Of a stretch of DNA of 56,422 bases, positions 1-56,422 are shown piece after piece. Position 1 is the first letter of the stretch; the number at the start of each line of letters is the position of its first letter. The position numbers were made by a program, and so were the translations under genes. The notes beneath the pieces were generated by a model that searched no databases, was not told the origin of the DNA, and saw only the letters and a list, made by a program, of their open reading frames with translations. Source of the DNA: Thermodesulfovibrio sp. (GTDB lineage: Bacteria; Nitrospirota; Thermodesulfovibrionia; UBA6902). The stretch lies in assembly GCA_026982355.1 (NCBI GenBank), contig JALSHG010000074.1:1-56422 (forward strand). The letters are read 5' to 3'.

Positions 1-329
1 AGCAGCTTAAAGAATTCCCTGATGAACAATTTCCACAAAACAAGGGATCGGGACCGGCCTCCCTGATTTTCAGCCGCTGACGTCCATGTCGCCCCTGTCA
101 GGCGAAACCGACTCTGCGCCTCCTGATGACCTTGAGCGACAGGCCGAAGCACCGGGATGCCTGTTGACCGGCTTCTCCCTTGCTTTTGGAAACTATATTC
201 GATAAAATTATTGAAAAATTCTGTAACCGCGAAACCTGTATATTTTTGAACATTGCAGCAGACTTTCAAAAGCATGGGATATAAATCGCCCGGGATATCT
301 TGCCGGCCCGACGAATTTGTACAAATCAT

Positions 330-1835
330 ATGAATTCCGTCCCAAACGACAATAACTGCGTTGAAAAGACGGGAGATGCCCTCCGGACCGTCATAGTTGT
401 TGAAGACGACGAGGGGCTTAATCGTCTGATCCTGAAGACCCTCATAAGAGAAGGTTTTTCCGCCAGGGGAGTTCCCACAGGGGCCCGCGCTCTTAAACTC
501 GCTGCTGAAAATACGAGAGCCATCCTGCTGCTGGATTACCTTCTGCCTGATATGACCGCCGAGGACATCATACTGACACTCAACCGGAAGAATCTCAAGG
601 TGCCGTTCGTGATCATGACCGGACACGGTGATGAGAAGACCGCCGTTAAGCTGATGAAGCTCGGAGCCATGGACTACATAATCAAGGAAAAAGGTATACT
701 GGAACTGCTTCCAACAGTCCTCAGACGGGTATTAAATGAATTAAATACAGAACAAAAATTAATAGATGCCCGGAATGCATTGCGGAAAAGCGAGGCAAGC
801 CTTGCCGAAGCCCAGCGTATCGCCGGGATAGGGAATTATACGTGGGACACCCGAAAAGATGAATTATCATGGTCTCACGGCACATATCTTATTTTCGGAG
901 TCGACCCCGCGGAATTCAGGCCTGACTTCAAAAAATATGTGGATTTCATTCACCCCGAAGACCGGAGGCGTGTTACTGAAATTTTCAAAAAGGCTCTTGC
1001 CAGAAAGACAAAATACAATGTCGAGTATCGCATAGTCTTGCATGACGGCACAGAGCGCGTACTGCACGATGAGGGGCAAATCAGTTGCGATGAACGCAAC
1101 AAGCCGGCCTGCATGTTCGGGGTGATCAGGGACATCACGGAGCGCAAAAACCTCGAAAAGGCCATCTTTGAAATTGAAGAGAGGGAGCGCCGGCGTATCG
1201 GATACGAATTACACGACGGCCTCGGACAACTCCTTACAGGCATATCATTTAAAAACTGGGGGCTGGAGCGCAAACTGGAGAAAAGCTCTCTCGAGGAAGC
1301 CCGGGAGGCGGCCGAGATATCGATGCTTATAGCAGAGGCAAAAGAACAGGTCAGCCGCCTGTCAAAGGGGCTTTCACCCGTGGAAATGGACAAGGAAGGT
1401 CTCATGGCGGCACTTGAAACACTCGCGCTGAATAATGAGAAGATGTTCGGGATACCATGCGTTTTCAGATGCGACAAGCCCGTCTTTGTGCATAATAAAG
1501 CTGCAATCGTACAGCTCTACCGTATTGCCCAGGAGGCTGTAACCAATGCCGTGAAACACGGCAAGCCGGATTACATCGAAATCAGCCTTGCAAGAAAATA
1601 CAGCAAAATCACGATGTCGATAAAAGACAACGGCGTCGGCATCTCCGGAAATCCGGACGGCGCCAACGGAATGGGGCTTAAAATCATGCGTCACAGGGCC
1701 GGGATCATCAATGCATCTTTTGATGTACGGCAGAATGCCGGAAAAGGCACGGTGGTCACGTGTGTCTTCCCGGATAATTCCGGGAAAACCGGGACGCCGG
1801 AAGATTCCGCGTTCGCGAAGAAACAATCCACGTGA
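330..1835 (+). CDS. Hybrid sensor histidine kinase, REC-PAS-HisKA_3-HATPase (NarX/UhpB type)
   Basis: N-terminal receiver (VVEDD...LLDYLLPD...MTGHG...K), PAS/PAC (GNYTWD...YRIV..DG), HisKA_3 H-box ELHDGLGQLL, QEAVTNAVKH, DNGVG, GMGLKIM. Start placed at ATG 330 rather than TTG 300. Confidence 0.88.
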   Translation: MNSVPNDNNCVEKTGDALRTVIVVEDDEGLNRLILKTLIREGFSARGVPTGARALKLAAENTRAILLLDYLLPDMTAEDIILTLNRKNLKVPFVIMTGHGDEKTAVKLMKLGAMDYIIKEKGILELLPTVLRRVLNELNTEQKLIDARNALRKSEASLAEAQRIAGIGNYTWDTRKDELSWSHGTYLIFGVDPAEFRPDFKKYVDFIHPEDRRRVTEIFKKALARKTKYNVEYRIVLHDGTERVLHDEGQISCDERNKPACMFGVIRDITERKNLEKAIFEIEERERRRIGYELHDGLGQLLTGISFKNWGLERKLEKSSLEEAREAAEISMLIAEAKEQVSRLSKGLSPVEMDKEGLMAALETLALNNEKMFGIPCVFRCDKPVFVHNKAAIVQLYRIAQEAVTNAVKHGKPDYIEISLARKYSKITMSIKDNGVGISGNPDGANGMGLKIMRHRAGIINASFDVRQNAGKGTVVTCVFPDNSGKTGTPEDSAFAKKQST

Positions 1836-1901
1836 GGCGGGAGGTTCTTTCGCCGCCTGAAGGGTTTGCTTTTGCCGGCATATATCTAATAAAATCTACC
1901 T

Positions 1902-1930
1902 TAACCTTAATGCGCCATAAACGTGCAGAG
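1902..1930. repeat. Repeat family A, single end (TAACCTTAATGCGCCATAAACGTGCAG)
   Basis: Near-identical to ends at 9481 and 32951; directly abutted by a family B element. Confidence 0.7.
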
Positions 1931-2063
1931 GAGCCTCTTGCAAAAGTGTGAAAATGCCTGCATGTGTCATTTCGACCGGAGGGAGAAGTCTTTTGGTATC
2001 GACGGGGTATAAGACCTCTCCCTTCGCTGTAGGCGACAGACAGAGGACTTTTGCAAGGGCTTC
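1931..2063. mobile_element. Repeat family B MITE-like element, copy 1
   Basis: Terminal inverted repeats GAGCCTCTTGCAAAAGT / ACTTTTGCAAGGGCTTC around the core GTCATTTCGACCGGAGGGAGAA...AAGACCTCTC; homologous copies at 10286 and 56241. Confidence 0.75.
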
Positions 2064-2080
2064 CCTGTGTTGAAAATATC

Positions 2081-2752
2081 ATGAGCAGCCGGAAAAACAA
2101 AAAAACAAAATACAAAGTGCTTATCGTCGATGACCACCCGATTGTGCGCCAGGGGCTTACGCAGCTTATCAATCAGGAGACCGGCTTTGCGGTATGCGGT
2201 GACGCGGGCGATATTCCACAGGCATTGCAGGCCATTGAAAAGTACGGGCCCGACATTATAATCGTCGACATCTCCCTCGGACACAGCAGCGGGATAAGGC
2301 TGATCGAAGACATCTCGGACAATTATCCCGGCCTGGCGATTCTTGCGCTTTCCATGCATGACGAATCAATATACGCCGAACGATGCCTCAAGGCCGGAGC
2401 CAGGGGTTATATCATGAAACAGGAGCCCCCGGAAAAGGTTGCGGAGGCGATGAAGGAAATCATGAACGGCGGCATATTCATCAGCGAAAAGCTGGGGACA
2501 AGACTGCTCCATAAATTCGTCGCCAGGAAGAAGATAGAAGCTCCATCCTCCCCGGTCGAGCTTCTCAGCAACAGGGAACTGGAAGTGTTTCAGCTCGTTG
2601 GCAAGGGATTGAAGACGCGCAGGATCGCCGAAGAATTAAATCTCAGCGTCAAGACCGTTGAAACATACATAGACCATATCAAGAAGAAAATGAACTTTGA
2701 TGACTCCCGCAATCTGTTCCTGCACGCCGTGCAATGGACAATGAATACGTAA
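2081..2752 (+). CDS. NarL/FixJ-family DNA-binding response regulator
   Basis: VLIVDDHPIVRQGL receiver; C-terminal LSNRELEVFQLVGKG...LSVKTVETY LuxR-type HTH. ATG at 2081; the ORF-track start 2051 lies inside the repeat. Confidence 0.92.
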   Translation: MSSRKNKKTKYKVLIVDDHPIVRQGLTQLINQETGFAVCGDAGDIPQALQAIEKYGPDIIIVDISLGHSSGIRLIEDISDNYPGLAILALSMHDESIYAERCLKAGARGYIMKQEPPEKVAEAMKEIMNGGIFISEKLGTRLLHKFVARKKIEAPSSPVELLSNRELEVFQLVGKGLKTRRIAEELNLSVKTVETYIDHIKKKMNFDDSRNLFLHAVQWTMNT

Positions 2753-2768
2753 ACATCCTGTGAGCGTT

Positions 2769-2801
2769 CTCCCCTGCCGGCTTATGCAACATTAAGGTTT
2801 A
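2769..2801. repeat. Repeat family A end (CTGCCGGCTTATGCAACATTAAGGTTTA)
   Basis: Matches 55915-55941 and 53506-53533; contains the stop codon of the minus-strand kinase. Confidence 0.7.
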
Positions 2802-4840
2802 TCCAGCATCTCCCTTATCTTTCTTACAAGCTTTTCCGCCAGTAAAGGTTTTGACAGGAAATTTATCCCTTCTTCATAGCATCCCTTCCTGTTCAGTTCC
2901 TCGATGGAATAACCGCTCATGAAGAGCGCTTTGATACCGGGTTTCATACTTTTTATTTCCTCATATACCTCTTTGCCGTTCTTCGCCGGCATGACCACAT
3001 CAAGCAGGAGGAATTCAACATCGTCCTGCTTTTCCATGAATTTCCGGACGGCATCCTCTCCGTTTGCGGCCTCTATGACATTGTAACCGTTTTTCTCGAG
3101 TATGACCGCCGTAAGCCTCCTCAGGTCCTCATCGTCCTCCGCCACAAGCACTGTTTCCGAGCCGCGCCTGGGCATTGCCGGGGAGACCGTTTCTTTTTTC
3201 TCATTCGCCGGGCCGCTGAGGGGAATGTAGATTTTAAACGTTGTTCCCATGCCCGGTCCGGTGATAACATCTATATAGCCTTTGTGCTGCTTGACTATGC
3301 CGTATACCATGGAGAGCCCGAGACCTGTTCCCCTGCCGATTTCCTTGGTTGTAAAAAACGGATCGAATATTCTTTCTCTTACATGTTCGTCCATGCCTCT
3401 TCCTGTATCCGTAACGGTTATCATCGCAAACCTGCGGTGTTCTGCCCCGCCGGAGGACAACAGGAACTTTTTATCCGGCTCGGCCGAACTCGTGGCTACA
3501 GTCAGTGAGCCTCCCTCGGGCATGGCATCCCTTGCGTTTGTGGCGAGATTCATCAGGACCTGGTCTATCTGGCCGGCGTCGGTCATTATAATCAGATCCT
3601 CATCTGAAAGCTCGACCTTCAGCTCTATATCCTCCCCTAAAAACCTCTCCAGAATCCCCTTTGCGTTTCTGATGATGTCATTCAGGTTTTCCGGGCTGGG
3701 ATTGTAAACCTCTTTTCTGCTGAATGTAAGAAGACCCTGTATGAAGACCGCCGCTTTTCTGGCGGATGACAGCAAATGATCCAGATACCTGCTTGCCGGT
3801 TCTTCCCTGCCGACTCTCTTCTGCAACAGATGTGCATAGCCGAGTATCGTGCTGAGTGTATTGTTGAAGTCATGTGCTATACCCCCCGCAAGCGTTCCGA
3901 TCGCCTCCATTTTCTGTGAGTGTCTCAGTTGTTCTTCAAGCTGCTGCTTTTCCACCTCTCTTTTCTGCAATGACGCGGCCATATCATTAAAGGCTGTTGC
4001 AAGCCTGCCTATCTCATCCTTTGTCTCAACCGGTATACTTCTGAAAGACCCGGAGGTCTCTATCTCCTTGACTCCTTCAGTCAGCTTGCCGAGCGGCCTT
4101 GTTATCCCCCCGACTATAAAATATGCTATGACCCATCCGGGAATTATAAAGACAACCGGGATGAAAATACTTTTCAGGAGCAGGTCTTTCAGGCTGTTTC
4201 TCATGTGCTCGGTAGTGAATATGATCCTGACGAGGCCGATCAGATTATCCTTTCTGCCGGTTGAGTCTTTTTCAAAGAAAAGCGCCTCTTCTTCAGAGTA
4301 TCCTTCAGCGGAATATGTCTCCCCGGACATAACCGGGGACCAGAATTCTATCCAGTCGCGGCCCTCAAAATACAGCGGTGATCCGGATTTTACGAACATA
4401 TCGATTATTTCCTCCCCGGGAAAAAGCCGATCATCTTTGAAGTACAGCGGTCCGGCGGCGTCCGTTCCCGCCTTCTCAGCACTTTTCAGCGCCCTGAGTT
4501 CCCTCCCGTCGAGACTGAAGACCTCCACCATTATCACTCCCTTGCTCTGCATAATGGCTTCCACCGGGTCTCTGAGCAGGTCGTCGCTCTCTGCAAACAC
4601 GCCGAGCCGCGCACTCTGGGCAAGATGCTTTGAAAACTCTTTTCCCTCATATATGAGATTCTGCTTGAGCGTCTTGCTCTGGTAATAGATGAAAAAGGCC
4701 GTGAAGGCAATGTAAAAGGTCACAAGAAAGATTGTAAACAGATAGAATATCTTTGCACCGAAACTTTCACGGTTGTATTTAAGAAAGCTCAAGAATCTCA
4801 TATGGCTCCCGGCATGATCAGGTCTTGCAGGTTTTTTCAC
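2792..4840 (-). CDS. Membrane hybrid histidine kinase (TM-periplasmic-TM-HAMP-HisKA-HATPase-REC; CckA/NtrB-like core)
   Basis: Two hydrophobic segments, HAMP (ITRPL...DEIGRLATAFNDM), QKMEAIGTLAGGIAHDFNN, NLATNARDAM, DPFFTTK..GTGLGL, C-terminal receiver. Start is either GTG 4840 (GTGA overlap with upstream stop) or ATG 4801. Confidence 0.9.
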   Translation of the reverse strand: MKKPARPDHAGSHMRFLSFLKYNRESFGAKIFYLFTIFLVTFYIAFTAFFIYYQSKTLKQNLIYEGKEFSKHLAQSARLGVFAESDDLLRDPVEAIMQSKGVIMVEVFSLDGRELRALKSAEKAGTDAAGPLYFKDDRLFPGEEIIDMFVKSGSPLYFEGRDWIEFWSPVMSGETYSAEGYSEEEALFFEKDSTGRKDNLIGLVRIIFTTEHMRNSLKDLLLKSIFIPVVFIIPGWVIAYFIVGGITRPLGKLTEGVKEIETSGSFRSIPVETKDEIGRLATAFNDMAASLQKREVEKQQLEEQLRHSQKMEAIGTLAGGIAHDFNNTLSTILGYAHLLQKRVGREEPASRYLDHLLSSARKAAVFIQGLLTFSRKEVYNPSPENLNDIIRNAKGILERFLGEDIELKVELSDEDLIIMTDAGQIDQVLMNLATNARDAMPEGGSLTVATSSAEPDKKFLLSSGGAEHRRFAMITVTDTGRGMDEHVRERIFDPFFTTKEIGRGTGLGLSMVYGIVKQHKGYIDVITGPGMGTTFKIYIPLSGPANEKKETVSPAMPRRGSETVLVAEDDEDLRRLTAVILEKNGYNVIEAANGEDAVRKFMEKQDDVEFLLLDVVMPAKNGKEVYEEIKSMKPGIKALFMSGYSIEELNRKGCYEEGINFLSKPLLAEKLVRKIREMLDKP

Positions 4841-5826
4841 CTTTTAACCGGCCCCGCTCTCTTGAGAAATTCGCCGGCCACGGTTACTCCCAGCTTCCTG
4901 GCCGTCTTGCGGTTTACCGTCACAACCGCCCTTCTCGCATCGGCTTCTTTAATTTTCCTTACATCCATTCCCGACAGAATCTTTTCAGTTATTTCCCACG
5001 CCTGCATGCCTATGTCGGCGGCATCTATGTCGAACGAGATCAATGCACCCATTTCAAGGTATTTATCGGAAAACGTAATCACGGGTATCCTGTTCTCGAA
5101 AGAAAAAAGGAACAGGAGCTCGACAGTCTCAGAGGTAACAACGGTAATGTCGGGCAGCATCCAGAAGGCGTCTATCTTTCCCTTGAGAGACTGCAACAGC
5201 CCGGGGACGTCCTTCGGGTTTTGAATCTCTCCTGCAATTAATACGATACCTGCTTTTTCAGCGGCGGCACGGAGCCTCTTTACAAAATCTCCCGTCCTTG
5301 CCGGGTTATATAAGAGACCTATCGTGCTGATATCCGGTATGGCCATCTTTAAAAGGGACAACTGTTTCTCCGGATTAATGTACAGGCTGACACCTGTAAT
5401 ATTATCACCGGGGGCAGCAACCGGGGAATTGAGAATCATGAAGTAAACGATCGGCGCGTTTTTGATGCTCTTGATCCTGTTAAGCGCATCTATCCCTATT
5501 GCAAGAATAACCGCGGGGTCTGTTTTACGGACCGCCTTCAGGATATCCTCTCCTTCCGGTTCAGAGACGAAAAATTGTTTGACATTGCAATTGCACGCCT
5601 CCTTAAATCCATGCAGCGCATCATTGTACGGCTTAATATTAATGCTCTGCACGGCAACAATATCGGCGGCAACAACTATATCGCGGCAGAATAAAACGGA
5701 CAGCATAATGAACACGCTGCATGCAAATCCCCTTATTCCCCGTCTCTCAAGGACCGTCCGCCGGGCACCCCCGCGGCATCGGTCCGCACCTGCCTTGCTT
5801 TTGAAAGAAACTGTAGCCCGAATCAT
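4837..5826 (-). CDS. ABC-type periplasmic substrate-binding protein (ABC_sub_bind-like), no permease nearby
   Basis: Signal-like hydrophobic stretch, then NITGVSLYI.PEKQL, TIGLLYNP, DAFWMLPD, GALISFDID..DIG.QA motifs typical of this family. True start may lie downstream of 5826. Confidence 0.8.
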   Translation of the reverse strand: MIRATVSFKSKAGADRCRGGARRTVLERRGIRGFACSVFIMLSVLFCRDIVVAADIVAVQSINIKPYNDALHGFKEACNCNVKQFFVSEPEGEDILKAVRKTDPAVILAIGIDALNRIKSIKNAPIVYFMILNSPVAAPGDNITGVSLYINPEKQLSLLKMAIPDISTIGLLYNPARTGDFVKRLRAAAEKAGIVLIAGEIQNPKDVPGLLQSLKGKIDAFWMLPDITVVTSETVELLFLFSFENRIPVITFSDKYLEMGALISFDIDAADIGMQAWEITEKILSGMDVRKIKEADARRAVVTVNRKTARKLGVTVAGEFLKRAGPVKR

Positions 5827-5880
5827 TGTAAAATGTTAACATCAACCGGGATTTATTTTCCCGATTTTTTTATTATATAT

Positions 5881-5980
5881 TAAACTTTCAATGTTGCATA
5901 AGCCGGCAGGAGAGACAGGCGTAAAATTTTCGCCGGACCCTCCGCCCTCGGGCGGAGCCTTTATGCCGCTGGAAGGTAAA
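5881..5980. mobile_element. Repeat family A full-length MITE-like copy in the divergent promoter region
   Basis: TAAACTTTCAATGTTGCATAAGCCGGCAG ... TTTATGCCGCTGGAAGGTAA, with internal similarity to the 32951 copy (GGCGTAAAA...CCGGA). Confidence 0.65.
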
Positions 5981-6051
5981 CTTAAGCCGGATTACATGTA
6001 TAATAAGGGAGCCGTCCGCTGAAAACCGGAGTATTGATATTTGGATATGCC

Positions 6052-7953
6052 ATGAAAGCAATGGTACCGGGCTTTTTTTTAATATCTTTAATATTTGTGC
6101 TTTCCGCCGCATCCGCCTTTGCCCAGTCCGAGGAAGAGATGAGGATTCTCCGGATGTTCTATAAGGAGGATGAACTTGTCGTTACACCGACAAGGACTCC
6201 GAAACCCGTCTCACAGGTTGCAGAGAATATCACCGTCATCACTGCAAGGGAGATGGAAGAAATGAATGCCCACACGCTTGCCGAGGTGCTGGAAAGGGCG
6301 ACGGGCCTGTTCGTTGAGTTCTTCGGGCATGATTTCGGCAGCGACGCCAATATATACATCCAGGGTTCCGACGAAAACCACGTCCTGCTGCTTATAGACG
6401 GGGTGCCCTGGAATCTGATGAACAACGGAAAACCCCTGGTGAATTCGATTCCTGTGAAAATAATCCGGCATATCGAAATTATCAAAGGTCCGGCATCATC
6501 ATCGTGGGGCTCATCCCTCGGAGGCGTGATAAATGTCGTTACAAAGGATGCGGGAAACAGGAGCAGGCCCGGCGGCACGGTCGGCGCCTCATACGGCGAA
6601 AGAAACACGCAGGATTACAGCGTTGAAGTCTCGGGCAAGGCAGGAAATGTCGGCTATTACCTGCAGGCAGGCAGGCAGTATTCCAGCGGCCTGAGAAACG
6701 GGCGCTATTTCAAAAGCGACAGTTTATACTCAAAGTTCAGCATTTCCGTCGCGCCGCGCACACATTTCGTGTTGACCGCCGGGTACAACGAGCCTCATAT
6801 AAATTATGGCGACATGCCGGCTGTCGATCTGACATCCGCTGCTTTAAGCCGCACCTTTTTTGCAACGGCGTCCATTTCCGCAGAGCTTGCGGAATTCCTC
6901 AGTCTCGAGGCATCCGTCCACACTCTAAAACAGAAATTCGTGCAGAACAACAATGAACTCGCTACAGGTGATCTGTACATGGATGCCGTCTATGACGAAG
7001 AAACCACAGGGGCCAGCGGCAAGCTCATCTGGAGAGACAAAGTGCATACAGCGGTTGTGGGCGCTGACATCAGCGATGGGCATCTCGACCAGACGATCAC
7101 GGCCGGACGTTTTCTGCAGTCATTCGGAGCGCCGGAGAGTTCCGAAACAACCCCGGCAATGGAAAAGTGGGCGATCTTCGCCAATGATACGATAACTATC
7201 GGCAGATTCTCCATAACGCCGGGCATCAGGTTCGATCACAACAATATCAGCGGAGACTTTACAAGCCCGAGCCTCGGGGCCACATACAGACTCGGCGAAC
7301 AGACCATCCTCCGGGCATCCGTGGCAAGGGGATTTACCATACCGCTCCTGATATACACATCCGGCGCGCTGTATATTGACCCCAACCCGGACCTGAAGCC
7401 GGAAAAGGTATGGTCCTACCAGGCAGGCGTGGAATCATGGGTGTCGGACTATTTCCGCGTCAAGGCCGCCGTCTTCCATCACAACATGAATGACGCCCTC
7501 GTGGATGCTGCGCCTCCTACTGAAAACGCGTTATACGTCAACGAGGGCAATATAAAACGTGACGGGATCGAACTCGATATAAAGACAGCGCCGTTTAATG
7601 CTGTCTCGCTTAAAACCGGATTTGCATATGTTCATAAAAGGCTTTATCTCGGGGAAACGACATCCGAAGACAACTATGCCTGCAATCTGGCCGTCAGGTA
7701 TGACGACAACAGGTCATTATCAGCCCGGCTTGCCGGCAGCTATATATGGTGGGACCGTGCAAAAGAGGATAACGCAAAATACAACACGGTTATATGGGAT
7801 TTAAACATCAACAAAACAATTTACTCCACCGGGGGCACGAACAGCGAATTTTTCCTGACCGTCCATAATATCTTCAACGGCTCCCATTACACCTTCGACC
7901 AGCGCAAAAATCCGCGCAGATGGATGGAGGCAGGACTGAGATTAAGTTTTTGA
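6052..7953 (+). CDS. TonB-dependent outer-membrane receptor
   Basis: Signal peptide (SAFAQ), plug motifs VVTPTRT...ENITVIT, VLLLIDGVP, IEIIKGPASSSWG..LGGVINVVTK, NPDLKPEK, C-terminal LRLSF. Confidence 0.93.
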   Translation: MKAMVPGFFLISLIFVLSAASAFAQSEEEMRILRMFYKEDELVVTPTRTPKPVSQVAENITVITAREMEEMNAHTLAEVLERATGLFVEFFGHDFGSDANIYIQGSDENHVLLLIDGVPWNLMNNGKPLVNSIPVKIIRHIEIIKGPASSSWGSSLGGVINVVTKDAGNRSRPGGTVGASYGERNTQDYSVEVSGKAGNVGYYLQAGRQYSSGLRNGRYFKSDSLYSKFSISVAPRTHFVLTAGYNEPHINYGDMPAVDLTSAALSRTFFATASISAELAEFLSLEASVHTLKQKFVQNNNELATGDLYMDAVYDEETTGASGKLIWRDKVHTAVVGADISDGHLDQTITAGRFLQSFGAPESSETTPAMEKWAIFANDTITIGRFSITPGIRFDHNNISGDFTSPSLGATYRLGEQTILRASVARGFTIPLLIYTSGALYIDPNPDLKPEKVWSYQAGVESWVSDYFRVKAAVFHHNMNDALVDAAPPTENALYVNEGNIKRDGIELDIKTAPFNAVSLKTGFAYVHKRLYLGETTSEDNYACNLAVRYDDNRSLSARLAGSYIWWDRAKEDNAKYNTVIWDLNINKTIYSTGGTNSEFFLTVHNIFNGSHYTFDQRKNPRRWMEAGLRLSF

Positions 7954-8027
7954 GAAAATCCGCCGTATATACAGGGATGTAACCCTGCTGTACGCAGGGG
8001 TAACCCATATGGTAAAAGGAGGGCAGG

Positions 8028-8129
8028 ATGGAAAGGGAAGAAATCGTAGTACTGGACAGTGGTCTCGATACGGAGGACATGGAAAGTCTCGGTCCATGCT
8101 GTAAAGGGGCATCTGCACCATTGCGATAG
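8028..8129 (+). CDS. Geopeptide-like RiPP precursor, 33 aa: MEREEIVVLDSGLDTEDMESLGPCCKGASAPLR
   Basis: Hand-translated; strong RBS AAGGAGG at 8016-8022; acidic leader (IVVLDxG) and Cys-Cys core resemble the geopeptide family; lies directly before a radical SAM/SPASM gene. Below the ORF-track cutoff. Confidence 0.85.
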   Translation: MEREEIVVLDSGLDTEDMESLGPCCKGASAPLR

Positions 8130-8137
8130 CAACGGAA

Positions 8138-8164
8138 AGAAGGGGGGGCGGCGCTCCCCCCTTC
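8138..8164 (+). other. GC-rich hairpin between precursor and maturase
   Basis: GAAGGGGGG-GCGGCGCT-CCCCCCTTC inverted repeat with no U-tract; likely mRNA stabiliser or attenuator. Confidence 0.55.
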
Positions 8165-8181
8165 CTGAAAAGCGCTCCACA

Positions 8182-9483
8182 ATGAAACTCTCCCGTTACA
8201 TAAAGATATTTCCCTTTGAAAAAAAGCCGGGATACGTGCTCCTTTACTCTACCGGAAAAGCATCCGCGGCCCTTGTGAAAGAAGAGACGCGCGATTCCAT
8301 CGGGAAAGGCACGCTGTCCCCGGAAAACAAGGCAACGCTGTTGAAGCTCGGCATGATCGTACCGGACGGTGAAACGGAAAAGAGGGAGGCCGCCGGCTTC
8401 ATGGACAGGATCAACAGCAAAAATTCCGGGCTGAACATATCCGTGATCCTCAACCTCGATTGTAATTTCGACTGCATATACTGCTATGAAGACGGCATGA
8501 AGGGCAGACTCTACATGAGTGATGAGACGGCCGGCCTTCTGACGGCTTTCATCAAAAAGAAATTCAGGCCGGGGAAGAGGTCGCTGAACATAGATTTTTA
8601 CGGCGGGGAGCCGCTGCTGAGCACGGGCCTGATCAAATCCGTTTCCGCAGAGATGAAGTCTTTTGCACAAAGCCGGGGCGCCTCCTATACATTCACACTT
8701 GTTACAAACGGCTCCCTCTTTAAGAGAAAAATTGCGGAGGACCTGGTTTCGATGGGACTGAAAGGCGTTAAGATCACCATAGACGGGCCTCCGGAGATTC
8801 ATAACGCCTGCCGTCCTTTCAAATCAGGCGCCGGCAGCTTTGACACGATTATAAAAAACATAAATGAAACGTGTGACATCGTCAATGTTGCCGTAGGCGG
8901 CAATTACCGGGAGAGCAATTTTGAAAAATTTCCCCTGCTCATGGATCATCTGGAACGCGAAGGGCTTACACCGGAGAGGATATACGAGTTGAAATTCGAT
9001 CCTGTGATGAAACGCGCCGGCGGCGACAGGCCCGCGGCCGATTACACGGACGGTATCATGACCGTAAACGAGCCGTGGGTGATACGGGCGGGGACAGCCC
9101 TGAGAGAGCAGATATTGAAAAGGGGATACATGACCCCGAAGATCACTCCCAGCCCCTGCCAGGTGGAGATAACGGACTCTTTTGTCGTAAACTTCGACGG
9201 CGTTATATACAAGTGCCCTGTGTTCATCGGCAGGGACGGCTTCAGCATAGGAGACCTGAAGAATGGCGTGAGGGATTACTCCGCTGCATATAACCTCGGC
9301 ATCTGGAAAAATGAAAAGTGTGTGGAATGCGAATATCTTCCCCTTTGTTTCGGAGGCTGCAGGTACATGTCCTATGTGCGGGACGGCGGTATGGATAATG
9401 TTGACTGCAAGAGAGCATACCTTGATGCCGCGCTCGAGTATCTTGTCAAGCAGGACATACAGTATGCACGGAAAACAATATAA
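8182..9483 (+). CDS. Radical SAM/SPASM peptide maturase (geopeptide maturase-like)
   Basis: CNFDCIYC (CxxxCxxC), FYGGEPLL, VTNG, ITIDG; SPASM cysteines C...YKCP...CVECEYLPLCFGGCR...C. Start MKLSRY at ATG 8182; the ORF-track start 8059 overlaps the precursor. Confidence 0.92.
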   Translation: MKLSRYIKIFPFEKKPGYVLLYSTGKASAALVKEETRDSIGKGTLSPENKATLLKLGMIVPDGETEKREAAGFMDRINSKNSGLNISVILNLDCNFDCIYCYEDGMKGRLYMSDETAGLLTAFIKKKFRPGKRSLNIDFYGGEPLLSTGLIKSVSAEMKSFAQSRGASYTFTLVTNGSLFKRKIAEDLVSMGLKGVKITIDGPPEIHNACRPFKSGAGSFDTIIKNINETCDIVNVAVGGNYRESNFEKFPLLMDHLEREGLTPERIYELKFDPVMKRAGGDRPAADYTDGIMTVNEPWVIRAGTALREQILKRGYMTPKITPSPCQVEITDSFVVNFDGVIYKCPVFIGRDGFSIGDLKNGVRDYSAAYNLGIWKNEKCVECEYLPLCFGGCRYMSYVRDGGMDNVDCKRAYLDAALEYLVKQDIQYARKTI

Positions 9484-9552
9484 AGGTTAATGCGGCATAA
9501 ACGTGCAGACTCCTCTGTCCCGCCAGCGGTGTTTTTATGCACCTGCAAGTTA
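9481..9552. mobile_element. Repeat family A copy
   Basis: TAAAGGTTAATGCGGCATAAACGTGCAG ... GTTTTTATGCACCTGCAAGTTA; begins at the rSAM stop codon. Confidence 0.65.
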
Positions 9553-9694
9553 AATAATTCCGTTCTCCCGGACTCCCCCGGGCATTTCCATGCAACCGCG
9601 TAACGCCGTCCGGCATTGGGGCATCAAGCTTGATTTAATTAATAAAATTTTTTAATAATAAGTATTATTTACATAAAGGAACAGACTCCGGGAC

Positions 9695-10267
9695 ATGGGG
9701 AAAATCCTGATAATCGATGATGACAAAGACATACAGTCCGTTCTTTCGGATATCATAAGAGCCGAAGGATACGAAACTGTTATTGCCGGCAACGGCAGAA
9801 CAGCGCTCAGGGAAATTGCAAAATCTCCGCCGGACGTGGTCCTGCTGGATATCAGGCTCCCCGGGATGGACGGGATGAAGGTCCTCGAGAAGATCAAAAA
9901 TACGGACAAAAACATGATAGTCATCATGCTTACCGGTTACGGGGACATCAAGGACGCCGTACAATCAATGAAAATGGGGGCCTTCAACTATATCACCAAG
10001 CCGTTTGAAAATGAGGAGATCATACTGAATATCAAGGAAGCCCTGCAGACACGCAATTCCGCCTCCGGAAAGCTCTCCCACAGGGAAAAAGAAGTCCTCA
10101 GATGGCTGAAAAAAGGTAAAACATCCTGGGACATTTCGGTAATTCTCTGCATCACCGAAAGAACCGTGAACTTTCATATCAAAAACATCATGCAGAAGCT
10201 CGATGCAGTAAGCAGGACCCATGCCGTCGTAAAGGCAATCGAGATGGGACTGATCAACGGCACATAG
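9695..10267 (+). CDS. Response regulator: NtrC-like receiver fused to LuxR-type HTH
   Basis: ILIIDDD...LLDIRLPGMDG...MLTGYG...YITKPF, then LSHREKEVLRWLKKGKTSWDISVILCITERTVNFHIKNIMQKL. Confidence 0.9.
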   Translation: MGKILIIDDDKDIQSVLSDIIRAEGYETVIAGNGRTALREIAKSPPDVVLLDIRLPGMDGMKVLEKIKNTDKNMIVIMLTGYGDIKDAVQSMKMGAFNYITKPFENEEIILNIKEALQTRNSASGKLSHREKEVLRWLKKGKTSWDISVILCITERTVNFHIKNIMQKLDAVSRTHAVVKAIEMGLINGT

Positions 10268-10285
10268 GAAAGCCGGACATTCTCG

Positions 10286-10403
10286 GAGCCTCTTGCAAAA
10301 GTGTGAAGTCATTTCGACCGGAGGGAGAAATCTTTTGGTATCGATGATGCACAAGACCTCTCTCTCCGCCGGAGGTGACAGACAGAGGACTTTTCCTGGG
10401 GCC
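10286..10403. mobile_element. Repeat family B MITE-like element, copy 2
   Basis: GAGCCTCTTGCAAAAGTGTGAAGTCATTTCGACCGGAGGGAGAAATCTTTTGGTATCGA...GACAGACAGAGGACTTTT; right end degenerate. Confidence 0.75.
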
Positions 10404-10661
10404 CCTTCAATAATAACCGTTAAACCCTGAACTTTGAGCTCAATCCTTTCCGGCAGAGAGTCCGCCCGTTTATGCATGTCAGGTGTCACGCCCGCCATAG
10501 GATAATCCCCTATATTCACTACAAGAAAACCCCTCTGACAAAAACATGATTTCCCCTCTGTAGAAAAATTTCTTCATCTCGATAAGAAGAGTACATGCAG
10601 CCGGATATTTTCCGGTCTTATCCGGCTGGATAAAAGATTTAAACAGAAAAGAGGCGACAGC

Positions 10662-11873
10662 ATGACAAATAACCGCAAGGTATATGTAAAGATAGTACTG
10701 CTATTCCTGCTGACCGTAATCCCCTCGTTTATAGAAAACAATCTTTTCAGAATTTCCTGTGCCTTCATTATCGGTTCATCTGCCGCCGCGGCCGGTATCG
10801 CACTTATGAAGAGACACGCGAAAGATCTCGAAGACAGGCTCGACACCGACAGAAAGGAATACGTGGCAGGGGTAGAGGCCGTGATAAAGAACATGCACGA
10901 GACCCTCCGGGAAAAATTACAGCTCATTCCCGTATTTGTAAACCAGCTTCAGGAAGTCACGCAACAGACCGAATCAGCCGCCATGGATATCGGTGAGCGT
11001 TTCATGAATATTGTCGAAAGGGCGAGAAATCAGTCCGCGGAGGCATCAAATGCCTTTATAAAGCTTGCCGGAGACGGGGGAAACAACGACGAGACGCTTA
11101 CAAAGTTGAGCAAAAAAGCGCTTTCCGATGTAATAGAGAGCCTGCAGGGCTCTGCGACCGTCACCAATCAGACACTGGGTGACATGGAGGTGATCATCAA
11201 GGCCACGGGCAATGCCAGGACAATGGTTGACGAGATCGGCTACATTGCGGAACAGACAAACCTCCTGGCGCTGAATGCGGCGATAGAGGCGGCCAGGGCC
11301 GGCGAACAGGGCCGCGGGTTTGCCATTGTCGCAGATGAAGTAAGAAAGCTTTCGGACAGGTCGAATACGGCGGCGGATGAGATCAGGAAAATAGTCACGC
11401 GCATCGAGACGGATACAAAAGAAATCTATCTGAAAACCGAAAAGAATGTCTCAAAGACCAACAGCGTCTCCACAGGAGCGGCGGAGGTGGTGGATGACAC
11501 CCTGAAAAAGATAGACGAAACGATCGGCAGGGTGAAAACCCAGCTCGATGATCTCACGAAAGAGTCCGAACTCCTTGCAAAAGACATAAGCGACATAGTC
11601 ATTTCCATGCAGTTTCAGGACATCACGAGACAGCGCATCGAACATGTGATCGAACCGCTGCTTGCGTTCAGGTCCGAGCTTGAAGACATGATAAAAAACA
11701 CAACGGATATGGGCAGAAAGATACGGCAGGGAAAAAGAAATGCTGTAAGCGGCCTGCTTGAGGACATGTATACAATGGAAGCCGAGAGAAGGGTATTCCG
11801 CGAGACAATCGAAAACGGAGCGGCCAATCAAAAAACTGCGGGGGATGAGATATGGCAAAAACAATCCTTATAG
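10662..11873 (+). CDS. Methyl-accepting chemotaxis protein, atypical, with C-terminal QFQDITRQ motif
   Basis: [36 protein letters not shown] signalling hairpin; short N-terminal hydrophobic region. Confidence 0.88.
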
Positions 11874-12217
11874 TGGATGACTCCGCCTCTATGAGGCAGC
11901 TTGTAACATTTGCATTGAAAGATGCGGGATACGAAGTTATTGCGGCAACCGACGGCAGGGACGCCCTGAACAAATTAAGCGGTGCAAAGGCGGACATGGT
12001 GGTGACCGACCTGAATATGCCCAACATGGACGGCATCGAGCTTATAAAAGAACTGCGCAGATTGCCGGCCCACAAGTTTACGCCCGTCGTCATGCTTACA
12101 ACGGAATCACAGGAGGGCAAAAAACAGGAGGGCAAGGCGGCAGGGGCCAGCGGCTGGATTGTAAAGCCCTTCACGCCTGAAAAACTCATGGAAGTAATAA
12201 AAAAGTTTATGCGATAA
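11852..12217 (+). CDS. cheY: Chemotaxis response regulator CheY
   Basis: Single receiver domain [11 protein letters not shown]...[10 protein letters not shown]...MLTTES...GWIVKPF, in che operon. Confidence 0.92.
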
Positions 12218-12290
12218 ACCTTGATGTTGCATAAACAGGCAGAGGAGTCCGCCGGAAAACCCGCGGGCGGTATTTTTATGCCACTGTAAG
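12215..12290. mobile_element. Repeat family A copy
   Basis: TAAACCTTGATGTTGCATAAACAGGCAG ... GGTATTTTTATGCCACTGTAAG; starts at the cheY stop codon. Confidence 0.7.
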
Positions 12291-12330
12291 CCGAATATGA
12301 GTTATTGAAACGGTAAAACGGAGAGCACAC

Positions 12331-12696
12331 GTGTTTGATTACAAAGCCGACCGGACGGAAGACAAAACAGTCCTGACCGTCAACGGTGAGCTGACAATAC
12401 AGAACGCCGCCGCATTCAGAGACGTACTGCTCGAATACCTGGAGAAAACAGGTCACCTGGTGCTGAACCTCGAAAATGTAACCGAGGTGGACCTGTCCTG
12501 TCTTCAGCTTCTCCGTTCGGCACAAATTACGACAACAGAACTGGACCGGCGTCTTACAATGGACGGCGGTTGTCCGGAATCATTCAGAAAGGCCGCCGCG
12601 GACAGCGGGTATTTGCGTGAGGAGGCCTGTGATCCGTCAGACTGCAACAAAAGCTGTCTTTGGACAGAGGCCGATTATTCCGGTGGAGGCGTATAG
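12331..12696 (+). CDS. STAS domain protein (anti-anti-sigma-like)
   Basis: LTVNGELTIQNAA...LNLENVTEVDLSCLQLL; typical position between cheY and cheA. Confidence 0.85.
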   Translation: MFDYKADRTEDKTVLTVNGELTIQNAAAFRDVLLEYLEKTGHLVLNLENVTEVDLSCLQLLRSAQITTTELDRRLTMDGGCPESFRKAAADSGYLREEACDPSDCNKSCLWTEADYSGGGV

Positions 12697-12704
12697 CAGG
12701 CAAC

Positions 12705-14819
12705 ATGTCAACAGCTGATCAGCACAGAGATGCTTACAGGGAAGAGGCTCTGGAACTTCTTGCAGAGCTCGAGACCTCCCTCCTCGATCTGGAGCAAAGC
12801 CCTGATGACATGGAGCTTATAGGACGTATCTTCCGGGCCCTGCATACGATCAAGGGGTCGGGCTCCATGTTCGGGTTCGAAGACATCGCCGCGTTTACGC
12901 ACGAGGTGGAGACGGTTTTCGACATTGTGCGCAACGGCGGGATGTCCGTCACAAAAGAGCTGATAGACCTCACCCTCTCCGCCGGCGATCATGTCAGGAT
13001 GATGCTCAACGCCCCCGGCTCCGGCAACCTGGCAGACACCGGAAAGGCAGGGGAAATCATAGCATCCCTCCGGAAGCTGTGTCCCGACAAAAAAGTGCCC
13101 GATACCGCACGTGCGGCATCCTCCGGGGATGATCCGGCTTCATTTCACGACGGCAAAACCATAACCTGCAGGATCCGCTTCCGTCCTCCGGGGGATATCT
13201 TCATGAGGGGAATAAATCCACTTCTCATACTGGATGACCTTCGGGCGCTCGGTGAATGCAGGATTATGGCCCAGAAAGAAGGCATCCCCGCACTTAATGA
13301 AATTAACCCCGAGTACTGCTATACATACTGGGATGCCGTCCTGACCACTAATCAGGGCATCACTGCGGTTAAAGAGATTTTTGAGTTTATCGAAGACGGC
13401 AGCGATTTAAGGATCGACATAATAGATATCATTGATGACGCCCCGTCAGACGGCCACAAGAAACTCGGAGATATCCTCGTCGAACGGGGCGATGTAACCC
13501 CGGACGACCTCCGGAAGGTGCTCGGCCGGCAGAAACGGATCGGGGAACTGCTGGTTGACGCCGATCTGGTTGACACCGGAAAGGTTGAATCAGCCCTTAC
13601 CGAACAGCAACATGTCAGGGAAGTGCAGGAAAAACACCGGAGGAACGAAACCGTATCAAGCATCAGGGTGTCGTCTGACAAGCTCGACCGCCTCGTCAAC
13701 CTCGTCGGAGAGCTCGTGACCGTGCAGGCGCGTCTTACCCGGACATCCGCATTGAGGAACGACCCCGAGCTGCTGTCGATCTCCGAGGAGGTCGAACGGC
13801 TGACCGAATATCTCCGCGACAACACCATGAGCGTGCGCATGGTGCCCATCGGAACAATGTTCAACAAATTCAAGCGCCTGGTGCGGGACCTCTCCGCGGA
13901 AACCGGCAAGGAAGTCGAAATGTCAACCGAGGGGGCGGACACGGAACTGGACAAGACCGTGATAGACAAGCTCAATGACCCCCTCGTGCACATGATAAGA
14001 AACAGCATAGACCACGGCATCGAGCCGCCCGAAGCGCGGGAGGCCATGGGAAAACCGCGGACCGGCATGCTCCACCTGTCGGCGAGGCATTCAGGCGCAA
14101 ATGTCCTGATAGAGATAACGGACGACGGGGCCGGCCTTGACCCGGAGGCAATACTTGCAAGGGCAACGGAAAAAGGTCTGGTGGAGCCCGACGCTGAACT
14201 TTCCGAAGAGGAGACCTTTGCGCTTATCTTTGAGCCCGGCTTTTCCACGGCCCGCAAGATAACCGGCCTGTCCGGCCGGGGTGTCGGCATGGACGTGGTG
14301 AAACGCAGTATCGAGGCGCTGAGGGGATCGATAGAAATAAGCAGCCGGAAGAATACAGGCACAACAATGACACTGAAAATTCCGCTCACCCTTGCAATCA
14401 TAGACGGCCTTCTGGTCAAGATCGCCGAGGAGGTTTTCGTGATCCCATTGTCGATTATAGAAGAATGCGTGGAACTGAACCGCAACGGCGCGGGAAACGG
14501 CAACGGCAGGCGCATATCGAATGTGAGGGGCGAGATAGTTCCCTATATAAGCCTGCGGGAGCGTTTCATGATAAGCGGCGACAAACCCCTGATCGAACAG
14601 ATCGTGATAACCAGGATAGAAGGCCGCCGCGTCGGCCTTGTGGTTGACCACGTGATAGGCGAGCATCAGACAGTGATCAAGACCCTGGGCAGGATTTACA
14701 GGGATGTGGAAGGAGTCTCGGGCGCGACCATCCTGGGCGACGGGAGGGTGGCCCTTATCCTGGATGTTCCGAGGCTCGTGCAAAACGTGGAAAGAGAGGC
14801 GGCCTTTGCAGGGGAATAG
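12705..14819 (+). CDS. cheA: Chemotaxis histidine kinase CheA with tandem MshEN-like motifs
   Basis: Hpt IFRALHTIKG, SIRVSSDKLDRLVNLVGELV, HMIRNSIDHGIE, GFSTA...SGRGVGMDVV, CheW-like P5 (GATILGDG). ATG at 12705. Confidence 0.95.
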   Translation: MSTADQHRDAYREEALELLAELETSLLDLEQSPDDMELIGRIFRALHTIKGSGSMFGFEDIAAFTHEVETVFDIVRNGGMSVTKELIDLTLSAGDHVRMMLNAPGSGNLADTGKAGEIIASLRKLCPDKKVPDTARAASSGDDPASFHDGKTITCRIRFRPPGDIFMRGINPLLILDDLRALGECRIMAQKEGIPALNEINPEYCYTYWDAVLTTNQGITAVKEIFEFIEDGSDLRIDIIDIIDDAPSDGHKKLGDILVERGDVTPDDLRKVLGRQKRIGELLVDADLVDTGKVESALTEQQHVREVQEKHRRNETVSSIRVSSDKLDRLVNLVGELVTVQARLTRTSALRNDPELLSISEEVERLTEYLRDNTMSVRMVPIGTMFNKFKRLVRDLSAETGKEVEMSTEGADTELDKTVIDKLNDPLVHMIRNSIDHGIEPPEAREAMGKPRTGMLHLSARHSGANVLIEITDDGAGLDPEAILARATEKGLVEPDAELSEEETFALIFEPGFSTARKITGLSGRGVGMDVVKRSIEALRGSIEISSRKNTGTTMTLKIPLTLAIIDGLLVKIAEEVFVIPLSIIEECVELNRNGAGNGNGRRISNVRGEIVPYISLRERFMISGDKPLIEQIVITRIEGRRVGLVVDHVIGEHQTVIKTLGRIYRDVEGVSGATILGDGRVALILDVPRLVQNVEREAAFAGE

Positions 14820-14923
14820 TAATGTATGGCCCGTCCCTCCCCCGCGGCTGCTCTCTTCCGGGTCGACCACGGGACAACCACCGTGTTTTTCAGGAAAGGG
14901 ACACTATCGAATTATGCGAGACA

Positions 14924-14994
14924 TAACCTTACTGTTGCATAAACCGGCGGATTCCCCTGCCCCTCCGGCGGTACTTTATGCCAATGCAAGAATA
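14924..14994. mobile_element. Repeat family A copy
   Basis: TAACCTTACTGTTGCATAAACCGGCGG ... GGTACTTTATGCCAATGCAAGAATA. Confidence 0.65.
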
Positions 14995-15020
14995 AAACTC
15001 AGGAGAGGAGGACAAAAATT

Positions 15021-17234
15021 ATGAGATGGAAGGATCTCAAAATCGGGAAAAAACTGGCGGTAGGCTTCGGAAGCATGCTTGTACTGATAACGATATCGAG
15101 TTTCGTGGGCTTCAACGGTATCCGGAAAGTAGGCCATGATCTTTTTATTGTTGGGCAGAAAGACGCCCCGGTGGTGGAAGTGGCCAGCCGCATGAAAATG
15201 GCGCTCATGATGGCAAAGGACGCAATGGAGAAATTCAAGAGCGCCACTGCCGCGATCGCCACCGACAACAAAAAGATGCTTGACGGCATAGATAAGAACT
15301 ACAATCAGTCCGTGGCCGACTTTGACCGTTTATCAGATGCCGTTCTGGAAGGCGCCAGGCTTGAGGACGGGACAACCGTCATAAAGACAGACAATAAGAA
15401 ACTTGCGGACCTTGTACGCCGGGCGGACGAGATGCACAACAAAAAATTCCAGGTCGCCGCAAGGGCACTGATGCAGACAGGCAGGGAATTACTGAACGAA
15501 AAGGCGAAAACCGACAGGGCCATGGCCGAAACCGAGGCAATCTATAACGAAGTATACAGTGACGCAGGCGCCGTGGAAGAGATGATATCCGCTGAAATTG
15601 ACAGAAGAGCTGAAAAAGCCACTATCGGCAGCAGGGCAAGGGCGATCCTGCGCGAAGAAATCCCCCTCGCCGATCTGGCGAACGAACTGAAGATAATAAT
15701 GGCCCAGAGCCGTATAGCGCTTGAAGAGTATGTTCAGGAACGTGATTTCAAGGAACTGGACAGGATAGAAAAAAAACACGCGGAGCGGGAATCCCAATTT
15801 CACGAGAATATCTCGGCGATCCTCAACGGCGGGGTCATAGGCGGCAGGACCATCATTGCGACTGACAACAAGGGTATCCGGGACGCCGTCACGGAACTGG
15901 CGAAAAACTACGATGATTACAAAGAGAAGGCAAGACTCCTCATGGCGGCTCATCGCGCGACCATTGAGAAGGCATTGGAAAGCAAAAAAGATATGGAAGA
16001 GCTGGACAGGCTCGGGGAAGAGGCGCACATCCTGCTGACAAAGGTACAGGAGGTTGCCGGCGAGGAAATGGATGAAGCCATAAAAGACGGCAACGCCACC
16101 AAGAAGAGCGCCGCCGCCATGCTCGTGGGCGTGGCGTCCTTCTCCATACTGATAGGCGTGCTTCTGGGGATAGTCATCACAAGGGGAATCACCGGACCCC
16201 TCTCAAGGGGGGTGAAGTTTGCGACAGACATTGCCGAAGGCGACCTCACGGCTCGTATGGATATAGATCAGAAGGACGAGGTCGGCATCCTGTCCGGGGT
16301 ACTGGGGAACATGGCGGCAAAACTTCGTGAAATCGTGGGAGATGTAAAGGCGGCGTCGGACAACGTGGCGTCGGGCAGCCAGCAGTTAAGCGCCAGTTCG
16401 CAGCAGATGTCGCAGGGGGCGACGGAGCAGGCCGCCTCGGTTGAGGAGGCGTCCTCATCAATGGAGCAGATGGCCGCCAACATCAGGCAGAACGCAGACA
16501 ACTCGCAGCAGACCGACAAGATCGCGGGCAAGGCCGCCAGGGACGCGCAGGAAGGCGGCGAGGCGGTTTCACAGGCGGTTGACGCAATGAAAGAGATAGC
16601 GGGGAAAATTTCCATCATCGAAGAGATAGCGAGACAGACGAACCTCCTGGCGCTGAACGCGGCCATTGAGGCTGCAAGGGCCGGCGAGCACGGCAAGGGC
16701 TTTGCGGTGGTCGCCGCGGAGGTCAGAAAGCTTGCGGAACGCAGCCAGGCCGCGGCGGCGGAGATAAGCGACCTGTCGTCTTCCAGCGTGGAGGTCGCCG
16801 AAAGGGCCGGTGAAATGCTGAAAAAGATCGTGCCAGACATACAGAAGACCGCGGAACTGGTGCAGGAGATAAACGCGGCATGCAATGAACAGAACTCGGG
16901 GGCGGAACAGATAAACAAGGCCATTCAGCAACTGGACCAGGTCATCCAGCAGAACGCGGGGGCATCAGAGGAAATGGCCTCGACCGCGGAGGAACTCGCC
17001 TCACAGGCCGAGCAGTTGCAGAACGCCATCGGTTTCTTCAAAACCGGCGACGACGGCAGGACAGTGAAAAGACACGAAACATTAAAAAGCAGAAACCTGC
17101 CCCCGCAGACACCAGTCAAAACAAAAACGGCACACATCGTGCGCCAGGAGAAAACAGAGGCGCCAAAGTCCACCGGTATCGTCCTGGACATGGACGCCAA
17201 CGATGATGCGGACGAGGACTTTGAAAAATATTAA
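15021..17234 (+). CDS. Methyl-accepting chemotaxis protein with large periplasmic domain, HAMP and C-terminal pentapeptide DFEKY
   Basis: Two TM segments, [49 protein letters not shown]-like tail. Confidence 0.93.
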
Positions 17235-17245
17235 AGAAACATCGC
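16329..17245 (+). repeat. ~917-bp direct repeat, copy 1 (MCP signalling domain plus 11 bp past the stop)
   Basis: Appears identical to 18655-19571 (offset 2326); identical translations in several frames. Confidence 0.85.
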
Positions 17246-17249
17246 TGCA

Positions 17250-17302
17250 GGTTGCGGGGCCGCGGATTGCGGCCTGCGTGGTTTTCCCGCGGCCCCGCAA
17301 CC
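17250..17302. other. Perfect 16-bp inverted repeat between MCP and cheW
   Basis: GGTTGCGGGGCCGCGG (17250-17265) / CCGCGGCCCCGCAACC (17287-17302). Confidence 0.6.
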
Positions 17303-17326
17303 CGCGGCCGGGAAGGAGACTGACAA

Positions 17327-17890
17327 ATGAGTGTATCAGGAATAACAGAGGCGACACAGCACCTGACATTCAAGCTTGATGATGAAATATTCGCACTGGA
17401 TATTTCAAAGGTGAGGGAGGTGCTGGAATTCACGACCGTGACAAAGGTGCCGCAGACACCGGATTTCATGTGCGGGGTCATCAATCTCAGGGGAGGGGTC
17501 GTGCCGGTGGTCGATCTCAGGTTGAAGTTCGGCATGCCCGAGGCCGAGAAGACGGTGAACACCTGCATTATTATTGTCGAGGTGTCCCTGGACGGAGAAA
17601 CCACAGTGCTCGGCGCGCTGGCTGATTCGGTGCAGGAAGTGTTCGAGCTCGAGCCCGACCAGATAGAGCCGGCGCCCAAGATCGGGACAAGACTGAAGAC
17701 CGATTTCATCAAGGGCATGGGAAAGCGCGACGACCAGTTCATCATGATCCTCGATATAGACAAGGTGTTCTCAACGGATGAGCTCGCAATCGTCCAGGAT
17801 GCTGGCAATTGCACGTCCCCCGGCGATAAAACAGAAGACAAACCGCAAGATAACGATGAACCGGCAGAAGGAGGAACATCATGTTCTTGA
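17327..17890 (+). CDS. cheW: Chemotaxis coupling protein CheW
   Basis: [20 protein letters not shown]...[27 protein letters not shown]. Confidence 0.94.
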
Positions 17891-19560
17891 ACAATATCAA
17901 GATCGGGACAAAACTGGGAATGGGCTTCGGCATTGTTCTCCTGCTCTTTATAACAGCCATAGTCACCACCAACATGTACCTCAATGTAGTGGTCGCCAAT
18001 TCAAAGAAAGTCGAGAGTGAAAGCATCCCCTATTCACTGCTTGCTGACAGGATGGTGCTGGATACGGTACAAGTGCAGCAGTGGTTGACGGATGTCTCCG
18101 CGACGCACAACCCGGACGGGTACAGGGATGCTGAAGAAGCAGCCGCTGACTTCAGGGCGGGGCTGGAAAAGTTCAAAGAGATGTTCAGGAGAGAAAACGA
18201 CACGGATTCCCTCCGGCAGATGGAAGAAATAGAAACCGCCTTCGTCCGGTTTTATGAGACCGGAAAAAAGATGGCAAATGCCTATGTAACTCAGGGGCTG
18301 GAAGCCGGCAACAGGATGATGGAAGAATTCGACGATGCCGGCTCAGACCTGTCGGCGAGAGTGAGTGAATTGCAGAAGGCACAGAGCAAGGAAGCGGAAA
18401 CAATGATGCATCACATACTGAAGTCTGTTGCCAAGGTCGAGAGGATACTGATGATGATGGGCGGAATTACCGTCATACTGAGCATACTGACGGCCTTCAT
18501 CATTACCCGGAGCATAACCCGTCCCATGAATGAGGCGGTTGCCGCAACAAAGAAGTTGTCCGGAGGAGACCTCACCGCCCGCGTTGAGGTGAAAAGCAGG
18601 GATGAAACCGGGCAACTGCTTGCCGCCCTGAACACCATGTCGGGAAACCTGAAAGAAATCGTGGGAGATGTAAAGGCGGCGTCGGACAACGTGGCGTCGG
18701 GCAGCCAGCAGTTAAGCGCCAGTTCGCAGCAGATGTCGCAGGGGGCGACGGAGCAGGCCGCCTCGGTTGAGGAGGCGTCCTCATCAATGGAGCAGATGGC
18801 CGCCAACATCAGGCAGAACGCAGACAACTCGCAGCAGACCGACAAGATCGCGGGCAAGGCCGCCAGGGACGCGCAGGAAGGCGGCGAGGCGGTTTCACAG
18901 GCGGTTGACGCAATGAAAGAGATAGCGGGGAAAATTTCCATCATCGAAGAGATAGCGAGACAGACGAACCTCCTGGCGCTGAACGCGGCCATTGAGGCTG
19001 CAAGGGCCGGCGAGCACGGCAAGGGCTTTGCGGTGGTCGCCGCGGAGGTCAGAAAGCTTGCGGAACGCAGCCAGGCCGCGGCGGCGGAGATAAGCGACCT
19101 GTCGTCTTCCAGCGTGGAGGTCGCCGAAAGGGCCGGTGAAATGCTGAAAAAGATCGTGCCAGACATACAGAAGACCGCGGAACTGGTGCAGGAGATAAAC
19201 GCGGCATGCAATGAACAGAACTCGGGGGCGGAACAGATAAACAAGGCCATTCAGCAACTGGACCAGGTCATCCAGCAGAACGCGGGGGCATCAGAGGAAA
19301 TGGCCTCGACCGCGGAGGAACTCGCCTCACAGGCCGAGCAGTTGCAGAACGCCATCGGTTTCTTCAAAACCGGCGACGACGGCAGGACAGTGAAAAGACA
19401 CGAAACATTAAAAAGCAGAAACCTGCCCCCGCAGACACCAGTCAAAACAAAAACGGCACACATCGTGCGCCAGGAGAAAACAGAGGCGCCAAAGTCCACC
19501 GGTATCGTCCTGGACATGGACGCCAACGATGATGCGGACGAGGACTTTGAAAAATATTAA
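17881..19560 (+). CDS. Methyl-accepting chemotaxis protein (4HB-type sensor, HAMP, DFEKY tail)
   Basis: Two TMs, periplasmic [16 protein letters not shown], signalling domain identical to that of 15021-17234. Confidence 0.93.
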
Positions 19561-19571
19561 AGAAACATCGC
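18655..19571 (+). repeat. ~917-bp direct repeat, copy 2
   Basis: Appears identical to 16329-17245. Confidence 0.85.
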
Positions 19572-19602
19572 AGACTGCGGGATCACCGACAGGAATTGGA
19601 CG

Positions 19603-21560
<1,958 letters not shown>

Positions 21561-21605
21561 ACCGCCGGGTGGGGGGTGCCGGCCCGTGGAGGATTTCCGG
21601 ATAAA

Positions 21606-22865
21606 ATGACAGAGGAACAATCCCTGCTTGAGACAATCAGACAACTGAAAGAGGCCAAGGAAGCCGCCGAGGCTGCAAACCGCGCCAAGAGTGATTTTCT
21701 GGCCAGTATGAGCCACGAGATACGCACGCCCATGAATGCAATCATCGGAATGACCGAACTCGTCCTCGACACCGACCTTACACCCGAACAGAGGGAATGT
21801 ATTGAAATTACAAAGCAGTCCGCGGATTCCCTGCTGAGCCTGCTGAATGATATTCTGGATTTTTCCAAGATCGAGGCCGGCAAGATGGAACTTGAAATCA
21901 CGGATTTCAATCTCCATACCACCCTTAACGGCATAATCAGGACACTCAGGGTGCAGGCGCACAAAAAGGGTCTCGAGCTGTTGTGCCGTATCAATCCCGA
22001 TGTCCCGGCGGAACTCAGGGGAGACAATGTAAGGCTCCGGCAGATAATAGTCAACCTCGTGGGAAACGCCATCAAGTTCACCGAGAAGGGGAAGATCGCC
22101 GTAAATGTCGAACGCGCAACCTCCGGAAACGGCGGCAAAGACACAGGCATGCATGAAAACGGCCGGACGATACTCCTGCATTTTTCCATAACGGACACCG
22201 GCGCCGGCATCCCTGCGGACAAGCTTAAGAGCATATTTGAAAGTTTCACGCAGGTGGGAGGAGCCTCCACCGGGAAGTACGGCGGAACAGGCCTCGGCCT
22301 GAGCATATCGAGGAAACTCGTGCACATGATGGGCGGGGAAATCCGTGCCGAAAGCGAGCCCGGCAGGGGAAGCGCATTTCACTTTACCGCAAGGTTCGGC
22401 CTTGTCCGCAAGGCGGAAAGACGGGAGCACGCTTCACCGGATGAAGGCCGTGGAAGCGGCCGTCACGGGAAAAAATTTCATATCCTGCTTGCGGAGGACA
22501 ATATCATAAACCAGAAACTGGCCGTCCGCATCCTGGAAAAGGCGGGACACTCCGTGAAAGTCGCTGATAACGGCCTGGAAGCCCTTGAGGCACTGAAAAA
22601 AGAACATTTTGATCTGGTGCTCATGGATGTGCAGATGCCCCTTATGGACGGCATAGAAGCGGCCGGGAGAATCAGAAACTCGAAAAACGGTGACTTTGAC
22701 CCTGATATACCGATCATCGCGCTGACCGCTCATGCCTTCAAAGAGGACAGGGAGCGGTGCCTGAGGGCCGGCATGAATGACTATATTTCAAAACCGTTCA
22801 GGAAACAGGAGCTTTTCAGGATGATTGAACGGCTTATTCCGAGTGAGACTTACAGTAGGCGGTAG
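21606..22865 (+). CDS. Sensor-less hybrid histidine kinase (HisKA-HATPase-REC, BarA-like core)
   Basis: [36 protein letters not shown], receiver; only a short coiled coil upstream. ATG at 21606. Confidence 0.88.
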
Positions 22866-22932
22866 GCAGTATGGATTTAACGGCATCACCTGTTACTGCT
22901 TACCCTTACAGCTAACAGAGGGAGGCTGAAAA

Positions 22933-23331
22933 ATGAGGATTTTAATAGTCGAGGATGATTTCACCAGCCGCAAGCTGTTGCAGAAATTTCTCTCGCCTTA
23001 CGGCGAGTGCGACATCGCCGTTGACGGTGAAGAGGCGATCGAGGCATATAAACTGTCATGGCTGAAAAACGAACCGTACGACCTGATCTGCATGGACATC
23101 ATGATGCCCAAGGTGGACGGGCAGCAGGCCCTCAGGGAGATACGCGGCATTGAAAAAGAGATGGACATCAAGCCCGCGGATGAAGTGAAGGTAATCATGA
23201 CCACGGTGCTTGACGACCCCAAGAACGTTTTCAGGGCATTCAACAGGGGAGGCGCCGCGTCCTACATAGTCAAGCCTATCAGGAAGCAGACGCTGCTTGA
23301 AGAGATGCGCAAGCTCGGGCTGATAGATTAA
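22933..23331 (+). CDS. Single-domain response regulator (CheY-like)
   Basis: MRILIVEDDFTSR...[10 protein letters not shown]...YIVKP; RBS GGAGG upstream. Confidence 0.9.
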   Translation: MRILIVEDDFTSRKLLQKFLSPYGECDIAVDGEEAIEAYKLSWLKNEPYDLICMDIMMPKVDGQQALREIRGIEKEMDIKPADEVKVIMTTVLDDPKNVFRAFNRGGAASYIVKPIRKQTLLEEMRKLGLID

Positions 23332-23355
23332 AACCACATTGAGCGGTGAACTATT

Positions 23356-26292
23356 ATGTTGTACAACAGGGCGCTTAAATACATTTTTATTGTTTCATGC
23401 ATGACGGCGATAATATACCCGCTGGCAAACACGCGTTTCATATTCCCGTCATTCCGCGAGCTGGTAAACAGGAATGCCAGGGACAATGCGGTGCGCATAG
23501 CAAATTTCCTCTCCTCGGAACTTTCCCTGAAGAATGAGGGGTTGACAAGAGACTCCATCCCCGCCGGTTTTTCCGACACGGCAAAAGACATAAAGGAGAA
23601 ATTCCACATACGGAAGCTCAAGGTCTTTTCAAAATCCGGGGAAATACTGTTTTCCACGGACCCGGCTGATATAGGCGAGGTAAACAAAAAAGACTATTTC
23701 CGCGAAATCGTGGCAAAGGGGAATACATACACCAAGGTCATCCGCAACAACGGCCTGTCCCTGGAAGACCGTCCGGTAAAGGCCGATGTGGTGGAAACCT
23801 ACGTGCCCCTGACGGTTGACGGAGCCTTTGCCGGGGCGTTTGAAATATATGACGATATCACACATAACAAACAGATGCTTGACAGCGTGCTGCTGCGCTC
23901 CTCCCTGATAACCTCGGGCCTGATGTTCGCTTTCCTGGTCATTATACTGCTGATCCTGTTCAGGGCCGAGAAAAACATTCCGGATTTCAGTGACACTCGG
24001 GCAAAGATGTTCAGGTCGCCCCTTTACGTCATATTTGTCACGGCGGTTTCGATATTCATCGCCGAACTGGCCGTCATGCTGCTTCTTTCAGGCTTTCCGC
24101 GCACGCCCGGGATAGCGCGGCCGCTCATGGACGCATCGCTGCTGATTATGCTGGTGTCACCGTCGCTGTATTTTTTCATATTCCGGCCCATGATAATGCA
24201 CAACCTGCAACACAAAAAGAACGAAGAAGACCTTAAGCGCTCAAAGGAATTCTCCGAGAGCGTGTTCAACTCCATGCATGACGCCATATCCGTCATTGAT
24301 GTCGCTGATTTTAAAATTATCAAGGCCAACAGCACGTTTCTCAGAGAGTACGGATTAGAAGAAGACGAGATAATAGGAGAGCCCTGTTACAGGATACTCC
24401 ACCACAGGAATGAGCCGTGCACCGGATCGGATACCGTGTGCCCCCTTGAGGAAACCATAAAAACAGGCAAGCATTCCGCGACCGAACACGTCCATTACAC
24501 CAAAGACGGCAGAAAGATCGACGTGGAGGTGTCCGTCTCCCCTGTTAGGGACAGGAACGGAAATATCATACAGGTCGTCAACGCCGCACGAAACATAACG
24601 GAGCGTAAGAAGGCGGAGGAGATGCTCCGGCAGAGCCAGCATGACTGGGAGGAGACCTTCAACATCATAACGGACTCCATCACGATCCACGACAGGGACC
24701 ACAACATCATCAGGGCCAACAGGGCGGCCGAGGAAATGCTCTTCCTGCCCCTGCTTGAAATCACCAAACCGAAATGCTACATGTATTATCACGGAACGGA
24801 CAAACCGCCCGAGGGGTGCCCGAGCTGCAAGTGCATCAAGACAGGCAAGGCCGTTGAATTCGAATTGTTCGAGCCACACCTGAACAGGTTTATTGAAATA
24901 AGGGCCATTCCCCGGTTTGACGCAAACCGTGAGTTTACAGGGCTGATCCATGTTGTCAGGGATATCACCGAGCGTAAGAAGGCTGAGGAAGAGCTGAAAA
25001 AGGCAAAGAAGGCCGCCGAGGCCGCCAACCGCGCCAAGAGCGAATTTCTTGCCAACATGAGCCACGAGATACGCACGCCCATGAACGCAATCATCGGCAT
25101 GACCGAACTCGTCCTTGATACGGAACTGATGCCGGAGCAGAGGGAATATATCGAAATCACAAAACAATCCGCGGATTCGTTGCTGTGCCTGCTGAACGAC
25201 ATACTGGACCTGTCCAAGATCGAGGCGGGCAAGCTGCAGCTTGAGGAGAAGGATTTCAACCTCCACGCAACACTGGACGGCATAGTCAAGACACTCTCCC
25301 TGCAGGCCGGCAGGAAAGGGCTTGACATCATCTGCCGCATCGCCCCCGACGTCCCCCCGGAGCTGAGAGGGGACAACGTTCGTCTCAGGCAGATCATCGT
25401 CAACCTCGTGGGAAACGCCGTCAAGTTCACCGACAAGGGCAGAGTCCTCGTCAATGTCGAACGCTGTGCTTCAGGAAACGGCGACAATGATATCGAGACC
25501 GCCGGAGACGCCCGGACGGTGCTGCTTCATTTCTCCATCTCGGACACGGGCATCGGCATCCCCGCGGACAAGCTCAGGAGCATCTTCGACAATTTCACAC
25601 AGGTGGACGGCTCCACCACCAGGAAATACGGCGGCACGGGTCTGGGCCTGGCCATCTCCAGGAAACTCGTGGGCATGATGGGAGGGGAAATTCACGCTGA
25701 AAGCGAACCCGGCAAGGGCAGTTCCTTCCACTTTACCGCAAGATTCGGCGTCGGACACAGCACGGCAAAGCGGCATGCGCGGCATTCCTCACCCGCCTTC
25801 CCACATGCCCGCGGCGATGCCGCACCATCCGGCCCCCGCCGGGATAAAGAACGAATCAGCGGCCTGCGTATCCTCCTTGCCGAAGACAATATACTGAATC
25901 AGAAAGTGGCGGTGCGTATTCTCGAGAAAGAAGGACACACCGTGCACGTCGCAAGCAACGGCCTGGAAGTGCTCGATGTGCTCGAAAAGGAGAATTTCGA
26001 CCTTGTGCTCATGGATGTGCAGATGCCCCTTATGGACGGCATAGAGACCACACTCATAATCAGGAATTCAAAAAACGGCCGGTTCAATGCGGATATTCCG
26101 GTCATCGCGCTGACCGCGCATGCCTTCAAAGAGGACAGGGAACGCTGCCTGAAAGCCGGAATGAATGACTATATCTCCAAACCGTTCAGGAAACAGGATC
26201 TCCTGAGGCTGGTTGAACGGTTTGCCGTGCCGGAATTCACATGGAATACGAAAAATGGACTGAGGAGGCGATATGAGGGTTTTAATAGTTGA
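23356..26292 (+). CDS. Membrane hybrid histidine kinase with two Cys-rich PAS domains
   Basis: Multiple TMs, two [16 protein letters not shown]-box, HATPase, receiver. Confidence 0.92.
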   Translation: MLYNRALKYIFIVSCMTAIIYPLANTRFIFPSFRELVNRNARDNAVRIANFLSSELSLKNEGLTRDSIPAGFSDTAKDIKEKFHIRKLKVFSKSGEILFSTDPADIGEVNKKDYFREIVAKGNTYTKVIRNNGLSLEDRPVKADVVETYVPLTVDGAFAGAFEIYDDITHNKQMLDSVLLRSSLITSGLMFAFLVIILLILFRAEKNIPDFSDTRAKMFRSPLYVIFVTAVSIFIAELAVMLLLSGFPRTPGIARPLMDASLLIMLVSPSLYFFIFRPMIMHNLQHKKNEEDLKRSKEFSESVFNSMHDAISVIDVADFKIIKANSTFLREYGLEEDEIIGEPCYRILHHRNEPCTGSDTVCPLEETIKTGKHSATEHVHYTKDGRKIDVEVSVSPVRDRNGNIIQVVNAARNITERKKAEEMLRQSQHDWEETFNIITDSITIHDRDHNIIRANRAAEEMLFLPLLEITKPKCYMYYHGTDKPPEGCPSCKCIKTGKAVEFELFEPHLNRFIEIRAIPRFDANREFTGLIHVVRDITERKKAEEELKKAKKAAEAANRAKSEFLANMSHEIRTPMNAIIGMTELVLDTELMPEQREYIEITKQSADSLLCLLNDILDLSKIEAGKLQLEEKDFNLHATLDGIVKTLSLQAGRKGLDIICRIAPDVPPELRGDNVRLRQIIVNLVGNAVKFTDKGRVLVNVERCASGNGDNDIETAGDARTVLLHFSISDTGIGIPADKLRSIFDNFTQVDGSTTRKYGGTGLGLAISRKLVGMMGGEIHAESEPGKGSSFHFTARFGVGHSTAKRHARHSSPAFPHARGDAAPSGPRRDKERISGLRILLAEDNILNQKVAVRILEKEGHTVHVASNGLEVLDVLEKENFDLVLMDVQMPLMDGIETTLIIRNSKNGRFNADIPVIALTAHAFKEDRERCLKAGMNDYISKPFRKQDLLRLVERFAVPEFTWNTKNGLRRRYEGFNS
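25164..26174 (+). repeat. ~1011-bp direct repeat, copy 1 (kinase core plus receiver)
   Basis: Appears identical to 27443-28453 (offset 2279); a further identical block 25010-25121 precedes a short divergent patch. Confidence 0.85.
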
Positions 26293-26680
26293 AGATGACT
26301 TCATAAGCCGGAACCTGCTGCAGAAAATACTTTCCCCTTATGGCGAATGCGACATAGCGGTTGACGGAAAAGAGGCGATTGAGGCATATAAACTGTCCCG
26401 GGTGAAGAACAAGCCCTATGACCTGATCTGCATGGACATCATGATGCCCAATATAGACGGCCATGAGGCGCTTATGAGGATCAGGGAGATGGAAAAAGAG
26501 ATGGGAATCAGGGAGACGGCTGAGGTGAAAGTAATCATGACCACGGCCCTTGATGACCCGAAAACCGTTGTCAGGGCGTTTTACAGGGGAGGGGCAGCCT
26601 CCTATATCGTAAAGCCCATAAGCAGGCAGAGGCTTCTTCAGGAAATGCGCAAGCTGGGCCTGGCCGGACAGGAGGAATAA
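26273..26680 (+). CDS. Single-domain response regulator (paralog of 22933-23331)
   Basis: [13 protein letters not shown]...[10 protein letters not shown]...YIVKP. Confidence 0.9.
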
Positions 26681-26687
26681 CATCGTA

Positions 26688-28916
26688 ATGCCGGATATTG
26701 TCTTGGGAACCGCCAGCGCCGTTATCATAGCATCTCTCCTGATGTGCCTGTGGCTGATGAAGAAAAGGGAAAAGGCGCTTAAAAAATCCTTTGATGAGCT
26801 GAAATCAAAGGCCGAGGAGCAGACAGCGGACCTCCTGGCGTCAAACAGGGCCATGGAAGAGGAGATTTCCGAGCGCATGCGCATAGAGGAGACCCTGATC
26901 GAATCCGAGGAAAAATACAAGAGCGTCATAGAAAATGTCGGCATAGGCGTATCACTTATAAACCCCGGGCTGGAGATACTGGCCCTGAACAAAAGGATGA
27001 GGGAATGGTTCCCGGATGTTGATGTTTCAGGAAAGCCTGTCTGCTACAGGGTCTTTCATAAACCGCCCCGCGAAGAGGCATGTCCGAATTGTCCGGCCCT
27101 CCGTACACTGCGGGATGGAAAGATTCACGAAACAATAACCGCGTTTACGGTAAACAGCGAAACAATAAACTACAGGACGCTTTCATCGCCGATCAAGGAC
27201 AAAAACGCAAATGTTGTGGCGATAGTGGAAATATGCGAGGACATCACGGACAGGAAGAGAGCCGAAGAGAAGCTCAAAGAGGCAAAAGAGGCCGCCGAGG
27301 CCGCCAACCGCGCCAAGAGCGAATTTCTTGCCAACATGAGCCACGAGATACGCACGCCCATGAACGCAATCATCGGCATGACCGAACTCGTCCTTGATAC
27401 TGATTTAACGCCGGAACAAAAGGAATATGTCGAAACCGTGGCACAATCCGCGGATTCGTTGCTGTGCCTGCTGAACGACATACTGGACCTGTCCAAGATC
27501 GAGGCGGGCAAGCTGCAGCTTGAGGAGAAGGATTTCAACCTCCACGCAACACTGGACGGCATAGTCAAGACACTCTCCCTGCAGGCCGGCAGGAAAGGGC
27601 TTGACATCATCTGCCGCATCGCCCCCGACGTCCCCCCGGAGCTGAGAGGGGACAACGTTCGTCTCAGGCAGATCATCGTCAACCTCGTGGGAAACGCCGT
27701 CAAGTTCACCGACAAGGGCAGAGTCCTCGTCAATGTCGAACGCTGTGCTTCAGGAAACGGCGACAATGATATCGAGACCGCCGGAGACGCCCGGACGGTG
27801 CTGCTTCATTTCTCCATCTCGGACACGGGCATCGGCATCCCCGCGGACAAGCTCAGGAGCATCTTCGACAATTTCACACAGGTGGACGGCTCCACCACCA
27901 GGAAATACGGCGGCACGGGTCTGGGCCTGGCCATCTCCAGGAAACTCGTGGGCATGATGGGAGGGGAAATTCACGCTGAAAGCGAACCCGGCAAGGGCAG
28001 TTCCTTCCACTTTACCGCAAGATTCGGCGTCGGACACAGCACGGCAAAGCGGCATGCGCGGCATTCCTCACCCGCCTTCCCACATGCCCGCGGCGATGCC
28101 GCACCATCCGGCCCCCGCCGGGATAAAGAACGAATCAGCGGCCTGCGTATCCTCCTTGCCGAAGACAATATACTGAATCAGAAAGTGGCGGTGCGTATTC
28201 TCGAGAAAGAAGGACACACCGTGCACGTCGCAAGCAACGGCCTGGAAGTGCTCGATGTGCTCGAAAAGGAGAATTTCGACCTTGTGCTCATGGATGTGCA
28301 GATGCCCCTTATGGACGGCATAGAGACCACACTCATAATCAGGAATTCAAAAAACGGCCGGTTCAATGCGGATATTCCGGTCATCGCGCTGACCGCGCAT
28401 GCCTTCAAAGAGGACAGGGAACGCTGCCTGAAAGCCGGAATGAATGACTATATTGCAAAGCCGTTTAAAAAACGGGATATCGCAGCATTAATAAGACAGA
28501 CTGTTCACAGGCATACAGGCGCTGAAACGCCGGCCGTTGAATCTCCGGACACAGGGGATAAAAGCAATGTCCTCAACACCTCCGAAGCCATGGAGCGCCT
28601 GGACGGAGACGAGGAGCTTCTGAGAGAGATATTCGGGGTATTCACCGATGACGCCCCGAAACAGATGGAGATTCTTAAAAAAGCCATTGACACAGGTGAT
28701 ATCGTTTTAACGGAACGCCAGGCACATTCCCTGAAGAGCGCGGCGGCCAACATAGGGGCCGATTTAATGAAAAGCAGGGCATTCGAGATAGAGCTGGCGG
28801 CAAGGGACGGGAACATGAGAGACGCTCACACACTTTATGAGCAGCTCGAACGTGAATTGAAGAGAGTGCTTGAGGCATTGACGGATGTCCTCGGCCGGGA
28901 CAAGGCGGTTAAATAA
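26688..28916 (+). CDS. Hybrid histidine kinase, PAS-HisKA-HATPase-REC-Hpt
   Basis: TM, Cys-rich [12 protein letters not shown], receiver, C-terminal Hpt [13 protein letters not shown]. Confidence 0.92.
27443..28453 (+). repeat. ~1011-bp direct repeat, copy 2
   Basis: Appears identical to 25164-26174. Confidence 0.85.
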
Positions 28917-30259
28917 TGAACAAAAATAAAGACAACGCAAAAATCCCCCATGACGAACTGCTGTTTCTCAATCTCCCGAGATTCAGGAGGCTGTTTGTTT
29001 TGCACGTGATATCCATAGTCATAATCACTGCGCTGCTTGATTTTGCGCTGGATGATTATCTGCACGGGATTATCCCCATGTATAACGAGCTGTTTGATGA
29101 TGTCTTCTGGGTTGTTGCAGCGGCCCTGGCCTTTTTTGTCTGCACGGTAAAATGCTTCTCAAAACCATTATCGCGGATAGCCGACAGGGAACAGGAGATA
29201 CTATACGAATTCATTGAACAGACGGGGCATGAAAAAAAACGCAACGGCAGGCTGTCCCACTATTTCAGCTCGAGGCTGAAACTGGATGCACTTACCACTG
29301 CGCACCTTGAAAACATCGTGGCCGAAACCGACTCCGCCGCGCACAGGATTATTGGACAGGCTCAGGATATAGACGCCTCCATGACGGAATTGCTTGACAC
29401 GATTGCATCCCTGCGCAACAGGAGCGAAGAACTGGCAAAGACGTCCCGTGCAGCGATCACTGAAAACAGAAAGACCATCGTTCACCTGCGCGATTATGTC
29501 GACAATCGCCTTAAGGGACTGGAAAATGATCATAAAAACGTCCTGTCGCTGGCTGAAAACGCCAGGTCCATGATAAAGCTCGTGGACCTGCTGAGGGCCA
29601 TCAGCGATCAGACAAACCTGCTCGCGCTGAATGCCTCAATAGAAGCTGCACGGGCCGGAGAGGAGGGAAAGAGCTTTGCGGTGGTGGCCGCCAAGGTGCG
29701 CGAACTCTCCATCCAGTCTGAACAGGCGGCCTCACACATAGGCGAAGCGATCGGCAACATGTCCAGGCACATCGAGACGCAGTTTGCGGACAAGCTGAAC
29801 AAACAAACCTATGCAAGAGAAACGGAGATACTCACGGGCCTTGAATCGCGACTCAGCGGACTCGGAGACAATTACGAACAATTGGACGGCTTCAACCGGC
29901 GGATTCTTGAAGAGGTGGAAATAAGCAGCCGCAACATGGCGCAGAAGATAATGGAACTGCTGGCGAACATACAGTTCCAGGACATAACCAGGCAGCAGAT
30001 CGAGCTGGTGATCCGCTGCATTTCCGACATGGACAGGTACATCGGATATCTCAAGGAATGTGTCGACAAACCTGCGGCATGCTCCAGGGGCTGTTTTGTC
30101 CCGGACTTTGACATAAAAGACATATACAAGTACTACACGATGGAGAAACAGCGCGACATACATCATGAGGTGGCCGGAGGACATGAAAACAAAAAATTAA
30201 TGCAGGTGGTCGGAAAAACCGACAAGTCTGATAATGGAGACGACATTACATTTTTTTGA
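28916..30259 (+). CDS. Methyl-accepting chemotaxis protein, atypical, with QFQDITRQ motif and DDITFF tail
   Basis: [36 protein letters not shown]; two N-terminal TMs. Confidence 0.87.
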
Positions 30260-30289
30260 ACAACAGAAGGTATACACCGGAGGTTTCAG

Positions 30290-30658
30290 ATGGCCAGGAC
30301 AATAATGATAATCGATGATTCCGCATCGATACGCATGGTGGTGAGCATAGCCCTGAAAAAGGCGGGCTATGAAGTCATAGAAGCCGTTGACGGCGGGGAT
30401 GCGCTGGAGAAGATAAAAGGCAGGAAGATCAATCTCATCATCTGTGACGTCAACATGCCGAACATGGACGGCATCTCTTTCTTAAAGATGATAAAGCAGG
30501 ACCCGGATTACAAATTCACGCCCGTCATCATGCTCACAACAGAGTCGCAGGAAGCGAAAAAACAGGAGGGCAGGGCTGCGGGCGCAAAGGCATGGGTTGT
30601 AAAACCGTTCAAGCCGGAGCAAATGCTTGCAGCAGTGGAAAAGCTGGTGCTGCCCTGA
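30290..30658 (+). CDS. cheY: Chemotaxis response regulator CheY (second copy)
   Basis: IMIIDDSASIR...CDVNMPNMDG...MLTTESQ...WVVKPF. Confidence 0.92.
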   Translation: MARTIMIIDDSASIRMVVSIALKKAGYEVIEAVDGGDALEKIKGRKINLIICDVNMPNMDGISFLKMIKQDPDYKFTPVIMLTTESQEAKKQEGRAAGAKAWVVKPFKPEQMLAAVEKLVLP

Positions 30659-30676
30659 CGAAATGGAGAACTTGCC

Positions 30677-30973
30677 ATGAATATCAACGCGCAAAACAAC
30701 AACGGGTTATGCAGATTGAAGATAGAGGACGAGATGACCATCTCCACGGCTGCCGGGCTGAAAAAGGCGCTTCTTGACAACCTTGCAGGGTGCCGCGAGC
30801 TTGAGATAGATCTCTCGCACGTCAATGAAATGGATACGGCGGGTTTCCAGGTCCTGTACCTCGCCCGGAGGGAAGCGGATATTTCCGGCAAAGCATTCCG
30901 CATTGTCTCCCCAGGTCCAAAGATACTGTCCGTACTGCAGTTGTACAACATGAAAGGATTTTTCGGTATCTGA
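30677..30973 (+). CDS. STAS domain protein
   Basis: IEDEMTISTAAGLK...IDLSHVNEMDTAGFQVL. Confidence 0.87.
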   Translation: MNINAQNNNGLCRLKIEDEMTISTAAGLKKALLDNLAGCRELEIDLSHVNEMDTAGFQVLYLARREADISGKAFRIVSPGPKILSVLQLYNMKGFFGI

Positions 30974-30979
30974 AAGAAA

Positions 30980-32959
30980 ATGGAAACAGACCCGGTATTA
31001 CAGACATTCATTATTGAAAGTACGGAAAAGGTGCAGGAGATGGAGAGCGCCCTGCTTCAGCTTGAAACGTCTCCTGACGATGAAGACACCGTAAACGCCC
31101 TGTTCCGCGCGGCCCATACTATCAAGGGCTCGGCAGGCGTCGTGGGCATCGATAATATCGAGAAATTCACCCACACAGTGGAGAATGTCCTCGAGAAGGT
31201 CCGCCTCGGTGAGATCAGGGTGAGTGAAGACCTGATCGGCCTGCTGCTGAGGTGCTGCGACCACATAGGACATCTCCTGAAATCACTGAATGCAGGTAAA
31301 GACCCCGAAGAAAATCCGGAACTGCAGACAGAAGGACAAGCGATGGCAGGCGAGCTCTCCGCTTATCTTGCGGTTGAAGGTCAAGGCGTTTCCCCCGAGC
31401 CGGACAAGGAAACAACAGAACAGGGCGGTACGCCGGAAGCCCTTACCTGGCGCATATCCCTCAGGTTCGGGCGTGATGTGCTGCGGGACGGCATGGATCC
31501 CATCTCATTTATAAGCTACCTCTCGAAGCTGGGTGAGATAACCGGCCTGACCACCCTCACCGATGCCGTGCCCCCCGCCCGGGAAATGGACCCGGAGAGC
31601 TGCTATCTCGGTTTCGAGATAGACTTCAGAAGTGATGCCGGCAGGCAGGCCATAGAGGATGTGTTCGAGTTCGTGAGGGAGGACTGTGAAATAAACATAA
31701 CGCCTCTTCCCGCCACCGCCCCCCCCCGGAAGACGGCGGGTGCGGAAGCCGGGAAACAGGCACAAACAAGAGAGCCGGGGGCAAAAGGGGCCGGAACCAT
31801 ACGCGTTGACACGGACAAGCTCGACCAGCTCATAAACATGGTCGGCGAGCTTGTTATCGCCAATGCGAACATAAACCAGCAGGCAAGGCGCATAGGGGAC
31901 AACAGCCTGCTTGAATCCGCATTCGCCCTGTCAAGGCTGGTCGAAGATATCCGCGACAGGGCCATGAGGGTGCGCATGGTGCCCATAGGAGAAACCTTCA
32001 ACCGTTTCAGGAGGACCGTGCGGGACTTCAGCCGGAGCACGGGCAAGGATATACGGCTGCTGATCAGCGGAAGCGAGACGGAACTGGACAAGGGGGTCAT
32101 AGAGAAAATCGGAGACCCCCTGATGCACCTCATCCGCAATTCCGCGGACCACGGCATCGAGGAGCGTGATGTCCGTCTCGCGCTGAACAAGCCCGAGAAC
32201 GGCGTCATACATCTGAACGCATACCAGGAGACAGGCAGTATAGTTATCGAGATATCAGACGACGGCAGCGGACTGAACCGTGAGAAGATAGTGAAGAAGG
32301 CGGTGGAGCGCGGCATAATAAGCCCCGGGAAAGAACTGTCCGAGCGCGAGATAAACAATCTCATATTCGAGCCCGGTTTTTCAACCGCGCAGAAGGTGAC
32401 AAACGTGTCCGGACGCGGGGTTGGCATGGATGTGGTAAAGCGTAATATAGAAGCGCTCCGCGGCTCGGTTGAAGTGGAAAGCCGTGAAGGCAGAGGAACG
32501 ACGGTGCGCATCCGCCTGCCGCTGACAATGGCGATTATCGACGGTTTCATGGTGAAGGCAGGGGCGTCATTCTACATAATCCCGCTGGATATGCTCGATG
32601 AATGTCTTGAAATGTCGGATACCGACAAACAATTGTCGTTTAAAAGGAACTATTTCAGTCTGCGCGGCAAGGTGCTGCCTTTCCTGAGGCTGAGGGATAT
32701 CTTCAATGAACCCGACGGCCGGAACCGACGCGAGCACATGGTGGTCATACGTTATGCAGGCGGAAAAACCGGCCTGGTGGTGGATGAATTGCACGGCGAG
32801 GTGCAGGTTGTAATCAAGTCCCTGGGCAGGGTCTACAGGGATGTAAACGGGATATCGGGTGCGACAATCCTTGGCGACGGCACAGTGGCCCTCATACTGG
32901 ACGTTCCGGGCCTTGTGCGGAACCTGGAAAAGGCGGCCGGGGCTTTAAGTTACCCTTAA
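30980..32959 (+). CDS. cheA: Chemotaxis histidine kinase CheA (second copy)
   Basis: LFRAAHTIKG, IRVDTDKLDQLINMVGELV, HLIRNSADHGIE, SGRGVGMDVV, GATILGDG. Confidence 0.95.
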   Translation: METDPVLQTFIIESTEKVQEMESALLQLETSPDDEDTVNALFRAAHTIKGSAGVVGIDNIEKFTHTVENVLEKVRLGEIRVSEDLIGLLLRCCDHIGHLLKSLNAGKDPEENPELQTEGQAMAGELSAYLAVEGQGVSPEPDKETTEQGGTPEALTWRISLRFGRDVLRDGMDPISFISYLSKLGEITGLTTLTDAVPPAREMDPESCYLGFEIDFRSDAGRQAIEDVFEFVREDCEINITPLPATAPPRKTAGAEAGKQAQTREPGAKGAGTIRVDTDKLDQLINMVGELVIANANINQQARRIGDNSLLESAFALSRLVEDIRDRAMRVRMVPIGETFNRFRRTVRDFSRSTGKDIRLLISGSETELDKGVIEKIGDPLMHLIRNSADHGIEERDVRLALNKPENGVIHLNAYQETGSIVIEISDDGSGLNREKIVKKAVERGIISPGKELSEREINNLIFEPGFSTAQKVTNVSGRGVGMDVVKRNIEALRGSVEVESREGRGTTVRIRLPLTMAIIDGFMVKAGASFYIIPLDMLDECLEMSDTDKQLSFKRNYFSLRGKVLPFLRLRDIFNEPDGRNRREHMVVIRYAGGKTGLVVDELHGEVQVVIKSLGRVYRDVNGISGATILGDGTVALILDVPGLVRNLEKAAGALSYP

Positions 32960-33044
32960 TGCGGCATAAACGTGCAGGGGAGTCCGGCGTAAAACCTCCG
33001 GATTCTTCCGTACGCCGCCGGTATTTTATGCAACCGTAAGGTTA
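32951..33044. mobile_element. Repeat family A full-length copy
   Basis: TACCCTTAATGCGGCATAAACGTGCAG ... GGTATTTTATGCAACCGTAAGGTTA; contains the cheA stop codon. Confidence 0.72.
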
Positions 33045-33071
33045 TAACCGAAACATCGGGAGGAGGTAAAA

Positions 33072-33968
33072 ATGGGCAGGCTTACCGACAGTGAATTGAT
33101 AGAAGAGCTTGACAGGAGGTTCAGGGAGAACAAGCAGGCATTCGACGCCCTGAGGGTGGTTACAAAGAAGCTTGAGAGATTAAACAAGAAACTGCAGGAA
33201 TCCGAGGCATTAAAAAGCAACTTCCTTTCAAACATAAGAAACGAGATAAACAACCCCCTGACATCCATTATATGCATGTCAAAGGAGCTTATCTCACCGG
33301 AATCACTGGACAAGGAAACGGTTTCATCAATAGCCGCGATGATTCATTCCGAGGCATTCAACCTTGACGCACAGTTAAGGAACATCTTTGTTGCCGCCGA
33401 GTTTGAAGCCGGAGAGGCGGTGCCGAGCATATCCAGGGTGGACATAGACATGCTGGTCAACGGCACGATCGAATTATTAAGCCATAAGGCCGGGAAAAAA
33501 ATAATAACCATGGATTACATCCCCCTGCGCGAGTCGGCTCACGAGAGCTGTTTCAACACCGATCCCGAAAAACTCCAGCTCGTGCTTTTCAACCTTCTTG
33601 CCAATGCCATTGAATACAGCCATGAAGGAGGCCGCGTGGAATTAAAGGCATGGAGGCAGGACGAATATCTGAATATATCCGTAAAGGACTACGGTATCGG
33701 CATGGATTTATCAGACCGGGAGATAATCTTTGACAGGTTCAGGCAACTGGACACCGGTGTCTCGAAGAGTCATTCAGGCCATGGACTGGGGCTGAGCATA
33801 ACAAAGGCCGCGGTCGAGTTGTTGAACGGAACCATCTCCATTGAATGCATAAAAGACAGGGGGTGTACATTTACGGTATCCATACCTGATGCAGGGTCCG
33901 AGACAGAAGTCGATGTGACTTCAAACGAGGGCAACGAGTTCATATTCGAAGACATGGAAGAATTTTAG
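33072..33968 (+). CDS. Cytoplasmic histidine-kinase-like protein with Asn in place of the H-box His
   Basis: LKSNFLSNIRNEINNPL; intact NLLANAIEYS, DYGIG, GHGLGL boxes. Confidence 0.85.
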   Translation: MGRLTDSELIEELDRRFRENKQAFDALRVVTKKLERLNKKLQESEALKSNFLSNIRNEINNPLTSIICMSKELISPESLDKETVSSIAAMIHSEAFNLDAQLRNIFVAAEFEAGEAVPSISRVDIDMLVNGTIELLSHKAGKKIITMDYIPLRESAHESCFNTDPEKLQLVLFNLLANAIEYSHEGGRVELKAWRQDEYLNISVKDYGIGMDLSDREIIFDRFRQLDTGVSKSHSGHGLGLSITKAAVELLNGTISIECIKDRGCTFTVSIPDAGSETEVDVTSNEGNEFIFEDMEEF

Positions 33969-33979
33969 GAGAAACAGGT

Positions 33980-34462
33980 ATGGAGACAAAAGAGACCACA
34001 AAGACATATTTTCTGCATCCGGGCGCCATCTTCGCCGGGAAAGAGGAATATATCGTAACCACGATTGTCGGCTCGTGTATTGCGGTCTGCCTGTGGGACC
34101 CCGTCCTGATGATAGGCGGGATAAACCACTACATGCTGGCGCTGTGGAACGGAGAGGGCCTGCCGTCCCCGAGGTACGGCAACATCGCCATTCCGAAGCT
34201 GATCGAGAAAATGCTCATGCTCGGCTGCAACAAAAACAACCTTAAGGCCAAGATATTCGGCGGGGCAAGCCTGATAAACAGCTCAAGCGGCCTGCTGAAT
34301 GTCGGCACGCGCAATATCCTGCTGGCCGAAGACATGCTTAAGGAAGAAAGACTGCCCGTAATAAGCCGCGACGTCGACGGCAACTTCGGCCGCAAGATAA
34401 TATTCAACACGAAAACAGGCGGTGTTCTATTAAAGAGGGTCATAAAAAGGCAGGCGGTCTGA
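33980..34462 (+). CDS. cheD: Chemoreceptor glutamine deamidase CheD
   Basis: TIVGSCIAVCLWD...GGINHYML...AKIFGGA...VGTRN...DVDG..GRKIIF. Confidence 0.93.
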   Translation: METKETTKTYFLHPGAIFAGKEEYIVTTIVGSCIAVCLWDPVLMIGGINHYMLALWNGEGLPSPRYGNIAIPKLIEKMLMLGCNKNNLKAKIFGGASLINSSSGLLNVGTRNILLAEDMLKEERLPVISRDVDGNFGRKIIFNTKTGGVLLKRVIKRQAV

Positions 34463-34507
34463 GCACCGCCTGTTCTTTTGCCGGTCACCACCACGTTCAT
34501 TTTCTCT

Positions 34508-34536
34508 TGGACTTTTTAACCCATAAATATTATTAT
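34508..34536 (+). promoter_or_regulatory. Putative sigma70 promoter upstream of the sigma factor gene
   Basis: TGGACT-17 bp-TATTAT. Confidence 0.35.
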
Positions 34537-34575
34537 TAACAGTAAACTTCTGCCTCATATCTTGAGAGGTCAGTT

Positions 34576-34689
34576 TAATAATGTTGCATGGACCGGCAGG
34601 ATCTCCTGCCCGCTGGCGATATTTACACAAGGTGAATACGGAGATGAGAAACATGCTCCCGGCGGAATGTCCATGCAACTGCAAGGGAA
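34576..34689. mobile_element. Repeat family A degenerate copy in the sigma-factor leader
   Basis: TAATAATGTTGCATGGACCGGCAG ... GTCCATGCAACTGCAAGGGA. Confidence 0.55.
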
Positions 34690-34705
34690 AAGAAGGCGGT
34701 GTACC

Positions 34706-36223
34706 ATGACGAAACACAATAACCACGAAAACCGGAGAGCACTCCCCGTACTGAATTACTCCCACGACAATCCGGTGAAAATGTACCTGAAGGATATGAA
34801 GTCACTCCCCCTTCTCACCAGAGAAGGCGAGGTGGAACTCGCCATGAAAATAGAGGGAGGACGGGACAGGATACACCGGATAATCTTTGCAGCTCCGTTT
34901 ACGGCAAAGCAGGTATTGCGTTTCCCCCGCATGATGGAAGAAAACATATTATCAATAAACAACATATGCGTAACCGGAAAGAACTCACCGGATACGGAAA
35001 AGGACCGGGCGCTTGAAGAATTTTCAAAAAACATCGCTTCCCTCAGATCACTGGCCGGCAGAAGGGACGCATGCCTTGCAAGGCTGGCCGGCAGGAAAGC
35101 TGGCAAAAAGGAGCTCCACGCATTAAAGGTTCAATTGTCGAAGATCAATCTTGAAATAGCCGGCAGTATCTCCGGCCTTCGGTTGAGAGACGAGGTGATT
35201 GAAAATTTCATCTCACGTTTCAAGGAATTATGCGCCCTGCACAACTTTACCGCCGGAAGACTTGAGCACATAAAGAACAAAATTGAAATCCGGCCTGAAA
35301 AATTACGGAACAGAAGGATACAGCATCATACGGCCGCCCGATTGAACATCTCCCCGGAAGAGGCAAGGAATATCTACACTGATTACAGAAAGCTCAAAAA
35401 AGATATTGCGGAAATAGAAGAAGAACTGGGGCTTGAGGGCACTGAAATCAGGGACTCCTTCAACCTCATACAGGCCGTTGAAAAAGATATTGCGCAGGCA
35501 AAGAAAACGCTTATAGAGTCGAACCTCAGGCTTGTCATAAGCATAGCCAGAAAACACACGGGCAGAGGGCTCGGTCTGTCCGACCTTATCCAGGAAGGCA
35601 ATATAGGCCTGATGAAGGCCGTCGATAAATTCGACTATAAAAAAGGTTACAAATTCAGCACATATGCCACATGGTGGATAAGGCAGGCTATTACGCGCGC
35701 CCTTGCCGATCAAGGAAGGACAATAAGGCTCCCTGTACACATGATAGAGAACATAAACAAGCTGACAAGGGTTACCAAGCATCTCTCGCAGGAACTGGGC
35801 AGAGAGCCTGCTCCGGAAGAAATCGCGAAAAAAATGGGGCTTTCCGTTGAGAAGGTCCGTTCCATTCTCAAGATATGCAGGGAACCCGTGTCACTGGAGA
35901 CACCTGTCGGAAGCGATGAAGACAGTCACCTTGAAAATTTCATAGAAGACAAGTCATCCCTTATTCCGCTGGACAGCGTTATCCGGCAGGAACTGCAAAC
36001 AGAAGTTAAGAGAATATTGAACTCCCTTTCGAGGAAAGAGGCGGAAATAATCAAAAGGCGTTTCGGCATCGGAGACGGTGTTTCTCAAACCCTTGAAGAG
36101 GTCGGCAGGCAGTTTAAAGTAACAAGGGAACGGATACGGCAACTCGAAGGAAAGGCGCTGAGGAAATTAAGGCACCCGGCGAAAAGCCGGCCACTGAGGC
36201 CCTTCCTGGAGAAAACCAGTTGA
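34706..36223 (+). CDS. RpoD-like sigma-70 factor lacking region 1.1
   Basis: Region 1.2 [22 protein letters not shown], long non-conserved region, [48 protein letters not shown], region 4 [19 protein letters not shown] at 34706. Confidence 0.9.
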
Positions 36224-36270
36224 ACGGCCGCGATTCATGTTACCTGACCGTGTCGCGCTGAACTGTTAGC

Positions 36271-38892
36271 ATGGATGTAATCACCACCCATCTGAATGCC
36301 GATTTCGACGCCCTTGCCTCCATGACGGCGGCGAAGAAGTTCTATCCCGATGCAATCCCCGTATTTCCCGGCTCCCAGGAAAAAAGCGTGCGCGATTTCC
36401 TGTCCGCATCCCGCACGGGAGTGGATTTCAGGAAACTCAGTGATATCGATATCACAAAGACCAGACGGCTGATACTCGTAGACGTCAAGAGCCCGGACAG
36501 GATAGGGAGGTTCTCCGAGCTGCTGAACAGAAAAGACCTCGTAATCCACATATATGACCACCATCCATTCTCCCCGGATGATATAAGGGGTCAGAAAGAG
36601 GTTATAGAGACCGTGGGCGCCACAGCCACGATATTCACGGAACTGCTGCAAAAGTACAGGATTGATATATCCCCTGTCGAAGCCACCCTGCTTATGCTCG
36701 GAATTTATGAAGAAACCGGCTCTCTCGTTTTTTCAACGACCACTGTGAGGGACATATCGGCAGCCGCGTATCTCCTTAAAAAGGGGGCCAATCTGAATAT
36801 AGTATCGGGCTTTATCAGGAGAGAGCCCGGCCCCGAGGAAATCGACCTGCTCAACGAGCTGCTCCATTCCGCAAGAGACTACGTAATCCATGACACGAGG
36901 ATAAAAATCGCCGCTGCATCCCGGGATGATTATATGAGAGATATCGCCTTTCTGGCCCATAAAATGCGGGATATGGTGGATGCCGACGCCATTTTTCTCC
37001 TCGTGATGATGGAGGACAGGATTCAGGTGATAGCAAGAAGCCATATCCCGGAGATCGATGTCTCGGCGATACTGCAAGCCCTCGGCGGAGGCGGCCATCC
37101 CCGGGCATCGTCGGCGGTCGTCAGGGACATGTCGCTGGAAGAGACGGAAAACAGGCTCGTAAGCATTTTAAAACAGAAGATACAGCCCACAAAGACAGCC
37201 AGGGACATAATGACAAGCCCCGTAAAATGCATTCAGTGGAACAGCACGCTTAAGACGGCCGAGAAAACAATGACGCAATTCGGCGTGAACGTCCTCCCGG
37301 TACTCAGGGGAAACGCCTATTACGGACTGATATCGCGGGAAGTCGTTGAAAAGGCGCTGTTTCACGGTTTCGGCAGAAGCAGGGTGGCGGAATTCTGCAC
37401 AACCGATGCCCTGACAGTGTCGCCTTCAACATCCATCAAGGCAATCGAGTCACTGATGATCGAGCAGAACCAGAGATTCATGCCCGTCATTGAAGACAAC
37501 CGCATAACGGGCGCGATAACAAGGACCGACCTTTTGCGATCCCTCTATGAAAGCCTTTTAAGAAAAGAGCGCATCCGCACACATGAAAAAACAGCGGGAA
37601 AGCCATCCATGGGAAAAAATCTTTCATCGATCATGAAATCACGCTTTCCCCCGGAGGTCTGCAGCCTGCTCCGGCTCGCGGGAGAAGTCGCGGAGGAGCT
37701 CGGATTTTCCGCATATATCGTCGGCGGCTGCGTAAGGGACCTTCTCAGGGGCGAGGCCAACCTCGATATCGATATTGTCATCGAAGGCGACGGAATAGCC
37801 TTTGCGCATGCGCTCGCCGGGAGACTCAATGTAAAGGTGAAAAGTCACAGGCGCTTCGGCACCGCGGTCGTTATCACGGACTTCCTTAAATTCGACGTGG
37901 CCACTGCAAGGACCGAGTATTACGAGTCTCCGGCGGCCCTGCCCCATGTGGAGATGTCCTCCATAAAGAAAGACCTCTACAGGAGGGACTTCACAATAAA
38001 CACTATGGCGGTGAAATTGAATCCGGGCAGATTCGGACAACTCATCGACTTCTTCGGCGGACAAAGGGACATAAAGGAAAAGACCATAAGAATCCTTCAC
38101 AACCTGAGCTTTATAGAGGACCCTACGAGGGCATTCAGGGCCATAAGATTCTCAGAGCGGTTCGGCTTCAAAATAAGCAAACACACCGTCAACCTGATAA
38201 AGACCGCCGTGCGCATCAACCTGTTCGACAGACTCTCCGGGACAAGGATGTACGATGAGCTCAACCTGCTCTTCATTGAGGCTGAACCCTTAAGGGTGAT
38301 CAGGAGGCTGGCGGAGTTCGACCTCCTGAAGTTCATCCATCCCCGCCTGCAGATCACCAGAACCCTCGAAGAGACCTTTGAAGCCATCCAGGAGACATTC
38401 GCATGGTTCAAGCTTCTCTTCTTTGAGGAAGAGATCAACAAGTCACATCTCTTCCTCATGGCCTTTCTCAATGAGCTGACGCCGCAGGAAAGAACCGTGG
38501 CCCTGCAGAGACTGCAGGTCCCGCCAAAGGCACGCAGGGAAATACTCGACGGCATTGAGGACTCCCGGGCCGCACTGTCAAAACTGCAGAAGGCCTCACC
38601 AAAGGACATTTACCACACCCTCCGGCCGCTGAACCTCCATAGCATCCTCTTTGCAATGGCCAGGGCCAGGGATAAAGAACGTAAAAAGGCGATCTCGCTT
38701 TATTTAACCGTATTAAGGAATATAAAACCCGAGCTTACAGGGAACGACCTGCAATCAATGGGATACACACCCGGACCGGTGTTCAAGGAAATATTAACGG
38801 CGATTCTTGAGGCAAGACTTGAAAGAAAGATAAAAACCCGCGAAGAAGAGAGGGATTTTGTAAGGAAAAACTTTCCCCTCGCCACCCCCTGA
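36271..38892 (+). CDS. DHH/CBS-domain tRNA nucleotidyltransferase (CCA- or A-adding enzyme)
   Basis: TTHLNADFDA, YDHH, GGGGH (DHH/DHHA1), CBS pair, VGGCVRDLL..DIDIV, DLYRRDFTINTMA, EDPTRAFRAIRF. Confidence 0.92.
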   Translation: MDVITTHLNADFDALASMTAAKKFYPDAIPVFPGSQEKSVRDFLSASRTGVDFRKLSDIDITKTRRLILVDVKSPDRIGRFSELLNRKDLVIHIYDHHPFSPDDIRGQKEVIETVGATATIFTELLQKYRIDISPVEATLLMLGIYEETGSLVFSTTTVRDISAAAYLLKKGANLNIVSGFIRREPGPEEIDLLNELLHSARDYVIHDTRIKIAAASRDDYMRDIAFLAHKMRDMVDADAIFLLVMMEDRIQVIARSHIPEIDVSAILQALGGGGHPRASSAVVRDMSLEETENRLVSILKQKIQPTKTARDIMTSPVKCIQWNSTLKTAEKTMTQFGVNVLPVLRGNAYYGLISREVVEKALFHGFGRSRVAEFCTTDALTVSPSTSIKAIESLMIEQNQRFMPVIEDNRITGAITRTDLLRSLYESLLRKERIRTHEKTAGKPSMGKNLSSIMKSRFPPEVCSLLRLAGEVAEELGFSAYIVGGCVRDLLRGEANLDIDIVIEGDGIAFAHALAGRLNVKVKSHRRFGTAVVITDFLKFDVATARTEYYESPAALPHVEMSSIKKDLYRRDFTINTMAVKLNPGRFGQLIDFFGGQRDIKEKTIRILHNLSFIEDPTRAFRAIRFSERFGFKISKHTVNLIKTAVRINLFDRLSGTRMYDELNLLFIEAEPLRVIRRLAEFDLLKFIHPRLQITRTLEETFEAIQETFAWFKLLFFEEEINKSHLFLMAFLNELTPQERTVALQRLQVPPKARREILDGIEDSRAALSKLQKASPKDIYHTLRPLNLHSILFAMARARDKERKKAISLYLTVLRNIKPELTGNDLQSMGYTPGPVFKEILTAILEARLERKIKTREEERDFVRKNFPLATP

Positions 38893-38898
38893 ACCTTC

Positions 38899-39114
38899 CT
38901 ACAATATCCTCACCCCTGAATAATAACAGCAGTGAGCGCTTTCAAGGTCATTAATAAAAGACCTCTCCTTTCCGTCTGCAAACAGAATCCTTACAAAGCA
39001 GAACCCTCCGGACAGATTTGAATGTTTCTCTTCGATGACCTCCCCGACGCCCCATGCGGAGTACCTGAGATGATTCACCCTGTCACCGACCTTCAGATAG
39101 AGCCTCCTTCTCAT
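38899..39114 (-). CDS. Small conserved hypothetical protein (DUF3553-like, SH3/Tudor-like), 71 aa
   Basis: MRRRLYLKVGDRVNH...WGVGEV...VRILF.DGK; ATG at 39114. Confidence 0.65.
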   Translation of the reverse strand: MRRRLYLKVGDRVNHLRYSAWGVGEVIEEKHSNLSGGFCFVRILFADGKERSFINDLESAHCCYYSGVRIL

Positions 39115-39129
39115 ACCGATATTATAACT

Positions 39130-39160
39130 TAACCTTGCAGTTGCGTAAAATACCGCCAGC
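39130..39160. repeat. Repeat family A single end
   Basis: TAACCTTGCAGTTGCGTAAAATACCGCC, the reverse complement of right ends such as 33018-33044. Confidence 0.6.
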
Positions 39161-39297
39161 CCGGTTTTCACATTCCGGCCCCGATGGTGAACCTGGAATG
39201 CCTCGCTGTTGTAAATGTCAACACTATTATGTTATAAATGAATTCAGATGAAAACGGATTTCAAAACACTAAACCACTTTTTTAAAGGAGAAATTGA

Positions 39298-40236
39298 ATG
39301 AAAAAAATCCTGCCCCTTATTTGTTTGTTAACCACGGTCGTATTATTCGCCGGATGCAGCCGGAACAACCGGTCCGAAGGCCCTGTTGTCGCAAAAATCG
39401 GCGAAGACGCCATCACGGAAGAGGATTTTCTCAGGGAACTCGACCGTGTGCCTGAATGGGCAAGGTCTCAATTCAGGGGGATGGAAGGCAAGGAAAAGTT
39501 CCTTGATGAGTTGATAAAAAGAGACCTCATCTACCAGGATGCAAAGAGAATGAGGCTTGACAAGGACAAAGACTATCTTGCCAGGATCAGGGAATTTGAA
39601 AAAATGAGCCTCGTATCACTTATTCTGAAAAAAGAGGTCGAAGACAAGGCGAAGGTAAGCGATGCGGAGATCAAGGAATTCTTCGAGCAGAACAAGGACA
39701 AATTCACAATAGGCACAAAGATAAGGGCAAGCCACATACTTGTCGGGACCGAAAAAGAGGCCAACGACATACTTGAAAGACTCAACAAAGGTGAGAGCTT
39801 CGCCAAGCTTGCCAGGGCATTTTCCAAGGACAAGGGCTCCGCGCAAAAAGGCGGTGACCTCGGGTACTTCGGGCGCGGAAGGATGGTTCCCGAATTCGAA
39901 CGGGCGGCACTCGCCCTGAAACCCGGGGAAGTGAGCAAGCCCGTCAAGACCCGCTTCGGCTATCATATCATAAAACTGACCGACATCAAGAAAGGGAAAC
40001 TGGCCAGCTTCGAGCAGTCAAAAGAATCCATCAGGAAACAACTGCTTGCCCAGAAGCGCAAGGCGCTTTTTAATTCATACGTTGAGAAGTTGAAGGAAAA
40101 GACCGAGGTCACCAAGAATAAAGACATACTCGCATCCATACGGCTGCCATGGGAAAAAGCCGAAGATAAAAAGCCCCCGGAGCCGGAGGGAAAACAGGCC
40201 GAAACAGTGAAAGAGAAACAAGCGGAAACGAAATAA
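39298..40236 (+). CDS. PpiC/parvulin-type peptidyl-prolyl isomerase lipoprotein (PrsA-like)
   Basis: Lipobox FAGC, IRASHILV, FAKLARAFSKD.GSAQKGGDLG, MVPEFE, TRFGYHII; RBS AAGGAG. Confidence 0.92.
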   Translation: MKKILPLICLLTTVVLFAGCSRNNRSEGPVVAKIGEDAITEEDFLRELDRVPEWARSQFRGMEGKEKFLDELIKRDLIYQDAKRMRLDKDKDYLARIREFEKMSLVSLILKKEVEDKAKVSDAEIKEFFEQNKDKFTIGTKIRASHILVGTEKEANDILERLNKGESFAKLARAFSKDKGSAQKGGDLGYFGRGRMVPEFERAALALKPGEVSKPVKTRFGYHIIKLTDIKKGKLASFEQSKESIRKQLLAQKRKALFNSYVEKLKEKTEVTKNKDILASIRLPWEKAEDKKPPEPEGKQAETVKEKQAETK

Positions 40237-40314
40237 AGAAATATCTTTTGCCGGTTGCAATTTAAAGCCGGATAACGGCAAGCTGGCAGGAACCCGCAGC
40301 AACAACATAAAAAC

Positions 40315-40352
40315 AAAAAGCCCCGGACAGGCCGGTCTGTCCGGGGCTTTTT
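40315..40352. terminator. Bidirectional intrinsic terminator between the PPIase gene and the rRNA operon
   Basis: AAAAAGCCCCGGACAG-GCCGGT-CTGTCCGGGGCTTTTT. Confidence 0.85.
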
Positions 40353-40384
40353 ATTAAGAATAACCGCAGGATTCAGAGTAAGGG

Positions 40385-43494
<3,110 letters not shown>

Positions 43495-43645
43495 CCTTTA
43501 CTCTAATCCCTACAGTTTTCAAAGATCACGCAGGCTCAGCCTGCAATTTCAGATACATGACCTGAAACTTCTTGCATTCAATTTGAAAATTAAAAAGTAG
43601 GCCCGCAAAATCTCGCGAATCTTTTTTGTTGCTTGTTACACCTTA

Positions 43646-45216
<1,571 letters not shown>

Positions 45217-45243
45217 AAAATTGACTTGCGGGCCTACTTTTTA

Positions 45244-45257
45244 GTTATCAAAGAACA
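45244..45257 (-). promoter_or_regulatory. rrn leader boxA-like antitermination site (second copy in the spacer near 43516-43529)
   Basis: TGTTCTTTGATAAC in the leader and TGATCTTTGAAAAC in the spacer, on the minus strand. Confidence 0.55.
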
Positions 45258-45550
45258 GTCTTGCTTGATTGCTACACTCAATCAACAGTATTATATAAAT
45301 ATTTCAAAGAAAAATATAGGCCATGCCTTCCGGCCACAGCCTCGATCAAACTTACTGAATACTTTAGCATGATATTTTTACCATAAATCCCCTTCAGAGT
45401 CAAAACCCTGAATATCATGGATATTGCCGGTTTCCGGCATTAAAGGTAGCATTTCAGGAAAATCCTCGGAATATCTCACAATTACATTTTTTTAAATTTC
45501 GCCTGGTTTGATGCTCCCCGAGTGCCCATTCTTGTACCCCGTCAGGCTCC

Positions 45551-45608
45551 TTGACACATAATAATCCTTGTTGCTATAGTAAAAGCACTCTACACTTGAC
45601 AGCGCTGG
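45551..45608 (+). promoter_or_regulatory. Sigma70 promoter and degenerate CIRCE operator of the hrcA operon
   Basis: TTGACA-18 bp-TATAGT, then AAAGCACTC-N9-CAGCGCTGG against consensus TTAGCACTC-N9-GAGTGCTAA. Confidence 0.7.
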
Positions 45609-45618
45609 TCTGGTAAGG

Positions 45619-46653
45619 ATGCACAAACTTGATGAAAGACGGAAAAAAATACTCTGGGCAATAATTCAAAGCCATATTGACCTTAACATCCCCATTGGAT
45701 CAATTTTGATCAGCCAACGTTTTCCCATTAAACTCTCGCCGGCCACCATACGGAATACGATGGCAAAGCTGGAAGAAATGGGATACCTCGTCCAGCCGCA
45801 CACATCAGCAGGAAGAGTTCCTACGGAAAAGGGATACCGGTTCTATGTGGATACAATTCTGGAAGAGCAGACACTATCAGTCAATAAAGCCCTGTCGTGC
45901 AGGCTCTCCAACAGGCTCAGGGGCATAAAGAAAGATAATCATTCGGTAATAAAAGAGGCGGCGAAGGCGCTTTCTTCATTTTCGCGGCTTCTTGCAATAG
46001 CAACGCCCCCAAGGATAGAGGATATAGTGTTTCAGCGCATCAAATTCATCAAGTATGAAAGAAAGAAGGTGCTGATCATACTCATATCCAAGGAAGGGGT
46101 CGTCAAAAACAGGATCATAGAACTGGACAGGATATATACTCAAAGCCAGCTCGACAAAGCGGCGGGTTACCTGAACAACAGATTCAGCGGCCTGACAATC
46201 AGAAAAGTAAGGGAAAAAATAGCCTACCAGTTATATAAGGAAAAGGCTGTATGTGATCAGCTTATTGCCAGCCTGTTATATCTGTGCAAAGATATAGTGA
46301 CATCCGAGGCCGACGCCCTCTCGCTGAACGGTCTTTCAGGCACTTCCAACCTCCCGGACTTTGCAACAATGAAACAGATTAAAGGAATCCTGAAGGCCAT
46401 TGAAGACAAGCGGTTCATGCTCAAATTACTGAACGAAATAAGCACCGCCCAGGGCGTGAAGGTCTTTGTGGGCATGGAGCACATCATGCCGGCAATGAGA
46501 GAGTTGAGCATGGTCATTTCAACATACAGGAATAAAAAGCTCGCCGCCGGCGCTATAGGCATAATAGGCCCTACAAGAATGAATTACAGGGAACTGATCC
46601 CGATCGTCGATCACACTGCAAAGGCCCTGACACAGATACTGTCGGAAACATAA
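45619..46653 (+). CDS. hrcA: Heat-inducible transcription repressor HrcA
   Basis: LSPATIRNTM..LEEMGYLVQPHTSAGRVPTEKGYRFYVD; GIIGPTRMNY; upstream of grpE. Confidence 0.95.
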   Translation: MHKLDERRKKILWAIIQSHIDLNIPIGSILISQRFPIKLSPATIRNTMAKLEEMGYLVQPHTSAGRVPTEKGYRFYVDTILEEQTLSVNKALSCRLSNRLRGIKKDNHSVIKEAAKALSSFSRLLAIATPPRIEDIVFQRIKFIKYERKKVLIILISKEGVVKNRIIELDRIYTQSQLDKAAGYLNNRFSGLTIRKVREKIAYQLYKEKAVCDQLIASLLYLCKDIVTSEADALSLNGLSGTSNLPDFATMKQIKGILKAIEDKRFMLKLLNEISTAQGVKVFVGMEHIMPAMRELSMVISTYRNKKLAAGAIGIIGPTRMNYRELIPIVDHTAKALTQILSET

Positions 46654-46691
46654 AAGGCCGAACCTTCTAAATCTAAAGGAGAATTTCAGAC

Positions 46692-47345
46692 ATGACGGAA
46701 GAAAAGGAAGATAAAGTTTCCCCGGATGCCGAAAAAGGAGAAACGGGACAGGAGACCGCGGAAGCAGGGGAAGCAGGCACGGCAACCGACAAGAAGGTTG
46801 AAGAACTGGAAAAGGCACTTAAAGAGGCAAACGACAAGTATATCAGGCTTTATGCCGACTTTGAAAACTACAAGAAAATCGAGGCCAGAAACAAAGAAGA
46901 GCTCCTGAAGTATGCAAACGAAGGCCTGATGTCCGATATTCTGACGGTGATTGATCATCTGGAGCTTGCGCTTCAGCACTCCGCAGACAATAAATCCTCC
47001 GACTCGCTGGCAGAGGGGGTTAAACTGACCTTGAAAGAGCTCAAGACGGTTCTTGAAAAACACGGGCTGACAACCATAGATGCCCTGGGGAAATCATTTG
47101 ATCCCTCTGTGCATCATGCAATGTCGCAGATAGAATCCGAAGACACAGATGAAAACACCGTGGTCAAGGAATTCCGGAAGGGTTACATGCTGAAAGACAG
47201 GGTACTGAGGGCATCGCTTGTCGGAGTATCCAGGAAGCCGTCCGGAGCCGGCAAACCGGAATCGGAAGATGCTCGCGATCAAACCGTTTCGACAGTCGAA
47301 AAGCGGGAACAGCTTCAGTCAACAGAAATCAATGAGGAGGAATAA
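46692..47345 (+). CDS. grpE: Nucleotide exchange factor GrpE
   Basis: RLYADFENYKK, FDPSVHHAM, KGYMLKDRVLR. Confidence 0.95.
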   Translation: MTEEKEDKVSPDAEKGETGQETAEAGEAGTATDKKVEELEKALKEANDKYIRLYADFENYKKIEARNKEELLKYANEGLMSDILTVIDHLELALQHSADNKSSDSLAEGVKLTLKELKTVLEKHGLTTIDALGKSFDPSVHHAMSQIESEDTDENTVVKEFRKGYMLKDRVLRASLVGVSRKPSGAGKPESEDARDQTVSTVEKREQLQSTEINEEE

Positions 47346-47351
47346 TCAATT

Positions 47352-49274
47352 ATGGGAAGAGTAGTTGGAATCGATCTTGGAACCACCAATTCCGCTGTAG
47401 CGGTTATGCAAGGCGGCGAACCGGTGATAATAACCAATCAGGAAGGAACAAGGACCACTCCATCCGTGGTGGCTTTCACGGACAAAGGAGAAAGGCTAAT
47501 AGGACAGGTTGCCAAAAGGCAGGCGATCACAAACCCGGAGAATACCATCTTCTCAATCAAGAGACTGATGGGAAGGAAGTACGATTCCCCTGAAGCCAGG
47601 GAGGCCATGAAAAAGCTCCCCTACAAAATAGTCCGGGCCCCCAACGGTGATGCACATGTAGAGGCACAGGGCAAGACCTATTCACCGCCGGAGATATCCG
47701 CCATGATACTCCAGAAGCTGAAACAGGCCGCTGAGGACTATCTGGGGGAGCCGGTCACCGATGCGGTTATAACCGTGCCGGCATATTTCGACGACAGCCA
47801 GCGCCAGGCCACCAAAGACGCGGGCAAGATTGCGGGACTGAACGTCCTGAGGATAATCAATGAACCGACCGCAGCCTCGCTTGCCTACGGCATGGACAAG
47901 AAAAAAGAGGAAAAGATAGCCGTCTACGACCTCGGCGGGGGGACATTTGACATCTCGATACTGGAGATCGGTGAAGGCGTCGTGGAAGTCAAGGCCACAA
48001 ACGGCGACACATACCTCGGCGGCGACGATTTCGACCTCAAGATAATGGACTGGCTGGTCGACGAATTCAAAAAGGATTCGGGCATTGACCTCCGCAACGA
48101 TAAAATGGCCCTGCAGAGGTTGAAGGAAAGCGCTGAAAAGGCGAAGATAGAACTATCATCGGCAATGGAGACGGAGATCAACCTTCCCTTCATAACAGCC
48201 GATGCAGGCGGTCCCAAGCACCTGGTGATGAAACTGTCGCGCGCCAGATTCGAGCAGCTTACAGGCGGCCTTATCGATAAAACAATCGCTCCGTGCAAGA
48301 CCGCATTGTCCGATGCCGGCCTCGGCACCTCCGATATCAACGAAGTGATACTCGTAGGCGGACAGACAAGGACCCCGAAGGTCCAGCAGGTTGTAAAGGA
48401 ATTCTTCGGCAGGGAGGCATCCAAGGGCGTCAATCCCGATGAAGTCGTGGCCACTGGAGCGGCAATCCAGGCCGGCGTGTTAAAAGGAGAGGTCAAGGAT
48501 GTGCTTCTCCTTGACGTCACTCCGCTTTCACTGGGAATCGAAACCCTCGGCGGAGTCTTTACAAAGCTCATTGAAAAAAACACCACGATTCCCGCAAGGA
48601 AAAGCCAGATATTCTCCACAGCCGCCGATAACCAGCCTGCCGTTACGATCAAGATATACCAGGGTGAAAGGGAAATGGCCGCCGACAACAAGCTGCTCGG
48701 CAACTTCGAGCTGGTCGGCATACCCCCTGCACCGCGCGGCGTCCCGCAGATCGAGGTCACATTCGACATTGATGCAAACGGCATCCTGCACGTCTCGGCC
48801 AAGGACAAGGGCACGGGCAAAGAGCAGTCCATCAGGATAACCGCATCCAGCGGTCTCACTGAAGAAGAGATCAGGAAAATGACGGCTGAGGCCGATGCCC
48901 ATGCTGAAGAGGACAAAAGAAAACGCCGCCTTGCCGAGGCAAAGAACGAAGCAGACACCATTGTCTATACCGTTGAGAAATCCTTAAAAGACTACGGAGA
49001 CAAAATCACGGATGACGAAAGGCGGAAAATCAACAGCGCACTGGAAAAATGCAAAAACCTGAAAGATACGGCCACTGATCCGGACGAGCTCAAAAAAGCT
49101 ATTGAGGAATTGACTACAGCTTCGCATAAAATTGCCGAAGAGATGTACAAGGCCGGGGCAGGCGCCCGGCAGGCTGCCGCGGGTGCGGAAACCGCCTCAC
49201 AGGAACCCCCGAAGGACAAAGATGACGTCGTGGAGGCCGAATTTGAAGACGTGGACAAAGACAAGAAAGAATAA
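47352..49274 (+). CDS. dnaK: Chaperone DnaK
   Basis: [47 protein letters not shown]. Confidence 0.98.
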
Positions 49275-50396
49275 ATGAAAGACTATTACCGGATACTCGA
49301 AATAGACAGAACCGCTGATGAGACGGAGATCAAAAAGGCATACCGGCGGCTTGCACTGAAATACCATCCCGACAGGAACCCCGGAGACAAGGTATCCGAA
49401 GAAAAGTTCAAGGAAATAAACGAAGCATATGCATGCCTGAGCGACCCGCAGAAGAGGGCCCACTATGACCGGTTCGGCACTGCAGAAGGCTTTGGAGCCG
49501 ACGCCGGTTTCGGCGGATTCGGGGACTTCGGCTCCACTTTCGGGGATATCTTCGGCGAGATGTTCGGAGATATCTTCGGCGACTTTACCGGCAGGCGGAG
49601 AAGGCGGCCCTCAAAGGGGCAGGACCTTCGTTACGACCTCGAAATAGACCTCAAAGACGCCGTATTCGGCACTGAAAAAAAGATAACCATTCCACGCTGG
49701 GAGGACTGTTCCACCTGCGGTGGGACCGGTTCCAGGCCCGGAAAGGGACCCGTGGTATGCCAGACCTGCAGGGGCACGGGCCAGACAAAGCTCCAGCAGG
49801 GATTCTTCACGATCTCAAGGACATGCGGCAGTTGCAGGGGTGAAGGCAGGATAATCACGGATCCGTGCACGAAATGCAGGGGCCAGGGCAAGGTCAGGAG
49901 AGAGCGCACTGTATCCCTGAAGATTCCGGCCGGCGTAGACACCGGCATAAGGCTCAAGGTCGCCGGCGAGGGAGAGCCCGGGACCCACGGCGGGCCGCAC
50001 GGCGACCTTTATGTGGTGGTGCATGTTGAACCGCATCCTTTCTTCAAGAGAAAAGGCAATGACCTCCTCTGTGAAGTACCGATATCCTTTGTGCAGGCAG
50101 CGCTCGGCGGAGAGATAGAAGTGCCCACCATTGACGGAAAGGCAACAATCAAAATCCCTCCCGGAACCCCGTCGGGGAGGGTCTTCCATTTGAGGGGCAA
50201 GGGTGTTCCCAAGCTGGCCGGTTACGGCAAGGGCGACCAGTACATAACCGTTTTCATAGATGTGCCCAAGAAGCTCACCGCCAGGCAGAAAGAGCTCCTC
50301 AGGGAATTCGCCGAAATCAGCGGGGACGAGGTGTCCAGGGGCTTCATGGAGAAAATAAAAGATATCTTCCATAACCAGCACAAGGAAGCAAAGTAA
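49275..50396 (+). CDS. dnaJ: Chaperone DnaJ
   Basis: J domain HPD, G/F region, four CxxCxGxG motifs. Confidence 0.97.
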   Translation: MKDYYRILEIDRTADETEIKKAYRRLALKYHPDRNPGDKVSEEKFKEINEAYACLSDPQKRAHYDRFGTAEGFGADAGFGGFGDFGSTFGDIFGEMFGDIFGDFTGRRRRRPSKGQDLRYDLEIDLKDAVFGTEKKITIPRWEDCSTCGGTGSRPGKGPVVCQTCRGTGQTKLQQGFFTISRTCGSCRGEGRIITDPCTKCRGQGKVRRERTVSLKIPAGVDTGIRLKVAGEGEPGTHGGPHGDLYVVVHVEPHPFFKRKGNDLLCEVPISFVQAALGGEIEVPTIDGKATIKIPPGTPSGRVFHLRGKGVPKLAGYGKGDQYITVFIDVPKKLTARQKELLREFAEISGDEVSRGFMEKIKDIFHNQHKEAK

Positions 50397-50416
50397 ACCT
50401 TACAGTTGCATAAACA
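50394..50416. repeat. Repeat family A end, left of the GHKL gene
   Basis: TAAACCTTACAGTTGCATAAAC; starts at the dnaJ stop codon. Confidence 0.65.
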
Positions 50417-50446
50417 GAATCGCCCGGTCCCCAGAATCCCTCATCC

Positions 50447-52240
50447 CTACTTCAGATGCTCTTCCGTATAAAGCCCGAGTTCGATCATTCTTTCAAGCAA
50501 CTGATCCGCCGGCATGCCTGGAAAGTTTTTATATACAAGCTCCTTGGCAAACAGGCGGCAGATATAGCGCAGCTTTCTCATCCTGTTCTTTGACGCGTAA
50601 ACAAAGTCCCTGTGGCCGTTGTTTATCACTATAACATTCTGTTTTTCATCATACCGCGAGCGCCAGAGTTCCCCCGGAGCGCGCCTGAATGTGTAACCGG
50701 GGAGGCCCTTCCCAGGCGCCGGCCCGCCCTCCTGCTTTGGTAAAATCGTATCCGTTACCGTGATCAGCGCTTCACCTCTAACTGATTCCGCACCCTGCAT
50801 TGCCGTCACCTCGAGCTCAACCAGGGCAGGCTCTTCAGGCGCCCGGTAGGTGACGATTTCCTCACCGGAATTTTCAAGCACTCCCGGCCCTTCCTTGATC
50901 CTCCATGAAAACCTGAGTCCATCTTCCACAAGCCGGCGGGTCTTGTCCCTTGCCACGGCCCTGAATCTCTTTTCACTGTTCACAGGGACAACGGATGACG
51001 CCGGAGATATCCGCACGCTGTACAGCGGCCCGGCGAATTCAAAAAACTCCTTCTGTGGAGATGATGCCCCATCCCCGGACAGCGCCGACTTTTCGGCGTC
51101 CGCAGCCTCTTCCTCCGGAGCGGAAGGCTTCCGCCCTTTCCCGGAGGCGGTATGAATATCGAACCAGTCATACTCCTCCCTCGGCAGGGCGAGTATCGCC
51201 TCCTTGAGCGCTTTCTGAACAGTCTTCAGTATCTTCCTGCTCGCACGTTCCTCTTCAGCCCGCTTCTGCTCCATGATTATCTCCGCGAGCTTCACCTCAA
51301 GGGGCCTGACGGATTCGGAAAACGCCGAGAAGTTACTGTCATGTATTATGCCGCTTCTTGTGCCCGGCGTCAGGTTCAGAAAGGGGACATCGATAATCCC
51401 CTCAAGCCAGCCGGATGTCCAGGGTTCCGTGGCAAAACGGTCCAGCTCGGACAGTGAGTTCAGCACTCTTGTGCCCGCCCGGTAAAGCCCGACCCTGTTT
51501 TCACTGCTCGATTCGTTCAGATAAAGCTCCACGTATATCTCGCCCAGGTCGGAATGGGGCTGGGGCAGCCGGTGCAGCAGCCTTCCGCTGAACTCCCTCG
51601 GTTCAACAAGCATCTGCTTCCTTGCGGTCCTGTCCAGTATCTTTATTACAACGCCGGTCTTTCTTATGCGGTCTCTAAGCTCGGAGGCGAGGTACCGCTG
51701 AATCTTTTCCCCGCTCAGTGTCTTCACACCGGGCAGCAGCGGTGAAACCGTCAGCTCGGTCCCCCTGACGGGTATCAGCGTCCGCTTCTGCGCTATGGAA
51801 TAGCTGGGGGAACCCTTACTCATCCTCATCTCATAAGTCCTGCCGTCTTTCGAGGAGGATACGAGGCTGAGTTCTTCTCCCACGGTCCAGAAGCTCAGGA
51901 GACCGATCCCGAACTCCCCCTGTATGCCGCTTGCCCCCTCCTTCTTCAACTGTCTCTTGACGGAATCGCATATGTGTGTGGCTACATACTTGAAATCGGG
52001 CAGCCCCCCGGCGTCTTTCGGTATCCCCTCGCCGTCATCAATGATCTTCAGATAGTGTCTCCCCTTTTCCTTTCCCCTGATTATCGACACATTCCCTGCC
52101 CCGGCATCGATGCTGTTTTCCACGAATTCCGCTATGGCCTTGAGAGGATTACTCTGTGAAAGGGCTATTATGGTGATGGCGTTCCAGTTGTCCCCGATAC
52201 GCAGTCTGCCGGTATTAAATGCCTTTTTCTGTTTGCTCAT
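50447..52240 (-). CDS. GHKL-family ATPase (HATPase_c_3; MORC/MutL/Hsp90-like) of unknown function
   Basis: AIAEFVENSIDA, IIDDGEG, GEFGIGLLS, GTELTV boxes; beta-rich, possibly Ig-like C-terminal part. Start MSKQ at 52240; the longer ORF would overlap rsmE. Confidence 0.8.
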   Translation of the reverse strand: MSKQKKAFNTGRLRIGDNWNAITIIALSQSNPLKAIAEFVENSIDAGAGNVSIIRGKEKGRHYLKIIDDGEGIPKDAGGLPDFKYVATHICDSVKRQLKKEGASGIQGEFGIGLLSFWTVGEELSLVSSSKDGRTYEMRMSKGSPSYSIAQKRTLIPVRGTELTVSPLLPGVKTLSGEKIQRYLASELRDRIRKTGVVIKILDRTARKQMLVEPREFSGRLLHRLPQPHSDLGEIYVELYLNESSSENRVGLYRAGTRVLNSLSELDRFATEPWTSGWLEGIIDVPFLNLTPGTRSGIIHDSNFSAFSESVRPLEVKLAEIIMEQKRAEEERASRKILKTVQKALKEAILALPREEYDWFDIHTASGKGRKPSAPEEEAADAEKSALSGDGASSPQKEFFEFAGPLYSVRISPASSVVPVNSEKRFRAVARDKTRRLVEDGLRFSWRIKEGPGVLENSGEEIVTYRAPEEPALVELEVTAMQGAESVRGEALITVTDTILPKQEGGPAPGKGLPGYTFRRAPGELWRSRYDEKQNVIVINNGHRDFVYASKNRMRKLRYICRLFAKELVYKNFPGMPADQLLERMIELGLYTEEHLK

Positions 52241-52318
52241 GACGGAAATATTATATAACATTCCACCCCTGTTCCACTGACGATGCGGAACAGGGGTCAC
52301 CGCGGACACGTCGGACCC

Positions 52319-52347
52319 CTCTGCCGGTCCATGCAACCTTAAGCGTT
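52319..52347. repeat. Repeat family A end, right of the GHKL gene
   Basis: CTCTGCCGGTCCATGCAACCTTAAGCGTT; resembles 2769-2801 and the reverse complement of the 34576 left end. Confidence 0.55.
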
Positions 52348-52447
52348 GATTATAGCATTTGACGGCAAGGTGAGGGAAAACGTATTGTGCTACAATAGTA
52401 ACAATTCCATGGTCGCATACTACTGATGAAACAGCCATTGACATGTC

Positions 52448-53278
52448 ATGATCCGAATATTCCTTCCGCCTGAAGAGCTTGCATCGGGGAAGAGCATTAT
52501 CACCGGAGAGAACGCCCGCCGCCTTGCGCTCGTTCTCAGGGTGCAGCCCGGTGAGACAGTGACGGCCCTTGACGGCCGGGGGTTCAGGTATGAGTGCAGG
52601 GTGGTTTCTGTCCATAAAAAAGAGGTGGTCGCTGAAGTGGTCGGTAAGGAATCGTATTCCGCCGAATCCTCCGTTCCGATCACCCTTGCGCAGGGCATAC
52701 CGAAAGGGGAAAAGATGGACGCTATAGTGCAGAAATCAACCGAACTCGGCGTGTCGAAGATCATCCCCTTGATCACCGGACGATCCCTGGTAAGACACAC
52801 CCACAGGGCGGCACGGTGGCGGAGGATCGCCCTCTCGGCGTCACAGCAGTCGGGCAGGCAGAAGATTCCCGAGGTTGAATCCCCCCGTGATTTCAGCGAG
52901 TTTCTCGTAAGTCAGATAGCATATGACCGCCCTGACCTCCATCCTTTTTCACCAGGGGATGGAATAAACAGCGGAAGCCCGCCTTCAATCCCCTCTCCCC
53001 CGGCGGGAGAGGGTAGGGGTGAGAAGGGGCCTTTAAAAATAATCTTCTCCGAAGGGCATGGAGAGAGAAACCTGAAAAAAGTTTTAAGGAGCTTCGGCGG
53101 CACCGGAGGGATCACACTGCTCATAGGGCCTGAGGGAGGGTTTTCAGGAGAAGAAGTAACAGAGGCAGTCAAAACGGGTTTTATCAGGGCGTCCCTCGGA
53201 CCGCGGATACTCCGCACGGAGACAGCGCCGGTCGCAGCGATAAGCATCATCCAGTATGAACTCGGGGACATGGGATGA
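52448..53278 (+). CDS. rsmE: 16S rRNA m3U1498 methyltransferase RsmE, with an in-frame palindromic insertion
   Basis: LVLRVQPGE, PKGEKMDAIVQKSTELGV, IGPEGGFS, LGPRILRTETA. Confidence 0.93.
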   Translation: MIRIFLPPEELASGKSIITGENARRLALVLRVQPGETVTALDGRGFRYECRVVSVHKKEVVAEVVGKESYSAESSVPITLAQGIPKGEKMDAIVQKSTELGVSKIIPLITGRSLVRHTHRAARWRRIALSASQQSGRQKIPEVESPRDFSEFLVSQIAYDRPDLHPFSPGDGINSGSPPSIPSPPAGEGRGEKGPLKIIFSEGHGERNLKKVLRSFGGTGGITLLIGPEGGFSGEEVTEAVKTGFIRASLGPRILRTETAPVAAISIIQYELGDMG

Positions 53279-53398
53279 TAGCCGGATCAGGCTTGCGGTT
53301 CCTTTCACTCCCCCATTACCTGGACAAATACCTTCCTTGAGCGCGGGCGGTTGTCATGATCCACAACGACTATCTGCCGCCATGTTCCGAGAACCAAA

Positions 53399-53533
53399 TC
53401 CCCTCCTCCCTGACCCCCTCCCGGCAGGAGAGGGGGTGACTTGTTTCATCCTGCACCCTGCACTTCGAACTTCGCACTTTGAACTCTGTTCCCCGGCAGA
53501 CTTCTCTGCCGGCTTACGCAACATTAAGGGTTA
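53399..53533. repeat. Intergenic repeat cluster: REP-like palindrome, heptamer tandem repeat and family A end
   Basis: CCCTCCTCCCTGACCCCCTCCCGGCAGGAGAGGGGG; CCTGCAC-CCTGCAC-TTCGAAC-TTCGCAC-TTTGAAC; CTGCCGGCTTACGCAACATTAAGGGTTA. Confidence 0.6.
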
Positions 53534-53689
53534 TACCGCCCTTATCTCCACAACCTTTTCGAGAGGAACCACTATCCACGCCGTCTCCGCCTGGAGATGG
53601 ACATCCCTTTCACCGATCTCAACGAGTATGCCCCTGTATGAAACATCCATGGTCCTGACCTCCACTTCCTTACCCGTCAACTCCTGCAT
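53531..53689 (-). CDS. Small 52-aa protein, possibly Sm/LSm-like fold: MQELTGKEVEVRTMDVSYRGILVEIGERDVHLQAETAWIVVPLEKVVEIRAV
   Basis: Hand-translated; AGGAGG RBS; overlaps the yihY 3' end; absent from the ORF track. Confidence 0.72.
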   Translation of the reverse strand: MQELTGKEVEVRTMDVSYRGILVEIGERDVHLQAETAWIVVPLEKVVEIRAV

Positions 53690-54500
53690 GATGCCTCCTG
53701 CTTAAATTGTTCACAAACTCCCCGCCCAGGAGAAAAATGCACGAGAGATAGTACATCCATAACAGGAAGAGGATAAACGTGGTCAGGGAGCCGTAAATAG
53801 CGCCTATATATGAAATATTTCTCACAAACCATGTAAATACATGCTTGGCCGGCTCCCATAGTACCGCAACAAGCAGCGCGCCGGAGAACGCGTCCCGCAG
53901 GGATACTTTCACGTGCGGCACAATCTTGTAAACCGCGGTGAAGGTTAATGATATCAGTATGAACGGCGCGAAATACTTTAAAAATATGGCCGCCTTATAC
54001 CCGATTCCCACGCCGAAAATATTTATTGGATACTGCCTGAATATACCCGCAATGGAACTTACGGCGAATGACAGAAACCAGAAGATTATCACAAGCGTGA
54101 CAATGCACATGCTCCAGAACAATGACAGGAGAAAGTGTCTCTTCTTCGGAACCCTGAATATCACGTTCATTGCATGTTCCACGGAATAAAAAATCTGCAG
54201 GGACATGAACCCGTAAATGAAAAACGTTATCCAGCTTATGCCCTTGTACGTGATGACATTCCTGAGCTCATTGGTGATCCCGGATGTGACCTTGGGGAAG
54301 GAATTGATAAGTTTTGCAAGCAGGAAATTATACAGTTCGCGGTTGCCCCCCAGCATATAACCGAAAAGCGCGACAAACAGCAGGCTTAAAGGAACCAGCG
54401 ACACGATAAGGAAATAGGCTATCGAGGCAGCCAGGTAGAAACACTCATCCTTGAAAAAAAACTTCAGGCTGTTGCCCAGAGACTTTATTATTACATTCAT
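53670..54500 (-). CDS. YihY/BrkB family inner-membrane protein
   Basis: LAASIAYFLIVSLVP, AIYGSL..FILFLLWMYY..IFLLGGE; multiple TMs. Confidence 0.88.
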   Translation of the reverse strand: MNVIIKSLGNSLKFFFKDECFYLAASIAYFLIVSLVPLSLLFVALFGYMLGGNRELYNFLLAKLINSFPKVTSGITNELRNVITYKGISWITFFIYGFMSLQIFYSVEHAMNVIFRVPKKRHFLLSLFWSMCIVTLVIIFWFLSFAVSSIAGIFRQYPINIFGVGIGYKAAIFLKYFAPFILISLTFTAVYKIVPHVKVSLRDAFSGALLVAVLWEPAKHVFTWFVRNISYIGAIYGSLTTFILFLLWMYYLSCIFLLGGEFVNNLSRRHHAGVDG

Positions 54501-55816
54501 TGCTGCTTCCGCTTCCTCTGCCTTACATAGAATTCAACAGGCACCCCTTCAAAGGCAAAGTCGGCCCGCAGTTGATTTTCAAGGAATTTCATATACTGTT
54601 CCCCGATCCCCTCCTTTCTGTTTGTGAATATCAGAAAGCCGGGGGGATTCGTTTTCACCTGGGTGATATAATATATTTTCACCCTCCTGCCGTTATACAA
54701 CGGCGGTTCCCGCACTGAAAGGACCTTTCTTAAAAACAGATTGAGCTGCCTGGTGCCGATCCTCCTGGCGGCCTCCTCCATAATCCTGTCGACCAGCGGA
54801 AAGAGCTTGGTGACCCTTTTCCTGCTCAGCGCCGATATAGTCAGTACCGGCACATAACGCATAAACCACAGCTTGTCGTAAACCTGCTCTTTCAAGCGCC
54901 CGGCCGTGTCATGGTCCTTATCTGCAATATCCCATTTGTTCAGAAGAATAACAGCCCCCTTCCCGGCGGAATGGACAAGCCCTGCTATCTTCCGGTCCAT
55001 TTCAACAACGCCCTCTGATGCATCCAGCACTATGAGGGCAACATCACAGTCTTCAATATTTCTCAGTGTCCTCATAAACGAATACCTTTCAACCGTTTTC
55101 GCCATCTTGCCCTTCCTGCGGATTCCGGCCGTATCCACAAGGATATATTTCTTCTTATAATACGAACAGACCGAATCAACCGCATCCCTCGTTGTGCCGG
55201 GCACAGGGCTGACAATCATCCTTTCCTTGCCGAGAAGGGCGTTTGCAAGGGTGGACTTGCCGACATTGGGCCTTCCGACTATTGCAATCCTCGGATAATC
55301 CGGCCCCTCATCTTCCGTCTCCGGCAGCAGGCGGAAAATATTCTCCATGAGATTCTCATATCCATACCCGTTAAGCGCGGAAAGCGGAAACAGGTCGACG
55401 CCGAGGGAGCAGAAATCATAGAGGGCCTTCTCTTTTCTGGGTCCGTCTATCTTGTTGACCGCATAAAGGATTTTCTTGCCGTATTTCCTCAGCTCATCAA
55501 TCAACTCCATATCCAGCGGAAGAACCCCGCTGTCGGCATCCATCAACAGGATGATGATATCCGCTTCTTCCACGCCCGCAAGAATCTGTTTTTTCACTTC
55601 CCTGTAAATATCCTCTTCAGGTTCGTGCAGGAACCCCCCGGTGTCCACAACGAGAAAAGGCCGTCCTTCCCATTCAGCCTCGCTGTAGAGCCTGTCACGT
55701 GTGACACCTGGAAAGTCTTCAACCACGGCGCGGCGTTTACGGGCCATCCTGTTGAACAGGGTGGATTTCCCCACATTCGCCCTTCCCACAATAGCGACAA
55801 CCGGTTTTCTCATCAT
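54497..55816 (-). CDS. der: Ribosome biogenesis GTPase Der (EngA)
   Basis: Two GTPase domains (GRANVGKS/DTGG/NKID; GRPNVGKS/DTAG/NKWD) and a KH-like tail. Confidence 0.96.
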   Translation of the reverse strand: MMRKPVVAIVGRANVGKSTLFNRMARKRRAVVEDFPGVTRDRLYSEAEWEGRPFLVVDTGGFLHEPEEDIYREVKKQILAGVEEADIIILLMDADSGVLPLDMELIDELRKYGKKILYAVNKIDGPRKEKALYDFCSLGVDLFPLSALNGYGYENLMENIFRLLPETEDEGPDYPRIAIVGRPNVGKSTLANALLGKERMIVSPVPGTTRDAVDSVCSYYKKKYILVDTAGIRRKGKMAKTVERYSFMRTLRNIEDCDVALIVLDASEGVVEMDRKIAGLVHSAGKGAVILLNKWDIADKDHDTAGRLKEQVYDKLWFMRYVPVLTISALSRKRVTKLFPLVDRIMEEAARRIGTRQLNLFLRKVLSVREPPLYNGRRVKIYYITQVKTNPPGFLIFTNRKEGIGEQYMKFLENQLRADFAFEGVPVEFYVRQRKRKQQ

Positions 55817-55886
55817 GTTTCCTTATGAGGTTATTATAAGAATATCCTTACAGCGGCATTAAAACATCAGGCTCTGAAACCGGAGT

Positions 55887-55941
55887 TAACCTTACAGTGG
55901 CATAGAACCACCGCCTGCCGGCTTATGCAACATTAAGGTTA
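55887..55941. mobile_element. Repeat family A minimal ('empty') 55-bp copy
   Basis: TAACCTTACAGTGGCATAG...CTGCCGGCTTATGCAACATTAAGGTTA: inverted ends bounded by TA; an extra partial end at 55846-55865. Confidence 0.75.
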
Positions 55942-56240
55942 ATTATAACACTTTACCGGTGCGGTGTCGTCATTTCCACCCGGACCACCAGGATTACGTC
56001 AAGATTACAGGCAACCGGCTCAGGAAAATAAAGAAACAAAAGCAACCGGTTTCCCCCCCAACCCGTGTTATAAACAGGGCAACGCCCTATGCCTCGGAGA
56101 TAAAAGCCACAGATGACAATGAGTTGCTCCGCTGCATTGAAGTTCGCCCGGTATATCGGCATGAGCGTATGCGCCGGGATGACCTCATGCGGGATAAGCA
56201 TTATCCTGGGCTCAAATCCCTTGCAGGGGGGTCTGCCTTC

Positions 56241-56342
56241 ATATGTCATTTCGACCAAAGGGAGAAATCTTTCGGTATCGATGAGTTATAAGACCTCTCT
56301 CTCCGCTCGATGTGACGGACGGAGGACTTTTGCAAGAGTCTC
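56241..56342. mobile_element. Repeat family B element, copy 3 (left end degenerate)
   Basis: GTCATTTCGACCAAAGGGAGAAATCTTTCGGTATCGA...AAGACCTCTCTCTCCGCTCGATGTGAC...ACTTTTGCAAGAGTCTC. Confidence 0.72.
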
Positions 56343-56422
56343 AATTATTGATTTACTGCTCTTGTCCTCCATGCCGTCTCTCCCGGCTTTAATCCATACG
56401 CGCTTCGACTTTGACGTTTCCG

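Follow-up and report, generated by a model that had tools for sequence, protein, structure and literature searches.

A conserved radical SAM peptide locus with its own TonB receptor, binding protein and sensor kinase suggests re-import and sensing of a modified peptide in diderm bacteria

The near-constant gene neighbourhood of a small Cys-Cys peptide and its radical SAM/SPASM maturase suggests that diderm bacteria produce a modified peptide of their own, take it up again and sense it. The locus analysed here lies in a contig of a Thermodesulfovibrio sp. (JALSHG010000074.1), the whole analysed stretch of which (56,422 nucleotides) is referred to below as the window. We view these genes as a make, take-up and sense module, and tentatively favour, as quite possible, a role for the product as a self- or kin-produced autoinducer-type signal, with the variable tail of the peptide giving specificity. 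Taken as a whole, the initial annotation of this DNA, which had proposed peptide-based signalling across the envelope, is partly supported.

The locus, its precursor and its maturase

Pfam and NCBIfam profile matches confirmed all six genes of the initial annotation, both in position and in domain content. Two lie on the reverse strand: a hybrid sensor kinase (2792-4840) with transmembrane segments, HAMP, HisKA, HATPase_c and REC domains, and a PF04392 periplasmic substrate-binding protein (4837-5826; 132.8 bits, cut-off 25.9). The forward strand carries a TonB-dependent outer-membrane receptor with Plug and barrel domains (6034-7953), a precursor of 33 aa (8028-8129), a radical SAM/SPASM maturase of 433 aa (8182-9483; the true start is the ATG at 8182, where the first ORF listing had the GTG at 8059) and a REC-GerE/LuxR response regulator of 190 aa (9695-10267). 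The intergenic region from which the binding-protein/kinase pair and the receptor, precursor and maturase genes diverge (5827-6033) presumably holds their promoters; inspection for repeats and promoter consensus sequences revealed weak repeats and consensus-type promoter matches only, and identified no regulator site. Between the precursor and maturase genes, folding and an inverted repeat point to a G+C-rich hairpin on the forward strand (8138-8166; -24 kcal/mol, z = -1.4), a possible transcript-processing or attenuation element that is without statistical support, 20 of 200 shuffles folding equally well or better.

The precursor, MEREEIVVLDSGLDTEDMESLGPCCKGASAPLR, is preceded by the upstream sequence AAAGGAGGG and is composed of the leader motif IVVLDSG, an invariant Cys-Cys and an 8-residue tail ending in P-L-R, which conforms to the pattern C-C-x5-P-x-R. 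The proposed membership of the geopeptide family held for the maturase, which matches TIGR04280 over its whole length with 564 bits (cut-off 400), and not for the precursor, which falls short of the TIGR04229 cut-off of 30 with 12 bits (E 0.15); a full-text literature search found no paper on the product or function of the geopeptide/TIGR04229/TIGR04280 family. A custom profile trained on 60 precursors from other loci, excluding that of the window, nevertheless singled out this ORF with an E-value of 6.9e-8; no other of the window's 1535 stop-to-stop frames gave a match below E 0.04, so the precursor call is more than chance. Furthermore, among loci with at least 150 nt upstream of the maturase (n = 75), an ORF with a Cys-Cys tail precedes the maturase in 70, and one that also has the leader motif in 60, while controls gave 0/70 and 3/71; these near-nil controls favour the peptide module. 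The tail following the Cys-Cys differs from lineage to lineage and is conserved inside lineages, the pattern seen here being present in 13 of 44 aligned precursors and other tail classes in other loci.

The CX3CX2C motif of the maturase (C94, C98 and C101) is invariant in 13 homologues, as are seven further cysteines (C326, C345, C380, C383, C389, C393 and C409). Its best-scoring characterised paralogues are CefB (172 bits), PapB (127 bits) and the SCIFF maturase (99 bits), all below the cut-offs of the respective models (600, 340 and 425). Enzymes of these types consume Cys thiols in thioethers. The TIGR04280 enzyme would modify the precursor at or around its invariant Cys-Cys, most likely by thioether cross-links as in these nearest characterised relatives.

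Conservation of the gene neighbourhood

Of the family-level maturase loci, 32 are flanked on each side by 7 kb or more. A TonB receptor was found in all 32, almost always adjoining the precursor and maturase genes, a PF04392 binding protein in 31, and a kinase directly after the binding protein in 27; for all 80 maturase loci, many of which are cut by contig ends, the numbers are 66, 54 and 44. This linkage of receptor, binding protein and kinase to the maturase argues for a peptide module. Five of the six genes joined in the initial annotation, namely those for the receptor, precursor, maturase, binding protein and kinase, recur as a set in Nitrospirota, Thermodesulfobacteriota (Desulfobacterales, Geobacteraceae and Desulfobulbia) and other groups; the REC-LuxR regulator does not share this conservation. 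The order of the genes changes while their membership stays, with divergent (as here), collinear (most Nitrospirota) and Geobacter-type arrangements, and this too favours the module, as does the pairing of one receptor set with each peptide in a cultured strain (L068) whose two tandem modules differ in peptide tail and are each equipped with a separate receptor and binding protein. As the module is inherited as a block, linkage cannot tell which part binds what.

De novo clustering of all neighbours recovered the receptor, the binding protein, kinase partners and a 461 aa regulator as recurrent, and nothing else. Exporters and leader proteases are absent from the neighbours conserved in this clustering, as are inner-membrane importers, reductases, metal-related genes and further tailoring enzymes. 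The window is as first described in this respect, with neither exporter nor protease seen among those of its ORFs that were scanned (part of all ORFs). The lack of an exporter and a protease counts against the peptide module, whose modified product would have to exit the cell. A half-size MFS protein encoded directly after the maturase in four loci (L039, L042, L043 and L163), overlapping the maturase stop in three of them, is a candidate exporter.

The absence of a conserved exporter would also fit a product that stayed in the cell envelope, the peptide being, as for PQQ and mycofactocin, the precursor of a cofactor-like small molecule or of an effector in the periplasm or cytoplasm, with the receptor scavenging the finished compound from the environment. 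PQQ and mycofactocin both arise from small peptides by the action of SPASM enzymes, and PQQ has a known TonB receptor; PqqU is among the weak matches of the receptor described here (55 bits against a cut-off of 1200; solved chain 9c4o, E 1.6e-8). We nonetheless consider this highly improbable, given that the lineage-specific tails are unlike a universal cofactor scaffold, that no further tailoring enzymes are conserved, and that the constant partner is a sensing kinase and not a metabolic enzyme.

Seven distant loci with Cys-Cys peptides and radical SAM enzymes (maturases of 187-238 bits) were observed in Planctomycetota, Omnitrophota, Spirochaetaceae and one member of the Nitrospirota. All seven possess a dCache_1-HAMP kinase and a regulator, and four a receptor together with SBP_bac_5, a binding protein of the oligopeptide-binding family 5; the remaining three have less than 1.2 kb upstream. 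In two (L113 and L114), ABC exporter genes directly follow the maturase, and a domain scan found no C39 peptidase domain in the ABC proteins of the distant loci. These loci keep the same logic with non-homologous binding-protein and kinase families, and such replacement of parts again argues for a peptide module.

Uptake, sensing and the nature of the ligand

The receptor, whose gene lies directly upstream of that of the precursor, would return the product across the outer membrane. It is a BtuB-sized protein of 639 aa (likely start, ATG 6052) with a Plug, a 22-strand-type barrel and, according to Pfam, no N-terminal signalling domain, and the stretch DELVVTP stands at the expected position of the TonB box. 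A grouping of this receptor with cobalamin or siderophore importers would have counted against the initial annotation, but every such model stayed below its cut-off (TonB-B12, 138 bits, cut-off 599.7; BtuB, 120 bits, cut-off 836; siderophore subfamily, 122 bits, cut-off 223.5), the receptor being far below every NCBIfam equivalog cut-off. The nearest solved chain is BtuB, via the plug only (query residues 45-205, E 8e-22), and an Rfam search found no riboswitch.

The same genes and route could also serve acquisition, with the secreted Cys-Cys peptide acting as a metallophore-like public good that captures a scarce metal or other nutrient and is re-imported by the receptor, while the binding protein and kinase sense the loaded peptide in a siderophore-like positive feedback. 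Indeed, siderophore and methanobactin loci are typified by a dedicated TonB receptor encoded within the cluster for biosynthesis, an arrangement also present here. The invariant Cys-Cys could plausibly bind metal, and the carriers are, per record titles, anaerobes from sulfidic or metal-reducing habitats. A Fur-family gene directly follows the maturase in one locus (L086), but this is just one of ten post-maturase genes scanned, and the conserved partners of the module include no inner-membrane importer, no reductase and nothing related to metals. Furthermore, thioether formation of the kind performed by the nearest characterised maturases uses Cys thiols and would thus remove thiol metal ligands. 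Acquisition is a doubtful, if serious, possibility.

For the peptide signal that we favour, the binding protein would capture the product in the periplasm. As initially claimed, inspection of the neighbouring genes found no adjoining permease or ATPase gene. The protein has an N-terminal hydrophobic signal or anchor and is the sole PF04392 match in the 2.6-Mb genome, which, together with the lack of a conserved inner-membrane importer, argues against a cytoplasmic route. It is below the TrpX equivalog cut-off (81.9 bits against 390). The ligands of solved PF04392 structures described in PMC10443332 are single aromatic amino acids and not peptides, which counts against a peptide ligand here.

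The binding-protein stop overlaps the GTG of the kinase by 4 nt; starting the kinase at Met14 (ATG 4801), where its orthologues begin, leaves a 35-nt gap. Pfam places TM1 at ~31-53, a periplasmic domain at ~55-218, TM2, HAMP at 242-292, HisKA, HATPase_c and REC at 564-675, and almost all of 33 orthologues retain the H-box His322. The periplasmic part matches sCache_4 weakly (E 0.023; 15 bits, cut-off 22.1); at other loci, sCache_4 is matched by 15 of 37 kinases adjoining the binding protein. Predicted docking of binding-protein residues 55-329 onto kinase residues 55-218 scored 0.55, compared to 0.02 for the best of three controls, with runs sharing at least 91% of contacts and a partner pLDDT of at least 72. 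In benchmarking, 58 of 80 solved complexes attained this mark, as did 2 of 110 mismatched pairs, counts that apply only roughly, as custom alignments were used; scores of 0.60 or below comprised only 7 of those 80 complexes, plus both mismatches that passed. Since solved binding-protein/kinase complexes exist, the pass may reflect likeness to them. Together with the gene coupling, the docking lends weak support to the loaded binding protein docking on the Cache-like domain of the kinase.

The kinase would then set the phosphorylation of a response regulator, and hence transcription. In this genome the REC-LuxR regulator is the likely output, lying 211 bp past the maturase behind its own A+T-rich region; as a Pfam scan found no Hpt domain in the hybrid kinase, direct phosphotransfer to a LuxR-type regulator is not assured. 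Its position directly after the maturase recurs in a single genome of the same order (L160; orthologue of 236 bits, with an 8-nt overlap with the maturase stop). At other loci the kinase has an NtrC-type, LuxR-type or other regulator as its neighbour, and this variation in position and type counts against the peptide module. Control of the adjacent che cluster, which had been thought possible, finds little in its favour, che genes being near the module in just 4 of 80 loci.

Sensing genes also occur apart from the maturase. Three genomes (G031, G217 and G241) have receptor, binding protein and kinase, and two (G197 and G081), as far as the stretches analysed extend, just the latter pair, all without a maturase over the cut-off, while another (G226) has a broken maturase beside the intact three. 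This persistence without a working maturase favours the module: if the peptide is a signal, relatives keeping only the receiving genes would be listeners, although piracy of a public good would fit such genomes as well. Evidence against comes from triads of near-orthologous similarity (L150 and L153), which stand alone among housekeeping genes without a maturase or other cargo genes, so the triad can work without the peptide of this family.

It may thus be that the peptide is not the ligand, and that the triad, as a general-purpose cassette, senses a different imported compound and does no more than regulate the adjoining precursor and maturase genes. Their product would then have another site of action, be it as an antimicrobial, as a peptide protecting against stress or as a cofactor precursor, to name examples. 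Binding-protein homologues occur in 152 of 301 genomes of one phylum sample, as opposed to 31 of 301 with a maturase over the cut-off, and in a tree the unlinked binding proteins are nested among the linked (6 changes needed, at least 4 forced by well-supported branches); the aromatic amino acid ligands noted above point the same way. We regard this as rather unlikely, since the receptor almost always adjoins the precursor and maturase genes, paralogous modules of one genome each have their own receptor and binding protein, and the distant systems replace PF04392 by the oligopeptide-type SBP_bac_5 and add ABC exporter genes, as expected of a peptide ligand and not of an unrelated one.

Relation to known systems

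With the geopeptide family the locus shares a full-length TIGR04280 maturase, a precursor encoded directly upstream and a Cys-Cys near the precursor C-terminus; it differs in its precursor score, and the family as sampled reaches far beyond Geobacter, with lineage-specific tails. The CX3CX2C motif, the seven-Cys SPASM pattern and a Cys-dependent substrate are common to CefB, PapB/ranthipeptide and SCIFF maturases, whereas the Cys residues of the precursor here are a single adjacent pair, and its short tail lacks the acidic residues that serve as acceptors in ranthipeptides.

Methanobactin operons encode a RiPP chalkophore, the TonB transporter MbnT and the periplasmic binding protein MbnE without a cognate permease, and thus resemble this RiPP cluster with its own TonB importer and permease-less binding protein. 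In contrast, maturation there is by MbnBC and not by a radical SAM/SPASM enzyme, and regulation proceeds via the receptor by ECF sigma/anti-sigma factors, where here the receptor has no N-terminal signalling domain and a binding-protein-coupled two-component kinase is present; the metal role of the Cys-Cys peptide is only putative, unlike that of the copper-linked chalkophore. Monoderm pheromone cassettes (Agr, ComCDE and nisin NisKR) combine a peptide, an exporter, a histidine kinase and a regulator. They likewise encode a small ribosomal peptide, in some cases a modified one, with its sensor kinase and regulator, and the distant L113 and L114 loci add the ABC exporter genes, but the monoderm systems have no outer membrane, TonB receptor or binding protein.

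Radical SAM RiPP clusters of Bacteroidota also include a TonB-dependent transporter: a Parabacteroides cluster is described with a two-component system, precursor, radical SAM enzyme, TonB-dependent receptor and peptidase-ABC transporter (PMC9389541), and the itf cluster of B. thetaiotaomicron with the transporter ItfF (PMC11002830). Their precursor and enzyme families are others, the receptor role is putative, and the descriptions drawn on here mention no binding protein. Finally, a review lists LuxQ, with LuxP and AI-2, as a binding-protein-stimulated kinase, and states that genes of binding proteins serving kinases sit with signalling genes (PMC8050422). As in LuxP-LuxQ, a periplasmic binding protein gene here lies beside a hybrid kinase with a Cache-like periplasmic domain. 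The binding protein belongs to PF04392 instead of Peripla_BP_4, and the small molecule AI-2 has no need of a TonB receptor, whereas the ligand here is presumed to be a ribosomal peptide produced by neighbouring genes.

Gene layout of the module and its surroundings

Examination of the interval 2792-10267 confirmed that all six genes named in the initial annotation are present, with the domains assigned to them there. On the reverse strand, the gene for a substrate-binding protein of Pfam family PF04392 (4837-5826) lies upstream of that for a hybrid kinase with HAMP, HisKA, HATPase and REC domains (2792-4840). These two genes overlap by 4 nt if the kinase begins at its GTG start, and are 35 nt apart if it begins at Met14, which is where its orthologues begin. 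Divergent from this pair, on the forward strand, are the genes for a 639-aa TonB-dependent receptor (6034-7953), a 33-aa precursor ORF with a strong Shine-Dalgarno sequence (8028-8129), a radical SAM/SPASM maturase (real start at the ATG at 8182, end at 9483) and, 211 bp beyond the maturase, a REC-GerE regulator (9695-10267). A separate pair, consisting of a HisKA_3 kinase and a NarL-type regulator (300-2752), is located upstream of the module, and a chemotaxis cluster begins downstream of it at 10662.

Signalling genes are unusually dense throughout the window, including two CheA proteins, several MCPs and a PAS hybrid kinase with an Hpt domain (26688-28916). Judged from their translations, the MCPs encoded at 15021-17234 and 17881-19560 possess identical C-terminal regions of ~310 residues, which points to either very recent duplication or a repeat introduced in assembly, and the hybrid kinases at 21576-22865 and 23356-26292 are near-identical in their kinase and receiver regions. 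The 23S and 16S rRNA genes, both complete, occupy 40383-45216 on the reverse strand. Rfam analysis of the whole window matched two rRNA genes and nothing else, with no riboswitch detected 5' of the receptor. A hairpin past the precursor (8138-8166) is present and was discarded as evidence, its z of -1.4 being no better than shuffles. Finally, a search for regulator sites in 5827-6033 and 9484-9694 returned weak repeats and consensus promoter matches (16 against 9.7 expected), and nothing usable.

The maturase, its precursor peptides and their partners

The assignment of both peptide and enzyme to the geopeptide TIGRFAMs, as envisaged in the initial annotation, held for the enzyme only. The maturase scores 564 bits against TIGR04280 (cut-off 400; E 2.2e-169), with residues 1-428 placed on profile positions 1-427 of 428, and it is the sole over-cut-off match in the 2.6-Mb genome. 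The SPASM domain model TIGR04085 is also matched (52.8 bits, cut-off 27). Across 13 aligned homologues the CX3CX2C motif (C94, C98, C101) is invariant, as are the SPASM-spaced C326, C345, C380, C383, C389, C393 and C409, a seven-cysteine pattern that denotes two auxiliary clusters. The precursor, at 12 bits (E 0.15), falls under the cut-off of 30 for the curated family TIGR04229, yet this was the only family matched.

We defined a wider family of Cys-Cys precursors: small ORFs that lie just 5' of a maturase in the same orientation, carry a hydrophobic-x-G leader motif and an invariant Cys-Cys, and end 4-20 residues after the latter. The window ORF displays every one of these features, and a profile of 60 precursors from other loci, with the window excluded, recovered it at E 6.9e-8 among 1535 window frames, the runner-up being at E 0.04. 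Loci were fetched from named public genomes using the 13 aligned maturases, with flanks of up to 10 kb, and represent the best 80 of 559 confirmed maturase relatives. Of the 75 loci with at least 150 nt of upstream sequence, 70 carry a Cys-Cys ORF with 4-20 further residues just before the maturase, and in 60 the leader motif is also present. As controls, windows past the maturase gave 0 of 70 in the same scan, and the opposite strand gave 3 of 71. A stricter initial pattern had identified 43 loci; the relaxed pattern and its controls were employed for the final counts.

The Cys-Cys is constant among precursors, and the tail depends on lineage. The window's tail class, C-C-x5-P-x-R, is that of 13 of the 44 precursors aligned. 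In Geobacter, small residues abound in the tail and a basic residue closes it; the tails of Desulfobulbia are of greater length, with abundant Pro, Ser and Thr. Two variations were also observed. In six Nitrospirota loci (L067, L070, L083, L085, L107 and L108) a long, histone-like N-terminus, in which Lys, Ala and Thr abound, precedes the Cys-Cys in place of the leader motif. Two Desulfurivibrionaceae loci, L079 (~9383-9520) and L089 (~7695-7832), have, some 250-300 nt 5' of the maturase, a small leader-like ORF in which one Cys takes the place of Cys-Cys.

Partner genes were counted by position following phmmer searches with the window's own proteins. In the 32 family-level loci with at least 7 kb on both flanks (from the best 80 of 559), a receptor is present in all 32, a PF04392 protein in 31, a kinase directly after the binding protein in 27, any receiver-domain protein in 20 and che genes in four. 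For all of the best 80 of 559, many of which are cut by contig ends, the corresponding counts are 66, 54, 44, 35 and four. Four of the five well-flanked exceptions keep a nearby kinase, located after the maturase in L090, L103 and L115 and farther from the binding protein in L086, and the binding protein is absent from L053. Gene order varies by lineage and membership is constant: the order is divergent in the window and in Desulfobacterales, collinear in most Nitrospirota (receptor, precursor, maturase, binding protein, kinase, regulators) and marked by inversions in the Geobacter type. Unbiased clustering of neighbour ORFs revealed just one further recurrent partner, a 461-aa regulator, in 21 loci.

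The proposed co-conservation of six genes thus applies to five. A REC-LuxR gene directly after the maturase is seen only in the window and in L160, a locus from the same taxonomic order, in which the regulator gene and the maturase stop overlap by 8 nt. The sixth member is hence genuine, though specific to a lineage. The genes of ~188 aa found there in L039, L042 and L043, considered as a conserved sixth REC-LuxR member, are in fact half-size MFS proteins. Such MFS-like proteins, of 186-189 aa, are encoded directly past the maturase in four closer loci (L039:11114-11677, L042:2228-2788, L043:11302-11868 and L163:8796-9353), overlap its stop in three of these, and are candidate exporters. In the window's own genome no close copy was found, the best match being at E 5e-5 with 27% identity inside a 413-aa frame.

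The further suggestion that the module controls the adjacent che cluster does not generalize, since che genes accompany only four of the best 80 of 559 loci, two from Nitrospirota and two from Geobacteraceae; such control is only a lead. The cultured Geobacteraceae strain Geomesophilobacter sediminis Red875 (L068, 5413-17539) carries two tandem modules with che genes upstream, each with its own receptor, binding protein and maturase, and with differing peptide tails.

Seven distant loci (L109, L111-L114, L116 and L117), from Planctomycetota, Omnitrophota, Spirochaetaceae and one Nitrospirota genome, encode maturases scoring 187-238 bits against that of the window, all with Cys-Cys peptides. 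A dCache_1-HAMP kinase and a regulator are present in all seven, a TonB receptor and an SBP_bac_5 protein (an oligopeptide-type family) in four, the other three having less than 1.2 kb of upstream sequence, and ABC exporter genes 3' of the maturase in two. These loci rebuild the architecture from unrelated parts, the PF04392/sCache_4-type components being replaced.

The window genome belongs to Nitrospirota by tree labels, and its module order is divergent. When compared with loci L038-L048, L104 and the Nitrospirota loci, its nearest maturases (57-62% identity) are mostly from Desulfobacterales-type records and its nearest binding protein (51%) is from a Nitrospirales record. The whole module may have been transferred between phyla.

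Receptor, binding protein and kinase

The receptor possesses Plug (73.8 bits) and barrel (116.2 bits) domains. The possibility that it groups with cobalamin or siderophore importers, named in the initial annotation as part of what would refute the proposal, did not materialize, as no such model's cut-off was reached (TIGR01779, 138.2 against 599.7; NF007926, 120.1 against 836; TIGR01783, 121.7 against 223.5). None of the haem receptor models was reached by it either, and its likeness to BtuB structures is confined to the plug. That the peptide is a metallophore, and so carries cargo, we consider somewhat unlikely; methanobactin operons embody a related idea.

The binding protein matches PF04392 at 132.8 bits (cut-off 25.9), scores 81.9 bits against the TrpX equivalog, under its cut-off of 390, and has no PF04392 paralogue in the genome. 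As had been noted from the sequence, no permease or ATPase gene adjoins it.

The window kinase contains HisKA, HATPase_c and REC domains, and its periplasmic part shows a sub-threshold match to sCache_4. Among the 37 genes directly past the binding protein, the window's included, 35 have the kinase ATPase, 27 HAMP, 25 HisKA, 15 a periplasmic sCache_4 and 14 a receiver domain; the two without the ATPase are probably the two aconitase matches, and are taken as chance neighbours. No Hpt domain was found in the window kinase, and only one of the 37 related sensors has one. Elsewhere in the window, Hpt domains occur in the hybrid kinase at 26688-28916 and in the CheA at 30980-32959. At the next position, represented by 23 genes after a kinase together with the window's regulator, 18 of the 24 sequences have a receiver domain, and the set includes six sigma-54 activators and six LuxR-type proteins (the window's included).

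Co-folding of the binding protein with the periplasmic domain of the kinase gave a score of 0.55, the best control reaching 0.02. Of 80 solved complexes, 58 reach the mark applied, as do two of 110 mismatches; among scores of 0.60 or less there are only seven of the 80 solved complexes, plus the two passing mismatches. Agreement between runs is at least 91% of contacts, with a partner pLDDT of at least 72. The alignments were our own, so that these counts are approximate, and similar complexes have already been solved, so that the pass may be due to likeness to them. This model lends weak support to binding between the two proteins.

The triad of receptor, binding protein and kinase also occurs apart from the peptide. 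Within one and the same sample of the phylum, 152 of 301 genomes have binding-protein homologues and 31 of 301 have over-cut-off maturases. In L150 and L153 the triads lie between housekeeping genes (receptor scores of 490 and 338 bits), and in none of five genomes with such sensing genes does a maturase exceed the cut-off. A tree of 87 binding proteins scatters 14 unlinked ones in several places among 73 that are maturase-linked; linkage needs six changes, at least four of them forced, a figure that is not a rate, the unlinked rows having been picked from top hits. In genome G226 (contig 26; L170, 5068-6206), a maturase in two pieces with two TGA stops adjoins an intact receptor, binding protein, kinase and regulator. 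Wholly decayed extra copies of the module are found in L171 and L172, from genomes that also hold intact ones; all of these copies are from draft or metagenome assemblies, and some breaks may be assembly errors.

A rival reading has the triad sensing something else and only regulating the peptide genes. PF04392 structures have single aromatic amino acids as ligands (PMC10443332), which argues against a peptide ligand. On the other side, three observations favour the peptide as ligand: PF04392 is exchanged for a binding family of peptide type, exporters appear in distant versions, and each peptide has one receptor set. That the triad senses something else seems unlikely.

Proposed role of the peptide and comparison with known systems

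The genes that constantly accompany the Cys-Cys peptide and maturase represent an outer-membrane route, a periplasmic binder and an outward-sensing membrane kinase, and an inner-membrane importer is never among them; nor did the clustered neighbour ORFs include a recurrent exporter or protease. An intracellular or cofactor role for the peptide appears quite improbable. Going beyond gene linkage, we infer five steps as the simplest mechanism consistent with the constant partners: the modified peptide would be released from the cell, re-imported by its own receptor, captured by the binding protein and read in its bound state by the kinase, with a lineage-variable regulator passing the result on. 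The lack of an Hpt domain in the hybrid kinase makes direct transfer to the LuxR-type regulator less certain. That the peptide is a signal, i.e., an autoinducer that carries information, is quite possible, if short of probable.

In its most complete form, the signal reading would describe a dedicated peptide-pheromone circuit of double-membraned bacteria, in which a ribosomal peptide cross-linked by a radical SAM enzyme is released, actively re-imported by its own TonB receptor and read in the periplasm by the binding-protein/kinase pair. Lineage-specific tails would then act as pherotypes, and relatives that still receive after losing production as eavesdroppers. The circuit would have been reassembled on two or more occasions from binding proteins and kinases that are not homologous, in Nitrospirota, Thermodesulfobacteriota, Planctomycetota, Omnitrophota and Spirochaetota. 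Taken jointly, these propositions are possible but doubtful.

The module itself is well supported and spans multiple phyla, and its proposed mechanism is concrete and testable. Peptide signalling is textbook material in single-membraned bacteria and regarded as rare in double-membraned ones, since peptides do not freely permeate the outer membrane. The module would supply the missing parts for such signalling, namely an energised outer-membrane importer and a periplasmic reader, and is conserved across several environmentally important anaerobic phyla. Cultured carriers, by record titles, are Geomesophilobacter sediminis Red875, Geomonas paludis Red736 and Geotalea toluenoxydans JCM 15764. As a signal, the peptide would represent a new architecture of cell-cell communication; as a metallophore, a new class of radical SAM-made metal scavenger in metal-cycling anaerobes. 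Either would provide a testable function for a named family without a described product or role in the literature searched, and a ligand class for widespread orphan PF04392 binding-protein/kinase pairs.

The maturase and precursor families had already been named. The literature searched, in its main texts, yielded no description of their product, function or linkage (supplements may list the module in genome-mining tables), nor any account of the module as a whole. Compared with TonB transducers of the FecA/FpvA cell-surface-signalling type, the window receptor consists of Plug and barrel only, without the N-terminal signalling extension, and genes for a binding protein, a kinase and a maturase surround it in place of an ECF sigma/anti-sigma pair. 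Related ideas are found in kinases stimulated by binding proteins (PMC8050422) and in uncharacterised Bacteroidota radical SAM clusters with TonB receptors (PMC9389541, PMC11002830). Finally, a LuxPQ-type kinase would have the binding-protein gene beside its own and would bind that protein in the periplasm; the two genes adjoin here and in 27 of the 32 well-flanked loci elsewhere, and the co-fold lends weak support to binding.

Follow-up and report, generated by a model that had tools for sequence, protein, structure and literature searches.

The families closest to this locus are already named in NCBIfam/TIGRFAMs, the peptides as TIGR04229 and the enzymes as TIGR04280 ("hypoth_equivalog"), which makes the find less novel than it was first taken to be. 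The geopeptide family appears to be defined by databases and experimentally uncharacterized; no publication naming "geopeptide," TIGR04280, or TIGR04229 was found in the literature searched, a scope that excluded subscription journals and supplements. Within the same scope, nothing relevant tying Geobacter or TonB-dependent receptors to a SPASM protein with a precursor peptide was found among the papers listed. SPASM enzymes are chemically diverse. In methanobactin operons, the precursor MbnA is encoded together with the TonB-dependent receptor MbnT, the periplasmic binding protein MbnE, and dedicated regulators, while LuxP-LuxQ and TorT-TorS are examples of sensor kinases coupled to a binding protein.

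The window, the whole stretch of 56,422 nucleotides that was analyzed, contains a locus that resembles each of these systems in part (Table 1). As in the geopeptide system (TIGR04229 plus TIGR04280), a gene for a full-length TIGR04280 maturase has a gene for a Cys-Cys peptide directly upstream, and the leader of that peptide has the pattern common to the peptides encoded upstream of other TIGR04280 genes. It differs from that system in that the window peptide scored below the TIGR04229 cut-off and combines an acidic leader with a polar core. With the maturases of sacti- and ranthipeptides, namely, the SCIFF enzyme (structures 5wgg and 5why, which we take to be CteB) and PapB, the window enzyme shares an RRE-like N-terminal domain, the radical SAM core, and a SPASM domain, the last with two auxiliary clusters, as well as a substrate with Cys in its core and, here from prediction, the binding of the leader on the RRE-like domain. 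The substrates of SCIFF maturase and PapB carry six Cys or repeated CxxxD-type motifs, however, whereas the predicted substrate in the window has two adjacent Cys. The methanobactin operons likewise combine a Cys-containing precursor with a TonB-dependent receptor, a periplasmic binding protein, and regulators, but their maturases are MbnB/MbnC rather than a radical SAM/SPASM enzyme, and the binding protein of the window belongs to PF04392 and is coupled to a kinase rather than to an ABC importer. No domain of the MbnB/MbnC type was found by Pfam among the 102 neighboring ORFs scanned or the window genes scanned. Finally, a periplasmic binding-protein gene overlapping the start of a membrane histidine kinase gene recalls LuxP-LuxQ and TorT-TorS; the PF04392 family, a different ligand, and the association with a TonB-dependent receptor and a RiPP set the window apart from these.

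Table 1. Features of the peptide locus, with positions in the window
Feature	Position	Strand	Basis
Hybrid sensor histidine kinase (HAMP, HisKA, HATPase_c, C-terminal receiver)	2792..4840	-	Pfam
Periplasmic solute-binding-protein-like gene, PF04392 (ABC_sub_bind), 132.8 bits	4837..5826	-	Pfam
TonB-dependent outer-membrane receptor (Plug + beta-barrel)	6034..7953	+	Domain matches
Small hairpin between receptor stop and peptide ribosome-binding site	7983..8000	+	Folding
Shine-Dalgarno site AAAGGAGGG, 5 bases 5' of ATG	8015..8023	+	Read from sequence
Precursor peptide gene, 33 aa (MEREEIVVLDSGLDTEDMESLGPCCKGASAPLR)	8028..8129	+	ORF list, homologue profile, dN/dS, complex model
Imperfect GC-rich hairpin, 9 nt after peptide stop	8139..8164	+	Folding, family position conservation
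Radical SAM/SPASM peptide maturase, 433 aa	8182..9483	+	TIGR04280, invariant Cys, structure models
LuxR-type response regulator (receiver + GerE helix-turn-helix)	9695..10267	+	Pfam

The maturase was assigned by its match to the NCBIfam model TIGR04280, "geopeptide radical SAM maturase," with a score of 564 bits (cut-off, 400; E 2.2e-169) and with residues 1 to 428 aligned to profile positions 1 to 427 of 428. No other protein of the 2.6-Mb genome matched this model. The models of other maturases were far below their cut-offs, with 172 against 600 for CefB, 158 against 525 for TIGR04463, 127 against 340 for PapB, and 98.9 bits against 425 for the SCIFF maturase (TIGR03974); the best-scoring neighbor families, CefB, TIGR04463, Clo7bot, PapB, and SCIFF, are all maturases of Cys-rich peptides. 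Mechanical six-frame calling gave a longer ORF at 8059..9483, with a GTG start and 474 aa. The TIGR04280 alignment began at the first residue of the protein read from ATG 8182, and this ATG was conserved among relatives; therefore, the true start is ATG 8182 and not GTG 8059.

An alignment of 16 homologues, restricted to loci with the gene on the + strand, was used to examine the cluster ligands. The CX3CX2C motif of the radical SAM domain (C94, C98, and C101) was invariant in all 16 sequences, as were seven SPASM cysteines (C326, C345, C380, C383, C389, C393, and C409). At an eighth column, Cys was present in 9 of the 16 and in no member of the clade of the window. Domain models agreed, with 52.8 bits for the TIGR04085 SPASM domain (cut-off 27) and 46.1 bits for Pfam Radical_SAM. 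In the AF2 model (mean pLDDT 84.7), the barrel was preceded by an N-terminal RRE-like domain of approximately residues 1 to 80, composed of three strands (7-11, 18-23, and 28-33) and three helices (34-42, 47-55, and 63-71). The best structural match by both sequence and fold was 5why/5wgg (fold E about 1e-19), the entry title of which refers to thioether bond formation in sactipeptides. TigE, anSME, SuiB, and ChlB were the next fold matches, and PqqE was also among the relatives by sequence or fold.

Directly upstream of this gene, the + strand ORF list contained an ORF with an ATG start, 33 codons, and a TAG stop, the product of which divides into a leader of approximately residues 1 to 22 and a core extending from C24-C25 to the end. 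The original prediction had described an unannotated 33-aa ORF with a strong ribosome-binding site, an acidic leader, and a short core with adjacent cysteines, hidden in the six-frame track by upstream extension of the enzyme frame. The ORF translated as described, with the Shine-Dalgarno site at 8015-8023, and the mechanical ORF running to GTG 8059 did overlap it in another frame. The exact peptide was absent from about 15 billion predicted proteins by exact look-up, consistent with its unannotated status. Five of 10 peptides looked up were present in that collection, either unnamed or as "hypothetical protein." A Shine-Dalgarno-like motif also preceded 36 of the 39 homologous peptide genes.

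Loci for comparison were taken from genomes with a TIGR04280 match above the cut-off, which numbered 17 of 61 related genomes and 44 of 401 genomes spread over the phylum. After omission of two loci at contig edges (L021 and L025) and of one that scored below the cut-off (L027), 41 loci with upstream DNA were available. In 38 of these, an ORF with Cys-Cys near its C terminus was present within 700 nt upstream of the maturase gene, and in two more (L026 and L031), a profile search located the peptide ORF 0.7 to 0.9 kb upstream, giving a total of 40/41. The same type of search found no peptide ORF upstream in L046. Hence, the check proposed with the original prediction, namely, whether homologous small ORFs occur upstream of related maturases, gave a positive result.

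Thirty of the 39 peptides were aligned, leaving out six with Lys-rich leaders, L024, the second copy in L028, and L045. I6, C24, and C25 were invariant in this alignment and G12 was conserved in at least 90% of the peptides, with a family pattern of I-x-V-L-[DK]-x-G ... C-C-x-G-A-x-x-P. Beyond the Cys-Cys pair the core varied widely among clades, so that the two cysteines were its only invariant residues. The clade of the window peptide (the window, L018 to L020, L022, and L023) has an acidic leader of the MERE type (MEREE...) and a small, polar core with a C-terminal Arg or Lys. In the clade dominating the phylum sample, the leader is basic and the core hydrophobic or aromatic.

An independent profile was then built from 22 standard upstream peptides, all of them from genomes outside the taxonomic family of the window, and used to search the complete set of 71,364 six-frame ORFs (20 aa or longer) of the genome. 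The sole match was ORF 8028-8129, with 35.1 bits and an E value of 3.9e-8; the next best E value was 0.38. Compared with the same-genus copy, the ORF showed 12.5 synonymous and 7.5 nonsynonymous changes, corresponding to a dN/dS of 0.09, and the other two frames gave values of 0.78 and 2.27 and contained stops. Across the eight computable pairs among five close relatives, dN/dS was 0.09 to 0.34. The conservation in 40/41 loci, the unique profile match, and the low dN/dS therefore identify a real protein-coding gene, and ORF 8028-8129 is conserved under purifying selection.

The curated TIGR04229 "geopeptide" model gave the window peptide 12 bits against a cut-off of 30 (E 0.15), and a scan of the whole genome with this model did not report ORF 8028-8129 at E values up to 10. 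The model is narrow, matching 13 of the 30 aligned peptides at E values up to 1, with a best value of 3.8e-5. The window peptide also departs from the SCIFF six-Cys peptide of about 45 residues, having two Cys in 33 residues. As judged by its sequence, it is a divergent homologue of the TIGR04280-associated peptides that falls outside curated TIGR04229 membership.

To model the interaction of the two products, the complex was predicted in three runs from the enzyme alignment and the peptide alignment, with three 4Fe-4S clusters and SAM. The model reached an ipSAE of 0.85 (0.84, 0.85, and 0.86 in the individual runs) against 0.02 for the best control, with a partner pLDDT of at least 63 and at least 66% of contacts shared between runs. 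In calibration, 58 of 80 complexes of solved structure reached the mark, as did 2 of 110 mismatched pairs, counts that hold only roughly for the present case. The most confident contacts joined peptide residues 6 to 11 with enzyme residues 27 to 33, in the third strand, and with the helix at 49 to 56, while core residues 20 to 33 were placed against the barrel and SPASM residues, including 326, 393, and 408 to 410. The model supports a canonical mode of leader binding on the RRE-like domain, in which the stretch I-x-V-L-x-x-G would add as a beta-strand to the N-terminal domain of the maturase and thereby feed the core, starting at Cys24-Cys25, into the active site. Since similar complexes have already been solved, for example, SuiB-SuiA and ChlB-ChlA, both of which were among the fold matches, the passing score indicates likeness and may partly reflect what the prediction model retained of them.

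The region around the peptide gene contains two predicted hairpins. The one following the gene folded alone with -20.4 kcal/mol (z -2.42; 6 of 200 shuffles folded as well) and in a 71-nt context with -24 kcal/mol (z -1.40; 22 of 200 shuffles as stable), modest z-scores that make it only mildly unusual on the single sequence. Across the family, a hairpin of -10 kcal/mol or stronger followed 37 of the 39 peptide genes, with energies of -13 to -26 kcal/mol and a start no more than 35 nt past the stop codon, and among six close relatives the letters of the stem varied while pairing was maintained. A T-rich tail (5 or more T among the 9 nt that follow) stood behind the hairpin in 29/39 relatives, whereas the window copy is followed by CTGAAAAG, with 1 T and no T-run. 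Hence, termination by the window copy may be weak; the terminator scan did not report 8139-8164 on the + strand and flagged the palindrome on the - strand only. The GC hairpin of the original prediction was thus present and conserved in position, while the window copy lacked a T-run and stood out only modestly on its own. The smaller hairpin, at 7983-8000, folded with -12.7 kcal/mol (z -1.59; 13 of 200 shuffles equally stable), and five close relatives had a hairpin of different letters at the equivalent position.

Transcription and translation signals were scanned around both genes. The sigma-70 scan of 7700-9800 gave 5 sites against 2.4 expected, with + strand sites at 8921, 9630, and 9639; it gave no + strand site in 7700-8030, so none for the peptide gene, which was assumed to be cotranscribed with the receptor gene. 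The 52-nt gap between the peptide and maturase genes contained no promoter-like site, and no Shine-Dalgarno-like motif was seen by eye in the 17 nt preceding ATG 8182. An Rfam scan of 7700-8400 returned a single match, to a miRNA, at chance level (E 0.95). With a strong ribosome-binding site before the peptide gene, none before the enzyme gene, and a hairpin between them that would act as a partial (read-through) terminator or as a transcript stabilizer, the arrangement would yield precursor in excess of enzyme. We infer such an imbalance from the hairpin and the unequal ribosome-binding sites.

Taken together, the upstream position in 40/41 loci, the purifying selection, the TIGR04280 score, the hairpins in 37/39, and the complex model bear out the original proposal of a RiPP precursor upstream of its maturase. 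The best explanation of ORF 8028-8129, and one that we consider very likely to be correct, is that its product is the ribosomally made precursor of a RiPP of the geopeptide type, and the neighboring radical SAM enzyme is the most likely agent of its modification. Other accounts of the small ORF were weighed against this one. Short ORFs are common in the region (positions 3000 to 16000 contain 143 that are 25 aa or longer) and mechanical calling extends the enzyme frame to 8059, so the ORF might be a chance frame or part of an N-terminal extension of the enzyme starting at GTG 8059, with the hairpin serving as terminator of the receptor gene. The hairpin, however, sits after the peptide stop and not after the receptor stop, and TIGR04280 begins at the conserved ATG 8182; neither the 40/41 conservation nor the unique profile match nor a purifying selection confined to the ORF's own frame would be expected of such a frame. 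A chance ORF or enzyme extension was rejected on the TIGR04280 start, the profile match, and the dN/dS values, and we give this account almost no credence. Alternatively, the peptide could be a regulatory leader acting by attenuation, with ribosomes stalled at the tandem Cys codons governing the hairpin and hence the downstream gene. Against this, conservation extends beyond the Cys codons to I6, G12, and the I-x-V-L-x-x-G stretch across families, with dN/dS at 0.09 to 0.34, and the gene downstream encodes a maturase with a predicted leader-binding RRE-like domain rather than an enzyme of cysteine biosynthesis. Nor did inspection of 8090-8138 by eye reveal a C-rich segment able to form an antiterminator with the G-rich 5' arm. 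The invariance of the tandem Cys codons, the terminator-like hairpin with a T-rich tail after the ORF in 29/39, and the lack of a promoter-like site in the 52-nt gap would all fit attenuation, which we nevertheless regard as very improbable.

For a true precursor, the question becomes what the maturase does to it. It would most likely use a 5'-deoxyadenosyl radical to join the sulfur of one or both cysteines to carbons of nearby residues, giving thioethers of the sacti or ranthi type. We put thioether formation at about an even chance. The proposal draws on the invariance of the two cysteines and of no other core residue, on the nearest families and the closest solved structure, which are enzymes of Cys peptides or thioethers, and on a SPASM domain that has seven invariant Cys and, in the clade of the window, no conserved eighth. 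In the structure of CteB, such a seven-Cys arrangement reportedly leaves an iron site open to the substrate thiolate. A true precursor could also receive some other modification, such as conversion of Cys to formylglycine (anSME-like), a C-C cross-link, cyclopropanation, or excision of a cofactor or chelator (as with PQQ or in a mycofactocin-like manner). The general diversity of SPASM chemistry, the wide variation of the core among clades, and the presence of anSME, TigE, SuiB, and PqqE among the relatives by fold or sequence favor this reading; furthermore, NCBIfam names a precedent, "TonB-dependent receptor PqqU," for the TonB-dependent import of a small molecule made from a peptide. The top neighbor families (CefB, TIGR04463, Clo7bot, PapB, and SCIFF), the sactipeptide thioether enzyme as closest solved structure, the two cysteines as sole invariant core residues, and the open iron site reported for CteB, by analogy with the seven-Cys SPASM domain of this clade, argue the other way, and we hold a modification other than thioether formation to be possible but the weaker prospect. 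With non-thioether SPASM enzymes (anSME, TigE, and SuiB) among the fold matches, the case for a thioether rests on the cysteines and the nearest relatives.

The genes surrounding the peptide and maturase genes suggest what the product may be for. The receptor gene lies directly 5' of the peptide gene on the same strand, and the PF04392 gene, transcribed divergently from it, has its stop overlapped by the start of the kinase gene. The model "TonB-dependent receptor PqqU" gave a weak match to the window receptor. To determine how far this arrangement is shared, 20 loci from eight taxonomic families were sampled over approximately 6 kb on either side of the maturase gene; 143 ORFs were called mechanically, and the 102 nearest the maturase were scanned with Pfam. 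In all 20 loci, the gene immediately 5' of the peptide gene, in the same orientation, encoded a TonB-dependent receptor (Plug plus barrel). A PF04392 gene was in the neighborhood in 16/20, the loci where none was seen being L064, L067, L073, and L062, the last of which ends at a contig edge. A histidine kinase gene adjoined the PF04392 gene in 15 of the 20 loci, with any histidine kinase nearby in 18. Less frequent were a LuxR-type response regulator near the maturase (10/20) and a half-size MFS gene after it (5/20). The window carries the receptor, the PF04392 gene, the kinase, and the regulator, and the MFS gene is absent from it; a search of the genome gave no close homologue of the half-size MFS protein, with one weak match at E 7e-4. 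No exporter or leader peptidase was found within the module of the window.

The constant presence of the receptor, together with the binding-protein and kinase pair, suggests that the product acts outside the cytoplasm and is exported, reimported, and sensed. In its logic, such an arrangement would be akin to the methanobactin operons and to sensors of the LuxPQ or TorTS type. The mature product would leave the cell, return across the outer membrane through the receptor, and be sensed in the periplasm by the PF04392 binding protein with its partner kinase. Export, receptor-mediated import, and periplasmic sensing are probably the fate of the product, this being the least certain part of the interpretation, and the product itself might serve as a signal or as a peptide carrier of metal. 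As a whole, a circuit can be tentatively envisaged in which a radical SAM-modified ribosomal peptide is released, reimported by its own TonB-dependent receptor, read by the PF04392 protein and the kinase, and signaled through the LuxR-type regulator, either as an autoinducer or as a Cys-based metallophore, with the clade of the window representing a specificity "dialect"; we consider this complete scheme somewhat unlikely. If it were true, it would be a circuit of a previously undescribed kind in diderm bacteria. In the autoinducer case, a peptide signal would depend on active import across the outer membrane, and in the metallophore case, it would be the metal-loaded form of a Cys-based product that is sensed.

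The families being named already, what may be new is the linkage of the receptor, binding protein, kinase, and regulator to them. Since the peptide gene was missed both by ORF callers and by the curated TIGR04229 model, RiPP inventories of this lineage undercount it, and the maturase family is widespread in the phylum (above the cut-off in 44/401 sampled genomes). The invariant adjacent cysteines in a core of about 10 residues make the peptide a compact substrate for defining the activity of the SPASM enzyme. What an orphan RiPP does is usually the most difficult point to establish, and here the linkage to the receptor and to the binding-protein and kinase pair provides a testable hypothesis of function, namely, uptake and sensing.

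Among the loci collected with the TIGR04280 maturase family, six carried a second subclass of precursor peptide, in which the usual leader was replaced by a Lys/Ala-rich repeat of 40 to 50 residues and the Cys-Cys core was unchanged. The repeat units, K-K-K-A-T/A, were histone-H1-like. At a further locus, L028, a single maturase was preceded by two near-identical precursor genes in tandem, with a strong hairpin located 3' of the second gene only.

A half-size MFS-type membrane protein of about 185 to 219 aa was encoded directly 3' of the maturase in 5 of the 20 neighborhoods scanned with Pfam, and is a candidate exporter. The gene was absent from the window, and a close homologue was not found in the window's genome. 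Downstream of the LuxR-type regulator gene, the window contained a chemotaxis-type cluster (10662-17234). The L054 counterpart of its first ORF, the only cluster member with a scanned counterpart, matched MCPsignal.

Coordinates of variant precursor genes, half-size MFS-type genes and chemotaxis-type ORFs
Feature	Locus	Coordinates	Strand	Basis
Lys/Ala-rich-leader peptide	L030	2852-3004	-	
Lys/Ala-rich-leader peptide	L033	1254-1421	+	
Lys/Ala-rich-leader peptide	L034	2845-3030	-	
Lys/Ala-rich-leader peptide	L037	1257-1427	+	
Lys/Ala-rich-leader peptide	L041	2851-3009	-	
Lys/Ala-rich-leader peptide	L047	174-338	+	
Tandem precursor gene, first	L028	1142-1237	+	
Tandem precursor gene, second	L028	1335-1430	+	
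Half-size MFS-type gene	L059	7296-7859	+	
Half-size MFS-type gene	L060	5414-5980	-	
Half-size MFS-type gene	L061	5408-6064	-	
Half-size MFS-type gene	L063	4250-4816	-	
Half-size MFS-type gene	L069	5415-5969	-	
MCP-like ORF	window	10662-11873		by eye from translation
CheY-like ORF	window	11852-12217		by eye from translation
CheA-like ORF	window	12660-14819		by eye from translation
MCP-like ORF	window	15021-17234		by eye from translation

On the other side of the peptide gene, alignment A3 contained a palindrome, ACCTGTCA-N6-TGACAGGT, tens of bases 5' of the TonB-dependent receptor gene in five related loci (L055-L059). The LuxR-type regulator is a candidate to bind this palindrome as its operator. 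The palindrome was degenerate in the window (about 5900-5925) and in the same-genus relative L054.

In maturase alignment A2, an eighth cysteine was present at column 304 (window residue I292) in 9 of the 16 enzymes; members of the window's clade had I, A, L or V there instead. Its presence in some maturases and not in this clade suggests that auxiliary-cluster ligation may differ between subfamilies.

A second small hairpin was located in the window at 7983-8000, between the receptor stop codon and the ribosome-binding site of the peptide gene (-12.7 kcal/mol, z -1.59 on folding). Its position was kept, with differing letters, in six close relatives (the window, L018-L020, L022 and L023). With the hairpin 3' of the peptide gene at the other end, a short transcript of the peptide would be flanked on both sides. 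In L030, L033, L035, L038, L040, L041, L043, L047, L048 and L050, the stem letters of the hairpin 3' of the peptide gene, GAGGGAGAGC ... GCTCTCCCTC, were near-identical across genera, even where the peptides differed greatly. Since this conservation exceeds the need of a generic terminator, it is conceivable that the stem has a specific partner, either RNA or protein.
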